A DNA stretch of 44,458 bases from Candidatus Firestoneibacteriota bacterium (GTDB taxonomy: Bacteria; Oederibacteriota; D2-FULL-39-29; JBBTED01), in contig JBBTED010000022.1 in assembly GCA_038042445.1 (NCBI GenBank), positions 1 to 44,458 of the forward strand, written 5' to 3'. The notes under the pieces are model-generated. The model had not been told where the DNA came from. It did not search any database and saw nothing but the letters and a program-made list of their open reading frames with translations. A program made the position numbers and the translations under genes. Positions 1 to 44,458 of the stretch are shown here, piece after piece; positions within the stretch are counted from its first letter, which is position 1, and every line of letters starts with the position of its first letter.

Positions 1-1
1 T

Positions 2-97
2 ATTGAAAATAAAGGAGTTAAAGAAAAAATAGGACTAAAATTTAACAAAGTCCTGGAGATGAAAAAGAAGGCAGAGAACATCAACTTATATGGTTAG
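2..97 (+). CDS. 3' end of an upstream CDS (partial, unknown product)
   Basis: Frame open from the window edge (IENKGVKEKIGLKFNKVLEMKKKAENINLYG*), TAG at 95-97; same strand as the downstream cluster. Confidence 0.45.
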   Translation: MENKGVKEKIGLKFNKVLEMKKKAENINLYG

Positions 98-191
98 GCA
101 AAGGAGATAATTATAAAAATAGAGCTAATTTTGGGAGATTATTATTGGAATAATCCTATAAGGTTCTGCTATTTTAAAATAAGGAGATTAT

Positions 192-1451
192 ATGTTTGAT
201 GTAAAAATAACCGCGCACGATAAAAACATAATCTGTACGCTTGCAACTCGGGTTGCTGAAATTGCATCTCTTCCAGTGCAAAATGAGAATCGCAAAATGT
301 GGATTAGAATAAATCGGCTTGAGAGGGTTAGGCCTCTTATTCACATTCAGGCAATTGCTCCAGATATTTGGGAGGAACTGATTCCGAATAAACAACTACA
401 GTGCATTGATTCGTTTTGTAGGGAACAAGAGATGGAATTGCGAAAAAAGATTTATTGCTGGGAAAATTTTAGGGATGATAGAGTTGTAGATGATATTGTG
501 GTGTGTCCCATTATTAGCAATTATAATACTGGATGTGGTATTGAAATAGGCATTTTAAAACCGAAAGATAATATAGGTGCGCATGCTTTTCTGCCAGTTA
601 TTGTGGAAGAACGGGATATTGAAAAAATTCAGACGAAATCCGAGATATATGTGGATTGGAAAGAAACGAATACGTTATTTGAACTGCTCTATAATCTCTA
701 TGGTGATATCCTAAAAGTGGAGAAACGCGGGTTTGATTTCTTCAATTTTGCACCAATGGATATGTTTATTCGCTGGAGAGGTATTGAGCAGATGTTCATG
801 GATTTACTTGATAGGCCAAAATGGGTACATGAAGGACTTGAAAGAATTACAACCAGGTATTTGGGCGAATTAGAACAACTTGAGAAAATGAATGTTCTCT
901 CCTTGAGCAATGGAAACACACGCCTTGGTTCAGGCGGTTACGGATGGACTGATCAACTTCCACAAAAGGATTTTGACGGCGCACACGTCAGAATCAAGGA
1001 TATGTGGGCACGTGCTGCAACCCAAATATTTACTGAAATAATTTCACCAGAAATGCATTATGAATTTGCGATTCAGTATGAAAAGCGGTTGCTTGAAAGA
1101 TTTGGGCTGAGTTGTTACGGGTGTTGCGAGCCACTACACAAAAAGATGAGTGTTGTCAGAAAAATTCGTAACTTGCGGCGGGTATCAATGAGCCCTTGGG
1201 TAGATATTGAAGTTGCATCAAGAGAAGTCGGCAGAGATTTGGTTTATACACATAAACCAAATCCTGCAATTGTGAGCATGGAACAATGGCATCCGGATTT
1301 AGCTCGTGAAAAACTAAAAGATGCTTTTGAAAAAACACGGAACAACATTTTAGAGGTTAATCTTCAGGACATCCACACTGTTAGAAATGAGCCAAATAGA
1401 CTAACAGAATGGAGAAATATAGCTTTTGAACTCGCAGAGGAATATATTTGA
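192..1451 (+). CDS. URO-D/MtaA(CIMS)-like TIM-barrel protein, function unknown
   Basis: RGIEQMFMDLLDRP, ISPEMHYEF and YGCCEPLH motifs typical of the uroporphyrinogen decarboxylase/methylcobalamin:CoM methyltransferase superfamily; AAGGAG RBS upstream. Confidence 0.65.
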   Translation: MFDVKITAHDKNIICTLATRVAEIASLPVQNENRKMWIRINRLERVRPLIHIQAIAPDIWEELIPNKQLQCIDSFCREQEMELRKKIYCWENFRDDRVVDDIVVCPIISNYNTGCGIEIGILKPKDNIGAHAFLPVIVEERDIEKIQTKSEIYVDWKETNTLFELLYNLYGDILKVEKRGFDFFNFAPMDMFIRWRGIEQMFMDLLDRPKWVHEGLERITTRYLGELEQLEKMNVLSLSNGNTRLGSGGYGWTDQLPQKDFDGAHVRIKDMWARAATQIFTEIISPEMHYEFAIQYEKRLLERFGLSCYGCCEPLHKKMSVVRKIRNLRRVSMSPWVDIEVASREVGRDLVYTHKPNPAIVSMEQWHPDLAREKLKDAFEKTRNNILEVNLQDIHTVRNEPNRLTEWRNIAFELAEEYI

Positions 1452-1456
1452 ATTGC

Positions 1457-1510
1457 TGTAGTTGCCGATTTATCGGCGTAAAAAAAACAGCTGATAAATC
1501 AGCAACTACA
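1457..1510. repeat. GTAG-type REP doublet (REPIN-like), family A
   Basis: TGTAGTTGCCGATTTATCGGC (1457-1477) and inverted GCTGATAAATCAGCAACTACA (1490-1510); each arm is itself a hairpin; further copies at 9968 and 13804. Confidence 0.85.
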
Positions 1511-1585
1511 AAAATTTTGGTTTTATATTTGGTAGATATTTGCTTAACAGTGTTCTATGAATAGTAAAGTTTTACTGAAAAATTT

Positions 1586-4159
1586 ATGATTTATACGGGT
1601 AAGAATATTAAGGAGATTGCTTTTCCGCTTGGAGGGATAGGAACAGGCTCAATATCTTTAGGTGGTTGGGGTCAGCTTAGAGATTGGGAAATAATGAATA
1701 AGCCAAATAAATCAAACGAGAGGAATCACTCTGATTTTCAGACAAATAATGGTGTGCCAAAACATACATTTTTTACAGTTAAGATAAATCAGAAAAATAA
1801 GAATGATATAATCAAAGTTTTGCAGGGGAATTGTGAAGGGGATTTTATAGGATATGGTAATTCAGGTCAAATGCATTTAGGCGAAGGCTTGCCACATTTT
1901 CGCAAAGTAAAATTTGTTGGGAATTATCCTTTTGCAAAAGTTATTTTGCAAGATGTTGATATTCCAGTAGATGTTACATTAGAGGCTTTTAATCCTTTTA
2001 TTCCACTCAATGCAAAAGATTCAGGGATACCTGCTGCAATTTTACTTTATCATTTTAAAAATACGAGCAATAAAACAATTGAAGGAACAATATATGGAAA
2101 TTTAAGAAATATAATTGGAGATCCTGAAAAAGAAGGTAAAATCAATAAGATAAAAAAGTCATCTAATCTTACAGGATTATATTTAACAACAGACAAATTT
2201 AAAAATGATTCTCCTAAATACGGTTCTATTGCATTATCTACAATATCTAAAAATGTAAAAATTTTACCAAAATGGAAGGATGATAGATTATCAAAATTCT
2301 GGCAAATGTTAGAATTAGATAAATTGCCAGAAGACAAAGGTCTTACAGAAATTGGGACAGTAGCTATAGATTTTAAAATAAAAGCTAATGAAATAATAAC
2401 TATCCCATTTTTTTTAACCTGGTATTTTCCAAATTTTGAAAAGTATTGGGGTGCTTCATCTGATTGTTGTGGTACTTCATCTACACATGAGATATGGAAA
2501 AATTATTATGCAACTGTGTGGAAAGATGCATGGGATGTAGCAAAATATACAGTAGATAATTTTGATAGGCTTTATAATGAAACAAAGCTATTTGCTGATA
2601 CTTTGTTTTCTTCAACTTTACCTGATTATGTGTTGGATGCTATAAGTTCACAAGTATCAATATTAAAAACAACGACTTGTATAAGATTAGAAGATGGAAC
2701 ATTTTATGGATTTGAAGGTTGTCATAACACAGGGGGTTGTTGTGAGGGTTCATGTGCACATGTATGGAATTATGTTCAGGCAGTTGCGTATCTTTTTCCA
2801 GAACTTCAACGTTCAATGAGAGAAGCTGATTATAAATATAGTATGGCTAAAGATGGATTTATACAATTTAGATTGCCATTGCCACTTGGGAAAAAGCCAG
2901 ATTTTAATTTTCCACCTGCGGCTGATGGACAAATGGGTGGAATTATGCAGGTGTATAGAGAATGGCTTATAAGCGGAGATGATAAATGGCTAAAAGAAAT
3001 ATGGCCATCAGCTAAAAAATCATTAGAGTTTGCATGGAAGTATTGGGATAAAGATAAAGATGGTGTGATGGAAGGAATGCAGCATAATACTTATGACTGT
3101 GAAGTGTATGGTCCTAATACAATGATGGGTAGTTTATATTTAGGAGCACTTCGTGCAGGAGAAGAAATTGCAAGATATTTAGGAGAAATTGACAAGGCAG
3201 ATGAATATAGAAAGTTATTTGAGAAGGGTTCAAAATGGACAGATAAAAATCTATTTAACGGAGAGTATTATGAACAAAAAGTTAATCCTGAGGCGCATAA
3301 AATCTGGCCAAAGAAATATATAAGATTAGCAGAAGAACACGGCAAAGATGATAAATTTCCATCTTGGCCAAAATGGCAGTATGGAAAAGGTTGTTTGTCT
3401 GACCAGCTTATTGGACAGTGGTATGCTGAGATGTTAGGATTGGGATATTTTTATAGCAGAGAAAATACCAGAAAAACCTTGAAGTCCATATTTAAATATA
3501 ATTGGAAAAAAGATTTATCCGGTCATGCTAATTTTCTTCGGACATACGCATTAAATGATGAATCAGGACTTGTAATTTGTTCTTGGCCTAAGGGAGGAAG
3601 ACCAGGATATGCTTTAGTGGATTATCCAGAAGAAATATGGACAGGAATAGAATATCAAGTTGCAAGCCATTTGATATATGAAGGATTTATTAAGGAAGGA
3701 TTGGATATATGTAAAGGAGTAAGAAACAGATATAATGGAGAAAAACGTAATCCTTGGGATGAAATAGAATGTGGACATCATTATGCAAGAGCTATGTCAA
3801 GTTATGCACTTTTATTAGCTTTTTCAGGGTTTTCATATTCTGCACCAGAAAAGAAAATTGGGTTTTCTCCACGAGTAAATCAAGAAAATTTCGCCACTTT
3901 CTTTTCAATTGGTTCAGGATGGGGATATTATCAACAAAAAATTAAAAATAGCAAAACTATTTTAAAATTAGAAATAAAATATGGCGAATTAAAATTACAG
4001 GAAGTTGCAATAAATATAAAAGCTAAAAAATGTTTTGCGAAATTTGGGAATAAACAAATTGCAGTTAAAATCAAATATGAAAAAGAAAAAGCACATATAA
4101 TTTTTAACAATATATTAATAATTAATAAAGAGAAATCCTTGAAATTATATTTGAGCTAA
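1586..4159 (+). CDS. GH116 family glycoside hydrolase (non-lysosomal glucosylceramidase-like beta-glucosidase/xylosidase)
   Basis: FPLGGIGTGSI N-terminus, FYGFEG, GCCEGSCAHVWNY, AADGQMG, QHNTYD, PWDEIECGHHYARAMSS; no signal peptide visible. Confidence 0.9.
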   Translation: MIYTGKNIKEIAFPLGGIGTGSISLGGWGQLRDWEIMNKPNKSNERNHSDFQTNNGVPKHTFFTVKINQKNKNDIIKVLQGNCEGDFIGYGNSGQMHLGEGLPHFRKVKFVGNYPFAKVILQDVDIPVDVTLEAFNPFIPLNAKDSGIPAAILLYHFKNTSNKTIEGTIYGNLRNIIGDPEKEGKINKIKKSSNLTGLYLTTDKFKNDSPKYGSIALSTISKNVKILPKWKDDRLSKFWQMLELDKLPEDKGLTEIGTVAIDFKIKANEIITIPFFLTWYFPNFEKYWGASSDCCGTSSTHEIWKNYYATVWKDAWDVAKYTVDNFDRLYNETKLFADTLFSSTLPDYVLDAISSQVSILKTTTCIRLEDGTFYGFEGCHNTGGCCEGSCAHVWNYVQAVAYLFPELQRSMREADYKYSMAKDGFIQFRLPLPLGKKPDFNFPPAADGQMGGIMQVYREWLISGDDKWLKEIWPSAKKSLEFAWKYWDKDKDGVMEGMQHNTYDCEVYGPNTMMGSLYLGALRAGEEIARYLGEIDKADEYRKLFEKGSKWTDKNLFNGEYYEQKVNPEAHKIWPKKYIRLAEEHGKDDKFPSWPKWQYGKGCLSDQLIGQWYAEMLGLGYFYSRENTRKTLKSIFKYNWKKDLSGHANFLRTYALNDESGLVICSWPKGGRPGYALVDYPEEIWTGIEYQVASHLIYEGFIKEGLDICKGVRNRYNGEKRNPWDEIECGHHYARAMSSYALLLAFSGFSYSAPEKKIGFSPRVNQENFATFFSIGSGWGYYQQKIKNSKTILKLEIKYGELKLQEVAINIKAKKCFAKFGNKQIAVKIKYEKEKAHIIFNNILIINKEKSLKLYLS

Positions 4160-4199
4160 AAAGCTCAATGGACAATTAAAAAATGGGAAAGGAGTAAAA

Positions 4200-6071
4200 A
4201 TGAAAAAGGTATTTGTTTTAGGGTTAGATGGTGCGAATCAGAAATTACTCAAAGAATATGTTTTAAAGGGGTATTTGCCAAATTTTAAAAAGTTTTTGAA
4301 AACAGGAAGTTTTGCAGAGGCATTGCCTTGTTCTTATGGCGCAACTCCTATAAATTGGGCAACAATTTCCACAGGTTCATATTCTGGGACACATGGTATT
4401 TCTACTTTTTTGGTTCACAAGCCAGGGACTCCTATGGATAAGGTTGAAAATGGATTTACATCAAAAATTTGCAAATCAGAGTTTATATGGGATGCAGCGC
4501 AAAGAGCTGGATTAAAAACAGCACTGATAAGTTATCCTCATTCTCTTCCAAAAACTGCAAAAAGCAATATTGTGATAGGTTCAACAGGTACCCCTGGTCA
4601 ATTCCCTGTAATACACGAAGCATTTAATATAGAATTGATAGATTTTAAATTACCAGAAAAATGGAAAAACGTACCAGAAGATAGAAACATAATAAAAGAG
4701 ATGAAGTTCATTGTAAAACCAACGGATAAAACTGAATGGGGTTTGGGAACAATTCAGCGGATGGAAACAGGGTTAAATCAAATGGAGCTTTACATTGGAT
4801 TAGTAAAAAATAAAAACAAGAAAGATTCAATAATATTATCACTTGTGAAAGATTGGAAAGAAAAAATAGTTGAAGTTTTTGATAAGCAATGGTCAGACTG
4901 GGTAACGTTAACATTTAAAAATTCCAGTGGTAAAAGAGAAATAGGATATTTTCAGTGTTATTTAGATTTTACGAAAAAGGATTTAACTTTTACATCTATA
5001 TATTATGAAAAAGAATTATGCGATTCAGCAATATTAAGAAATGAACTTATAGAAAAATTTGGGTATTATGGAAAATATATAGGATCCGTAGTATATAAAA
5101 ATGAATTAGCTTCGTTGCAACAGGCAGAAGCAAAAGGTATGTGGCAAGTTAAAGCAGGGACATATCTTATGGATAAGCATAATGTTAATATATGTTTTAG
5201 CAAGTGGCATTATTTCGACCATATAGGACACGGATTATTTAATTATATAGACCCGTTGAGCCCATGGTATAAACCAAGTGAGAGCAAATACTGGGAAAAA
5301 ATATTTATAAACGCACATCAAATTGCAGATAAAATGTTGGGGTATTTAATGAATTGGGCAGATAAAGATACATCAATAGTAGTTATATCTGATCATGGCG
5401 AAGTAGTGCATATAAATGCGGTGTCAATAAACAATATACTTGCCAATAATGGATTGATTTCATTTAAAAAATCCAAACCTGCTCCAAAAATAAATTGGAA
5501 AAAGACAAAAGCATTTGCACATAATTCAAGCAATACACAAATAAGGGTAAATCTTAAAGGTAGGGATCCTGATGGTTGTGTTCAACCAGAAGATTATGAA
5601 AAAGTTCAAGAGCAAATAATAGATATACTTTTGAATGTTAAAGACCCAAAGACTAGGAAAAGATGTTTTAGTGTTGCTATAAAAAAACAGGATGCAGCAA
5701 GTTTTGGTATATGGGGAGATAGAGTAGGAGATATATTGTATTTTGCGAATCCTGGTTATACAACAGAATGGTTTGGTTTGACAAATGATTTAAGGGAAGT
5801 AGTTTGTATGGGTCAGCATGAAAAATCAAGTTTCAATTATGGTGCGCCAGATTATAGATCAGAGCATGGAAGTAGTTTGCCATCAGTTAGTTATGGAAGA
5901 GGAGGAGAATCAGCAATATTTGGTATGTGGGGAAATAATATAAAAAAAGGATATATGCGTAAAAATCCTATTAGATTGGTAGATGTAACACCAACAATTT
6001 GCTATCTTATGAAATTTAATCCGCCAAGAGATTGTGAAGGTGCAATTCTATATAATATGCTAAAGCAGTAA
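4200..6071 (+). CDS. Alkaline phosphatase superfamily, type I phosphodiesterase/nucleotide pyrophosphatase
   Basis: VLGLDGA, TPINWATISTG, DHIGH, VISDHG, VNLKGRDPDG, DVTPTI motifs. Confidence 0.85.
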   Translation: MKKVFVLGLDGANQKLLKEYVLKGYLPNFKKFLKTGSFAEALPCSYGATPINWATISTGSYSGTHGISTFLVHKPGTPMDKVENGFTSKICKSEFIWDAAQRAGLKTALISYPHSLPKTAKSNIVIGSTGTPGQFPVIHEAFNIELIDFKLPEKWKNVPEDRNIIKEMKFIVKPTDKTEWGLGTIQRMETGLNQMELYIGLVKNKNKKDSIILSLVKDWKEKIVEVFDKQWSDWVTLTFKNSSGKREIGYFQCYLDFTKKDLTFTSIYYEKELCDSAILRNELIEKFGYYGKYIGSVVYKNELASLQQAEAKGMWQVKAGTYLMDKHNVNICFSKWHYFDHIGHGLFNYIDPLSPWYKPSESKYWEKIFINAHQIADKMLGYLMNWADKDTSIVVISDHGEVVHINAVSINNILANNGLISFKKSKPAPKINWKKTKAFAHNSSNTQIRVNLKGRDPDGCVQPEDYEKVQEQIIDILLNVKDPKTRKRCFSVAIKKQDAASFGIWGDRVGDILYFANPGYTTEWFGLTNDLREVVCMGQHEKSSFNYGAPDYRSEHGSSLPSVSYGRGGESAIFGMWGNNIKKGYMRKNPIRLVDVTPTICYLMKFNPPRDCEGAILYNMLKQ

Positions 6072-6111
6072 CAAATGAAATAGGTGTATATAAAAACATG
6101 GAGGATAAATA

Positions 6112-7125
6112 GTGTCAAGACCTGATTGGGGAATTGGAATTATAGGATTGGGCGATGTTGCTAACTTACATCTGGAAGCATATCGCAAGATTGGGCTAAA
6201 TGTTATAGGCGGAGCCGAATTAGATGCGAGGAAAAGGGATATGATGAAAGAGAAGTGGAAACTGTCTGTTGTTGTAGAAGACTTTAAAGAACTGATTTCA
6301 CGGCCAGAAGTAAAGATAGTGGATGTAGCACTACCACAGATTTTTAAAATCAGGAAACCTATCATCGAGTATGCTTCTCAACAAGGAAAAGCATTATTTG
6401 TGCAAAAACCTCTATCTATTTATTTGTCCGAAGCGAAACAGCTTGTGGAGATAGCAGAATCGCATCGGGTGCCTTTTATGGTAAATCAGAACTCTGTATT
6501 TGTCCCATCTTTTATGGCAATGGATCCCTATCTTAGAGACAGCCGTTATATAGGAACGCCTTACTATTTTCAGATAGAAAACACAGGATGGTGGTTCCCG
6601 AAGGATAAATGGCTTATGAAATTGGATAGACATATTTCCTCGGGGTTAGGCATTCATTATTATGCACTTGCAATACATTGGTTCGGAGACTGGGAATCGG
6701 TTTACGCAATGGTTGGTCGGGATGCTTCTCAGACTGGACTCAAAGGCGATAGTCTCGGTATTGTATCTGTAAAGTTCAAGAATGGAGTTAAGGGTCTTAT
6801 TATCAACAACGTTTGTTATCGGGGATCACGGATTCGTAGACATGAAATTATCATACAAGGCGATGCTGGGAGCATCACAGGTGATAGCGAGGATATTTGC
6901 ATCACTACTGTGAATCCGCCATCGGAAATACGCCCGAAGATTCAAGGGAAATGGGAACCAGACGCTTTTGCAAATTCAATGTCACATTTTGTTGATTCGC
7001 TTGACAAAGGCACGTCCTTTTTGTTCTCGGGACGAGAGAATCTTAAAACCGTAGCGCTTTTGGAAGCTATCTATCTCTCTGCAGCAGAACGACGCGAAGT
7101 ACGTAGTGACGAACTTTTGCCATAA
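6112..7125 (+). CDS. Gfo/Idh/MocA family NAD(P)-dependent oxidoreductase (QKP subtype)
   Basis: GIGIIGLGDVA Rossmann motif, VQKPL, MVNQN; GTG start with GGAGG RBS. Confidence 0.85.
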   Translation: MSRPDWGIGIIGLGDVANLHLEAYRKIGLNVIGGAELDARKRDMMKEKWKLSVVVEDFKELISRPEVKIVDVALPQIFKIRKPIIEYASQQGKALFVQKPLSIYLSEAKQLVEIAESHRVPFMVNQNSVFVPSFMAMDPYLRDSRYIGTPYYFQIENTGWWFPKDKWLMKLDRHISSGLGIHYYALAIHWFGDWESVYAMVGRDASQTGLKGDSLGIVSVKFKNGVKGLIINNVCYRGSRIRRHEIIIQGDAGSITGDSEDICITTVNPPSEIRPKIQGKWEPDAFANSMSHFVDSLDKGTSFLFSGRENLKTVALLEAIYLSAAERREVRSDELLP

Positions 7126-7156
7126 GGGTGCTAAAAAAAATTTAAAAGGAGAAATG

Positions 7157-8281
7157 ATGATTGATAAGTTAAAAAGTGTAGTAAAATTACATGAATCAGA
7201 AAAAAATATTGCGACTGAAGTATCCCATGCTTTAGGAGATAAAAAAGCAAAAATTGGATTTGTGGGTGCAGGAGTTCATGCCACTAGAAATTTATATCCA
7301 ATGATTCATCTGATTCCAGAGATAGATTTGGTAGCAGTTTGTTGTAATTCAAGTGAAGAGAAAGCAAAAAGAAATGCAAGAAATTTTGGTGCATTGAGAT
7401 GGTATACGGATTTAAATAAAATGTTTTCTCAAGAAAAATTAGATGGCGCAATTGTTTGTGGTACACCTCAAATGCATTATGAAGTCGGAAAAAAATGTTT
7501 AGATGCCGGTTTGCCTATTTTTGTGGAGAAACCTTCTGCGATTTCATCTAAGGATGCATTAGATTTAGCCGAATATGCCAGTAAGAAAGGATTGTTTGGA
7601 GCAGTTGCTTATATGAAAAGAAGTGCTACTTGTTATCGTATGGCAAAAGCTATTGTTGAAAAAGAAGAATTTGGAAAAATTACTGAAATAGCAGTTCATT
7701 TTACAACTGGAAGATATCCTGTTATGTGGGGCATAAAAGAGCCAGAGCGTTCTTTTTTAATCGGTTTTGCAGTTCATATTTTTGACCTTATACGATTTTT
7801 TTGTGGAGAAGTAGCTGAAATTTATGCACGGTTAAATAATGTAAAAACAATTGATGATAGTGCAATATTTGGCTATGCAATAACTCTTGTTTTCAAAAAT
7901 GGTACCGTTGGAGTTATGAATTTGAATGCTTCAGAGGGACCTGGTTGGCAGACACATGAATATTTAACACTTGCAGGTTTTGAATGTCGATTGGAAGTAA
8001 AACATATGGTGGAACTTAATTATTATGCAAATAAAAAACAGATGCCAGAATTTAATCCTGATGGAAGAGCACAAATTTTTTCATGGAAGCCGGAATCTAC
8101 AGAATTGATAGCTTCTAAGGCAGAAGGAATGATAGGTTATAAAGGAGAACTTCAAAATTTTGCCAGTGCAATTTTAGGGAAAGAAAAACTTAGAGCAGAT
8201 TTATTTGACGGAGCAAAAGGTCTACAAATTGCTGAAGCTGTATGGGAAAGCGCAACAACCCAAAAAGTAGTTAAATTGTAA
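7157..8281 (+). CDS. Gfo/Idh/MocA family oxidoreductase
   Basis: IGFVGAG, FVEKP, HIFDL motifs; start moved to ATG 7157 (or 7154) behind AAGGAG at about 7146. Confidence 0.88.
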   Translation: MIDKLKSVVKLHESEKNIATEVSHALGDKKAKIGFVGAGVHATRNLYPMIHLIPEIDLVAVCCNSSEEKAKRNARNFGALRWYTDLNKMFSQEKLDGAIVCGTPQMHYEVGKKCLDAGLPIFVEKPSAISSKDALDLAEYASKKGLFGAVAYMKRSATCYRMAKAIVEKEEFGKITEIAVHFTTGRYPVMWGIKEPERSFLIGFAVHIFDLIRFFCGEVAEIYARLNNVKTIDDSAIFGYAITLVFKNGTVGVMNLNASEGPGWQTHEYLTLAGFECRLEVKHMVELNYYANKKQMPEFNPDGRAQIFSWKPESTELIASKAEGMIGYKGELQNFASAILGKEKLRADLFDGAKGLQIAEAVWESATTQKVVKL

Positions 8282-8296
8282 AAGGGTATGTAAAAA

Positions 8297-9799
8297 ATGC
8301 GAATTATATATTTTGATATAGATTCACTTCGTGCTGATCATCTTGGATGTTATGGATATAAAAGAAATACTTCTCCAAATATAGATAGTATTGCAAGGGA
8401 AGGAGTTAGATTTGAAAACTGTTATGTTTCCGATTCACCTTGTCTTCCTTCAAGATCTGCAATGTTTACAGGAAAATTTGGAATTCATTCTGGAGTTGTA
8501 GGACATGGTGGCACAGCTGCAGATCCATATATTGTTGGAGCAACAAGGGGATTTAATAAATTCTGGACAGATAATAATAAGAGAGAACATTTAGGATTTG
8601 TAGAATTATTAAAAGAAGCAGGTTTTTATACGGTTTCTGTTAGTCCTTTTGCAGAACGACATGCATCATGGTGGTTTTATGCAGGATTTAGAGAAATGTT
8701 TAATACAGGAAAACGAGGAGACGACATTGCAAAAGAAATATCTGCTTGTGCAATTCCCTGGCTTAGGCAAAATGCCACAAAAGATAATTGGTTTCTTCAT
8801 ATAAATGTTTGGGATCCACATGTTCCTTACAGAACACCTAAAGATGAAAAAATTGATTTAGGGGAAACACCACAACAGGCAAAGTGGTTAACAAAAGAAT
8901 TATTAAAAAAACATAGAGAAAGTTTTGGGCCACATAGTGCAAGAGAAACAACTGGATTTGGTAGTAGAGAGGAAAAAGAAAGGTACATAAAAAAATATCC
9001 AGAGACTCCACGTTCTATTGATTCTTTAAATGATTTTTATAAATTGATAGATTTGTATGATCAGGGAATACGTTATGCTGATACTTATTTTGGTGAAATT
9101 TTAAAAATTCTTAAAGAGAATAAAATTTTAGATGATACTGCAGTAATTATAACTTCTGACCATGGAGAAAATATTGGAGAATTAAATGTATATGCAGATC
9201 ACCTTACTGCTGATTATATTACTTGTAGAACCCCTTTTATTTTGAAATGGCCGGGTTTAAAAACTAAAAAAGTTGACTTTTCTTTTCATTATCAAGTTGA
9301 TGCTGGAGCAACTATTCTTGAATTATTAGGTATAGAAGTTCCTATTTCGTGGGATGGGAAAAGTTTTTCAAAATCTTTATTAAAGAATAAGCCAGAAGAA
9401 AGGGAATTTTTAGTAGTAAGCAGTTGTGCATGGACTTGTCAACGTTCAGTTATATTTAAAGATTGGATAATGATAAAGACATATCACGAGGGCTTAAAAG
9501 ATTTTCCAGAAATTATGCTTTTTAATACAAAAAAAGATCCACATGAAATAAATGATCTTGCATGCAAGAACCCAAAAATAGTAAAAAAATGTTTGCAATT
9601 ACTTGATAATTGGCATAAAGAGATGATGGATTCTTCTGATATAAAGACAGATCCAATGGATACGGTTATAAAAGAGGGAGGTCCTTGGCATACAAGATCT
9701 TTCGCTCAAAAATATGCCAAACGTTTAACTGAAACAGGCAGACAAGAACATGCCAAAAAAATTTTAACATGGCTAAAAGAGGGAAAATATTGGCAATAA
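8297..9799 (+). CDS. Sulfatase (Cys-type, formylglycine-dependent)
   Basis: DIDSLRADHLGCYGY, CLPSR (CxPxR), WDPH, TSDHGE. Confidence 0.92.
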   Translation: MRIIYFDIDSLRADHLGCYGYKRNTSPNIDSIAREGVRFENCYVSDSPCLPSRSAMFTGKFGIHSGVVGHGGTAADPYIVGATRGFNKFWTDNNKREHLGFVELLKEAGFYTVSVSPFAERHASWWFYAGFREMFNTGKRGDDIAKEISACAIPWLRQNATKDNWFLHINVWDPHVPYRTPKDEKIDLGETPQQAKWLTKELLKKHRESFGPHSARETTGFGSREEKERYIKKYPETPRSIDSLNDFYKLIDLYDQGIRYADTYFGEILKILKENKILDDTAVIITSDHGENIGELNVYADHLTADYITCRTPFILKWPGLKTKKVDFSFHYQVDAGATILELLGIEVPISWDGKSFSKSLLKNKPEEREFLVVSSCAWTCQRSVIFKDWIMIKTYHEGLKDFPEIMLFNTKKDPHEINDLACKNPKIVKKCLQLLDNWHKEMMDSSDIKTDPMDTVIKEGGPWHTRSFAQKYAKRLTETGRQEHAKKILTWLKEGKYWQ

Positions 9800-9836
9800 C
9801 TGTATAAGTTATATTATAAGAGGAAATAGTTCGGTA

Positions 9837-10082
9837 GGTACTGTAAAAAGTTTTATGAGAGAAAATTCATAAATACTGATAAATAAAGGTTAAATCTCTT
9901 TCATAAGGGGGGAGGGAACTTAAAACAGGGGATTAAAAGCAAATTAATACAAACGCATTAAGTTTTTTGTAGTTGCCGATTTATCGGCTTTTAAATTATG
10001 CTCATAAATGAGCGACTACAAATTTTAAAATAGATGTAATTAAAGAAATAAAGAAATATTGTTAAAAACTTTTCACAGTACC
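9837..10082. mobile_element. 246-bp MITE with 18-bp TIRs and 8-bp target-site duplication
   Basis: GGTACTGTAAAAAGTTTT ... AAAACTTTTCACAGTACC (17/18 match); GTTCGGTA directly repeated at 9829-9836 and 10083-10090; no credible internal ORF. Confidence 0.9.
9968..10020. repeat. GTAG-type REP doublet, family A, inside the MITE
   Basis: TGTAGTTGCCGATTTATCGGC identical to 1457-1477; inverted arm GCTCATAAATGAGCGACTACA at 10000-10020. Confidence 0.85.
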
Positions 10083-10103
10083 GTTCGGTAAAATAGAAGG
10101 AAA

Positions 10104-11027
10104 ATGATGAAGAAAAAAATTCCTGTAATTCTTGATACAGATATTGGATATGATTGTGATGACACATGGGCATTGGTTATGCTATTGAAATCACCAGAAC
10201 TTGATGTGAAGTTAATTACTACTGAAACTGGTAATACGACATATTGTGCAAAAATAGTTGCCAAAATACTTGAAATTGCAAAACGCACTGATATTCCTAT
10301 TGGAATAGGAATTGATTTTACGCCTAGAAAAGAATACGAACGGCAGGCACCTTGGGTTGAAGGGTATGATTTTTCTAATTATTCTGGGATTGTGCATAAA
10401 AATGGTGTAAATGCTATTGTAGATACAATTATGAAATCACAGGAACCAATTACTTTGATTTGTATCGGTCCTGTTCCTAATATTAATCGTGCTCTTGAAA
10501 TTGAACCAAAAATTTCAAATAAAACAAGGTTTGTGGGTATGTTTGGTAGCATTCGACATGCATATGGATATAAGGATAGTAAAACAATAGTTCCTGAATA
10601 TAATGTCAAAGAATATATAAAAGAATGTCAAAAAGTTTTTAATGCTTTATGGTTAGATATGGTGATAACTCCACTTGATACTTGTGGGCTTGTAAGGCTT
10701 ACAGGAAAAAAATATAAAGCAGTACATAATTGCAATGAACCACTTATTAAAGCATTACTTGAAAACTATAGGATTTGGGCAAAAAACAAAAAAGAAGAAA
10801 AATTTAATCCTGAAATTCACAGTTCAATCCTTTTTGATACAGTAGCGATATATCTTGCTTTTAGTGATGAACTTCTTGCAATGGAAAAAATTGGTATTCG
10901 TATAACTGATGATGGATATACAATTCCGGATAAAAATGCAAGACCAATAAATTGTGCGATGAAATGGAAAAATCTTCCTGCTTTTGAAGATTTTTTGTCT
11001 AAAAGGTTGGTAGAATCTGCGAAATAA
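10104..11027 (+). CDS. Nucleoside hydrolase (inosine/uridine-preferring NH fold)
   Basis: ILDTDIGYDCDD (DxDxxxDD Ca-binding motif), IGPVPN, PEYNV, TPLD, LFDT. Confidence 0.88.
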   Translation: MMKKKIPVILDTDIGYDCDDTWALVMLLKSPELDVKLITTETGNTTYCAKIVAKILEIAKRTDIPIGIGIDFTPRKEYERQAPWVEGYDFSNYSGIVHKNGVNAIVDTIMKSQEPITLICIGPVPNINRALEIEPKISNKTRFVGMFGSIRHAYGYKDSKTIVPEYNVKEYIKECQKVFNALWLDMVITPLDTCGLVRLTGKKYKAVHNCNEPLIKALLENYRIWAKNKKEEKFNPEIHSSILFDTVAIYLAFSDELLAMEKIGIRITDDGYTIPDKNARPINCAMKWKNLPAFEDFLSKRLVESAK

Positions 11028-11065
11028 AACTAAAGATTCTAATTTAAAGGAGGAATAAAATATTT

Positions 11066-12436
11066 ATGAATTCAATACAAGGTACTGGCAAGTTATTAAA
11101 AAAGATGGATATGCATCCTTATATTAATCAAAGACCTTTAAAATTAAAGGCAGTTGAAAACCGCATTTTATATAATGTAAATAAGGGAAGGAAGCATAGT
11201 GGAGAAGTTGTTGAGACGACTTATTATCTTACTGCAAATTCCAACGAAGGTAAATTTGGAGGTATTGAGGAAGCTATTAACGCTCTTTTAATTCATGCTA
11301 CAGTTGAGCTTTGGCCAGGGACTGGAAAAGATCCAAAAAAATATAGACAACATTTATCATACCTAAAGGATATTAAATTTTTAGGGGTTAATCCAAAAGA
11401 AAAACAAGAAGCAGCTTTGATTACTATATCTACACCTTTAGAATTTTTTGATAAAGAAACAAATGGTGTTTCATTAGCCCAGTTAAGAATGGCTACTGCA
11501 AGTGAGCCTTTTAATGCATTTAGCAATTTTACTGCAAGAATTGTAGATTATCAATTCCCCGAAAAATTCAAAAAAGGATTTTTAGGGCAAATCTGGCCGC
11601 ATAAAAGAATTAGAGAATATTTAAATATAAGCGAAAAAGAACCAATAATAGGTACTATTGTTAAACCTAAGTGGCTGCCAAAAGAATTGTTTGCCAAAAA
11701 AGTCCTTGAAGCTGCTAATGCGGGAGCACTCTTTGTAAAATCTGATGAAAATCTACATCTTACAAAAAAAGAATTAGCTGAATATGTTGCTTTAACAGTT
11801 AAACTATTAGAAAAAAATGGATTTGACCTTTCTTTAAATAGTAAATCATCTAAAAAGAAATTTATTTTTGCACCTCATATCACAACAAACTGGTTTTCAA
11901 TTTTAGAATATGCAAAAATTGCTGTTGATTGTGGAGCAAATGCTTTAATGTTCTCAACACATCTTGCTGGTGATTTTGAAGTCATCAGAAAAATATATGA
12001 GATGGGGGGGAAATATAAAATTCCAATTTATGCTCATACTGCAGGAATGAATAGAACTACAGGAGACCCTAATTTCTCTTTTGGAGAAGATGCAAAAACG
12101 GTATATCTATTAGCATCTCTTTCAGGGTCGGCTTTTATGCAATTACCAGCTATACAGGGATATATTAAGCCAACAGATATTGAAAAACTCTCAATAATAA
12201 ATAGACTTGAAAAAGATGGACTTGTTGGCAATAACGGTATGACATTAGTAATTGCTGGTGGATTAAGCCCTGAAAATATAGGGCATAACATAAAAATTTT
12301 TGGAGTTGAAGGCAAAATGTTTTTAGCAGGAACTTCTGTTTATCATCATCCTGGTGGTGTTCAAGCAGGAATTTTAGCTCTTAAACGCGCTGCTATTAAA
12401 ACAATTACACAAGTTTGTAAAAGCTTTTTACAATAA
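11066..12436 (+). CDS. RuBisCO-like protein (form IV RLP), divergent
   Basis: PIIGTIVKPK, FVKSDEN (carbamylated Lys/Mg motif), IYAH, IAGGL, HHPGGVQAG match the RuBisCO large-subunit barrel; residues needed for carboxylation are substituted; AAGGAGG RBS. Confidence 0.85.
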   Translation: MNSIQGTGKLLKKMDMHPYINQRPLKLKAVENRILYNVNKGRKHSGEVVETTYYLTANSNEGKFGGIEEAINALLIHATVELWPGTGKDPKKYRQHLSYLKDIKFLGVNPKEKQEAALITISTPLEFFDKETNGVSLAQLRMATASEPFNAFSNFTARIVDYQFPEKFKKGFLGQIWPHKRIREYLNISEKEPIIGTIVKPKWLPKELFAKKVLEAANAGALFVKSDENLHLTKKELAEYVALTVKLLEKNGFDLSLNSKSSKKKFIFAPHITTNWFSILEYAKIAVDCGANALMFSTHLAGDFEVIRKIYEMGGKYKIPIYAHTAGMNRTTGDPNFSFGEDAKTVYLLASLSGSAFMQLPAIQGYIKPTDIEKLSIINRLEKDGLVGNNGMTLVIAGGLSPENIGHNIKIFGVEGKMFLAGTSVYHHPGGVQAGILALKRAAIKTITQVCKSFLQ

Positions 12437-12460
12437 TCATATTAAATCAGGAGGGGGAAA

Positions 12461-13570
12461 ATGAATTTTAAGGAAATGAATTTAAGAATATTTGAAGGTA
12501 AAAAAATACCGCATGTTTTATTTCAACCAAGAATAGAACCATGGTATCATTGGCATAAGCATTTTAATATGCTTCCTGAGAAATATAAAAATATGTCAAT
12601 TTTGGAGTTATTCGATGATCTTAAAATTTCTATGCGCTATTTTGATTATTATACAAATATACCTCATCCAATAGAGACTGTATATACAGACAAAATTAAA
12701 ATTAAGGAAAATTTTGAAAAAGAATATGGGAAACGTATTATTGAAACTCCATATGGTGATTTGATAGAAGTCTTAAAAAAAACTCCGGATGATACATGGC
12801 GGACAATAGATTTTCCAGTTAAGACAAAAGATGATTTAAAAAAGTTGAGATACCTTTATGAAAACACAATATATCATTTTTCAATAGAAAAATTTGAAAC
12901 AGGTGTTAAATTTATTGGAGAAAGAGGAATGCCTCAATTCTGGTTACAAAAAAGTCCATATCAGGCATTTAGACGTTGGATGCATTTAGAGGATTTTATT
13001 TATGCATTATGTGATAATCCAGTTAGTATAGAAGAGGTTATAGAAGCTATGGATACTTCTTATAACAAATTCTATGATGAAATTATTTCTTATGGCAAAG
13101 TAAAAATAGTTAATTTTGGAGAGAACATTCATGCTCACACGTTATCTCCAAAATATTTTGAAAAATATTTAATTCCGTACTATATGAAAAGGTCAAATCA
13201 ATTGCGAAAAAGTGGAATTTACACACATATACATATAGATGGATATTTTAAGCCATTACTTAAATTTTTAAAAGATTTACCATTTGATGGGCTTGAAGCA
13301 TTAACTCCTTTGCCACAAGGTGATGTGACTATTGAAGAAATCAAAGAATATATAGGTGATAAAATTCTTATAGATGGAATTCCTGCAGTATTATTTTTGC
13401 CGACTTATTCAAGGGATGAATTGCAAAAATGTGTAGAAAAATTAGTAAAATTATTTCATCCCAAATTGATTTTAGGAATATCAGATGAAATTCCAGAAAA
13501 TGCAGATGAAGAAGGGATAGAAAGAGTAAGATGGGTATCCCAATATTGTCAAAAATATTTAACAGTATAA
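12461..13570 (+). CDS. URO-D/MtaA-like protein, function unknown
   Basis: IETPYGDL, FPVKT, LSPKYFEKYLIPYY, HIHIDG, EALTPLPQGD, ILGISDE typical of URO-D family hypothetical proteins. Confidence 0.7.
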   Translation: MNFKEMNLRIFEGKKIPHVLFQPRIEPWYHWHKHFNMLPEKYKNMSILELFDDLKISMRYFDYYTNIPHPIETVYTDKIKIKENFEKEYGKRIIETPYGDLIEVLKKTPDDTWRTIDFPVKTKDDLKKLRYLYENTIYHFSIEKFETGVKFIGERGMPQFWLQKSPYQAFRRWMHLEDFIYALCDNPVSIEEVIEAMDTSYNKFYDEIISYGKVKIVNFGENIHAHTLSPKYFEKYLIPYYMKRSNQLRKSGIYTHIHIDGYFKPLLKFLKDLPFDGLEALTPLPQGDVTIEEIKEYIGDKILIDGIPAVLFLPTYSRDELQKCVEKLVKLFHPKLILGISDEIPENADEEGIERVRWVSQYCQKYLTV

Positions 13571-13606
13571 TTTTTAGATTGTATACTTGAAAAAAGGAGA
13601 AATTTT

Positions 13607-16102
13607 ATGCAAGCAAAGAAAGATTTAAATGGAATGTGGCAGTTTAGTTTAGCAGAAAAAAATAACTGGAATATTGCAAAGGTGCCGGGTTGTGTTCAAA
13701 TGGATTTAATGGCACTTGAAAAATTGCCCGATCCTTTTTATAGGATGAATGAAAGACAATTTATTGATATAGAACCATGTGAATGGGATTACAAAAAAGA
13801 ATTTGTAGTTGCCGATTTATCGGCAAAAAAACAGCTAAATAATGCACAGATAAATTTAGTCTTTGAAGGGCTTGATACTTTTTGCAATATATACTTGAAT
13901 GATAAATATATTGGCAGAGCAGAAAATATGTTTATTCCACATATATTTGATATAACTGATATTCTAAAAGAAGGTAATAATGTGTTATTTGTACATTTTG
14001 ATTCACCAATTAAAACAATAAAAGTAATGGAAGGCAATTCACCTTATGTAATGAAAAGTGTGGTAGAAACTGCAAGACCATATATACGTAAAGCACAGTA
14101 TTCTTATGGCTGGGATTGGGGCCCAAGAATTGCACAAACAGGTATATGGAGAAATGTTTATCTTGAATTTATTGATATTGCTAAACTTGAAAATCCATTT
14201 TTTTACACAGAGAAAATATCAGACAATACTGCTTATGTCCATATTAGCTGTGAAGTAACAGGAAATACAGATGAAGATTTTAAAATAGAAACAATAATTA
14301 ATTATAAAGGAAAAAAAATTGTATCCTTCAAAAATGATGTTAAAAATATTAAAGGCAAATTTGGAATTAATGAAAAAGTAGAAATTAAAAATCCAAAACT
14401 TTGGTATCCCAATAATATGGGCGAGCAAAATCTTTATGAACTAAAATTTCTTTTATATTGCAAAGGGGAAAAAATAGATACACTAAAAATTGCTTCAGGA
14501 ATCAGAATAGTAAAATTATTACAGGAAGAAGATAAAGATGGTAAAAGTTTTATATTTGAGATAAATGGAATAAAAACATTTTGTAAAGGAGCGAATTGGA
14601 TTCCAGCAGATAATTTTATTCCAAGGATAACAAAAAAGGATTATTATGACTTAATTAAAATGGCAAAAGATGCAAATATGAATATGCTAAGAGTTTGGGG
14701 CGGTGGAATTTATGAAGATTCAGCATTTTATAGTGCTTGTGATGAAATGGGCATTATGGTTTGGCAGGATTTTATGTATGCTTGTGCTCAATACCCAGAC
14801 CAATTTGACTGGTTTCAGAAATTAGCTAAAGAAGAAGCAGTTTGTATTGTAAAAAAGTTGCGTAACCATCCTTCAATTGTTATATGGTGTGGAAATAATG
14901 AAAATAATTGGGGAAATATTATTTGGTGGGGATGTGGTGATCCAAAATTTTTTGGCAATTATATTTACAAAGAAATATTGCCAGAAGTATGTAGGGAAAA
15001 TGATTTTTCCAGGCCTTATTGGGTTTCAAGCCCTTATGGTGGAGAAGATCCAAATAGCGAAAAAGAGGGAGATAGACATTCATACGAAGTATGGGGTAAA
15101 TGGAAGGATTATGAAGTCTATACAAAAGATGAAGGCAGATTTATAAGTGAATTTGCTTTTCAGTCAATGCCAAATTGGAAAACCGTTATTTCTTTTACAG
15201 AAAGAAAAGATAGACGTATACTTAGCCAGGTTATGCTTTCTCACAATAAAAAACCAGAAGGAGTGGAAAGGACAATAAAATATTTAATTGCTAGAGTTGG
15301 TTTGCCAAAGGATTTTAAAAGTTTTGTTTATCTTACACAATTTAACCAGGCAGAGGCGATTAAAACAGGTGTGGAGCATTGGAGAAATAATAAATTTCAC
15401 ACAAGCGGAACATTGTATTGGCAATTTAATGACTGTTGGCCAGGTGCAAGCTGGTCTTGTATTGATTATTACAAAAGAAAAAAAGCACTGTGGTATTATT
15501 CAAAGAAATTCTTTGATAATATTCTTCCATATTTAAAGTTTATTGATAATGCAGTTTCATTGACAATAATAAATGATTTTAATGAAGCTAAAAAAGCAAA
15601 AGTTTTTCTAAAAGTGTTTGAATTTAACGGCAGAAAATTATTTGAGAAAAAATTTGACATAAATCTGTTGGCTAATGATGTTAGTAAAGTGTATAATATC
15701 AAGATAGCAGAGTTTATTAAAGAAGAAGAGAAATGTTTAATGGTTAAAGATATAAAAGAAGAGAGCAGTATTCCTGAGTATGTAAATAAAAAATTACTGA
15801 ATTCAGTAATTTTTGTAGATGTTATTGTTGGCGATAAAGTTTATGGTAATTATCTTGTTTTTGACAGATTTCGAAATCTGGATATTCCAAAAGCAAAAAT
15901 AAATCTTATACAAAAGGGAAATATTTTAAATGTTATAGCTGATAAGCCTGTATTTGGATTGTTTATTGAATCAGAAAATGACGTTGATATTTCTGATAAT
16001 TGCCTTATTTTGGAACCAGTCAGAAACTACGAAATAAAATTTTCTGATAATCCCGGCAAAATTGAATTATTTAATCTGGAAAATATGATAACAGAGATTT
16101 GA
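13607..16102 (+). CDS. GH2 beta-mannosidase-like glycoside hydrolase
   Basis: FEGLDT, RKAQYSYGWDWGP, KGANWIP, NMLRVWGGG, WCGNNE, FISEF, YWQFNDCWP. Confidence 0.92.
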   Translation: MQAKKDLNGMWQFSLAEKNNWNIAKVPGCVQMDLMALEKLPDPFYRMNERQFIDIEPCEWDYKKEFVVADLSAKKQLNNAQINLVFEGLDTFCNIYLNDKYIGRAENMFIPHIFDITDILKEGNNVLFVHFDSPIKTIKVMEGNSPYVMKSVVETARPYIRKAQYSYGWDWGPRIAQTGIWRNVYLEFIDIAKLENPFFYTEKISDNTAYVHISCEVTGNTDEDFKIETIINYKGKKIVSFKNDVKNIKGKFGINEKVEIKNPKLWYPNNMGEQNLYELKFLLYCKGEKIDTLKIASGIRIVKLLQEEDKDGKSFIFEINGIKTFCKGANWIPADNFIPRITKKDYYDLIKMAKDANMNMLRVWGGGIYEDSAFYSACDEMGIMVWQDFMYACAQYPDQFDWFQKLAKEEAVCIVKKLRNHPSIVIWCGNNENNWGNIIWWGCGDPKFFGNYIYKEILPEVCRENDFSRPYWVSSPYGGEDPNSEKEGDRHSYEVWGKWKDYEVYTKDEGRFISEFAFQSMPNWKTVISFTERKDRRILSQVMLSHNKKPEGVERTIKYLIARVGLPKDFKSFVYLTQFNQAEAIKTGVEHWRNNKFHTSGTLYWQFNDCWPGASWSCIDYYKRKKALWYYSKKFFDNILPYLKFIDNAVSLTIINDFNEAKKAKVFLKVFEFNGRKLFEKKFDINLLANDVSKVYNIKIAEFIKEEEKCLMVKDIKEESSIPEYVNKKLLNSVIFVDVIVGDKVYGNYLVFDRFRNLDIPKAKINLIQKGNILNVIADKPVFGLFIESENDVDISDNCLILEPVRNYEIKFSDNPGKIELFNLENMITEI
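13804..13836 (+). repeat. GTAG REP family A copy embedded in frame in the GH2 gene
   Basis: 21/21 identity to 1457-1477 plus the A-tract-CAGCT spacer; read as VVADLSAKKQL. Confidence 0.85.
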
Positions 16103-16105
16103 AAT

Positions 16106-16210
16106 TGTCATGCTGAATTTGCAGACTGTGTCATAATTGCAAAATACTGTATTTTGTCCTTCCCGAGTGTTCCCTGTTTACTATCCGCAGGGACAAGATT
16201 AATCGGGCAT
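16106..16210. mobile_element. Decayed nest: half TGTCA REP, MITE left end, and a TGTC-type REP interrupted by a 27-nt hairpin
   Basis: TGTCATGCTGAATTT (reverse complement of 22461-22475); AGACTGTGTCATAAT (identical to 22379-22393); TCCCTGTTTACTATCCGCAGGGACAAG (similar to 17463-17489). Confidence 0.7.
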
Positions 16211-16360
16211 GGGCATCCAATGTCTCTGCTTTCATATCATTCCAAAAATCTTCCTTGATTTTTCCTTCTCTTTATGAGAAATAAGAATCAACTCCAAAAC
16301 TTTTTCTCTCTAAACTCTTTTGTTTATCTACCGAAATAAAATTACAAAACCTATAAAATC

Positions 16361-16369
16361 TGATATAAT
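16361..16369 (+). promoter_or_regulatory. Extended -10 promoter (TGnTATAAT) of the CDF gene
   Basis: TGATATAAT 9 nt before ATG 16379; no Shine-Dalgarno. Confidence 0.55.
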
Positions 16370-16378
16370 CATCATAGT

Positions 16379-17293
16379 ATGGCAAATAATAAAACAGTTG
16401 TAAATAATGGTGACGATAATATTTATAAACTTAAAATTGCAATAATTTTAACTGCTGCGATTTTTGTGTTAGAGATAATAGGAGGAATTATTTCTGGAAG
16501 TCTTGCTTTGCTTTCAGATTCAGTGCATGTTTTTACAGATTTGTTTTCTTTGGGCTTAAGTTTGAGCGTGATATTTTTGGCAAAACTTCCTTCAACAAAA
16601 GAAAAAACCTTTGGTTGGCATCGTGCAGAAATATTTGCTGCACTAATAAATAGTTTGAGCTTGCTTATTATTTCAGTTCTGATATTGCATGAGGCTTATA
16701 TTAGATTTTTAAATCCAGTAGAAATAAAAACCGAATTTATGCTTAGTATTGCAGTAATTGGAATGCTTGGAAATTTAATTGTTATGTTGAAATTAAGAAA
16801 TCACGAACATATTGATCTTAATGTTAAAAGTGCATATTTACATGTAGTTGGAGATTTTATAGCATCATTTGGTGTAATAGCAGGTGCAATTATAATTATT
16901 TGGACAAAGCTATATATTGTTGATGCAATAATAAGTGCATTTATAGGTATATTGATATTTGGCGGTACTTTTAGAGTACTACTTGAAACTTTTAATATTT
17001 TAATGGAAGGAGTTCCAAAAGGAATTAAAATACAAGAAGTAAAAAATGCTATACAAACAGTAGAAGGTGTTAATGAAATCCATGATTTGCATATATGGTC
17101 AGTATGTAGTCATATTACAGCCTTATCTTGTCATATATCAACCCATAGAGAATGGATAAACAAAAGGCCCGAACTGCTTTTGAAAATAAAATCATTATTA
17201 AAAGACAATTTTAATATATTCCACAGCACAATTCAATTTGATTGTGCTGATTGTGTTTCTGACTTAATAACCCAGGATTTAAAACATGATTAG
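16379..17293 (+). CDS. Cation diffusion facilitator (CzcD/ZitB-like Zn/Co/Cd exporter)
   Basis: SLALLSDSVH, TFGWHRAE, AYLHVVGD, IHDLHIWS, HSTIQ; multiple TM helices. Confidence 0.92.
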   Translation: MANNKTVVNNGDDNIYKLKIAIILTAAIFVLEIIGGIISGSLALLSDSVHVFTDLFSLGLSLSVIFLAKLPSTKEKTFGWHRAEIFAALINSLSLLIISVLILHEAYIRFLNPVEIKTEFMLSIAVIGMLGNLIVMLKLRNHEHIDLNVKSAYLHVVGDFIASFGVIAGAIIIIWTKLYIVDAIISAFIGILIFGGTFRVLLETFNILMEGVPKGIKIQEVKNAIQTVEGVNEIHDLHIWSVCSHITALSCHISTHREWINKRPELLLKIKSLLKDNFNIFHSTIQFDCADCVSDLITQDLKHD

Positions 17294-17345
17294 CTATGAT
17301 TTAAATACTATTTAACTTTCATAGGTAATAGATTATCGGTTTTAT

Positions 17346-17556
17346 GTAGGGTCCGCCTAGGCGGACTAATGCAAACCTGAAGAGGCTGTGCCAAAAGGTG
17401 TCATTCCCACGAAAGTGGGAATCCAGAAAAGTGAAATAACTGCGTATTTATTGGATTCCTGCTCCCTGCTTACTACCTTCAGGGACAAGTTTCGCAGGAA
17501 TGACAAATTATCCCATTTTTATGGATTTTGGCACAGGCTCTGAAGGTTTGCCCTAC
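17346..17556. repeat. GTAG REP doublet whose second arm is split by a MITE
   Basis: GTAGGGTCCGCCTAGGCGGAC (17346-17366); removing the insert restores GCAAACC-TGAA-GGTTTGCCCTAC. Confidence 0.8.
17382..17540. mobile_element. 159-bp MITE with 15-bp TIRs and 4-bp TSD (TGAA), carrying a TGTCA REP doublet
   Basis: GAGGCTGTGCCAAAA ... TTTTGGCACAGGCTC (14/15); TGAA at 17378-17381 and 17541-17544; internal REP arms at 17399-17425 and 17452-17505. Confidence 0.85.
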
Positions 17557-17587
17557 TTAAGTATGGGCAACTTTTATGTAAAAAGAT

Positions 17588-18274
17588 ATGGAAAAGATAG
17601 GTAAATTAATTGCAGTGGTAGATGATGAACAAGATATACTTGAACTTGTATCATTGCATCTCAATAAAGCAGGATATAAGACTCAGGAATTTTCCCAAGC
17701 AAAAGATTTTCTGAAGTTTATGGAAAAACAACATCCACAACTAATAATACTTGATATTATGTTGCCTGATACTGATGGTTATGAAATATGCAAATATTTA
17801 AAATCACAGGATAAATTTTCGTCTATTCCTGTAATAATGCTTACTGCAAAAGCTGAAGAAATAGATAAGATTTTAGGGCTGGAATTAGGTGCTGATGATT
17901 ATGTAACAAAACCATTTTCTCCAAGGGAGCTTGTGGCAAGAGTAAAAGCAGTTTTAAGAAGACAGGAAACAAAAGATGAAACAAAAACCAGAGAGATAGG
18001 CGATATACTGTTAATTGATTTAGACAAATACGAAGTATTTGTTGAAGGTAAAAAAATAGATTTAACTATAACCGAATTCAGAATTTTGGAAATTTTTTCA
18101 TCAAGGAAAGGATTGGTGTACACTAGAGAAAAAATATTAGATAATCTCTGGGGACAGGAAAAAGCAATTTTGGACAGAACAATAGACGTTCATATAAAAA
18201 ACTTGCGTGAAAAATTAGGCAAAGCAGGTAAATTCATAAAAAATATAAGAGGTATTGGCTATAAAATAGAGTAA
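17588..18274 (+). CDS. phoB: OmpR-family response regulator PhoB/PhoP
   Basis: VVDDE, LDIMLP, GADDYVTKPFSPREL, RTIDVHIKNLREKL; upstream of phoR and pst. Confidence 0.85.
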   Translation: MEKIGKLIAVVDDEQDILELVSLHLNKAGYKTQEFSQAKDFLKFMEKQHPQLIILDIMLPDTDGYEICKYLKSQDKFSSIPVIMLTAKAEEIDKILGLELGADDYVTKPFSPRELVARVKAVLRRQETKDETKTREIGDILLIDLDKYEVFVEGKKIDLTITEFRILEIFSSRKGLVYTREKILDNLWGQEKAILDRTIDVHIKNLREKLGKAGKFIKNIRGIGYKIE

Positions 18275-20014
18275 ATGAAAATTTCTATATTTTCTAAAAT
18301 ATTTGGTGGATATCTTTTTATAATTATTGCTTTGTCATCTTTAATTATCTTATTTTCATTTAGTACTCTAAAGAATCACGACATAAATTCATCGACTGAT
18401 AACCTTAAAAATCTCGGGACAACTTTAAGCCTACAGGTAGCTCCTCTTTTAGAAAAAAATGAATATCAAAAATTAGATGCACTTGTTAAGAAATTAGGAA
18501 ATGAAATAAAAACAAGAATAACAATAATAAATTCTGATGGTGTGGTGTTAGCTGATTCAGAACATTCCCCAAAATCAATGGAAAATCATAAGAACAGGTC
18601 TGAAATAATAGATGCTATTGAAAATGGATTTGGTAAGTCAATACGTTATAGTAATACATTAAAAAAAGATATGCTATACGTTGCTTTGCCTGTATTTATA
18701 AAAGACAAAAAAGAGTTATTGTGTGTAATACGGGTAAGCTTATTCTTAAGTGATATAGATATGTTATTTGCTGAATTAAAAACTAAGATTTTACATATAT
18801 CTCTGGTTATAATGATATTTTCAATACTGGGTGCGATGTTTTTTTCCAGGAGTTTATCAAGACCAATTCAGATGTTAAAAGTAGTATCAAAAAAAATAGC
18901 AAGTGGAAATTTTAATGCAAAAGTTATTCTGAAAAGTCACGATGAATTAAAAGATTTAGCTGAAAGTTTTAATAATATGGCTGAGCAAATGAAAGAAATA
19001 TTTGAAAAGCTTTCTCAACAGAAAGAAGAACTCAATAATATTATTTCTTCAATTCAGGAAGGACTACTTTTAATAGATAAGAAAGGTATAGTTTTATTAG
19101 CTAATGATAGTTTCAGAAAGATATATGAAACTCAATATGTAGAAAATAAATACTACTGGGAAGTTTTAATGGTGCCGAAATTTAATGATTTAATAAAAAG
19201 GGTAATTAGTTCAAAAACGAACCTCATAGAAGAAATAACACTGAACAGCCGAATATTTTTATGCAGTGTAACTTTTTTGCATAAAAAAGAAGAGCTTGTT
19301 GTTTTGTTTCATGACATAACTGATTTAAAGGATATAGAAAAAATGAAAAGGGATTTTGTGACAAATGTATCACATGAATTACGCACTCCTCTTACCGCAA
19401 TCAAAGGTTTTGCTGAAACTCTTGAAGATGAAGTAGACCAAAAGAGTAGGCACTATGTAGATATAATAAAAGTTCATACAGATAGATTGATAACTATAGT
19501 TCAGGATTTACTTATATTATCAGAACTTGAAGAAAAAGAAGCCAAGTTAAAATTGGAAAACTTAAATATAAAAGAACTACTTAATAATGTTGCAAAATTA
19601 TTTGCGAAAAAAATAATGGAAAAGAAATTGGAGCTGAAAGTTGAAATTAGTGAGAACATTTCATTTTTGAAAGCAGATTCTTTTAAATTGGAACAGATGT
19701 TTATCAATTTGATTGATAATGCTGTGAAATATACTGAAAAAGGAGAAATTAAAATATCGGTAAAACAAAAAGATGAAACTGTTATTTTTGAAATAAAAGA
19801 TACTGGTATAGGAATACCCAAAGAATATCTAAACCGTATTTTTGAAAGGTTTTTTGTTGTAGATAAATCCCGTTCCAGAAAGCTTGGTGGAACTGGTTTA
19901 GGTCTTTCTATTGTAAAACACATTGTGCAGATACATAATGGAAAAATAGATGTTGAAAGTACTCCAGAAATAGGCTCAAAGTTTACTGTTATATTACCCA
20001 TAAATCCTCTTTAG
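18275..20014 (+). CDS. phoR: Sensor histidine kinase PhoR (HAMP-PAS-HisKA-HATPase)
   Basis: DFVTNVSHELRTPLT, NLIDNAVKY, DTGIGIP, GGTGLGL; MENHKNRSEI sensor segment; pst context. Confidence 0.88.
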   Translation: MKISIFSKIFGGYLFIIIALSSLIILFSFSTLKNHDINSSTDNLKNLGTTLSLQVAPLLEKNEYQKLDALVKKLGNEIKTRITIINSDGVVLADSEHSPKSMENHKNRSEIIDAIENGFGKSIRYSNTLKKDMLYVALPVFIKDKKELLCVIRVSLFLSDIDMLFAELKTKILHISLVIMIFSILGAMFFSRSLSRPIQMLKVVSKKIASGNFNAKVILKSHDELKDLAESFNNMAEQMKEIFEKLSQQKEELNNIISSIQEGLLLIDKKGIVLLANDSFRKIYETQYVENKYYWEVLMVPKFNDLIKRVISSKTNLIEEITLNSRIFLCSVTFLHKKEELVVLFHDITDLKDIEKMKRDFVTNVSHELRTPLTAIKGFAETLEDEVDQKSRHYVDIIKVHTDRLITIVQDLLILSELEEKEAKLKLENLNIKELLNNVAKLFAKKIMEKKLELKVEISENISFLKADSFKLEQMFINLIDNAVKYTEKGEIKISVKQKDETVIFEIKDTGIGIPKEYLNRIFERFFVVDKSRSRKLGGTGLGLSIVKHIVQIHNGKIDVESTPEIGSKFTVILPINPL

Positions 20015-20021
20015 ATTATTC

Positions 20022-20075
20022 TTAACACAAAATTAATAATTTCTTTATACGCATTTAACTCGGATATTATATAAT
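20022..20075 (+). promoter_or_regulatory. Pho box array with -10 element
   Basis: TTAACA (20022), TTAATA (20033), TTTATA (20044), TTAACT (20055) at exact 11-bp period, followed by TATAAT at 20070. Confidence 0.7.
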
Positions 20076-20150
20076 TATTTAAGAAAAATAAAATTCATGT
20101 CGTTTTCGTTTGTCTATGGAAACGATCTGTCAAAAAAGGAGGAATAAATA

Positions 20151-21299
20151 ATGGTAAAGAAAAAGAAAATGTTTTTTGTGGCGGTGATATGTAGTGTAGT
20201 TTGTATTTTGAATACGGGTGTTTCTTTGGCAAGTGAAACTGATGTATTACTTAATAAACTTGTTGAGAAGGGACAGCTCACTAGTTTTGAGTCCCAGGAA
20301 GTAAGAAATGAAATTGATGTAGTAAGACAAAAAGAAGAACAGAAGAAAAAAGAGGAAGAAAGTCAAAAAAAGGAAAAAGACAAATTGCAAATGAAAATTT
20401 CTGGATATACTCAGTTGATTTATGTAGTAGATCCAACACTGGGAGGAAAAGAACCTTTAACAGTAAAACGATCACGAATTTCGTTCAGTAAAATGTTAAA
20501 TGATTGGGCGTCTTTTAAGATTCAACCAGATTTTGCTGGTGTTGCTTCTGCTACAGGAGGCGGAAATGTGGCATTTCGTGAAGCATTTATTGAATTGATT
20601 GCCAATAGTGATTGTGCCAGATTCCGTTTTGGACAGTATCATCAACCATTTGGTTTTGAAAACAATTTTTCTTCTTCAAAGAAGAAAGTAGCGGATACTC
20701 CACAGTATATGAGCAAGATTTTAACAACTGATTACGATTACGGTATACAATGGTGGGGAAATTTGCCAGGGGATAAATCTGTAAGTTGGCGAATTGCAGT
20801 AATGAATGGATCTGGTTCTACAACTGAAGATAATACAAAAAAAGATGTTGCTGGAAGGCTAGTTATTGCAGTTCTTAATGATATAGAATTTGGTGCATCA
20901 GCTTATAGTAGGTATGCGGGTGCAACTGAGAAAATTGCAATGCATTATGGTGGATACTTCAAATTAGAAACAGCTGGACTTTTGCCATGTCCATTATTTA
21001 TAACCGCTGAGTATGTTACAGGTAAAGATTCTGCTGGAGCAAAAGATGTTACAGATATAATTACAACTGTAGAAGTTAAGCCATTTGTCAATTTCGGGAT
21101 ATTGACCGAGATTGCGCCTGTAGTAAGACATGAGTTATTTAAAGATGGAAGCGGCCAGCAATTAGATTATGTAACTGTAGGTTTAAATTTTTACATTGAT
21201 AAATCAGTGCGAGTGTTAACAGATTATGTAGTCAAAAACGAAAAGGAAAAATCCAAAGATGATAATCGTTTCAATATAATGTTACAAGTAAGTTATTAA
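20151..21299 (+). CDS. Phosphate-selective outer-membrane porin (OprO/OprP-like)
   Basis: Signal peptide; N-terminal DVLLNKLVEKG helix; ISGYTQ, RFGQYHQPFG; alternating beta-strands; C-terminal aromatic (LQVSY); first gene of the pst operon. Confidence 0.75.
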   Translation: MVKKKKMFFVAVICSVVCILNTGVSLASETDVLLNKLVEKGQLTSFESQEVRNEIDVVRQKEEQKKKEEESQKKEKDKLQMKISGYTQLIYVVDPTLGGKEPLTVKRSRISFSKMLNDWASFKIQPDFAGVASATGGGNVAFREAFIELIANSDCARFRFGQYHQPFGFENNFSSSKKKVADTPQYMSKILTTDYDYGIQWWGNLPGDKSVSWRIAVMNGSGSTTEDNTKKDVAGRLVIAVLNDIEFGASAYSRYAGATEKIAMHYGGYFKLETAGLLPCPLFITAEYVTGKDSAGAKDVTDIITTVEVKPFVNFGILTEIAPVVRHELFKDGSGQQLDYVTVGLNFYIDKSVRVLTDYVVKNEKEKSKDDNRFNIMLQVSY

Positions 21300-21310
21300 A
21301 GGAGGGATAA

Positions 21311-22345
21311 ATGAAAAAATATAAATTAAAAACAATTTTAATGTCATTAATGTTTGTTATTTCATTTGCAAACATCAGTTTGGCTGGAAAATTATTATTG
21401 ATAAACGGAGCAGGAGCAACTTTTCCATATCCGTTATATTCAAAATGGTTCTATGAATATGCAAAAATAGATACAAGTGTAAATTTTAATTATCAGTCAA
21501 TAGGTTCTGGAGGAGGCATAAGACAAATTACTGTTCAAACAGTCGATTTTGGCGCAACTGATGGACCCATGACTGATCAACAACTAAAAGAAGCACCTGG
21601 TGCAATATTGCATATTCCTATGGTTGCAGGCGCGGTTGTTGTTACATACAATATTGCAGGAATAGACGAAAAACTCAAATTCAGTCCTGATGTTATAACA
21701 GATATTTTTATGGGAAACATCACAAAATGGAATGACAAAAGAATTGCACAAGACAATCCGGGTGTTCGTTTGCCAGACAATAAAATAATTGTTGTGCACC
21801 GTTCTGATGGAAGTGGAACGACCTATATTTTTGTTGATTATCTTTGTGAAGTATCAAGTGAGTGGAAAAATAAAGTTGGTAAAGGAACTTCAGTTAGTTG
21901 GCCTGTTGGCTTAGGTGGAAAAGGAAATGAGGGTGTAGCAGGACTTGTCAAACAGACACCTTATTCAATAGGCTATGTGGAACTTGCTTATGCAATTAAG
22001 AGCAATTTAGAATATGGTGCTATTAAGAACAAAACAGGTAAATTCATTGTGCCAAGTTTACAAAGTATAACAGCGTCAATATCTTCAAAAGCAAACAGTA
22101 TGCCTTCGGATTTCAGGGTGTCACTTGTAAATTCTGGTGGTATTGATACATATCCGATATCCGGATTTACATGGATTTTAGTTTATAAAAATCAGACCGA
22201 TAAAATTAAAGGTGAAAAACTTGTAAGATTTTTAAATTGGGCAATAACTGATGGGCAAAAATATGCTGCTGATTTATTCTATGCTGGTTTGCCATTAAAT
22301 ATAGTAACAAAGATTCAGCAGAAACTTAAGGAAATAACTTATTAA
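21311..22345 (+). CDS. pstS: Phosphate ABC transporter substrate-binding protein
   Basis: GAGATFPYP, YQSIGSGGG, HRSDGSGTT, GGKGNEGV, YPISGFTW. Confidence 0.97.
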   Translation: MKKYKLKTILMSLMFVISFANISLAGKLLLINGAGATFPYPLYSKWFYEYAKIDTSVNFNYQSIGSGGGIRQITVQTVDFGATDGPMTDQQLKEAPGAILHIPMVAGAVVVTYNIAGIDEKLKFSPDVITDIFMGNITKWNDKRIAQDNPGVRLPDNKIIVVHRSDGSGTTYIFVDYLCEVSSEWKNKVGKGTSVSWPVGLGGKGNEGVAGLVKQTPYSIGYVELAYAIKSNLEYGAIKNKTGKFIVPSLQSITASISSKANSMPSDFRVSLVNSGGIDTYPISGFTWILVYKNQTDKIKGEKLVRFLNWAITDGQKYAADLFYAGLPLNIVTKIQQKLKEITY

Positions 22346-22379
22346 AGGGTAATGGGGTTAGTTAAGGACGGAGATGTCA

Positions 22380-22506
22380 GACTGTGTCATAATCGGTTTT
22401 TTGTCACCCTGAACTTGTTTCAGGGTCTCAAAACACCTTGATTTTATTAGATGCTGAAATAAATTCAGCATGACAAAACGCGTAATATTATAATTATGAC
22501 ACAGTC
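22380..22506. mobile_element. MITE (GACTGTGTCATAAT TIRs) carrying a TGTCA REP doublet, inserted in the apex of an outer stem-loop
   Basis: Perfect IR AGACTGTGTCATAAT (22379-22393) / ATTATGACACAGTCT (22493-22507); possible TCA duplication; internal arms 22402-22428 and 22449-22475; outer stem 22356-22378 / 22512-22534. Confidence 0.85.
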
Positions 22507-22546
22507 TCAATGACACTTCTGTTCCTAACTGACCATTATATTAAAA

Positions 22547-23476
22547 ATGAAAAAAATAAAATTCATTGATCCGCTATTCAAAAAAACGAGCAAAATAGTA
22601 GCACTATCTGTGCTCGTTCTTTCTATTTTTCTTATTTATGTAATGGTAAAATATTCAATACCGTCAATACAGAAATTTGGACTAAAATTTTTGTTTTCTA
22701 CGAAATGGGACCCTGTTATAGAAAATTTTGGTGCTTTACCATTTATCTATGGAACAATTGTTTCATCTTTACTTGCACTGATAATTGCTGTGCCGTTATC
22801 ATTGGGCATCGCTATTTATCTTTCTGAAATTGCTCCATTATGGATAAGAGAACCATTGAGTTTTTTAATTGAATTGCTTGCCGCTATACCAAGTGTAATA
22901 TATGGAATATGGGGAATTTTTGTTCTGGCTCCTATTTTGAGAAATTATGTACAGCCATTTTTATCAAAATTTTTTGGATTTTTGCCAATATTTAGCGGAG
23001 ACTATTATGGTGTTGGAATGATGACTGCTGGAATAATCTTGAGCATAATGATCATACCAACAATATCTTCTGTATCAAGAGATATTTTTTTGTCTGTACC
23101 AAATGATCAAAGAGAGGCTGCAATGTCACTTGGCGCAACTCAATGGGAAACAATAAGGTTGTCTGTGCTAAAATATGCAAAGCCGGGCGTTATAGGTGCA
23201 ATAATACTTGGGCTTGGCAGAGCACTTGGTGAAACAATGGCTGTTACAATGGTTATAGGGAATAAGCCGGAAATTTCCGCTTCTTTATTTGCACCTTCTT
23301 ATACAATGGCATCAGTAATAGCAAATGAATTCACGGAAGCAACAAGTGATTTATATATATCAACACTTATAGAACTTGGACTCGTTTTATTCATTTTAAC
23401 ATTTATTCTTAATATGATAGCAAGGTTACTTGTTTGGTCTGTTTCAAACAAATTAAAAGGTATGATTAGAGAATGA
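22547..23476 (+). CDS. pstC: Phosphate ABC transporter permease
   Basis: ELLAAIPSVIYGIWG, GRALGETMAV, IANEF. Confidence 0.97.
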   Translation: MKKIKFIDPLFKKTSKIVALSVLVLSIFLIYVMVKYSIPSIQKFGLKFLFSTKWDPVIENFGALPFIYGTIVSSLLALIIAVPLSLGIAIYLSEIAPLWIREPLSFLIELLAAIPSVIYGIWGIFVLAPILRNYVQPFLSKFFGFLPIFSGDYYGVGMMTAGIILSIMIIPTISSVSRDIFLSVPNDQREAAMSLGATQWETIRLSVLKYAKPGVIGAIILGLGRALGETMAVTMVIGNKPEISASLFAPSYTMASVIANEFTEATSDLYISTLIELGLVLFILTFILNMIARLLVWSVSNKLKGMIRE

Positions 23477-24306
23477 GTATAAAGAGAAAAATAATTAGTA
23501 AAATAATGATGACTTCAACGCTTTTGTGCGCTCTTGTAACACTTATTCCTCTAATTAGCATATTTTTATATGTTATTTCAAAAGGTATAACAAATATTAA
23601 TCTTGATTTTTTTATGAATCTTCCAAAACCTGTTGGTGAACCGGGTGGTGGTATGAGTAACGCAATTGTCGGTAGTTTAATACTTGTGGGATTATCTTCT
23701 ATATGGGCAATACCAGTGAGTATTTTGGGTGGAGTATATCTTGCAGAATACGGAAATAATAAACTTGGCACCATAATAAGATTTCTTGCTGATGTGTTAA
23801 GTGGAATTCCATCAATTGTAGTTGGTATTTTTGCTTATGTTGTTTTTGTTCTGCCTATGAAAACTTTTTCTACAATAAGTGGAGCATTTGCATTAGGTAT
23901 AATTATGATACCATCTGTAATGCGAATAACAGAAGAGATGGTGCGTATGGTTCCAAATACATTGCGGGAAGCTTCTTGGGCATTGGGAATAAGCCAATTC
24001 AGAACTACGGTGAGTATAGTACTAAAAACTGCAAAGGCAGGTATAATTACAGGGGTAATGTTATCTATAGCACGTATTGCCGGTGAAACAGCTCCATTAT
24101 TATTTACTGCGTTTGGAAATAGATTTTGGAATCAGGGTTTGAATACACCAATAGCATCATTACCTCTACAAATATTTGTATATGCTATGTCTCCTTTTGA
24201 AGACTGGCATAAACAAGCCTGGTCAGGTGCACTTGTACTTATAATGTTGGTATTTCTAACAAGTTACTTAAGCAGAAGAACAATGAAATCACGATATAAA
24301 ATATAA
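23473..24306 (+). CDS. pstA: Phosphate ABC transporter permease
   Basis: [21 protein letters not shown]. Confidence 0.97.
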
Positions 24307-24317
24307 ATGAGGAATAT

Positions 24318-25094
24318 ATGGAACAAAATACTGGAAAAATTATAGTTAAAAATCTCAATGCATATTTTGGCGACAATCATGTCCTAAAAAATATCAATAT
24401 TACGTTTCCTGAAAAAAAAGTTACAGCTGTAATTGGTCCATCAGGTTGTGGTAAATCAACTCTTATCCGCTGTATAAACAGAATGCATGAAGTAGTACTA
24501 AATGCAAGAGTTGAAGGCGAGATATTTTTGGATGGCGAAAATATTTATCCAAAATATATAAAAGATGTTGAACCAATTGAAATAAGAAGAAAAGTAGGAA
24601 TGGTTTTTCAGAGGCCAAATCCATTTCCAACTCTTTCAATTTATGATAATGTTGCAGCGGGCTTGAAACTCAATGGTGTAAGAAACAAGACGTTACTTGA
24701 TGAAATTGTGGTAAATTCCTTAAAGGATGCAGGGTTGTGGAAAGAAGTAGAACATAAACTTAATCACTCGGGTGTAAGTCTTTCAGGCGGACAACAACAA
24801 AGATTATGTATAGCAAGAGCACTTGCTGTTAAGCCAGAAGTTGTTTTATTTGATGAACCATGTTCTGCGCTTGACCCTATATCAACAGCAAAAATAGAAG
24901 AATTAATGTTTAAGTTGAAAGAAAAACATACGATAATAATTGTAACGCATAATATTCCACAGGCAGGAAGAGTATCTGACTATACAGCGTTTTTGTATTT
25001 AGGCGATTTAATTGAATTTGATAAAACAGAAAAACTGTTAACTATGCCAACAAACAAGATGACAGAAAAATATCTAACAGGTAAATTTGGATAG
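24318..25094 (+). CDS. pstB: Phosphate ABC transporter ATP-binding protein
   Basis: [45 protein letters not shown]. Confidence 0.97.
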
Positions 25095-25187
25095 GTTGTA
25101 TGTTGCGACACTGTGTGTTGCGACGAATAAGGAGCAACAAGTTACACAGGCTACCGAGATGGTGAGGTGGCGGGAGGGAAAACTATT

Positions 25188-25871
25188 ATGTTTGATGAGA
25201 AAATGATAGGACTTAAAAAAGAAATTGTTGAGCATGCAGGATTAGTAGAAAGTATGATTGCCAAAAGTATCAAAGGATTGTTAAGTAAAGATAAAGGGCT
25301 ACTATCTGAAGTAATAAATAAAGATGAACTAAAATCAAATAACTATGAAATTGAAATAGATGAGTTGTGCACAAATATCATTGCTCAATATGAACCAAAG
25401 GCTAGGGATTTGCGAATTGTTCTTATGATTTTGAAAATGAATAATGATTTAGAAAGAATTGGTGATCATGCTGTAAACATAAGTCAAAGTTGTATATATC
25501 TATTAGAACATCCTCTAATCAAAATTGATATAGATATTTCACAGATTGCGAATATATCTAAAAAAATGTTAAATGATAGTATAACTTCTTTTTTGAATGA
25601 AGATATTGATTTAGCGAAAAACGTTTGTAAAGATGATACCATAATTGACAATTTGAAGTATGACTTGTCAAAAAAACTAATCACTTTTATGGCTTCTGAC
25701 CCAAAAACAATAAAATATTGTTTAAATATAATGCGTATAAATAATAATCTTGAACGTATAGCAGATTTGTCTACAAATATATGCGAAGAAGTAATTTTCA
25801 TATCAGAAGGAAGAGTGATAAAACATCATAAAGATGAAAATGCTATTGAATCATTTATAAAAAAGCCTTAA
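25188..25871 (+). CDS. phoU: Phosphate transport regulator PhoU
   Basis: PKARDLR, DLERIGDH, LERIADLSTNICE; ATG 25188 behind GGGAGG. Confidence 0.95.
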   Translation: MFDEKMIGLKKEIVEHAGLVESMIAKSIKGLLSKDKGLLSEVINKDELKSNNYEIEIDELCTNIIAQYEPKARDLRIVLMILKMNNDLERIGDHAVNISQSCIYLLEHPLIKIDIDISQIANISKKMLNDSITSFLNEDIDLAKNVCKDDTIIDNLKYDLSKKLITFMASDPKTIKYCLNIMRINNNLERIADLSTNICEEVIFISEGRVIKHHKDENAIESFIKKP

Positions 25872-25975
25872 TGCTCCCGAGTTGATAGATTTTATGTGGT
25901 TCTATATTGTGTTTCTTGAATTACCTCCATAATCTGTTTTTACAACAAAATATCATAGAAAAATAAAATTTGTAA

Positions 25976-25984
25976 TGCTATAAT
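25976..25984 (+). promoter_or_regulatory. Extended -10 promoter of dxr (probably leaderless mRNA)
   Basis: TGCTATAAT 7 nt before ATG 25992; no Shine-Dalgarno. Confidence 0.6.
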
Positions 25985-25991
25985 AAATATT

Positions 25992-27146
25992 ATGAAAAAT
26001 ATTGTTATTTTGGGGTCTACGGGGTCTATAGGTATTAATACTCTTAAGGTTATTAAGGCTTTTCCGGATAGATTTAAAGTTATTGGGTTAAGTGCAAATG
26101 AAAATGTTGATTTGCTTATGGAACAAATCAAATATTTTAAACCACAAACTGTTGCAGTAATGAATCCTGAAAAAGCCAAAATTTTAAAAAGCAAAATTTC
26201 AAATAAACATCTCAAAATTTATAATAATCTTGACGGATTGATTAAATTGGCTACTTTGCCACAAGCCAATTTAATTGTTGTTGCTTTGGTTGGAAGTGTG
26301 GGGTTGTTGCCTACACTTGAAGCAATAAAAAATAATAAAGATATTGCACTTGCAAATAAAGAAACTCTTGTGATGGCAGGCAAAATAATTATGAGTGAGG
26401 CAAAAAAACACAAAGTTAATATAATTCCAATTGATAGTGAACATAGTGCAATATTACAATGTCTGAAAACAGAAAAATTGGATAAAGTAAAAAAAATAAT
26501 TCTTACAGCATCTGGAGGACCATTTTATAAAAAGAGCATGAAAAATCTGAAAAAAGTAACATTAAATGCTACTTTGAAACATCCTACTTGGAATATGGGC
26601 AAAAAAATCACTATAGATTCAGCAACACTAATGAATAAAGGATTTGAAGTTATTGAAGCTCATTATCTTTTTGGATTGCCTATGGAAAAAATTGAGGTTA
26701 TAATTCATCCTGAAAGTATAGTGCATTCTATGGTTGAATATGTAGATGGCTCAATTTTGGCACAACTTTCCAAAACAGATATGAAAATACCGATACAATA
26801 TGCTTTAACTTATCCTGAGAGATTAAATAGCAATTTAGATAAATATTTTAATTTAGCTGATATAAAAAATCTTACATTTATTAAACCTGATTTTAAAAAA
26901 TTTTTATGCTTGGAATATTCTTATACAGCTGGTAATATTGGTGGAACAATGCCTGCAGTATTAAATGCGGCAAATGAAATAGCAGTCCGAGCATTTTTGC
27001 ATAAAAAAATAAAGTTTTTGGATATACCAAGAATTATTAAAAAAGTTATGGATAAACATAAATTCGTTGTAAATCCATCATTGGATAAAATAATTGAAGC
27101 AGATAAATGGGCAAGAATTGAAGCAGATAAAGACATAGTTTTGTAA
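25992..27146 (+). CDS. dxr: 1-deoxy-D-xylulose 5-phosphate reductoisomerase
   Basis: LGSTGSIG, LANKE, PIDSEH, TASGGPF, HPTWNMGKKITIDSATLMNKG, NAANE. Confidence 0.98.
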   Translation: MKNIVILGSTGSIGINTLKVIKAFPDRFKVIGLSANENVDLLMEQIKYFKPQTVAVMNPEKAKILKSKISNKHLKIYNNLDGLIKLATLPQANLIVVALVGSVGLLPTLEAIKNNKDIALANKETLVMAGKIIMSEAKKHKVNIIPIDSEHSAILQCLKTEKLDKVKKIILTASGGPFYKKSMKNLKKVTLNATLKHPTWNMGKKITIDSATLMNKGFEVIEAHYLFGLPMEKIEVIIHPESIVHSMVEYVDGSILAQLSKTDMKIPIQYALTYPERLNSNLDKYFNLADIKNLTFIKPDFKKFLCLEYSYTAGNIGGTMPAVLNAANEIAVRAFLHKKIKFLDIPRIIKKVMDKHKFVVNPSLDKIIEADKWARIEADKDIVL

Positions 27147-27151
27147 TCGTT

Positions 27152-27284
<133 letters not shown>

Positions 27285-27327
27285 TGAAACGGTGTTCAGC
27301 GAATATTTACAAAAGGAGATAAGATAT

Positions 27328-28629
27328 ATGTACAGTATAATTATAGGATTAGAAGTAGCGTTATTTTTAGGAATTGTAATATTTATACATGAATTAGGAC
27401 ATTTTTTTATGGCAAAAAAACGTGGCGTAAAAGTAGAAAAATTTTCACTTGGGTTTGGTCCTAAAATAATAGGATTTAAAAGAGGTGATACGGAATATTT
27501 AATTTCAGTTATTCCATTTGGCGGTTATGTAAAAATGGCAGGTGAAAATCCAGAAGAAGAACTCAAAGGTGAAAAATGGGAATATTTGAGCCAGCCATTT
27601 TGGGCAAGAATTCTTATTGTAACAGCAGGTCCATTTATGAATTTTGTATTGGCATTTATATTATTTTCTTTAGTTTATGCTATTGGTATGAATATACCAA
27701 CATATTCTACAAAAATAGGTATTGTTAAAACGGAATCTGAAGCAAGCAAATTAGATATTAGAGTAGGTGATATTATAACAGAAATTGATGGTAAAAATAT
27801 TTCAAATTGGGAACAACTAATGCGTGTTTTTCCAAAAGAAGGAAAAGTCCAAATAGTTTTAACGAGAAATCAGGAAAAACTTACAAAAGAATTAATTGTT
27901 GAAAAAGATAAAGACTTTGGCATTTTGCCATATAGATTGCCGATTGTTGGTTCTATTGTTCCTATGTATCCTGCTGAAAAAGCTGGTTTAAAACCAAATG
28001 ACTTGATTATTTCAATTGAAGGCAAAGAAATAAAACAATGGGATGAAATGTCCGAAATTATTTACGCAAATCCTGAAAAAGAAATTTCAATAACTGTGAA
28101 AAGAGATGATAAAATTCTTGATTTCAAACTTACACCTAAAGCAACTGAGTCAGAAAAAATAAATATTAAAAAAATAGGATTAATTGGAATATCACCACCT
28201 GTTGAAATGGTTTATAAAGAAAGATTTGGTATATTTAATTCAATAGGAAGAGGTTTTACTCAGACAATAACTCTTACAGGAGTGATAGCTGATTGGTTTT
28301 TGAAATTGCTTACAGGAGGAGTTTCCGTTAAAGAGTCACTTGGGGGCCCCATACTTATTGGTCAAATAGCAGTAAAACAGGCAAAAGCTGGGTTAACTGA
28401 TTTGATGAATTTTATTGCATTCTTAAGCTTAAATTTATTTATTTTAAATCTATTGCCAGTTCCTATATTTGATGGTGGTCATGTAGTTCTATGTCTTATT
28501 GAAGGTATAAGAAGAAAACCACTTAGTCTTAAAATTCAGACAGTTTTAAATCACATAGGATTTGCAATAATTATATTACTAATGGTATTTGCAACCTACA
28601 ACGATATTATTCGTCAATTCAAAGGATAA
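27328..28629 (+). CDS. rseP: RIP metalloprotease RseP with two PDZ domains
   Basis: HELGH, GGYVKM, AGPFMN, NLLPVPIFDGGH; ATG 27328 behind AAGGAG. Confidence 0.95.
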   Translation: MYSIIIGLEVALFLGIVIFIHELGHFFMAKKRGVKVEKFSLGFGPKIIGFKRGDTEYLISVIPFGGYVKMAGENPEEELKGEKWEYLSQPFWARILIVTAGPFMNFVLAFILFSLVYAIGMNIPTYSTKIGIVKTESEASKLDIRVGDIITEIDGKNISNWEQLMRVFPKEGKVQIVLTRNQEKLTKELIVEKDKDFGILPYRLPIVGSIVPMYPAEKAGLKPNDLIISIEGKEIKQWDEMSEIIYANPEKEISITVKRDDKILDFKLTPKATESEKINIKKIGLIGISPPVEMVYKERFGIFNSIGRGFTQTITLTGVIADWFLKLLTGGVSVKESLGGPILIGQIAVKQAKAGLTDLMNFIAFLSLNLFILNLLPVPIFDGGHVVLCLIEGIRRKPLSLKIQTVLNHIGFAIIILLMVFATYNDIIRQFKG

Positions 28630-28641
28630 GTTTTATCAAAA

Positions 28642-29691
28642 ATGATTAAACGTCGCAGGACAAAAAAAATCTGTGTAGGCAATATTGCAATTGGCGGAAA
28701 TGCTCCTGTATCTGTTCAATCAATGGCAAAAGTTGATACTCGTAATGTCCAAGCTGTTGTTGAACAAATCAAGGTTTTAGAGGATGCAGGTTGTGAAATT
28801 ATTCGTGTTGCAGTGCCTGATATGGAAGCTGCAAATGCAATAGCAAGTATAAAAAAGCAAATTAAAATTCCTCTTGTTGCGGACATTCACTTTAATTATA
28901 AATTGGCAATAACTGCGGCAAAAAATGGCGCAGATAAATTACGGATTAATCCCGGGAATATTGGTGATATTTCAAAAGTCCAAGCTGTTGTTGATGTGGC
29001 AAAAGAAAGAAATATACCTATAAGAATTGGAGCTAATTCCGGCTCGTTGCCTAAAGAACTTGTCTGTATAAAGAATATTCCGGAAGCTATGGTAAAAGCT
29101 GCACTCAAACATATTCAAATACTTGAAGATATGAATTTCACAAATATTGTGATTTCACTAAAAGCATCAGATGTTTTAACTACACTAAAAGCATATAAAC
29201 TAATGGCAAAAAAAGTAAATTATCCATTTCATTTAGGTATAACTGAAGCAGGAACACTTTTGTCTGGCACAGTTAAGTCTGCGGTTGGGATAGCAACTCT
29301 TTTGCAGGATGGAATTGGAGATACTATAAGAGTATCTTTAGCTTCAAGTCCATTAGACGAAGTAAAAGTTGGGTATGAAATATTAAAGTCATTAAAACTT
29401 CGTAAAAAAGGTCCTGAACTAATAGTTTGTCCTACTTGCGGTAGATGTGAAATAAATATATTTTCTATAGCCAAGCAGGTAGAAGAAAAAATTCAAAACA
29501 TAAAAAAACCAATCAAAATAGCAATTATGGGTTGTATAGTAAACGGGCCCGGTGAAGCCAAAGATGCAGACATAGGAATAGCCGGTGGAAAAAAACTAGG
29601 TTTAATATTTAAACACGGAAAACCTTTCAAAAAAGTAGACGAAGAAAATCTCGTTACCACACTTTTATCTGAAATAAACAAAATGATTTAA
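28642..29691 (+). CDS. ispG: 4-hydroxy-3-methylbut-2-en-1-yl diphosphate synthase
   Basis: VQSM, LVADIHF, RINPGN, HLGITEAG, CPTCGRC, MGCIVNGPGE. Confidence 0.98.
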   Translation: MIKRRRTKKICVGNIAIGGNAPVSVQSMAKVDTRNVQAVVEQIKVLEDAGCEIIRVAVPDMEAANAIASIKKQIKIPLVADIHFNYKLAITAAKNGADKLRINPGNIGDISKVQAVVDVAKERNIPIRIGANSGSLPKELVCIKNIPEAMVKAALKHIQILEDMNFTNIVISLKASDVLTTLKAYKLMAKKVNYPFHLGITEAGTLLSGTVKSAVGIATLLQDGIGDTIRVSLASSPLDEVKVGYEILKSLKLRKKGPELIVCPTCGRCEINIFSIAKQVEEKIQNIKKPIKIAIMGCIVNGPGEAKDADIGIAGGKKLGLIFKHGKPFKKVDEENLVTTLLSEINKMI

Positions 29692-29730
29692 TTATAATTT
29701 GTTTCGGTTTTTCTGAAATTTTAGTGATTT

Positions 29731-29764
29731 CCCCTCTTTGAAAAAGAGGGGTTAGGGGAGATTT
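29731..29764. terminator. GC-rich hairpin between convergent ispG and toxin genes (terminator or repeat element)
   Basis: CCCCTCTTT-GAA-AAAGAGGGG followed by TTAGGGGAGATTT. Confidence 0.55.
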
Positions 29765-29766
29765 TA

Positions 29767-30045
29767 TTAATTTCTATAGGCATCTTTTCTGTATTCAATA
29801 TCAATGATTATTACAATTTCTTTTTCAATGTCTATTGTATAAAATAATCGTATTTTTCCTATTCTATACCTATAAACTTTTTCAAATTCACTTTTCAGTT
29901 TTTTAATATTATGCCCAAAAAAAGGATTATTTTTTAATTGAGGATATACATAGGTATAAATTTTATTGTAAAAGGTTTTATATTGATAGTGTTGAATTTT
30001 TTCTTTAAAATATTCAGTTTCCGCAATATTAAATTTATTTAACAA
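29767..30045 (-). CDS. RelE/ParE family type II toxin
   Basis: NPFFGHNIKKLK, YRYRIGKIRLFYTID, IDIEYRKDAY typical of RelE/StbE; overlaps the antitoxin stop. Confidence 0.85.
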   Translation of the reverse strand: MLNKFNIAETEYFKEKIQHYQYKTFYNKIYTYVYPQLKNNPFFGHNIKKLKSEFEKVYRYRIGKIRLFYTIDIEKEIVIIIDIEYRKDAYRN

Positions 30046-30268
30046 TGGTGTATCGTCCTTCTTTGGCGTCTTTTAAACCTTTTCTCAGGCTGGTTGTTAA
30101 GTGTTTAATCTCTTCCATTTCTTCATTTGAAACATAAATGTCATCTGTTAAATATGTTAATGTTGCATATTCAATATAATTAGATATGCTTCTTTTTTCT
30201 CCATCAGCAGCTTTTTTAAAAATATCATAAATACTATCTTCTAGTCGAATTGTAATAGTTTTTGGCAT
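30035..30268 (-). CDS. Ribbon-helix-helix (CopG-like) antitoxin
   Basis: MPKTITIRL...FKKAADGEKRSISNYIEYA; acidic C-terminal half; AGGAGG RBS before ATG 30268. Confidence 0.8.
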   Translation of the reverse strand: MPKTITIRLEDSIYDIFKKAADGEKRSISNYIEYATLTYLTDDIYVSNEEMEEIKHLTTSLRKGLKDAKEGRYTIVK

Positions 30269-30305
30269 ACACACTCCTCCTTTTTTATCATAGTTTATGT
30301 ATTCA

Positions 30306-30334
30306 ATCTTATTCAAAAACATTCATTTTGTCAA
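30306..30334 (-). promoter_or_regulatory. Sigma70 promoter of the TA operon
   Basis: TTGACA-17 bp-TAAGAT on the minus strand. Confidence 0.65.
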
Positions 30335-30392
30335 TCAAAATGTAAGTGGATAGCGGAAGATTCTCTGCACTAAAAATAATTGTTTTTTTAGG

Positions 30393-30474
30393 TTGACAAA
30401 TAGACAGGATTTTTGTAAATATATAAAGTGGAGTAAAGTGGAGTGAAGTAGTATATAGTAGTGTAAAGGGGTGC
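30393..30474 (+). promoter_or_regulatory. dcw promoter with MraZ-binding direct repeats
   Basis: TTGACA at 30393; 10-bp-period repeats AAAGTGGAGT AAAGTGGAGT GAAGTAGTAT ATAGTAGTGT AAAGGGGTGC (30425-30474). Confidence 0.75.
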
Positions 30475-30481
30475 AAAAGTA

Positions 30482-30928
30482 ATGTTTATTGGAGAATATC
30501 AGCATAGTATTGATAAAAAAGGGAGATTGATTTTACCTGCAAAAATTCGCGAGGTAATAACTGAAAAATATGTTGAAAGTTTTATTATAACTCGTGGATT
30601 AGATAAATGTTTATATGTTTATCCTATAGATGAATGGAAGTCTACAGTAGAACCTAAAATAAAAGCTTTATCTGAGGCAGAACCAAATGCCAGATATTAT
30701 AAACGTATGCTTTATGCGAATGCTGCAGAAGTGCCTATAGATAAACAAGGCAGGATAATGATTCCACATCATTTAAGAGAAAGAAATAATATAGGCAGAG
30801 ATGTTGTTATTATTGGTGATTCAAATAGAATTGAAATTTGGGGTAAAGATAATTGGGAAGCATATTTAAAAGGTCAGGAAGGTCAAGGTAAATCATTCGA
30901 GGATATTGTAAAAGACTTGCAGATTTAA
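30482..30928 (+). CDS. mraZ: Division/cell wall cluster transcriptional repressor MraZ
   Basis: MFIGEYQHSIDKKGRLILP, DKQGRIMIP, RIEIW. Confidence 0.97.
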   Translation: MFIGEYQHSIDKKGRLILPAKIREVITEKYVESFIITRGLDKCLYVYPIDEWKSTVEPKIKALSEAEPNARYYKRMLYANAAEVPIDKQGRIMIPHHLRERNNIGRDVVIIGDSNRIEIWGKDNWEAYLKGQEGQGKSFEDIVKDLQI

Positions 30929-30940
30929 TTGGAGGCTTGT

Positions 30941-31054
30941 ATGGAAAATCAACAAAAAGATGATAAAAAAATTATGGCTACACGTAAAAAAACCGGTGCT
31001 GTTGGTGATAAAGAAGAAGATTATGAAGTAATACCATTAGATAATGGAAAATGA
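30941..31054 (+). CDS. Putative 37-aa small protein
   Basis: GGAGG 5 nt upstream; MENQQKDDKKIMATRKKTGAVGDKEEDYEVIPLDNGK*; fills the mraZ-rsmH gap and overlaps the rsmH start. Confidence 0.5.
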   Translation: MENQQKDDKKIMATRKKTGAVGDKEEDYEVIPLDNGK

Positions 31055-31934
31055 TAATTATCATACGCCTGTTTTGTTAAATGAAGTTATTAATTTGTTT
31101 TCTTTAAATGAAGCTGGAGTTTATGTAGATGCAACTGTTGGAACAGGTGGGCATTCAGAAAAAATTTTAGAAAAATTGTCCAGTGGAATGCTTATAGGTA
31201 TAGATCAGGATGAAGACGCAATAGATATTGCAAAGAAAAGACTTTCAAAATTTAACGACAAAGTTATTTTAATAAAAGATAACTTTTCAAATCTAAAAGA
31301 AGTATTGAATAAGCTAAATGTCCATAAAATAGATGGAATTTTATTTGATTTGGGAGTTTCTTCACTTCAATTAGGAAGTGAAAGTCGTGGATTTAGTTTT
31401 AGTATGAATGGTCCATTAGATATGCGTATGGATAAATCAGCGAAAGTTAAAGCGTATGATATAGTTAATTTTTTTGATGAAACTGAGCTTGCAGATATTA
31501 TTTATAAATATGGCGAGGAAAGATTTTCAAGGAGAATAGCAAAATCAATTGTTTGTGCACGGACAAGAGAAACAATTTCAACTACAAAAGAATTAGAAAA
31601 AATAATAATATCTGCTATTCCTTATTCTTGTAGAAATTGGAAACGAAATCCGGCTACAAAGACATTTCAGGCATTAAGAATTGCGGTAAATAATGAATTG
31701 AATATTATAGAAAATAGCATTAATGATGCTATAGCTTTTCTTAAAGTTGCAGGCAGGATATGTGTTATATCATTTCATTCTCTTGAAGATAGATGTGTAA
31801 AAAATATATTTAAAAATCATCAGGAGATTAAAATTATAACTAAGAAACCAATTGTATCATCTTTTGAAGAGAGAAAAATGAATCCGCGTTCACGTAGTGC
31901 AAAGCTTAGATGTGGAGAAAAGAAAAATGAATAG
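31044..31934 (+). CDS. rsmH: 16S rRNA C1402 N4-methyltransferase
   Basis: HTPVLL, DATVGTGGHS, DLGVSS, LDMRMD, FHSLEDR, NPRSRSAKLR. Confidence 0.97.
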   Translation: MENDNYHTPVLLNEVINLFSLNEAGVYVDATVGTGGHSEKILEKLSSGMLIGIDQDEDAIDIAKKRLSKFNDKVILIKDNFSNLKEVLNKLNVHKIDGILFDLGVSSLQLGSESRGFSFSMNGPLDMRMDKSAKVKAYDIVNFFDETELADIIYKYGEERFSRRIAKSIVCARTRETISTTKELEKIIISAIPYSCRNWKRNPATKTFQALRIAVNNELNIIENSINDAIAFLKVAGRICVISFHSLEDRCVKNIFKNHQEIKIITKKPIVSSFEERKMNPRSRSAKLRCGEKKNE

Positions 31935-32196
31935 AAGTTTGATAGCATGGACTATTTTGATTTCTGTATTTATTTTATTTTATGTATGGCAGAGAGTAGA
32001 GATTGTAAAAATGGGATATCAAATAGATAAGTTGCAGGAAGAATCTACAGCTTTGATTAATAAAAACAAGTCTTTTCAACTGGAAATAGTACGGTTGAAA
32101 TCATTTGACAGAGTTGAAACATTAGTAAAAGAAATGGGGCTTATGCCACCTAAAAAATTTGAAAGCATAGAATTTGAAAATCCAGAAATCAACTAA
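31927..32196 (+). CDS. ftsL: Cell division protein FtsL
   Basis: Single TM helix plus coiled coil, RVETLVKEMGL; between rsmH and ftsI; ATG 31927 overlaps the rsmH end. Confidence 0.8.
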   Translation: MNRSLIAWTILISVFILFYVWQRVEIVKMGYQIDKLQEESTALINKNKSFQLEIVRLKSFDRVETLVKEMGLMPPKKFESIEFENPEIN

Positions 32197-33894
32197 ATGA
32201 AAAACAATAATTTTGACAAACGGATAAAAATATTTTTCGCAATTGGTGTTTTATGTTTTTTATGTTTAGAAATACGGCTTATATACATTCAAATATTTGA
32301 ACATAAAAAACTTAATAGTATGGCGAACAGACAACATTTAGAAACTACAGAATTATTGGCGAATCGCGGGACAATATACGATAAACGTGGAAATAAACTT
32401 GCTTTTAGTATTAATTTGCTGAATGTTTACGCTATTCCAAAAATCATAAAAAATTCTAATGAAGTAATTGAAAAGCTATCATCCACATTAAATATTGATA
32501 AAGGTGAACTTTATGCCAAATTTAAAAACGCAAAATTATTTTTAGTTAAAGAAGGCATAAATGAGAAAGAATTGAAGGCAATACGAAAAGCTAAGTTTAA
32601 CGGTATTGATATAGCAGAAGAAAGTAAAAGATTCTATCCTTTAAATACTTTGGCTTGTCATATACTTGGGTTTGTTGGAAAAGATAATAAGGGATTAGAA
32701 GGATTAGAATTGAACTGTGATAATATTCTTAGAGGTGAAAAAGGTTTCGCTATTATAGAAAGAGATGGTTTAAAGCGTGAGGTATTTTTAGATGTCCAAA
32801 AAGGAAATGCTGCTCAAAGTGGGCATGATATTCATTTAACAATTGACAATGTAATTCAGCATATTGCAGAACGTGAATTACAAAAGTGTGCTTCAACATA
32901 TAATGCAAAAGCTGGAATGATTCTTGTTATGAATCCTAAAACTGGTGAAATATTGGCGTTGGCAAATTATCCTAATTATAATCCAAATGAGTTTGGCTCT
33001 TTTTCAAGCGAACATTTTAGAAATCGTATGGTTGTGGATGTTTTTGAACCGGGTTCCACTTTTAAAATAGTTACTGCTGGTGCAGCACTTGAGGAGAATT
33101 TGATAACTGAGGATTCTAAAATTAACTGTGAAAATGGGACTTTTAAAATATATGACCGTGAAATTCATGACCATGAAAAATATGGATGGCTTACTTTTAG
33201 GGAAGTTATGACATATTCAAGTAATATTGGGTTTGTTAAAGTTGGAATGATGTTAGGGAGCAAGAAAATATTTGAATATGCCAGGAACTTTAATTTTGGA
33301 AATTTAACATTTATAGATTTGCCTGGGGAAAGCAAAGGGGTTTTGCGTAAATCAAAAGAGTGGACGAAAGCATCTATTGCAGCAATTCCATTTGGACAGG
33401 AAGTATCTATAACTCCAATTCAGCTTGCTTGTGCTTATGCTTCAATTGCAAATAATGGTGTGATGATGGAGCCGCATGTTATAAAAAAAATAACTGATTC
33501 TCAGGGTAAAACTATTTCCGAGCCATTACCAAAGAAAGTACGGACAGTTGTATCAGAAAAAACTGCAAAACGTTTACAGAAACTTTTAGAAGAAGTAGTT
33601 AAAAATGGCACAGGAAAAGCAGGTGCAATAAATAAAATATCAGTAGCCGGTAAAACCGGAACTGCACAGAAAATTGATATTACTACAAGAAAGTATTCTG
33701 AATACAGATATGTATCTTCATTTATAGGTTTTTTTCCTGTTGAAGATCCACAAGTATTAATTTCAGTTATAATTGACGAGCCAAAAGGTGGATATTGGGG
33801 TGGTTATATTGCTGCTCCTGTGTTTTCTAAAACTGGAGAAGAAGTGGCAAGATATTTAGACATAATACATTCAGAGACTGGGAAAAATATTTAG
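32197..33894 (+). CDS. ftsI: Class B penicillin-binding protein (PBP3/FtsI)
   Basis: RGTIYD, RFYP, EPGSTFK (SxxK), SSN, KTGTAQK. Confidence 0.93.
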   Translation: MKNNNFDKRIKIFFAIGVLCFLCLEIRLIYIQIFEHKKLNSMANRQHLETTELLANRGTIYDKRGNKLAFSINLLNVYAIPKIIKNSNEVIEKLSSTLNIDKGELYAKFKNAKLFLVKEGINEKELKAIRKAKFNGIDIAEESKRFYPLNTLACHILGFVGKDNKGLEGLELNCDNILRGEKGFAIIERDGLKREVFLDVQKGNAAQSGHDIHLTIDNVIQHIAERELQKCASTYNAKAGMILVMNPKTGEILALANYPNYNPNEFGSFSSEHFRNRMVVDVFEPGSTFKIVTAGAALEENLITEDSKINCENGTFKIYDREIHDHEKYGWLTFREVMTYSSNIGFVKVGMMLGSKKIFEYARNFNFGNLTFIDLPGESKGVLRKSKEWTKASIAAIPFGQEVSITPIQLACAYASIANNGVMMEPHVIKKITDSQGKTISEPLPKKVRTVVSEKTAKRLQKLLEEVVKNGTGKAGAINKISVAGKTGTAQKIDITTRKYSEYRYVSSFIGFFPVEDPQVLISVIIDEPKGGYWGGYIAAPVFSKTGEEVARYLDIIHSETGKNI

Positions 33895-33907
33895 TGGGTA
33901 AATAATT

Positions 33908-35401
33908 ATGAGACTTGAAAAATTATTAAAGACTATTTCTGTTGAGAGTATTACAGGAAATGCAAATATTGATATCTTTGGTATATCTTGTGATTCTCGA
34001 AAGGTTGGCAAAAACTATCTTTTTGTTTGTATTGATGGATTTAAAACAGATGGACACTTGTATATAAAAGATGCTGTTAATAGAGGGGCGATTGCGTTGG
34101 TTGTTGGGAAAAACCGCAGGCTAAAGCCTGCGACTACAAATAAAAATATTACTATTGTAAAAGTTCAGGATATGCGATTAGCTTTGGGAAAAATATCAGC
34201 AGAGTTTTATGGTAATCCATCAAAAAAGATTAAAGTAATTGGAATAACCGGAACTAATGGAAAAACTACAAGTGCATTTCTTATTGAATCAATTTTGAAA
34301 AAAGCAAGGTTAAATCCTGGTGTAATTGGAACAATAGTTTATAAAATAGGCAAAAATGAAATAGCAGCTACTAATACCACTCCGGAATCCTTGGAAATTC
34401 AAAAAATATTTTCTGAAATGTTGCGTAATAATTGTGATTGTGCAGTAATGGAAATTTCAAGTCATGCACTTGAATTAAACAGAGTAGCTTCAACAGAGTT
34501 TGATGTGGCAATATTTACAAATTTAACACAGGACCATCTTGATTTTCATAAATCAATGAATGAATACTTGAACGCAAAAACAAAACTATTTAAATTGTTG
34601 AATTTATCCAGCAAAAAAAGCAAAGTTGCAATATTAAATTTAGATGATTCACATTCAAAATACATACAAAAGTTTGTAAAGACTAAAATTTTAACTTATG
34701 GCATAAATCCAAAAGCAGATATATTTGCGGATAACATTAAATTGGACATTTGTGGGACTTCTTTTAATGCTGGGACACCTGCCGGGGAAATTTTAATAAA
34801 TTTGAAATTAAAAGGATTACATAATATATATAATGCACTTTGTGCTATTTCAGTCGGTATTTTCTATGAAATTCCGCTTTCTATAATAAAACAGGGTATT
34901 GAATCTGTTCATTCTGTTTCAGGCAGGTTTGAAATGATTAATGTAGGTAATAATATAAATGCAGTTGTAGATTATGCACATACACCAGATGCTTTAGAGA
35001 AAACATTGAAAGCAATATCTCAATTTAAACCAAAAAGAATAATAACACTATTTGGATGTGGTGGTGAAAGAGATAAATTAAAACGGCCTATTATGGGGAA
35101 AATTGCATCTGTTTTGAGTGATTTTGTTGTTTTGACTTCAGATAATCCACGTTCTGAGGACCCCAAAAAAATTATTTTGGAAGTAGCAAGAGGAATAAAA
35201 AAAATAAAAAAGAAAAATTATACAATAGTTGTTGATAGAGAAAAAGCAATAAGGAAAATTTTAAATTATGCAAAATCCGGGGATGTTATTTTGTTTGCCG
35301 GAAAAGGACACGAAAATTATCAGATATTAAAAGATAAAACCATACCATTTAGTGATAAAGAGATAATTAAAAAATGGAAAAAATCACAATTGATGAAATA
35401 A
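33908..35401 (+). CDS. murE: UDP-MurNAc-dipeptide:meso-DAP ligase
   Basis: GITGTNGKTT, MEISSH, DHLDFH, DYAHTPD, DNPR (mDAP specificity), GKGHE. Confidence 0.97.
   Translation: MRLEKLLKTISVESITGNANIDIFGISCDSRKVGKNYLFVCIDGFKTDGHLYIKDAVNRGAIALVVGKNRRLKPATTNKNITIVKVQDMRLALGKISAEFYGNPSKKIKVIGITGTNGKTTSAFLIESILKKARLNPGVIGTIVYKIGKNEIAATNTTPESLEIQKIFSEMLRNNCDCAVMEISSHALELNRVASTEFDVAIFTNLTQDHLDFHKSMNEYLNAKTKLFKLLNLSSKKSKVAILNLDDSHSKYIQKFVKTKILTYGINPKADIFADNIKLDICGTSFNAGTPAGEILINLKLKGLHNIYNALCAISVGIFYEIPLSIIKQGIESVHSVSGRFEMINVGNNINAVVDYAHTPDALEKTLKAISQFKPKRIITLFGCGGERDKLKRPIMGKIASVLSDFVVLTSDNPRSEDPKKIILEVARGIKKIKKKNYTIVVDREKAIRKILNYAKSGDVILFAGKGHENYQILKDKTIPFSDKEIIKKWKKSQLMK
34115..34138 (-). repeat. 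GTAG REP family B copy embedded in frame in murE
   Basis: Reverse complement TGTAGTCGCAGGCTTTAGCCTGCG is near-identical to the intergenic copies at 38000-38023 and 38048-38071; read as NRRLKPATT. Confidence 0.85.
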
Positions 35402-36897
35402 TTGAAGCCTGTGATGGAAAGCTTTTGCAGGGCGATTTAAATACTCAGATAGATAAAATATCTACTGATACCCGAACTCTTGAAAAAGGAGCATTATTTA
35501 TTGCATTAAAAGGTAAAAATTTTGATGGGCATAATTTTTTAGAAGAATGTTTAAATAAAGGAGCTGTTGGAGCAATCATTTCCGATGAAATTTCTGATAG
35601 ATTGAATACACGTTTTGAACTTTTAATTCCAAATGCTAAATTCCAACATCCAATGGAAATAGTAGATACTACAGGAAGAAATCTAATTCTTATAAAAGTT
35701 TCTGATACATTAATTGCATTGCAGGATATTGCCAGATATTACAGAAATAAATTTTCCAATTTAAAAGTTATTGGCATAACAGGAAGTAATGGAAAAACTA
35801 CAACTAAAGAAATTACAGCAGAAGTTTTATCAGTAAAATTTAAGACATTTAAAAGCGCAGGAAATTTAAATAATGAAATTGGGTTACCTTTAAATTTACT
35901 TGAACTTTCAAATGAGTATAAAGCAGGAGTTTTTGAACTTGGGGCAAATGATTTTGGCGAAATAAAATTGCTTGCTGATATATTAACTCCACAAATTGCT
36001 GTTATAACAAATATTGGCAATACTCATCTTGAGCTTTTAAAAGATATAAATGGAGTTGGAAAATTAAAATGGGAGTTAATTGATTCTCTTGGTGAAGGTA
36101 GTTTCGCAATTTTGAATTTTGATGATCTAGTTTTGCAGGAAAAATTAAGACAATGCGAAAAAGGTGAATTGGAATGTAAGTGCAAGTTTTTGACTTATGG
36201 TTTGGTGGAAGAAAACAAACCATTGCCGAAAAATTGTGGGTTTTCAGAAAAAGCTGATGTTTGGGCTACTGATATTAAGCTTTTTGGTTTAGAGGGTTCA
36301 GAATTCGTATTGCATTATAGGGAGTTTTCAAAAAAAATAAAATTAAATATTGCTGGAAATTATAATATATATAATTCTTTGGCTGCAGCAGCAGTTGGTT
36401 TTGCATTAGATTTATCTATTGATGAAGTTGCAAAGGGTCTCGAGAATTTTAAAAATACATTGCCTAATCGTATGCAGATTATTAATGTCCATGGAATAAG
36501 AATTATAAATGATACTTATAATGCAAATCTGCAATCCATGATAGAAGCCGTTAAATTTTTAAACAAGCTTAACAATTGTAAAAGAAAAATTTTAATTTTA
36601 GGCGATATGTTGGAGCTTGGTGAAAAAAGCAAAGATTTACATGAGAATTTGGGCGAACATATTGCAAAATCTTCATTGGATTTACTATATACTGTAGGAA
36701 AAGATAGTGAATACATAGGTTTTGGTGCAAAGGAAAATGGTTTTTCAGAAGAAAACATTTTTCATTTCAGCCAAAAAAAAGATTTGATTGAGAAAATAAA
36801 AGATGAATTTAGGGAAGAAGACACTATTTTTATAAAAGGTTCCAGAGGTATGGGTATGGAAGAAATTGTTGGGTTTTTAAAGGATAAAGGAGAGTAA
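35374..36897 (+). CDS. murF: UDP-MurNAc-tripeptide:D-Ala-D-Ala ligase
   Basis: STDTR, FDGH, GITGSNGKTTTKE, NNEIGLP, DTYNAN, GDMLELG, KGSRG. Confidence 0.97.
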   Translation: MEKITIDEIIEACDGKLLQGDLNTQIDKISTDTRTLEKGALFIALKGKNFDGHNFLEECLNKGAVGAIISDEISDRLNTRFELLIPNAKFQHPMEIVDTTGRNLILIKVSDTLIALQDIARYYRNKFSNLKVIGITGSNGKTTTKEITAEVLSVKFKTFKSAGNLNNEIGLPLNLLELSNEYKAGVFELGANDFGEIKLLADILTPQIAVITNIGNTHLELLKDINGVGKLKWELIDSLGEGSFAILNFDDLVLQEKLRQCEKGELECKCKFLTYGLVEENKPLPKNCGFSEKADVWATDIKLFGLEGSEFVLHYREFSKKIKLNIAGNYNIYNSLAAAAVGFALDLSIDEVAKGLENFKNTLPNRMQIINVHGIRIINDTYNANLQSMIEAVKFLNKLNNCKRKILILGDMLELGEKSKDLHENLGEHIAKSSLDLLYTVGKDSEYIGFGAKENGFSEENIFHFSQKKDLIEKIKDEFREEDTIFIKGSRGMGMEEIVGFLKDKGE

Positions 36898-37979
36898 TGC
36901 TTTATTATTTATTATATCCTCTTAGAGATGTATGGCATGTATTTAATGTATTTAAATATAGTACATTTAGATCTATATATGCTGCTTTAACGGCAATTCT
37001 AATATGCTTTATTATAGGTCCTTATGTGATAAAAAAATTAAAAACATTGCATTTTGGGCAAAGTATAAGGACTGATGGTCCGAAATCGCATCATGTTAAA
37101 AGTGGTACTCCTACAATGGGTGGTATAATTATTATATTTGCAATAGTTATTTCTACATTGTTGTGGGCAAAATTGGATAACAGACTTGTTTTACTTGCTT
37201 TAACATCTCTTGTGTGGTTTGGAAGTGTAGGAGCGATAGATGATTTACTTAAAATAACAAAAAAAAATGCACTTGGTCTTAGTATGAGAACAAAAGTTAT
37301 TGGCCAATTAATCGGTGCATTTGGAATAGGAATGTATTTATATGTAAATCCACAAGTTGTAGAATTTGCTACTCATATAAAAATTCCACTTGTTAAATAT
37401 CCAGTAAATTTTGCATATCTATATGTTCCATTTATAATGCTTGTAATAATAGGTGCTTCAAATGCTGTTAATTTGACTGATGGATTAGATGGTCTTGCAA
37501 TAGGTACATTTATATTTACAGCAATGTCATTTGTAATAGTTACGTATATTGTTGGGCATAGCAAATTTAGCGAATATTTACGAATAATACATGTGAGCGA
37601 AGCAAGTGAATTGGTTGTATTTTGTGCAAGTATGGTTGGCGCTTCTCTTGGATTTTTATGGTTTAATGCATATCCTGCACAGGTTTTTATGGGAGATACA
37701 GGTGCTTTGGCACTTGGTGGAGCTTTAGGAACTGTAGCTGTATTGATTAAACAGGAATTACTTCTAATACTTATTGGAGGAATATTTGTTATTGAGGCTT
37801 TATCTGTTATTTTGCAGATTCTATCATTTAAGTTATATGGAAAGAGAATTTTTTTAATGGCTCCTTTGCATCATCATTTTGAATTGTCTGGTTGGGCAGA
37901 GCCAAAAATAGTGGTACGCTTTTGGATAATTACAATAATATGTACGCTGTTAAGTTTAAGCTTGCTTAAATTACGGTAA
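36897..37979 (+). CDS. mraY: Phospho-MurNAc-pentapeptide transferase
   Basis: GTPTMGG, NAVNLTDGLDGL, FMGDTG, MAPLHHHFEL. Confidence 0.98.
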   Translation: MLYYLLYPLRDVWHVFNVFKYSTFRSIYAALTAILICFIIGPYVIKKLKTLHFGQSIRTDGPKSHHVKSGTPTMGGIIIIFAIVISTLLWAKLDNRLVLLALTSLVWFGSVGAIDDLLKITKKNALGLSMRTKVIGQLIGAFGIGMYLYVNPQVVEFATHIKIPLVKYPVNFAYLYVPFIMLVIIGASNAVNLTDGLDGLAIGTFIFTAMSFVIVTYIVGHSKFSEYLRIIHVSEASELVVFCASMVGASLGFLWFNAYPAQVFMGDTGALALGGALGTVAVLIKQELLLILIGGIFVIEALSVILQILSFKLYGKRIFLMAPLHHHFELSGWAEPKIVVRFWIITIICTLLSLSLLKLR

Positions 37980-37984
37980 GCGAG

Positions 37985-38111
37985 AAACTGTGTCATAATG
38001 GTAGCCGCAGGCTTTAGCCTGCGAAAAAATGGTAAAAAAAATAATACCGCAAGCTAAAGCTTGCGACTACCACTACAAAGAGAATTAAAAAATAGAATTA
38101 TAACACAGTTT
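37985..38111. mobile_element. MITE (ACTGTGTCATAAT TIR family) carrying a GTAG family B REP doublet
   Basis: AAACTGTGTCATAAT ... ATTATAACACAGTTT (14/15); internal GGTAGCCGCAGGCTTTAGCCTGCG and inverted CGCAAGCTAAAGCTTGCGACTACC. Confidence 0.8.
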
Positions 38112-38146
38112 TCAAAAGTACTAATGTAACTATAACTATAAAATAT

Positions 38147-39550
38147 ATGGAATTAAAAGATAAAAATATTTTAGTGGTTGGTCTTGGGAAAAGTGGAATT
38201 TCTGCATCAAAATTTCTTGCTAAAAAAGGTGCGAAAGTTACGGCGACTGATTTAAAAAGTTATGAAGAGTTAAAAGGGAGTATTGTTCAGCTTGAAGGAA
38301 TGGGTATAAAACTTGAATTAGGGGAGCATAAAGATCAGGTTTTGTATGGAATGGATTTAATTATTATAAGTCCTGGAGTGCCGATGAATAGTTCGTTTAT
38401 ATTGAATGCGAAAAAACAAAATATTCCTATTATCGGTGATTTAGAGTTGGCATATAATTTTATAAATCATCTTCCAATAGTAGCAGTTACAGGAACAAAG
38501 GGAAAAACTACCACTACGACATTAATAGGTGAAATCTTAAAAGAAGATGGACGAAAAGTTGTAGTAGCAGGTAATATTGGTAAACCTATTTGTGATGAAA
38601 TTGAAGAAATCACAGATGAGCATATAATTGTTCTTGAGGTTTCCAGCTTTCAGCTTGAAACGATTACTAAATTTAAGCCGCATATAAGTATAGTATTAAA
38701 TGTAACAGTCGACCATATGGATAGATATGAAAATGTACAGGAATATGTTGAAGCCAAAATGTTAATAGTCAAAAATCAAAATGAAAAGGACTACATAATT
38801 TTAAACAATGAGAATAAATATTCTCCATTATTTTTAGCAAGTACAAATGCAGTACCAATTTATTTTTCAGGAGTAACTCCTGTTGATGTGGGTGCTTTTT
38901 TGAAAGGTGAACAATTGACAGTAAATATACAGGGCACAGATAAAGAAATATGTTCATTTAAGGATTTAAAGATAAAGGGGCCTCATAATATAGAAAATGT
39001 ATTAGCTGCAATATCTACAGTAGAATTACTTAAAGTGTCACAGGAAAATATAAAAAATGCTGTTTTGAAATTTTCTGGAGTAGAACATAGACAGGAATTT
39101 GTGCGTGAGATAAATAAAATTACATTTATAAATAATTCACAAGGAACCAATGTGGATGCAGTTATGAAATCATTGTTGAGCTATGATATGCCAATTATTT
39201 TAATTGCTGGAGGAAGAGATAAAGGTGGAGATTTTACACTTTTGAGGGAGATTGTTAAGGAAAGAGTTAAAGCGATAGTATTAATTGGTGAAGCAAAAGA
39301 ATTAATACATAAAGCCTTGGATGGTAGTACAACGATATATGAGGAAAGTTCTTTTGAAAGTGCAATAAAATTGTCTTATTCTTTGGCAAAGTCGGGTGAT
39401 TGCGTATTGCTTTCACCAGGATGCGCAAGTTTCGATATGTTTAAAAATTATGAAGAACGCGGAAGGATATTTAAAAACGTAGTTTTAAATTTATGGTCTG
39501 GCGAAAAAAATATGGTTCAACCATTCCCTTTGGTCACGGACCATAGTTAA
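38147..39550 (+). CDS. murD: UDP-MurNAc-L-Ala:D-Glu ligase
   Basis: GLGKSG, SPGV, GKTTT, GNIG, LEVSSFQLE, DHMDRY, GGRDKG, SPGCASFDMF. Confidence 0.95.
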   Translation: MELKDKNILVVGLGKSGISASKFLAKKGAKVTATDLKSYEELKGSIVQLEGMGIKLELGEHKDQVLYGMDLIIISPGVPMNSSFILNAKKQNIPIIGDLELAYNFINHLPIVAVTGTKGKTTTTTLIGEILKEDGRKVVVAGNIGKPICDEIEEITDEHIIVLEVSSFQLETITKFKPHISIVLNVTVDHMDRYENVQEYVEAKMLIVKNQNEKDYIILNNENKYSPLFLASTNAVPIYFSGVTPVDVGAFLKGEQLTVNIQGTDKEICSFKDLKIKGPHNIENVLAAISTVELLKVSQENIKNAVLKFSGVEHRQEFVREINKITFINNSQGTNVDAVMKSLLSYDMPIILIAGGRDKGGDFTLLREIVKERVKAIVLIGEAKELIHKALDGSTTIYEESSFESAIKLSYSLAKSGDCVLLSPGCASFDMFKNYEERGRIFKNVVLNLWSGEKNMVQPFPLVTDHS

Positions 39551-39556
39551 ATAATT

Positions 39557-40660
39557 ATGTTAGCAATTAAAACACGTGCAGATGCAGTTTTGCTTTTTGT
39601 TACTATAATATTGGCAGAAATTGGTTTAGTAATGGTATACAGCACAAGCAGTATACTTGCATATCAACAGTATGGCGACGCTTTTTATTTTTTAAAAAAA
39701 CAATTTATATGGGTTTTAATTGGAGTAATTGTGATGGTTGTACTATCTAATATTTCATATCAGACACTTTGTAAGATGTCCGGTATAATTTTAATTTTTA
39801 CAATTATTTTATTGGTTTTGGTTCTTGTTCCACATATTGGTAAAAGTGTTGGTGGTGCAAGGAGATGGCTTGGACTGGGGCCTGTAAATTTTCAGCCAAG
39901 TGAGTTAGTGAAAGTAGCATTAGCATTATATATGGCAGATTCTCTTTCGAAAAAAGGCGAAAATATAAAAAATTTTACAAATGGTGTGTTTCCCTATTTA
40001 TTAATAATTGCAATTTTAGGGTTGTTGCTGATAAAACAGCCGGATTTAGGTACAGCAGTAATAACCGGTTTGATTGGAATGATTTTGTTATTTACTGCTG
40101 GTGCAAGAATATCTCATATAAGTGTACCTATTTTATGTGCAATTCCGGCATTATATTTGCTTATAAGCAATACCGGATACAGATACCATCGTATTTTGGC
40201 ATTTTTAAAGCCATGGGAAGATCCAAAGGGGATTGGATTTCAAATGGTGCAGTCTTTTATAGCGCTTGGTTCAGGTGGTATATTTGGTGTTGGACTTGGA
40301 GAAAGCAAACAGAAATTATTTTATCTTCCTGCGGCACACACAGATTTTATATTTTCTATAATCGGTGAGGAATTAGGACTAATTGGCACTTCTATAATAA
40401 TTATATTGTTTATAGTAATTTTAATAAGAGGTATGAGAGTTGTAATCAGAGTAAATGAATTATCCGGAAAATTACTTGCAACAGGAATAACTGCAATAAT
40501 TTTTTTGCAGGCAGTACTAAACATTGCAGTGGCAACAGGTTCTATGCCAACAAAAGGGTTGGCTTGTCCTTTTATAAGTTATGGAGGGTCGTCTTTAGTT
40601 TTTAATATGGCGAGTATTGGTATATTGCTGAATATATCAAAAAATGTACAAGATAAATGA
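39557..40660 (+). CDS. ftsW: SEDS peptidoglycan glycosyltransferase FtsW
   Basis: GARRW, FQPSE, QPDLGT, HTDFIFS, GEELG, SYGGSS. Confidence 0.96.
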   Translation: MLAIKTRADAVLLFVTIILAEIGLVMVYSTSSILAYQQYGDAFYFLKKQFIWVLIGVIVMVVLSNISYQTLCKMSGIILIFTIILLVLVLVPHIGKSVGGARRWLGLGPVNFQPSELVKVALALYMADSLSKKGENIKNFTNGVFPYLLIIAILGLLLIKQPDLGTAVITGLIGMILLFTAGARISHISVPILCAIPALYLLISNTGYRYHRILAFLKPWEDPKGIGFQMVQSFIALGSGGIFGVGLGESKQKLFYLPAAHTDFIFSIIGEELGLIGTSIIIILFIVILIRGMRVVIRVNELSGKLLATGITAIIFLQAVLNIAVATGSMPTKGLACPFISYGGSSLVFNMASIGILLNISKNVQDK

Positions 40661-41748
40661 AAGTAATTATATCTGCAGGTGGTACTGGCGGACATTTTTT
40701 TCCGGCAATAGCTATAGCGGAGGAATTGAAAAAAAGAATTATAGGGTGTGAAGTATTATTTATAGGCACAGGTCGTGAATTGGAAAGCAAAATGCTAAAA
40801 GAAAGAGGATTTAATTTTATGGCTATACACAGTTCAGGCATAAAAAAGAAAATTTCTTTAAATACGTTTAAGGCAATATTTGAATTGTTTCGCGGATTTA
40901 CAGAATCAATAAAAATTATGCGCAAAATAAAACCGAATATAGTAGTAGGAATGGGAAGTTATGTATGTGTTCCTGTGATTTTAGCATCAAGTTGTTTAAA
41001 TGTTCCAACATTGATTCACGAACAAAATCTCTTGCCGGGAAGAGCAAATAGATTATTGGGTTATATTGTAGATAAAATAGCTATAAGTTTTGAGGATAGC
41101 ACGAAATATTTTCCTAAAGGCAAGGTGGTTTTAACAGGAAATCCTATAAGGGAAAATATTATCACTAAAAATAGAAATGAAGCTATAAAGGATTTAGGAT
41201 TTGATAGCTCGAAGAGGACGATTCTTGTATTTGGTGGTAGTCAGGGAGCACATTCTGTTAATTATTGTTTTCTTGAGGTGTTGAAATATATAAATTCTTA
41301 CAAAGAAAAAATTCAGATAATTTGGGCAACAGGAGAAAAAGACTATCAGGAGATTTCAAATTTGGCTAAAAATTGTCCGATTAAAACTCTAATTTCTCCA
41401 TTTTTTGTGAATATGGCAGAGGTATATGCAATTGTGGATTTAGCAATATGTAGGTCCGGCGCTACTACAATAGCAGAATTAACAACTAAGGGCATTCCTG
41501 CAATATTTATTCCTTATCCATATGCCACAAATAATCACCAGGAGCTAAATGCTGATTTTGTAAGTTCGCATTCAGGAGGTATAACATTACTTGAGAAAAA
41601 TTTAAATGGTAAGGTTTTAGCAGATGCAATTATTGATATTATAGATAATACGGAAAAACTAAAAAATATGTCAGAAGCTATGAAGAAAATTGCTAAACCA
41701 GAAGCAGCAAAAGCAGTAGTAGATTTAATAACAAAAACTTATGGTTAA
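40657..41748 (+). CDS. murG: Lipid II GlcNAc transferase
   Basis: GGTGGH, HEQN, GNPIR, GGSQGA, RSGATT, HQELNA. Confidence 0.97.
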   Translation: MKVIISAGGTGGHFFPAIAIAEELKKRIIGCEVLFIGTGRELESKMLKERGFNFMAIHSSGIKKKISLNTFKAIFELFRGFTESIKIMRKIKPNIVVGMGSYVCVPVILASSCLNVPTLIHEQNLLPGRANRLLGYIVDKIAISFEDSTKYFPKGKVVLTGNPIRENIITKNRNEAIKDLGFDSSKRTILVFGGSQGAHSVNYCFLEVLKYINSYKEKIQIIWATGEKDYQEISNLAKNCPIKTLISPFFVNMAEVYAIVDLAICRSGATTIAELTTKGIPAIFIPYPYATNNHQELNADFVSSHSGGITLLEKNLNGKVLADAIIDIIDNTEKLKNMSEAMKKIAKPEAAKAVVDLITKTYG

Positions 41749-43111
41749 AAAAAAGGAGCATATACATTTTATCGGTATTGGTGGAATAGGTATGAGTGGA
41801 ATTGCAGAAGTATTGCTGAATTTAGGGTATAAAATTTCGGGCTCAGACTTAAAAGACAGTGAAATGCTTGAAAGGTTGAAAAAACTTGGAGCGAAAGTAT
41901 TCATAGGGCACAGTAGTGACAATATAAGCGGAGCTGATGTGGTGGTGTTTTCTCAGGCTGTTGCGAAAGATAACCCTGAGCTTGAGTTTGCTAAAAAACA
42001 GAAAATACCGATTATACCAAGAGCAGAAATGCTTGCAGAATTAATGCGTCTTAAATATGGTATTGCTGTAGGTGGAACTCATGGAAAAACAAGTACTACA
42101 TCTATGGTGGCAATGGTTTTAAGAGAAGCAAAACTTGATCCCACAATAGTAATTGGTGGAAAATTAAATGTATTGGGAAGTAATGCTAAGCTTGGCAAAG
42201 GGAAATTTCTTGTAGCAGAAGCAGATGAAAGCGATGGTTCATTTTTACATTTAAGTCCAACAATAGTTGTTGTTACAAATATAGATAATGACCATTTGGA
42301 TTATTATAAAACTATGAAAAATGTTAAAACCAGCTTTACAAATTTTATAAATAAAGTTCCATTTTATGGACGAGCTATAGTTTGTATTGATGATTTTAAT
42401 ATAAATGAAGTGCTTAAATCTGTTACAAAAAAATATATATCTTATGGAATTTCAATGGTTGCGGATATTAAAGCAAAAAACATAAAATTGAATGCATTTG
42501 GTTCTGTATTTCAAGTAGAAGCTTATGGAAAAGAAATGGGGATACTTAAATTAAGTGTGCCTGGTATTCACAATATACAAAATGCATTAGCGGCTTTTTC
42601 AGTTGGTTTAGAGCTAAATATTAAATTTTGCGATATAGCAAATGGTTTGAAAAAATTTACAGGTGTGCATAGAAGATTTGAATTATTAGGTAAGCCAAAA
42701 GATATATGGGTAATTGATGATTATGCACATCATCCAACAGAGTTAAAAGCAACTTTAGATGCAGTGAAAAATTTAGGCAGGAAAAAAATAATAGCTATAT
42801 TTCAGCCACATCGTTATACACGAACGCAATTTTTATACAATGAGTTTCATAAAGCATTTAAAGATATACAATATGTTTTAATAACAGATATATATTCTGC
42901 AGGAGAGACTCCAATTCCGGGAATAACTGCAGAGCTTATAGTGAAGAATTTGAAAAAGCATGGGAATAAAAATGTGTATTGTGTCAAAACAAAAGAAGAA
43001 GCTTTTGAAACTGCAAAAAAAATAGCCAAAAAAGGTGATGTAATAATAACACTTGGAGCTGGCGATATAAGAAAAGTTGCTCAGAATTTATATGATAATT
43101 ACAAGAGATAG
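41741..43111 (+). CDS. murC: UDP-MurNAc:L-alanine ligase
   Basis: GIGGIGMSG, GTHGKTSTT, EADESD, DDYAHHPTE, FQPHRYTRT. Confidence 0.98.
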   Translation: MVKKKEHIHFIGIGGIGMSGIAEVLLNLGYKISGSDLKDSEMLERLKKLGAKVFIGHSSDNISGADVVVFSQAVAKDNPELEFAKKQKIPIIPRAEMLAELMRLKYGIAVGGTHGKTSTTSMVAMVLREAKLDPTIVIGGKLNVLGSNAKLGKGKFLVAEADESDGSFLHLSPTIVVVTNIDNDHLDYYKTMKNVKTSFTNFINKVPFYGRAIVCIDDFNINEVLKSVTKKYISYGISMVADIKAKNIKLNAFGSVFQVEAYGKEMGILKLSVPGIHNIQNALAAFSVGLELNIKFCDIANGLKKFTGVHRRFELLGKPKDIWVIDDYAHHPTELKATLDAVKNLGRKKIIAIFQPHRYTRTQFLYNEFHKAFKDIQYVLITDIYSAGETPIPGITAELIVKNLKKHGNKNVYCVKTKEEAFETAKKIAKKGDVIITLGAGDIRKVAQNLYDNYKR

Positions 43112-44006
43112 ATTTATAAGAGATGTTTGTAGATTGTTAGGTAAAAATGTTAAGTGTGATGTTTTAATGGCAGATTATACATCACTTAAAATTGGTGGAA
43201 AACCTTATGCTTTATGTATAGTGAACAAAATAGAAGAATTGGTTTTATTAATTAAAATGTTAAAACGATATAAAAGAAAATATGTGATACTTGGTGCAGG
43301 TACAAATGTATTAATAAATGATAAAAGTATTAAAGAGGTAGTAATAAAATTAGATGGTGATTTTAAAAAATATAAATTTTCATCATCAGGTTTAACAGCA
43401 GGAGCAGGAGTTTTGCTGCCAAAATTAATTTCTGAATCTGTCCGTCGTGGAATTAGTGGGTTTGAACCATTAGCTGGCATACCGGGAACAGTTGGCGGAG
43501 CTGTCCGAATGAATGCAGGAACGCGTTTAAGTGAAATATCAAAAATAGTAAGTAGTGTAACTGTTTTAGACGGAAACCTTAAAAAGCATATTATTAATAA
43601 AGATAAAATACAGTTTGGATACAGAAAGAGTATATTTGCAAAAAAAAATTGGATTATTGTCCATGTAAAATTTTCTTTTAAAAAAGGGAAAATAAAAAAA
43701 TTAAAAGAAACTATGCAAAATATTTTAAAGATGCGACTATCTACACAGCCACGAGGGGTTCATTCTGCAGGATGTATGTTTAAAAATCCTAAGAAAAATA
43801 TTTCTGCAGGCAAATTAATAGATTCTGCAGGTTTTAAAGGTTTTAAAATAGGTAATGCTCAAATTAGCCCTGTGCATGCAAATTTTTTGATAAATATTGG
43901 GAATGCTAAATTTAAAGAAGTTATTAAATTGATGAAAGCAGTAAAGTCAAGGATTAAGGATAAATTTAATATAGCATTGACTCCGGAAATTATTATATGG
44001 AACTGA
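43077..44006 (+). CDS. murB: UDP-GlcNAc-enolpyruvate reductase (true start may be ATG 43092)
   Basis: IGG, GAGTNVL, GIPGTVGGAVRMNAG, SAGCMFKNP, HANF. Confidence 0.96.
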   Translation: MLRIYMIITRDRFIRDVCRLLGKNVKCDVLMADYTSLKIGGKPYALCIVNKIEELVLLIKMLKRYKRKYVILGAGTNVLINDKSIKEVVIKLDGDFKKYKFSSSGLTAGAGVLLPKLISESVRRGISGFEPLAGIPGTVGGAVRMNAGTRLSEISKIVSSVTVLDGNLKKHIINKDKIQFGYRKSIFAKKNWIIVHVKFSFKKGKIKKLKETMQNILKMRLSTQPRGVHSAGCMFKNPKKNISAGKLIDSAGFKGFKIGNAQISPVHANFLINIGNAKFKEVIKLMKAVKSRIKDKFNIALTPEIIIWN

Positions 44007-44458
44007 AAAAAACAAAAATTGGGGTGTTAATGGGTGGTTGGTCTCCTGAAAGAGAGATTTCTCTTAAAACAGGGCAAAATATTACAGATACTTTAAAAGA
44101 GGCTGGTTATAATGTTGTAGGTATTGATATTGGTAAATCTTTAAAAGGTGGTAAATATATTCCGGAAAAATTACTTAAACATAAGATTAAAATAGCATTT
44201 ATAGCATTGCATGGTCCTTATGGTGAAGATGGCATTATACAAGGAATGCTGGAATTACTTGGAATTTCATATACAGGTTCTGGTGTTTTGGCTTCTGCTT
44301 TGGCAATGGATAAAATATTGTCTAAGCAGATATTTAAAAACAATAAAATTTTAACTCCAGATTTTCAGGTTGTTAAAAAAGATGAGAATTTTAAATTAGC
44401 ACTAAATTTGCCGGTTATTGTAAAACCAAATTCTCAAGGGTCAGCTATAGGAGTAAGT
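43997..44458 (+). CDS. ddl: D-alanine--D-alanine ligase (5' part, runs off the window)
   Basis: Manual translation: MELKKTKIGVLMGGWSPEREISLKTG...IALHGPYGEDG...YTGSGVLASALAMDK...VKPNSQGSAIGV; absent from the ORF track because there is no stop. Confidence 0.95.
   Translation, partial: MELKKTKIGVLMGGWSPEREISLKTGQNITDTLKEAGYNVVGIDIGKSLKGGKYIPEKLLKHKIKIAFIALHGPYGEDGIIQGMLELLGISYTGSGVLASALAMDKILSKQIFKNNKILTPDFQVVKKDENFKLALNLPVIVKPNSQGSAIGVS

Follow-up and report, generated by a model that had tools for sequence, protein, structure and literature searches.

A putative deep-branching subfamily of RuBisCO-like proteins with an altered active site, encoded in sugar-related loci of uncultured anaerobes

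Sequence comparison supports the assignment of the gene at positions 11066..12436 (+ strand) to a previously undescribed, deep-branching subfamily of RuBisCO-like proteins (RLPs), separate and uncharacterised. The gene lies on a Candidatus Firestoneibacteriota contig (JBBTED010000022.1), all 44,458 nucleotides of which were analyzed and are called the window here. With moderate confidence, the protein is read as an isomerase or epimerase that enolises a keto-sugar phosphate supplied by a kinase and does not carboxylate it. To our knowledge, every functionally solved RLP (the MtnW enolase, the MTRu-1-P isomerase, and OiaX/OiaT) revealed a new pathway and another redirection of RuBisCO enolisation. 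The new clade is widespread in uncultured glycan-degrading anaerobes and its branch ranks with the longest of the RuBisCO-family sequences sampled, yet it keeps K175-P-K177, unlike the characterised RLP references, and therefore bears on the divergence of carboxylase and non-carboxylase lineages. Its tight coupling to PfkB-type kinases offers a directly testable route to the substrate.

The open reading frame encodes 456 amino acids from an ATG start, is free of internal stops, and is preceded by a Shine-Dalgarno sequence GGAGG about 13 nt 5' of the start codon. The protein matched PF00016 just above the gathering score (32.9 versus 30.1 bits) and did not match the N-domain model PF02788. In its AF2 model (pLDDT 88.5, pTM 0.90), the predicted fold is that of the RuBisCO large subunit, with an N-terminal alpha/beta domain and a C-terminal (beta/alpha)8 barrel. 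Foldseek with this model returned RuBisCO/RLP folds (TMq 0.67-0.74, prob 1.00, 410-482 aligned columns), namely form III RuBisCO and all solved RLP types, at E values of 1e-24 to 1e-21 and 16-22% identity; the ESM Atlas gave the RuBisCO_large family and nothing beyond it. The intact frame, the predicted fold, and the low scores against curated models agree with the original description of the protein as a highly divergent RLP.

The N-terminal region that precedes the E60 equivalent (residues 1-76, 11066..11293, + strand) was delimited by alignment lengths and the AF2 model, in which its blocks have a pLDDT of 81-96 and helices span residues 6-10 and 28-39. It carries H17-P18-Y19 (11114-11122, + strand) and N39/R42 (11180-11191, + strand), all invariant in 35/35 family members. 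The 76 residues before the E60 column compare with 24-41 in MtnW, OiaX, the second RLP of the same genome, and form III-type rows, and with 62 in form I. The predicted extension of about 45 aa thus holds against the RLP and form III-type rows (35-52 aa), but shrinks to just 14 aa against form I.

In two quick IQ-TREE trees of 115 and 61 rows, which agree and carry SH-aLRT support alone, the family came out as monophyletic with SH-aLRT 100; its stem measures 1.1-1.3 substitutions/site, and it lies apart from the clades of MtnW, OiaX, and true RuBisCO. The OiaX reference grouped elsewhere, in a clade of 6 rows (SH-aLRT 100) or 4 rows (SH-aLRT 95), across a branch with support 99. Scores against curated models were 29-75 bits where cut-offs are 409-700, for the RuBisCO NCBIfam models (TIGR03326, 74.5 versus 497; NF003252, 66.7 versus 438; NF010002, 28.8 versus 489), the MtnW equivalogs (NF007095, 65.9 versus 409; TIGR03332, 53.9 versus 513.6), and the OiaX equivalog (37.3 versus 700). 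The proposal of a new RLP subfamily, for which HMM and phylogenetic placement had been suggested as a check, is therefore upheld by both, the clade being separate from the named references. Searched against PDB, the family profile best matched form II/III and III RuBisCOs (9dyp, 99.5 bits; 8vgs, 84; 6hun, 83) and gave 75 bits to IV-Photo of C. tepidum (1tel/1ykw), 81 to IV-NonPhoto of B. fungorum (3nwr), and 59.7 to IV-DeepYkr of R. palustris RLP2 (2qyg). Judged by score, the family would not be close to these three types, to which it scores no better than to true RuBisCOs.

The family comprises more than 100 sequences, all from MAGs and metagenomes, with source names including Omnitrophota, Aerophobetes, WS2, Kiritimatiellae, Lentisphaerae, Spirochaetia, Clostridia, and Bathyarchaeia. 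For IspG of the window's genome, the closest named relatives had only 64-66% identity and were scattered over different lineages. Its members are publicly labelled 'ribulose-bisphosphate carboxylase large chain' or 'DK-MTP-1-P enolase'; neither label is backed by the present evidence, and MAG studies that rely on them may credit CO2 fixation or methionine salvage to hosts in error. In the open full-text literature, neither this clade nor an association of any RLP with PfkB, uronate-isomerase-like, or URO-D-fold genes was found described. Jaffe et al. 2019 (PMC6389311) mention a 'form IV-like' RuBisCO clade located on phage genomes. Identity with that clade was rejected after a scan of viral contigs for relatives, in which none of 20 pattern matches was confirmed.

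Active-site residues were compared in a MAFFT L-INS-i alignment of 25 sequences, comprising the window protein, 14 family members, the genome's second RLP, the named references (MtnW, form I RbcL, OiaX, and the B. anthropi RLP), and five form III-type RuBisCO-like rows, three of which exceed the NCBIfam large-subunit cut-off. Positions are given in spinach numbering, anchored by motifs in the form I reference. Retained were K175 (K200), K177 (K202), K201 (K225), D203 (D227), E204 (E228), and H294 (H324), and substituted were E60 (H77), N123 (E147), R295 (T325), H298 (M328), H327 (Q359), K334 (Y366), S379 (A397), and G404 (T423). This independent alignment reproduced all six retentions and all seven substitutions that had been claimed, with N123->E uncertain by one residue, the equivalent being E147 in two alignments and P148 in one with more outgroups. 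Aligning the family profile to form III RuBisCO 6hun gave the same C-domain and N123 assignments. Of the 15 family rows, only P0121 departed from this pattern, at W66, K334, and G404. Because 76 columns are invariant across 35 members at identities down to 41%, the residue pattern is not due to chance. The catalytic residues that are kept occur in all 15 aligned family rows and, like the derived H77, E147, T325, M328, Q359, and A397, are invariant in 35/35; the equivalents of G380, G381, and G403, the P1 backbone site, are likewise invariant in the family.

Along the + strand, the alignments place the N-domain motif HATVELW at 11294..11314, equivalent to E60..W66 of RuBisCO (E60->H77, T65->L82, W66 kept as W83), and the N123-equivalent position within S146-E147-P148 at 11501..11509, where three alignments were compared and both E147 and P148 are invariant. 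K200-P-K202 (11663..11671) retains K175-P-K177 in full, K177 being missing from the MtnW, OiaX, B. anthropi RLP, and second-RLP rows. Alignment and invariance mark K225-S-D227-E228-N229 (11738..11752) as the predicted carbamylated-lysine/Mg2+ site (K201, D203, E204). H324-T-A-G-M328 (12035..12049) keeps H294 and shows R295->T and H298->M, with the distal phosphate site lost, and the loop-6 region FMQ...GYIK (12134..12169) carries H327->Q359 and K334->Y366, with K/R kept two residues on (K368). At A397-G398-G399 (12254..12262), S379 is replaced by Ala and G380 and G381 of the P1 phosphate backbone site are kept, as alignment and invariance indicate; at G422-T423 (12329..12334), G403 is kept and G404 is Thr.

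On these alignments, the residues predicted to serve carbamylation, Mg2+ binding, and enolisation are kept, and those predicted for carboxylation and the distal phosphate (P2: R295, H298, H327) are lost. The view that both phosphate sites are altered is accordingly right for P2 and not supported for the P1 backbone. Loss of the carboxylation residues is incompatible with RuBP carboxylation; RuBisCO K334 mutants, the K329 mutants of R. rubrum, reportedly retain enolisation and lose carboxylation. That the RuBP carboxylation residues are absent, as first proposed, is borne out by the alignment, their requirement being general background, and the window protein is predicted to be unable to fix CO2.

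Among characterised systems, the MtnW/YkrW 2,3-diketo-5-methylthiopentyl-1-phosphate enolase (PDB 2oek, 2zvi, 3fk4, 4nas), an RLP that enolises a monophosphate without carboxylating it, shares the fold and gave the best single-sequence PDB matches (E ~1e-10). Both keep K175, K201, D203, E204, and H294 and have lost R295, H327, and K334. MtnW differs in having lost K177, kept here, and in having Lys at the N123 position (K99 in P. megaterium), the catalytic base, where the new family has E147/P148; it also forms a separate clade, and the new family has an N-terminus 50 aa longer and no methionine-salvage neighbours. The MtnW reference gene is flanked by an aminotransferase and an mtnX-like phosphatase. 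OiaX and OiaT of D-apiose catabolism (3-oxo-isoapionate-4-phosphate decarboxylase and transcarboxylase/hydrolase, respectively) likewise occur in sugar or sugar-acid operons beside a dedicated kinase, which is a four-carbon acid sugar kinase for OiaX and a PfkB kinase in the new family. The OiaX reference shares H327->Q, but keeps R295 and K334, lacks K177, and belongs to a different clade. Form III RuBisCO of the archaeal pentose-bisphosphate pathway (PDB 2d69/2cwx, 3a12, 6hun), whose pathway context includes PfkB-family kinases, gave the best structural and profile matches and has the KPK motif in common, whereas the new family, at 74 bits versus 497, has replaced every residue for carboxylation and for the distal phosphate of RuBP. 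The 'DeepYkr' RLPs of R. rubrum and R. palustris (5-methylthioribulose-1-phosphate 1,3-isomerase; PDB 2qyg, 3qfw) enolise and then reprotonate elsewhere, as proposed for the new family; they were compared by score, 2qyg giving the 59.7 bits noted above and 3qfw not being among the matches. The nearest tree neighbours (SH-aLRT 96-99) were the uncharacterised groups P0165/P0166/P0173/P0194/P0198 and P0127-P0138, for which no solved or characterised close relative was found. They share H327->Q/R, S379->A in part, G404->S/T, and the loss of R295, but score at most 112 bits to the window protein, have K177 in P0194 only, and carry 24-65 residues before the E60 column against 76. As two long stems are joined, this sister relation may reflect long-branch attraction.

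In the window, the RLP gene belongs to an apparent four-gene unit on the + strand. Upstream, after a 38-bp gap, lies a gene of the inosine-uridine nucleoside hydrolase fold (10104..11027, 307 aa; PF01156, 105 bits), RihC-like at 84 bits versus a cut-off of 382. Downstream, after 24 bp, follows a URO-D/MtaA-fold gene (12461..13570, 369 aa; PF01208, 32.6 bits), whose product reached 27.6 bits as a methylcobalamin:CoM methyltransferase, far under the cut-off, and had no match among PDB sequences at E<=0.01; the gene shares blast cluster c32 with genes of the related RLP loci L027 and L051. A GH2 glycosidase with a mannosidase Ig-like domain, identified by domain match, comes last after 36 bp (13607..16102, 831 aa). 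In the 305-bp gap upstream of the unit, a scan found a weak terminator-like hairpin (9975..9988, + strand), not significant alone, with 3 such sites observed versus 2.8 expected. Two Gfo/Idh/MocA oxidoreductase genes lie further upstream (6112..8281, + strand), and this family recurs in 19/106 RLP loci. No mtn (methionine-salvage) genes occur within the window, as had been stated. Against the isomerase/epimerase reading, no kinase adjoins the RLP gene in the window, and the adjacency to a nucleoside-hydrolase-fold gene is unique to it, that gene remaining a singleton when neighbours from 117 sources were clustered.

Neighbourhoods were collected with a crude six-frame ORF caller from 106 loci with an RLP ORF, 100 of them with at least one neighbour; 11 of the 117 sources were left out, a longer antisense ORF having displaced the RLP frame. 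Within 3 genes of the RLP in the 100 loci, a PfkB/FGGY kinase occurred in 21 and any sugar-phosphate enzyme in 70, in line with the predicted sugar metabolism context. The counts for subclade A, that of the window (40 loci), were PfkB 15, URO-D-fold 18, and any sugar-phosphate enzyme 28, and for subclade B (60 loci) ManA-like isomerase 20, MtlD-like dehydrogenase 14, class II aldolase 8, E1/TPP (transketolase/E1) 8, SIS 7, and any sugar-phosphate enzyme 42. PfkB lies directly downstream of the RLP in 16 loci, and the two genes overlap by 4 bp in the three loci inspected (L058, L064, L074). These overlaps, the kinase and sugar-phosphate enzyme counts, and the invariant P1 glycines speak against the earlier suggestion of a possibly non-phosphorylated substrate. 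The ManA-like representative (143 versus 116) and the aldolase representative, as a ketose-bisphosphate aldolase (227 versus 215.6), exceeded their cut-offs, and the ManA-like, MtlD-like, and class II aldolase partners, which are among the commonest, point to neutral hexose or polyol phosphates, whereas the uronate-isomerase-like partner described below would suit the sugar acid first proposed. No partner occurs in more than roughly one quarter of loci and operon types are mixed, so that different subclades may use different substrates. An inositol (iol) pathway was rejected for the neighbours (IolC 109-118 versus 300, IolG 68-100 versus 355, IolE 49 versus 290). URO-D/MtaA-fold genes were the commonest neighbour (27/106 loci); together with the corrinoid neighbours they hint at methyl chemistry, which the isomerase/epimerase model leaves unexplained. 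P0269 is a natural fusion of a uronate-isomerase-like amidohydrolase and an RLP, its amidohydrolase domain being 52% identical to the product of the gene immediately upstream of the RLP in L027; such a fusion would fit a carboxylate in place of the second phosphate, or even a non-phosphorylated uronate.

In the proposed mechanism, carbamylated K225 together with D227 and E228 would hold Mg2+, as across the superfamily, and the metal would bind the carbonyl and adjacent hydroxyl of the keto-sugar. The alpha-proton would be taken by a base, either the carbamate, K200, or the family-specific E147/H77 of the N-domain, giving a metal-stabilised enediolate with the assistance of H324. CO2 would not be added, because Tyr replaces K334 and Thr, Met, and Gln replace R295, H298, and H327; the enediolate would instead be reprotonated at another carbon or face, with isomerisation or epimerisation as the outcome. 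One phosphate would sit at the G398-G399/G422 backbone, which the family keeps. The likeliest substrate is the monophosphate of a keto-sugar (or keto-uronate), presumably formed by the co-transcribed PfkB-type kinase, and the setting would be anaerobic glycan, polyol, or hexose catabolic operons.

Other readings of the same data appear less probable. An OiaX-like decarboxylase of a beta-keto-acid phosphate, or another enzyme of a sugar-acid route in which the amidohydrolase turns a uronate into a keto-uronate, PfkB phosphorylates the latter, and the RLP decarboxylates or rearranges the product, is unlikely. Such a route would accommodate the P0269 fusion, whose partner family matches PDB 4i6v (E 1e-34) and uronate isomerase BH0493 (E 2.7e-15), and the Gln that OiaX also has at H327. 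The amidohydrolase is present in 10/106 loci, but within 3 genes of the RLP in only 4/60 of subclade B and 0/40 of subclade A. Fructuronate/tagaturonate reductases and the mannitol-DH family fall within one broad family, and mannitol-DH-family neighbours would suit the route, yet their representative scored 247 bits as mannitol-1-phosphate 5-dehydrogenase against 33 as fructuronate reductase. Also opposed are the OiaX model score, the position outside the OiaX clade, the loss of the R295 and K334 that OiaX keeps, and the absence of a four-carbon acid sugar kinase from the annotated neighbour clusters. It is quite unlikely that the RLP acts on methylated or methylthio sugars with MtaA/MtsA-fold methyltransferases and a corrinoid protein, as an anaerobic analogue of MTA-salvage RLPs or a step in O-methyl sugar catabolism. 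This reading is favoured by DK-MTP-1-P and MTRu-1-P, methylthio sugars on which known RLPs act, by the frequency of URO-D/MtaA-fold neighbours (18/40 loci in subclade A), one of which lies downstream in the window, by the 10 paralogues of that gene in the window genome, and by the upstream nucleoside-hydrolase-fold gene, which could free a ribose derivative. The URO-D-fold neighbours, however, score only 28-52 bits for the MtaA subfamily versus cut-offs of 235-244, the MtnW models give 54-66 bits versus 409-514, the MtnW Lys at N123 is E/P here, and no MtnA-, MtnK-, or MtnB-like cluster was seen among the annotated neighbours. A corrinoid protein exceeds the 'methyltransferase cognate corrinoid protein' cut-off (217.7 versus 215.3) in L074 and L051, but these are the only two of 106 loci with one; the window genome has a corrinoid protein 66% identical to that of L074, its gene lying between rpoC and SurA-like genes.

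Decay or inactivity of the window copy, in a family that as a whole may function, is very unlikely. Its C-terminus is about 25 aa short, lacking a helix that the 34 other aligned members have, with no continuation in any other frame; PfkB homologues in the genome are at most 26% identical to the RLP-linked kinase, so that none appears orthologous, and the upstream neighbour is unique. Against decay, all 76 family-invariant residues are present, the terminal branch is ordinary (0.27, no longer than those of neighbours), the frame has no internal stops, a good Shine-Dalgarno sequence, and tight spacing in the four-gene unit, and the genome is only 90% complete. That the protein is a true RuBP carboxylase of high divergence, serving for instance a nucleoside pathway of the pentose-bisphosphate kind, is extremely improbable. 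The form II/III and III RuBisCOs as best PDB profile matches, the KPK motif, the nucleoside-hydrolase-fold gene upstream, and the weak likeness of PfkB neighbours to ribose-1-phosphate kinases (86-96 bits versus cut-offs of 330-500) would fit it; K334, R295, H298, H327, E60, N123, and S379, however, are all replaced, scores lie far under RuBisCO cut-offs, and neither ribose-1,5-bisphosphate isomerase nor AMP phosphorylase was found among the annotated neighbours.

Beyond the preferred isomerase/epimerase reading, a reaction new to the RuBisCO superfamily, in an undescribed anaerobic pathway for modified sugars, can be put forward as a speculative possibility. PfkB would make a keto-sugar or keto-uronate 1-phosphate with a neutral or carboxylate distal group, and the RLP would enolise it, with epimerisation, beta-elimination, or a 1,3-shift as the result. 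The same substrate, for which O-methylated sugars or uronic acids of plant, algal, or microbial glycans are candidates, would also be processed by MtaA-fold methyltransferases that depend on corrinoid and, in part of the lineages, by the fused uronate-isomerase-like enzyme.

Two further long frames were inspected among the related loci. An apparent 809-aa fusion in L097 was rejected as an ORF run-through artefact, its N-terminal part being of low complexity and without PMI similarity. In L026, a candidate single ORF joins PMI and RLP on one contig.

The 456-aa product of 11066..12436 (+ strand; ATG start, GGAGG ribosome-binding site ~13 nt 5' of it) barely exceeded the cut-off of Pfam RuBisCO_large (32.9 versus 30.1 bits) and scored 29 to 75 bits against all six NCBIfam models for RuBisCO and RuBisCO-like proteins (RLPs), with cut-offs of 409 to 700. 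Its top PDB sequence matches were MtnW-type RLPs (E ~1e-10). The AlphaFold2 model, built from a 35-sequence family alignment, was confident (pLDDT 88.5, pTM 0.90) and resembled form III RuBisCOs and all of the solved RLP types to about the same degree (E 1e-24 to 1e-21, TMq 0.67 to 0.74, 16 to 22% identity). On this modeled structure, the RuBisCO/RLP fold is certain, and the matches favor none of the known subgroups.

The original prediction of a highly divergent RLP with an unusual active site was confirmed by the low model scores and by an independent alignment with named references, which reproduced all 13 residue claims. The alignment comprised the window protein, 14 members of its deep-branching clade (the family), the second RLP of the window's genome, four references taken from annotated plasmids (MtnW of P. 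megaterium, the form I large subunit of S. meliloti, OiaX of R. leguminosarum, and an RLP of B. anthropi), and five RuBisCO-like proteins of the form III type, of which three exceed the NCBIfam large-subunit cut-off. Spinach numbering was anchored on form I motifs. Retained were K175 (K200 in the window protein), K177 (K202), K201 (K225), D203 (D227), E204 (E228), and H294 (H324), and likewise G380, G381, and G403. Changed were E60 to H77, N123 to E147, R295 to T325, H298 to M328, H327 to Q359, K334 to Y366, S379 to A397, and G404 to T423. Alignment of the family profile to form III RuBisCO 6hun gave the same N123 and C-domain assignments; in a second alignment with more outgroups the N123 counterpart was P148, not E147.

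RuBisCO and characterized RLPs enolize a 2-keto sugar phosphate with the carbamate/Mg2+ site, K175, and H294. CO2 addition in RuBisCO requires K334, the proximal phosphate of RuBP is bound by backbone amides of G381, G403, and G404 together with K334 and T65, and the distal phosphate by R295, H298, and H327. The family keeps the enolization residue set, G398-G399, and G422, and is without K334 and the entire distal phosphate site, which upholds the earlier statement that RuBP is not carboxylated. This pattern predicts an enolizing, non-carboxylating enzyme whose substrate would carry a single phosphate and end distally in some other group, not a substrate lacking phosphate altogether. Family-specific invariants (H77, E147, N229, H271, N329, E373-K374, H428, the HPY arm, and a K/R located two positions beyond Y366) are, from the alignment, candidates for the altered specificity.

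The previously noted N-terminal extension of about 45 aa holds in comparison with RLPs and form III-type proteins (24 to 41 residues before the E60 column versus 76), but shrinks to 14 aa against form I (62 residues). Its H17-P18-Y19, N39, and R42 were invariant in 35 of 35 family members and it was modeled at pLDDT 81 to 96, which argues that it is not junk. The window copy retains every one of the 76 family-invariant residues, and its branch length is ordinary. A C-terminal helix of ~25 aa, present in the 34 other aligned members, is absent from it, and no continuation of its C terminus was found in another frame.

A word-indexed search returned 231 relatives. Those listed formed two groups with 60 to 71% and 45 to 51% identity, all from metagenomes or metagenome-assembled genomes (MAGs), the named sources being WS2, Aerophobetes, Omnitrophica, Bathyarchaeia, Lentisphaerae, Kiritimatiellae, Verrucomicrobia, Spirochaetia, and Clostridiales. 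Exhaustive phmmer search of 1.84 billion cluster representatives gave three full-length 50%-identity clusters (591, 386, and 319 bits), followed by full-length proteins at 112 bits or less. Family representatives reached 45 to 89 bits on every NCBIfam RuBisCO/RLP model, as did a second divergent set (P0165, P0166, P0173, and P0194), while most other scanned proteins scored ~100 to 470 bits on their best models.

In two IQ-TREE "quick" trees (LG+C20 PMSF, 115 and 61 rows, SH-aLRT support), the family was monophyletic (support 100, stem 1.12 to 1.29 substitutions/site). Its sister (96 to 97) was a second long-stemmed uncharacterized group containing P0165, and both were sister (99) to a third, P0127-P0138. 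MtnW, OiaX, the B. anthropi RLP, the second RLP of the window's genome, and all true RuBisCOs lay on the opposite side, so the proposal of a new RLP subfamily stands. Joined long stems carry a long-branch risk; shared derived states (H327 to Q/R, G404 to S/T, and loss of R295) argue for real kinship of the family with its sister groups. A close solved relative was likewise not found for the nearest sister groups. The family is distinct from the "form IV-like" phage clade that Jaffe et al. described, as a scan of viral contigs gave no relatives of it, and no account of the family was found in the open literature searched. The equally divergent P0165, P0166, P0173, P0194, and P0198 (467 to 476 aa, best PDB match 70 bits), apparently uncharacterized too, keep K175, K201, D203, E204, and H294, with R295 changed to N, H298 to I, H327 to Q, S379 to A, and G404 to S.

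In the window, the RLP gene follows a nucleoside-hydrolase-fold gene (10104..11027, +) by 38 bp and precedes a URO-D/MtaA-fold gene (12461..13570, +) by 24 bp, with a GH2 glycosidase bearing a mannosidase Ig-like domain (13607..16102, +) 36 bp further on. A 305-bp gap, containing a terminator-like hairpin in a statistically uninformative scan, parts these four genes from same-strand upstream genes for GH116, an alkaline-phosphatase-superfamily protein, two Gfo/Idh/MocA oxidoreductases, and a sulfatase.

Neighborhoods were compared across 117 sources, namely, the window, 36 genome loci from family-alignment scans (all MAGs), and metagenome loci for the best 80 of 102 relatives. Neighbor ORFs were called by a simple six-frame script and clustered by blastp, and cluster representatives were annotated. 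The RLP ORF was kept in 106 sources, 100 of them with at least one neighbor, and dropped in 11, where a longer antisense ORF displaced it. Of the 40 loci with neighbors in subclade A, the window's own group (at least 57% identity to the window RLP), 18 had a URO-D/MtaA-fold gene within three genes of the RLP, 15 had a PfkB kinase, and 28 had at least one sugar-phosphate enzyme. L047, L057-L060, L064, and L074 share the order RLP-PfkB-URO-D; in L058, L064, and L074 these genes abut directly or overlap by 4 to 8 bp, the RLP/PfkB overlap being 4 bp in each of them. The trio often lies inside a larger operon (PDH-E1-like alpha/beta, split transketolase, GatZ-like gene, two Zn-ADHs, sorbitol-6-P-DH-like SDR, class II aldolase, FucI-like isomerase, and a bona fide xylulokinase at 502 bits versus a cut-off of 380). 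In subclade B (41 to 53% identity, 60 loci with neighbors), 20 loci had a class I ManA-like isomerase in the same interval (143 bits, cut-off 116) and 14 had an MtlD-like dehydrogenase (order MDH-PMI-RLP). Class II ketose-bisphosphate aldolase and E1/TPP genes were each present there in 8 loci, GmhA-like SIS isomerase genes in 7, and PfkB in 6, and 42 loci had at least one sugar-phosphate enzyme. These loci also carry GH38, GH4, and GH30 glycosidases, sugar ABC transporters, and LacI/RpiR regulators.

One 783-aa ORF (L026:28-2376, +) joins a PMI type I catalytic domain (residues 2 to 90) to an RLP domain (496 to 755); on this one contig it may be either a fusion or a frameshift/assembly artifact. 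In subclade A loci L008, L062, and L063, genes for a TPR/Yip1 protein, a DUF5696 protein, a second Yip1 protein, an HlyD-like adaptor, a MacB-periplasmic-domain protein, and an ABC permease follow the RLP, while the upstream side holds genes for a divergent AKR-ferredoxin and for a PRK/uridine-kinase-family protein. The unrelated RLP of B. anthropi plasmid pOANT04 (L042) lies directly 3' of a transketolase C-terminal-domain gene, which parallels the transketolase/E1 association of the new family.

A new subfamily in sugar metabolism thus survives from the original interpretation, and its non-phosphorylated substrate does not, as the retained G398-G399 and G422 and the coupled kinase point to a phosphorylated one. 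The evidence favors a substrate made by that kinase, and enolization by the RLP would drive isomerization or epimerization, a reaction we consider moderately probable. No close ortholog of the RLP-linked PfkB was found in the window's genome (2.8 Mb, 90% complete; best 26% identical). The main rivals of the isomerase/epimerase reading are decarboxylation and methylated-sugar metabolism. A decarboxylase acting on a keto-uronate phosphate is unlikely, and a sugar-acid substrate is possible rather than favored; the best support for the sugar-acid idea is a natural fusion, P0269 (896 aa; two member sequences, four contigs), found in a search for longer forms. Its residues 1 to 424 are a uronate-isomerase-like amidohydrolase and its C-terminal part is an RLP of the new family. 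The former is 52% identical (E 1e-164) to an unannotated gene of ~440 aa that immediately precedes the RLP in L027 and L028. This partner family, with an invariant D-x-H-x-H start, occurred in 10 of 106 RLP loci; its PDB matches were 4i6v "Amidohydrolase 2" at E 1e-34 and, at E 2.7e-15, the uronate isomerase BH0493; the window's genome has one uronate-isomerase-like gene, away from the RLP.

A role in methylated-sugar metabolism appears quite improbable. The URO-D-fold partners matched the MtaA/CmuA methyltransferase subfamily weakly (28 to 52 bits), and the window's genome has 10 URO-D-fold paralogs (e.g., C137:1191-2078, C48:51608-52510, and C70:19510-20283), none of them exceeding 30% identity to the window's copy; one in-frame TGA lies within the C48 match. 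At L074:10352-13365 and L051:8364-10119, the URO-D/MtaA-fold genes next to RLP-PfkB come with a gene for a B12-binding corrinoid protein. This protein has PF02310+PF02607 and scored 217.7 bits on the NCBIfam model "methyltransferase cognate corrinoid protein" (cut-off 215.3), which suggests corrinoid-dependent methyl transfer within a sugar operon. One corrinoid protein of the window's genome (L130:8596-9225), 66% identical to that of L074, is sited between rpoC and SurA-like genes. Nearby on the same contig, C15, rpoB was found as two ORFs of 902 and 309 aa ~170 bp apart (L130:604-4412) with overlapping Rpb2 domain-6 matches; the arrangement could stem from a frameshift or an assembly error, or the gene could be naturally split.

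The second RLP of the window's genome (C11, L001:1456-2763, - strand) is ordinary (435 aa, 166 bits to PF00016), keeps E60, K175, K201, D203, E204, and H294, has K177 changed to C and R295 to P, and grouped in the clade that includes MtnW; a 458-aa ORF adjoins it. At 192-1451 (+), the window encodes a protein of 419 aa that matched neither Pfam nor NCBIfam; a homolog (blast cluster c124) closes RLP locus L027. The genes at 17588-25871 (+) form a complete block for phosphate sensing and uptake (PhoB/PhoR-like two-component system, porin O/P, pstSCAB, and phoU), followed by dxr, rseP, and ispG, and the phosphate-selective porin of the block implies an outer membrane.
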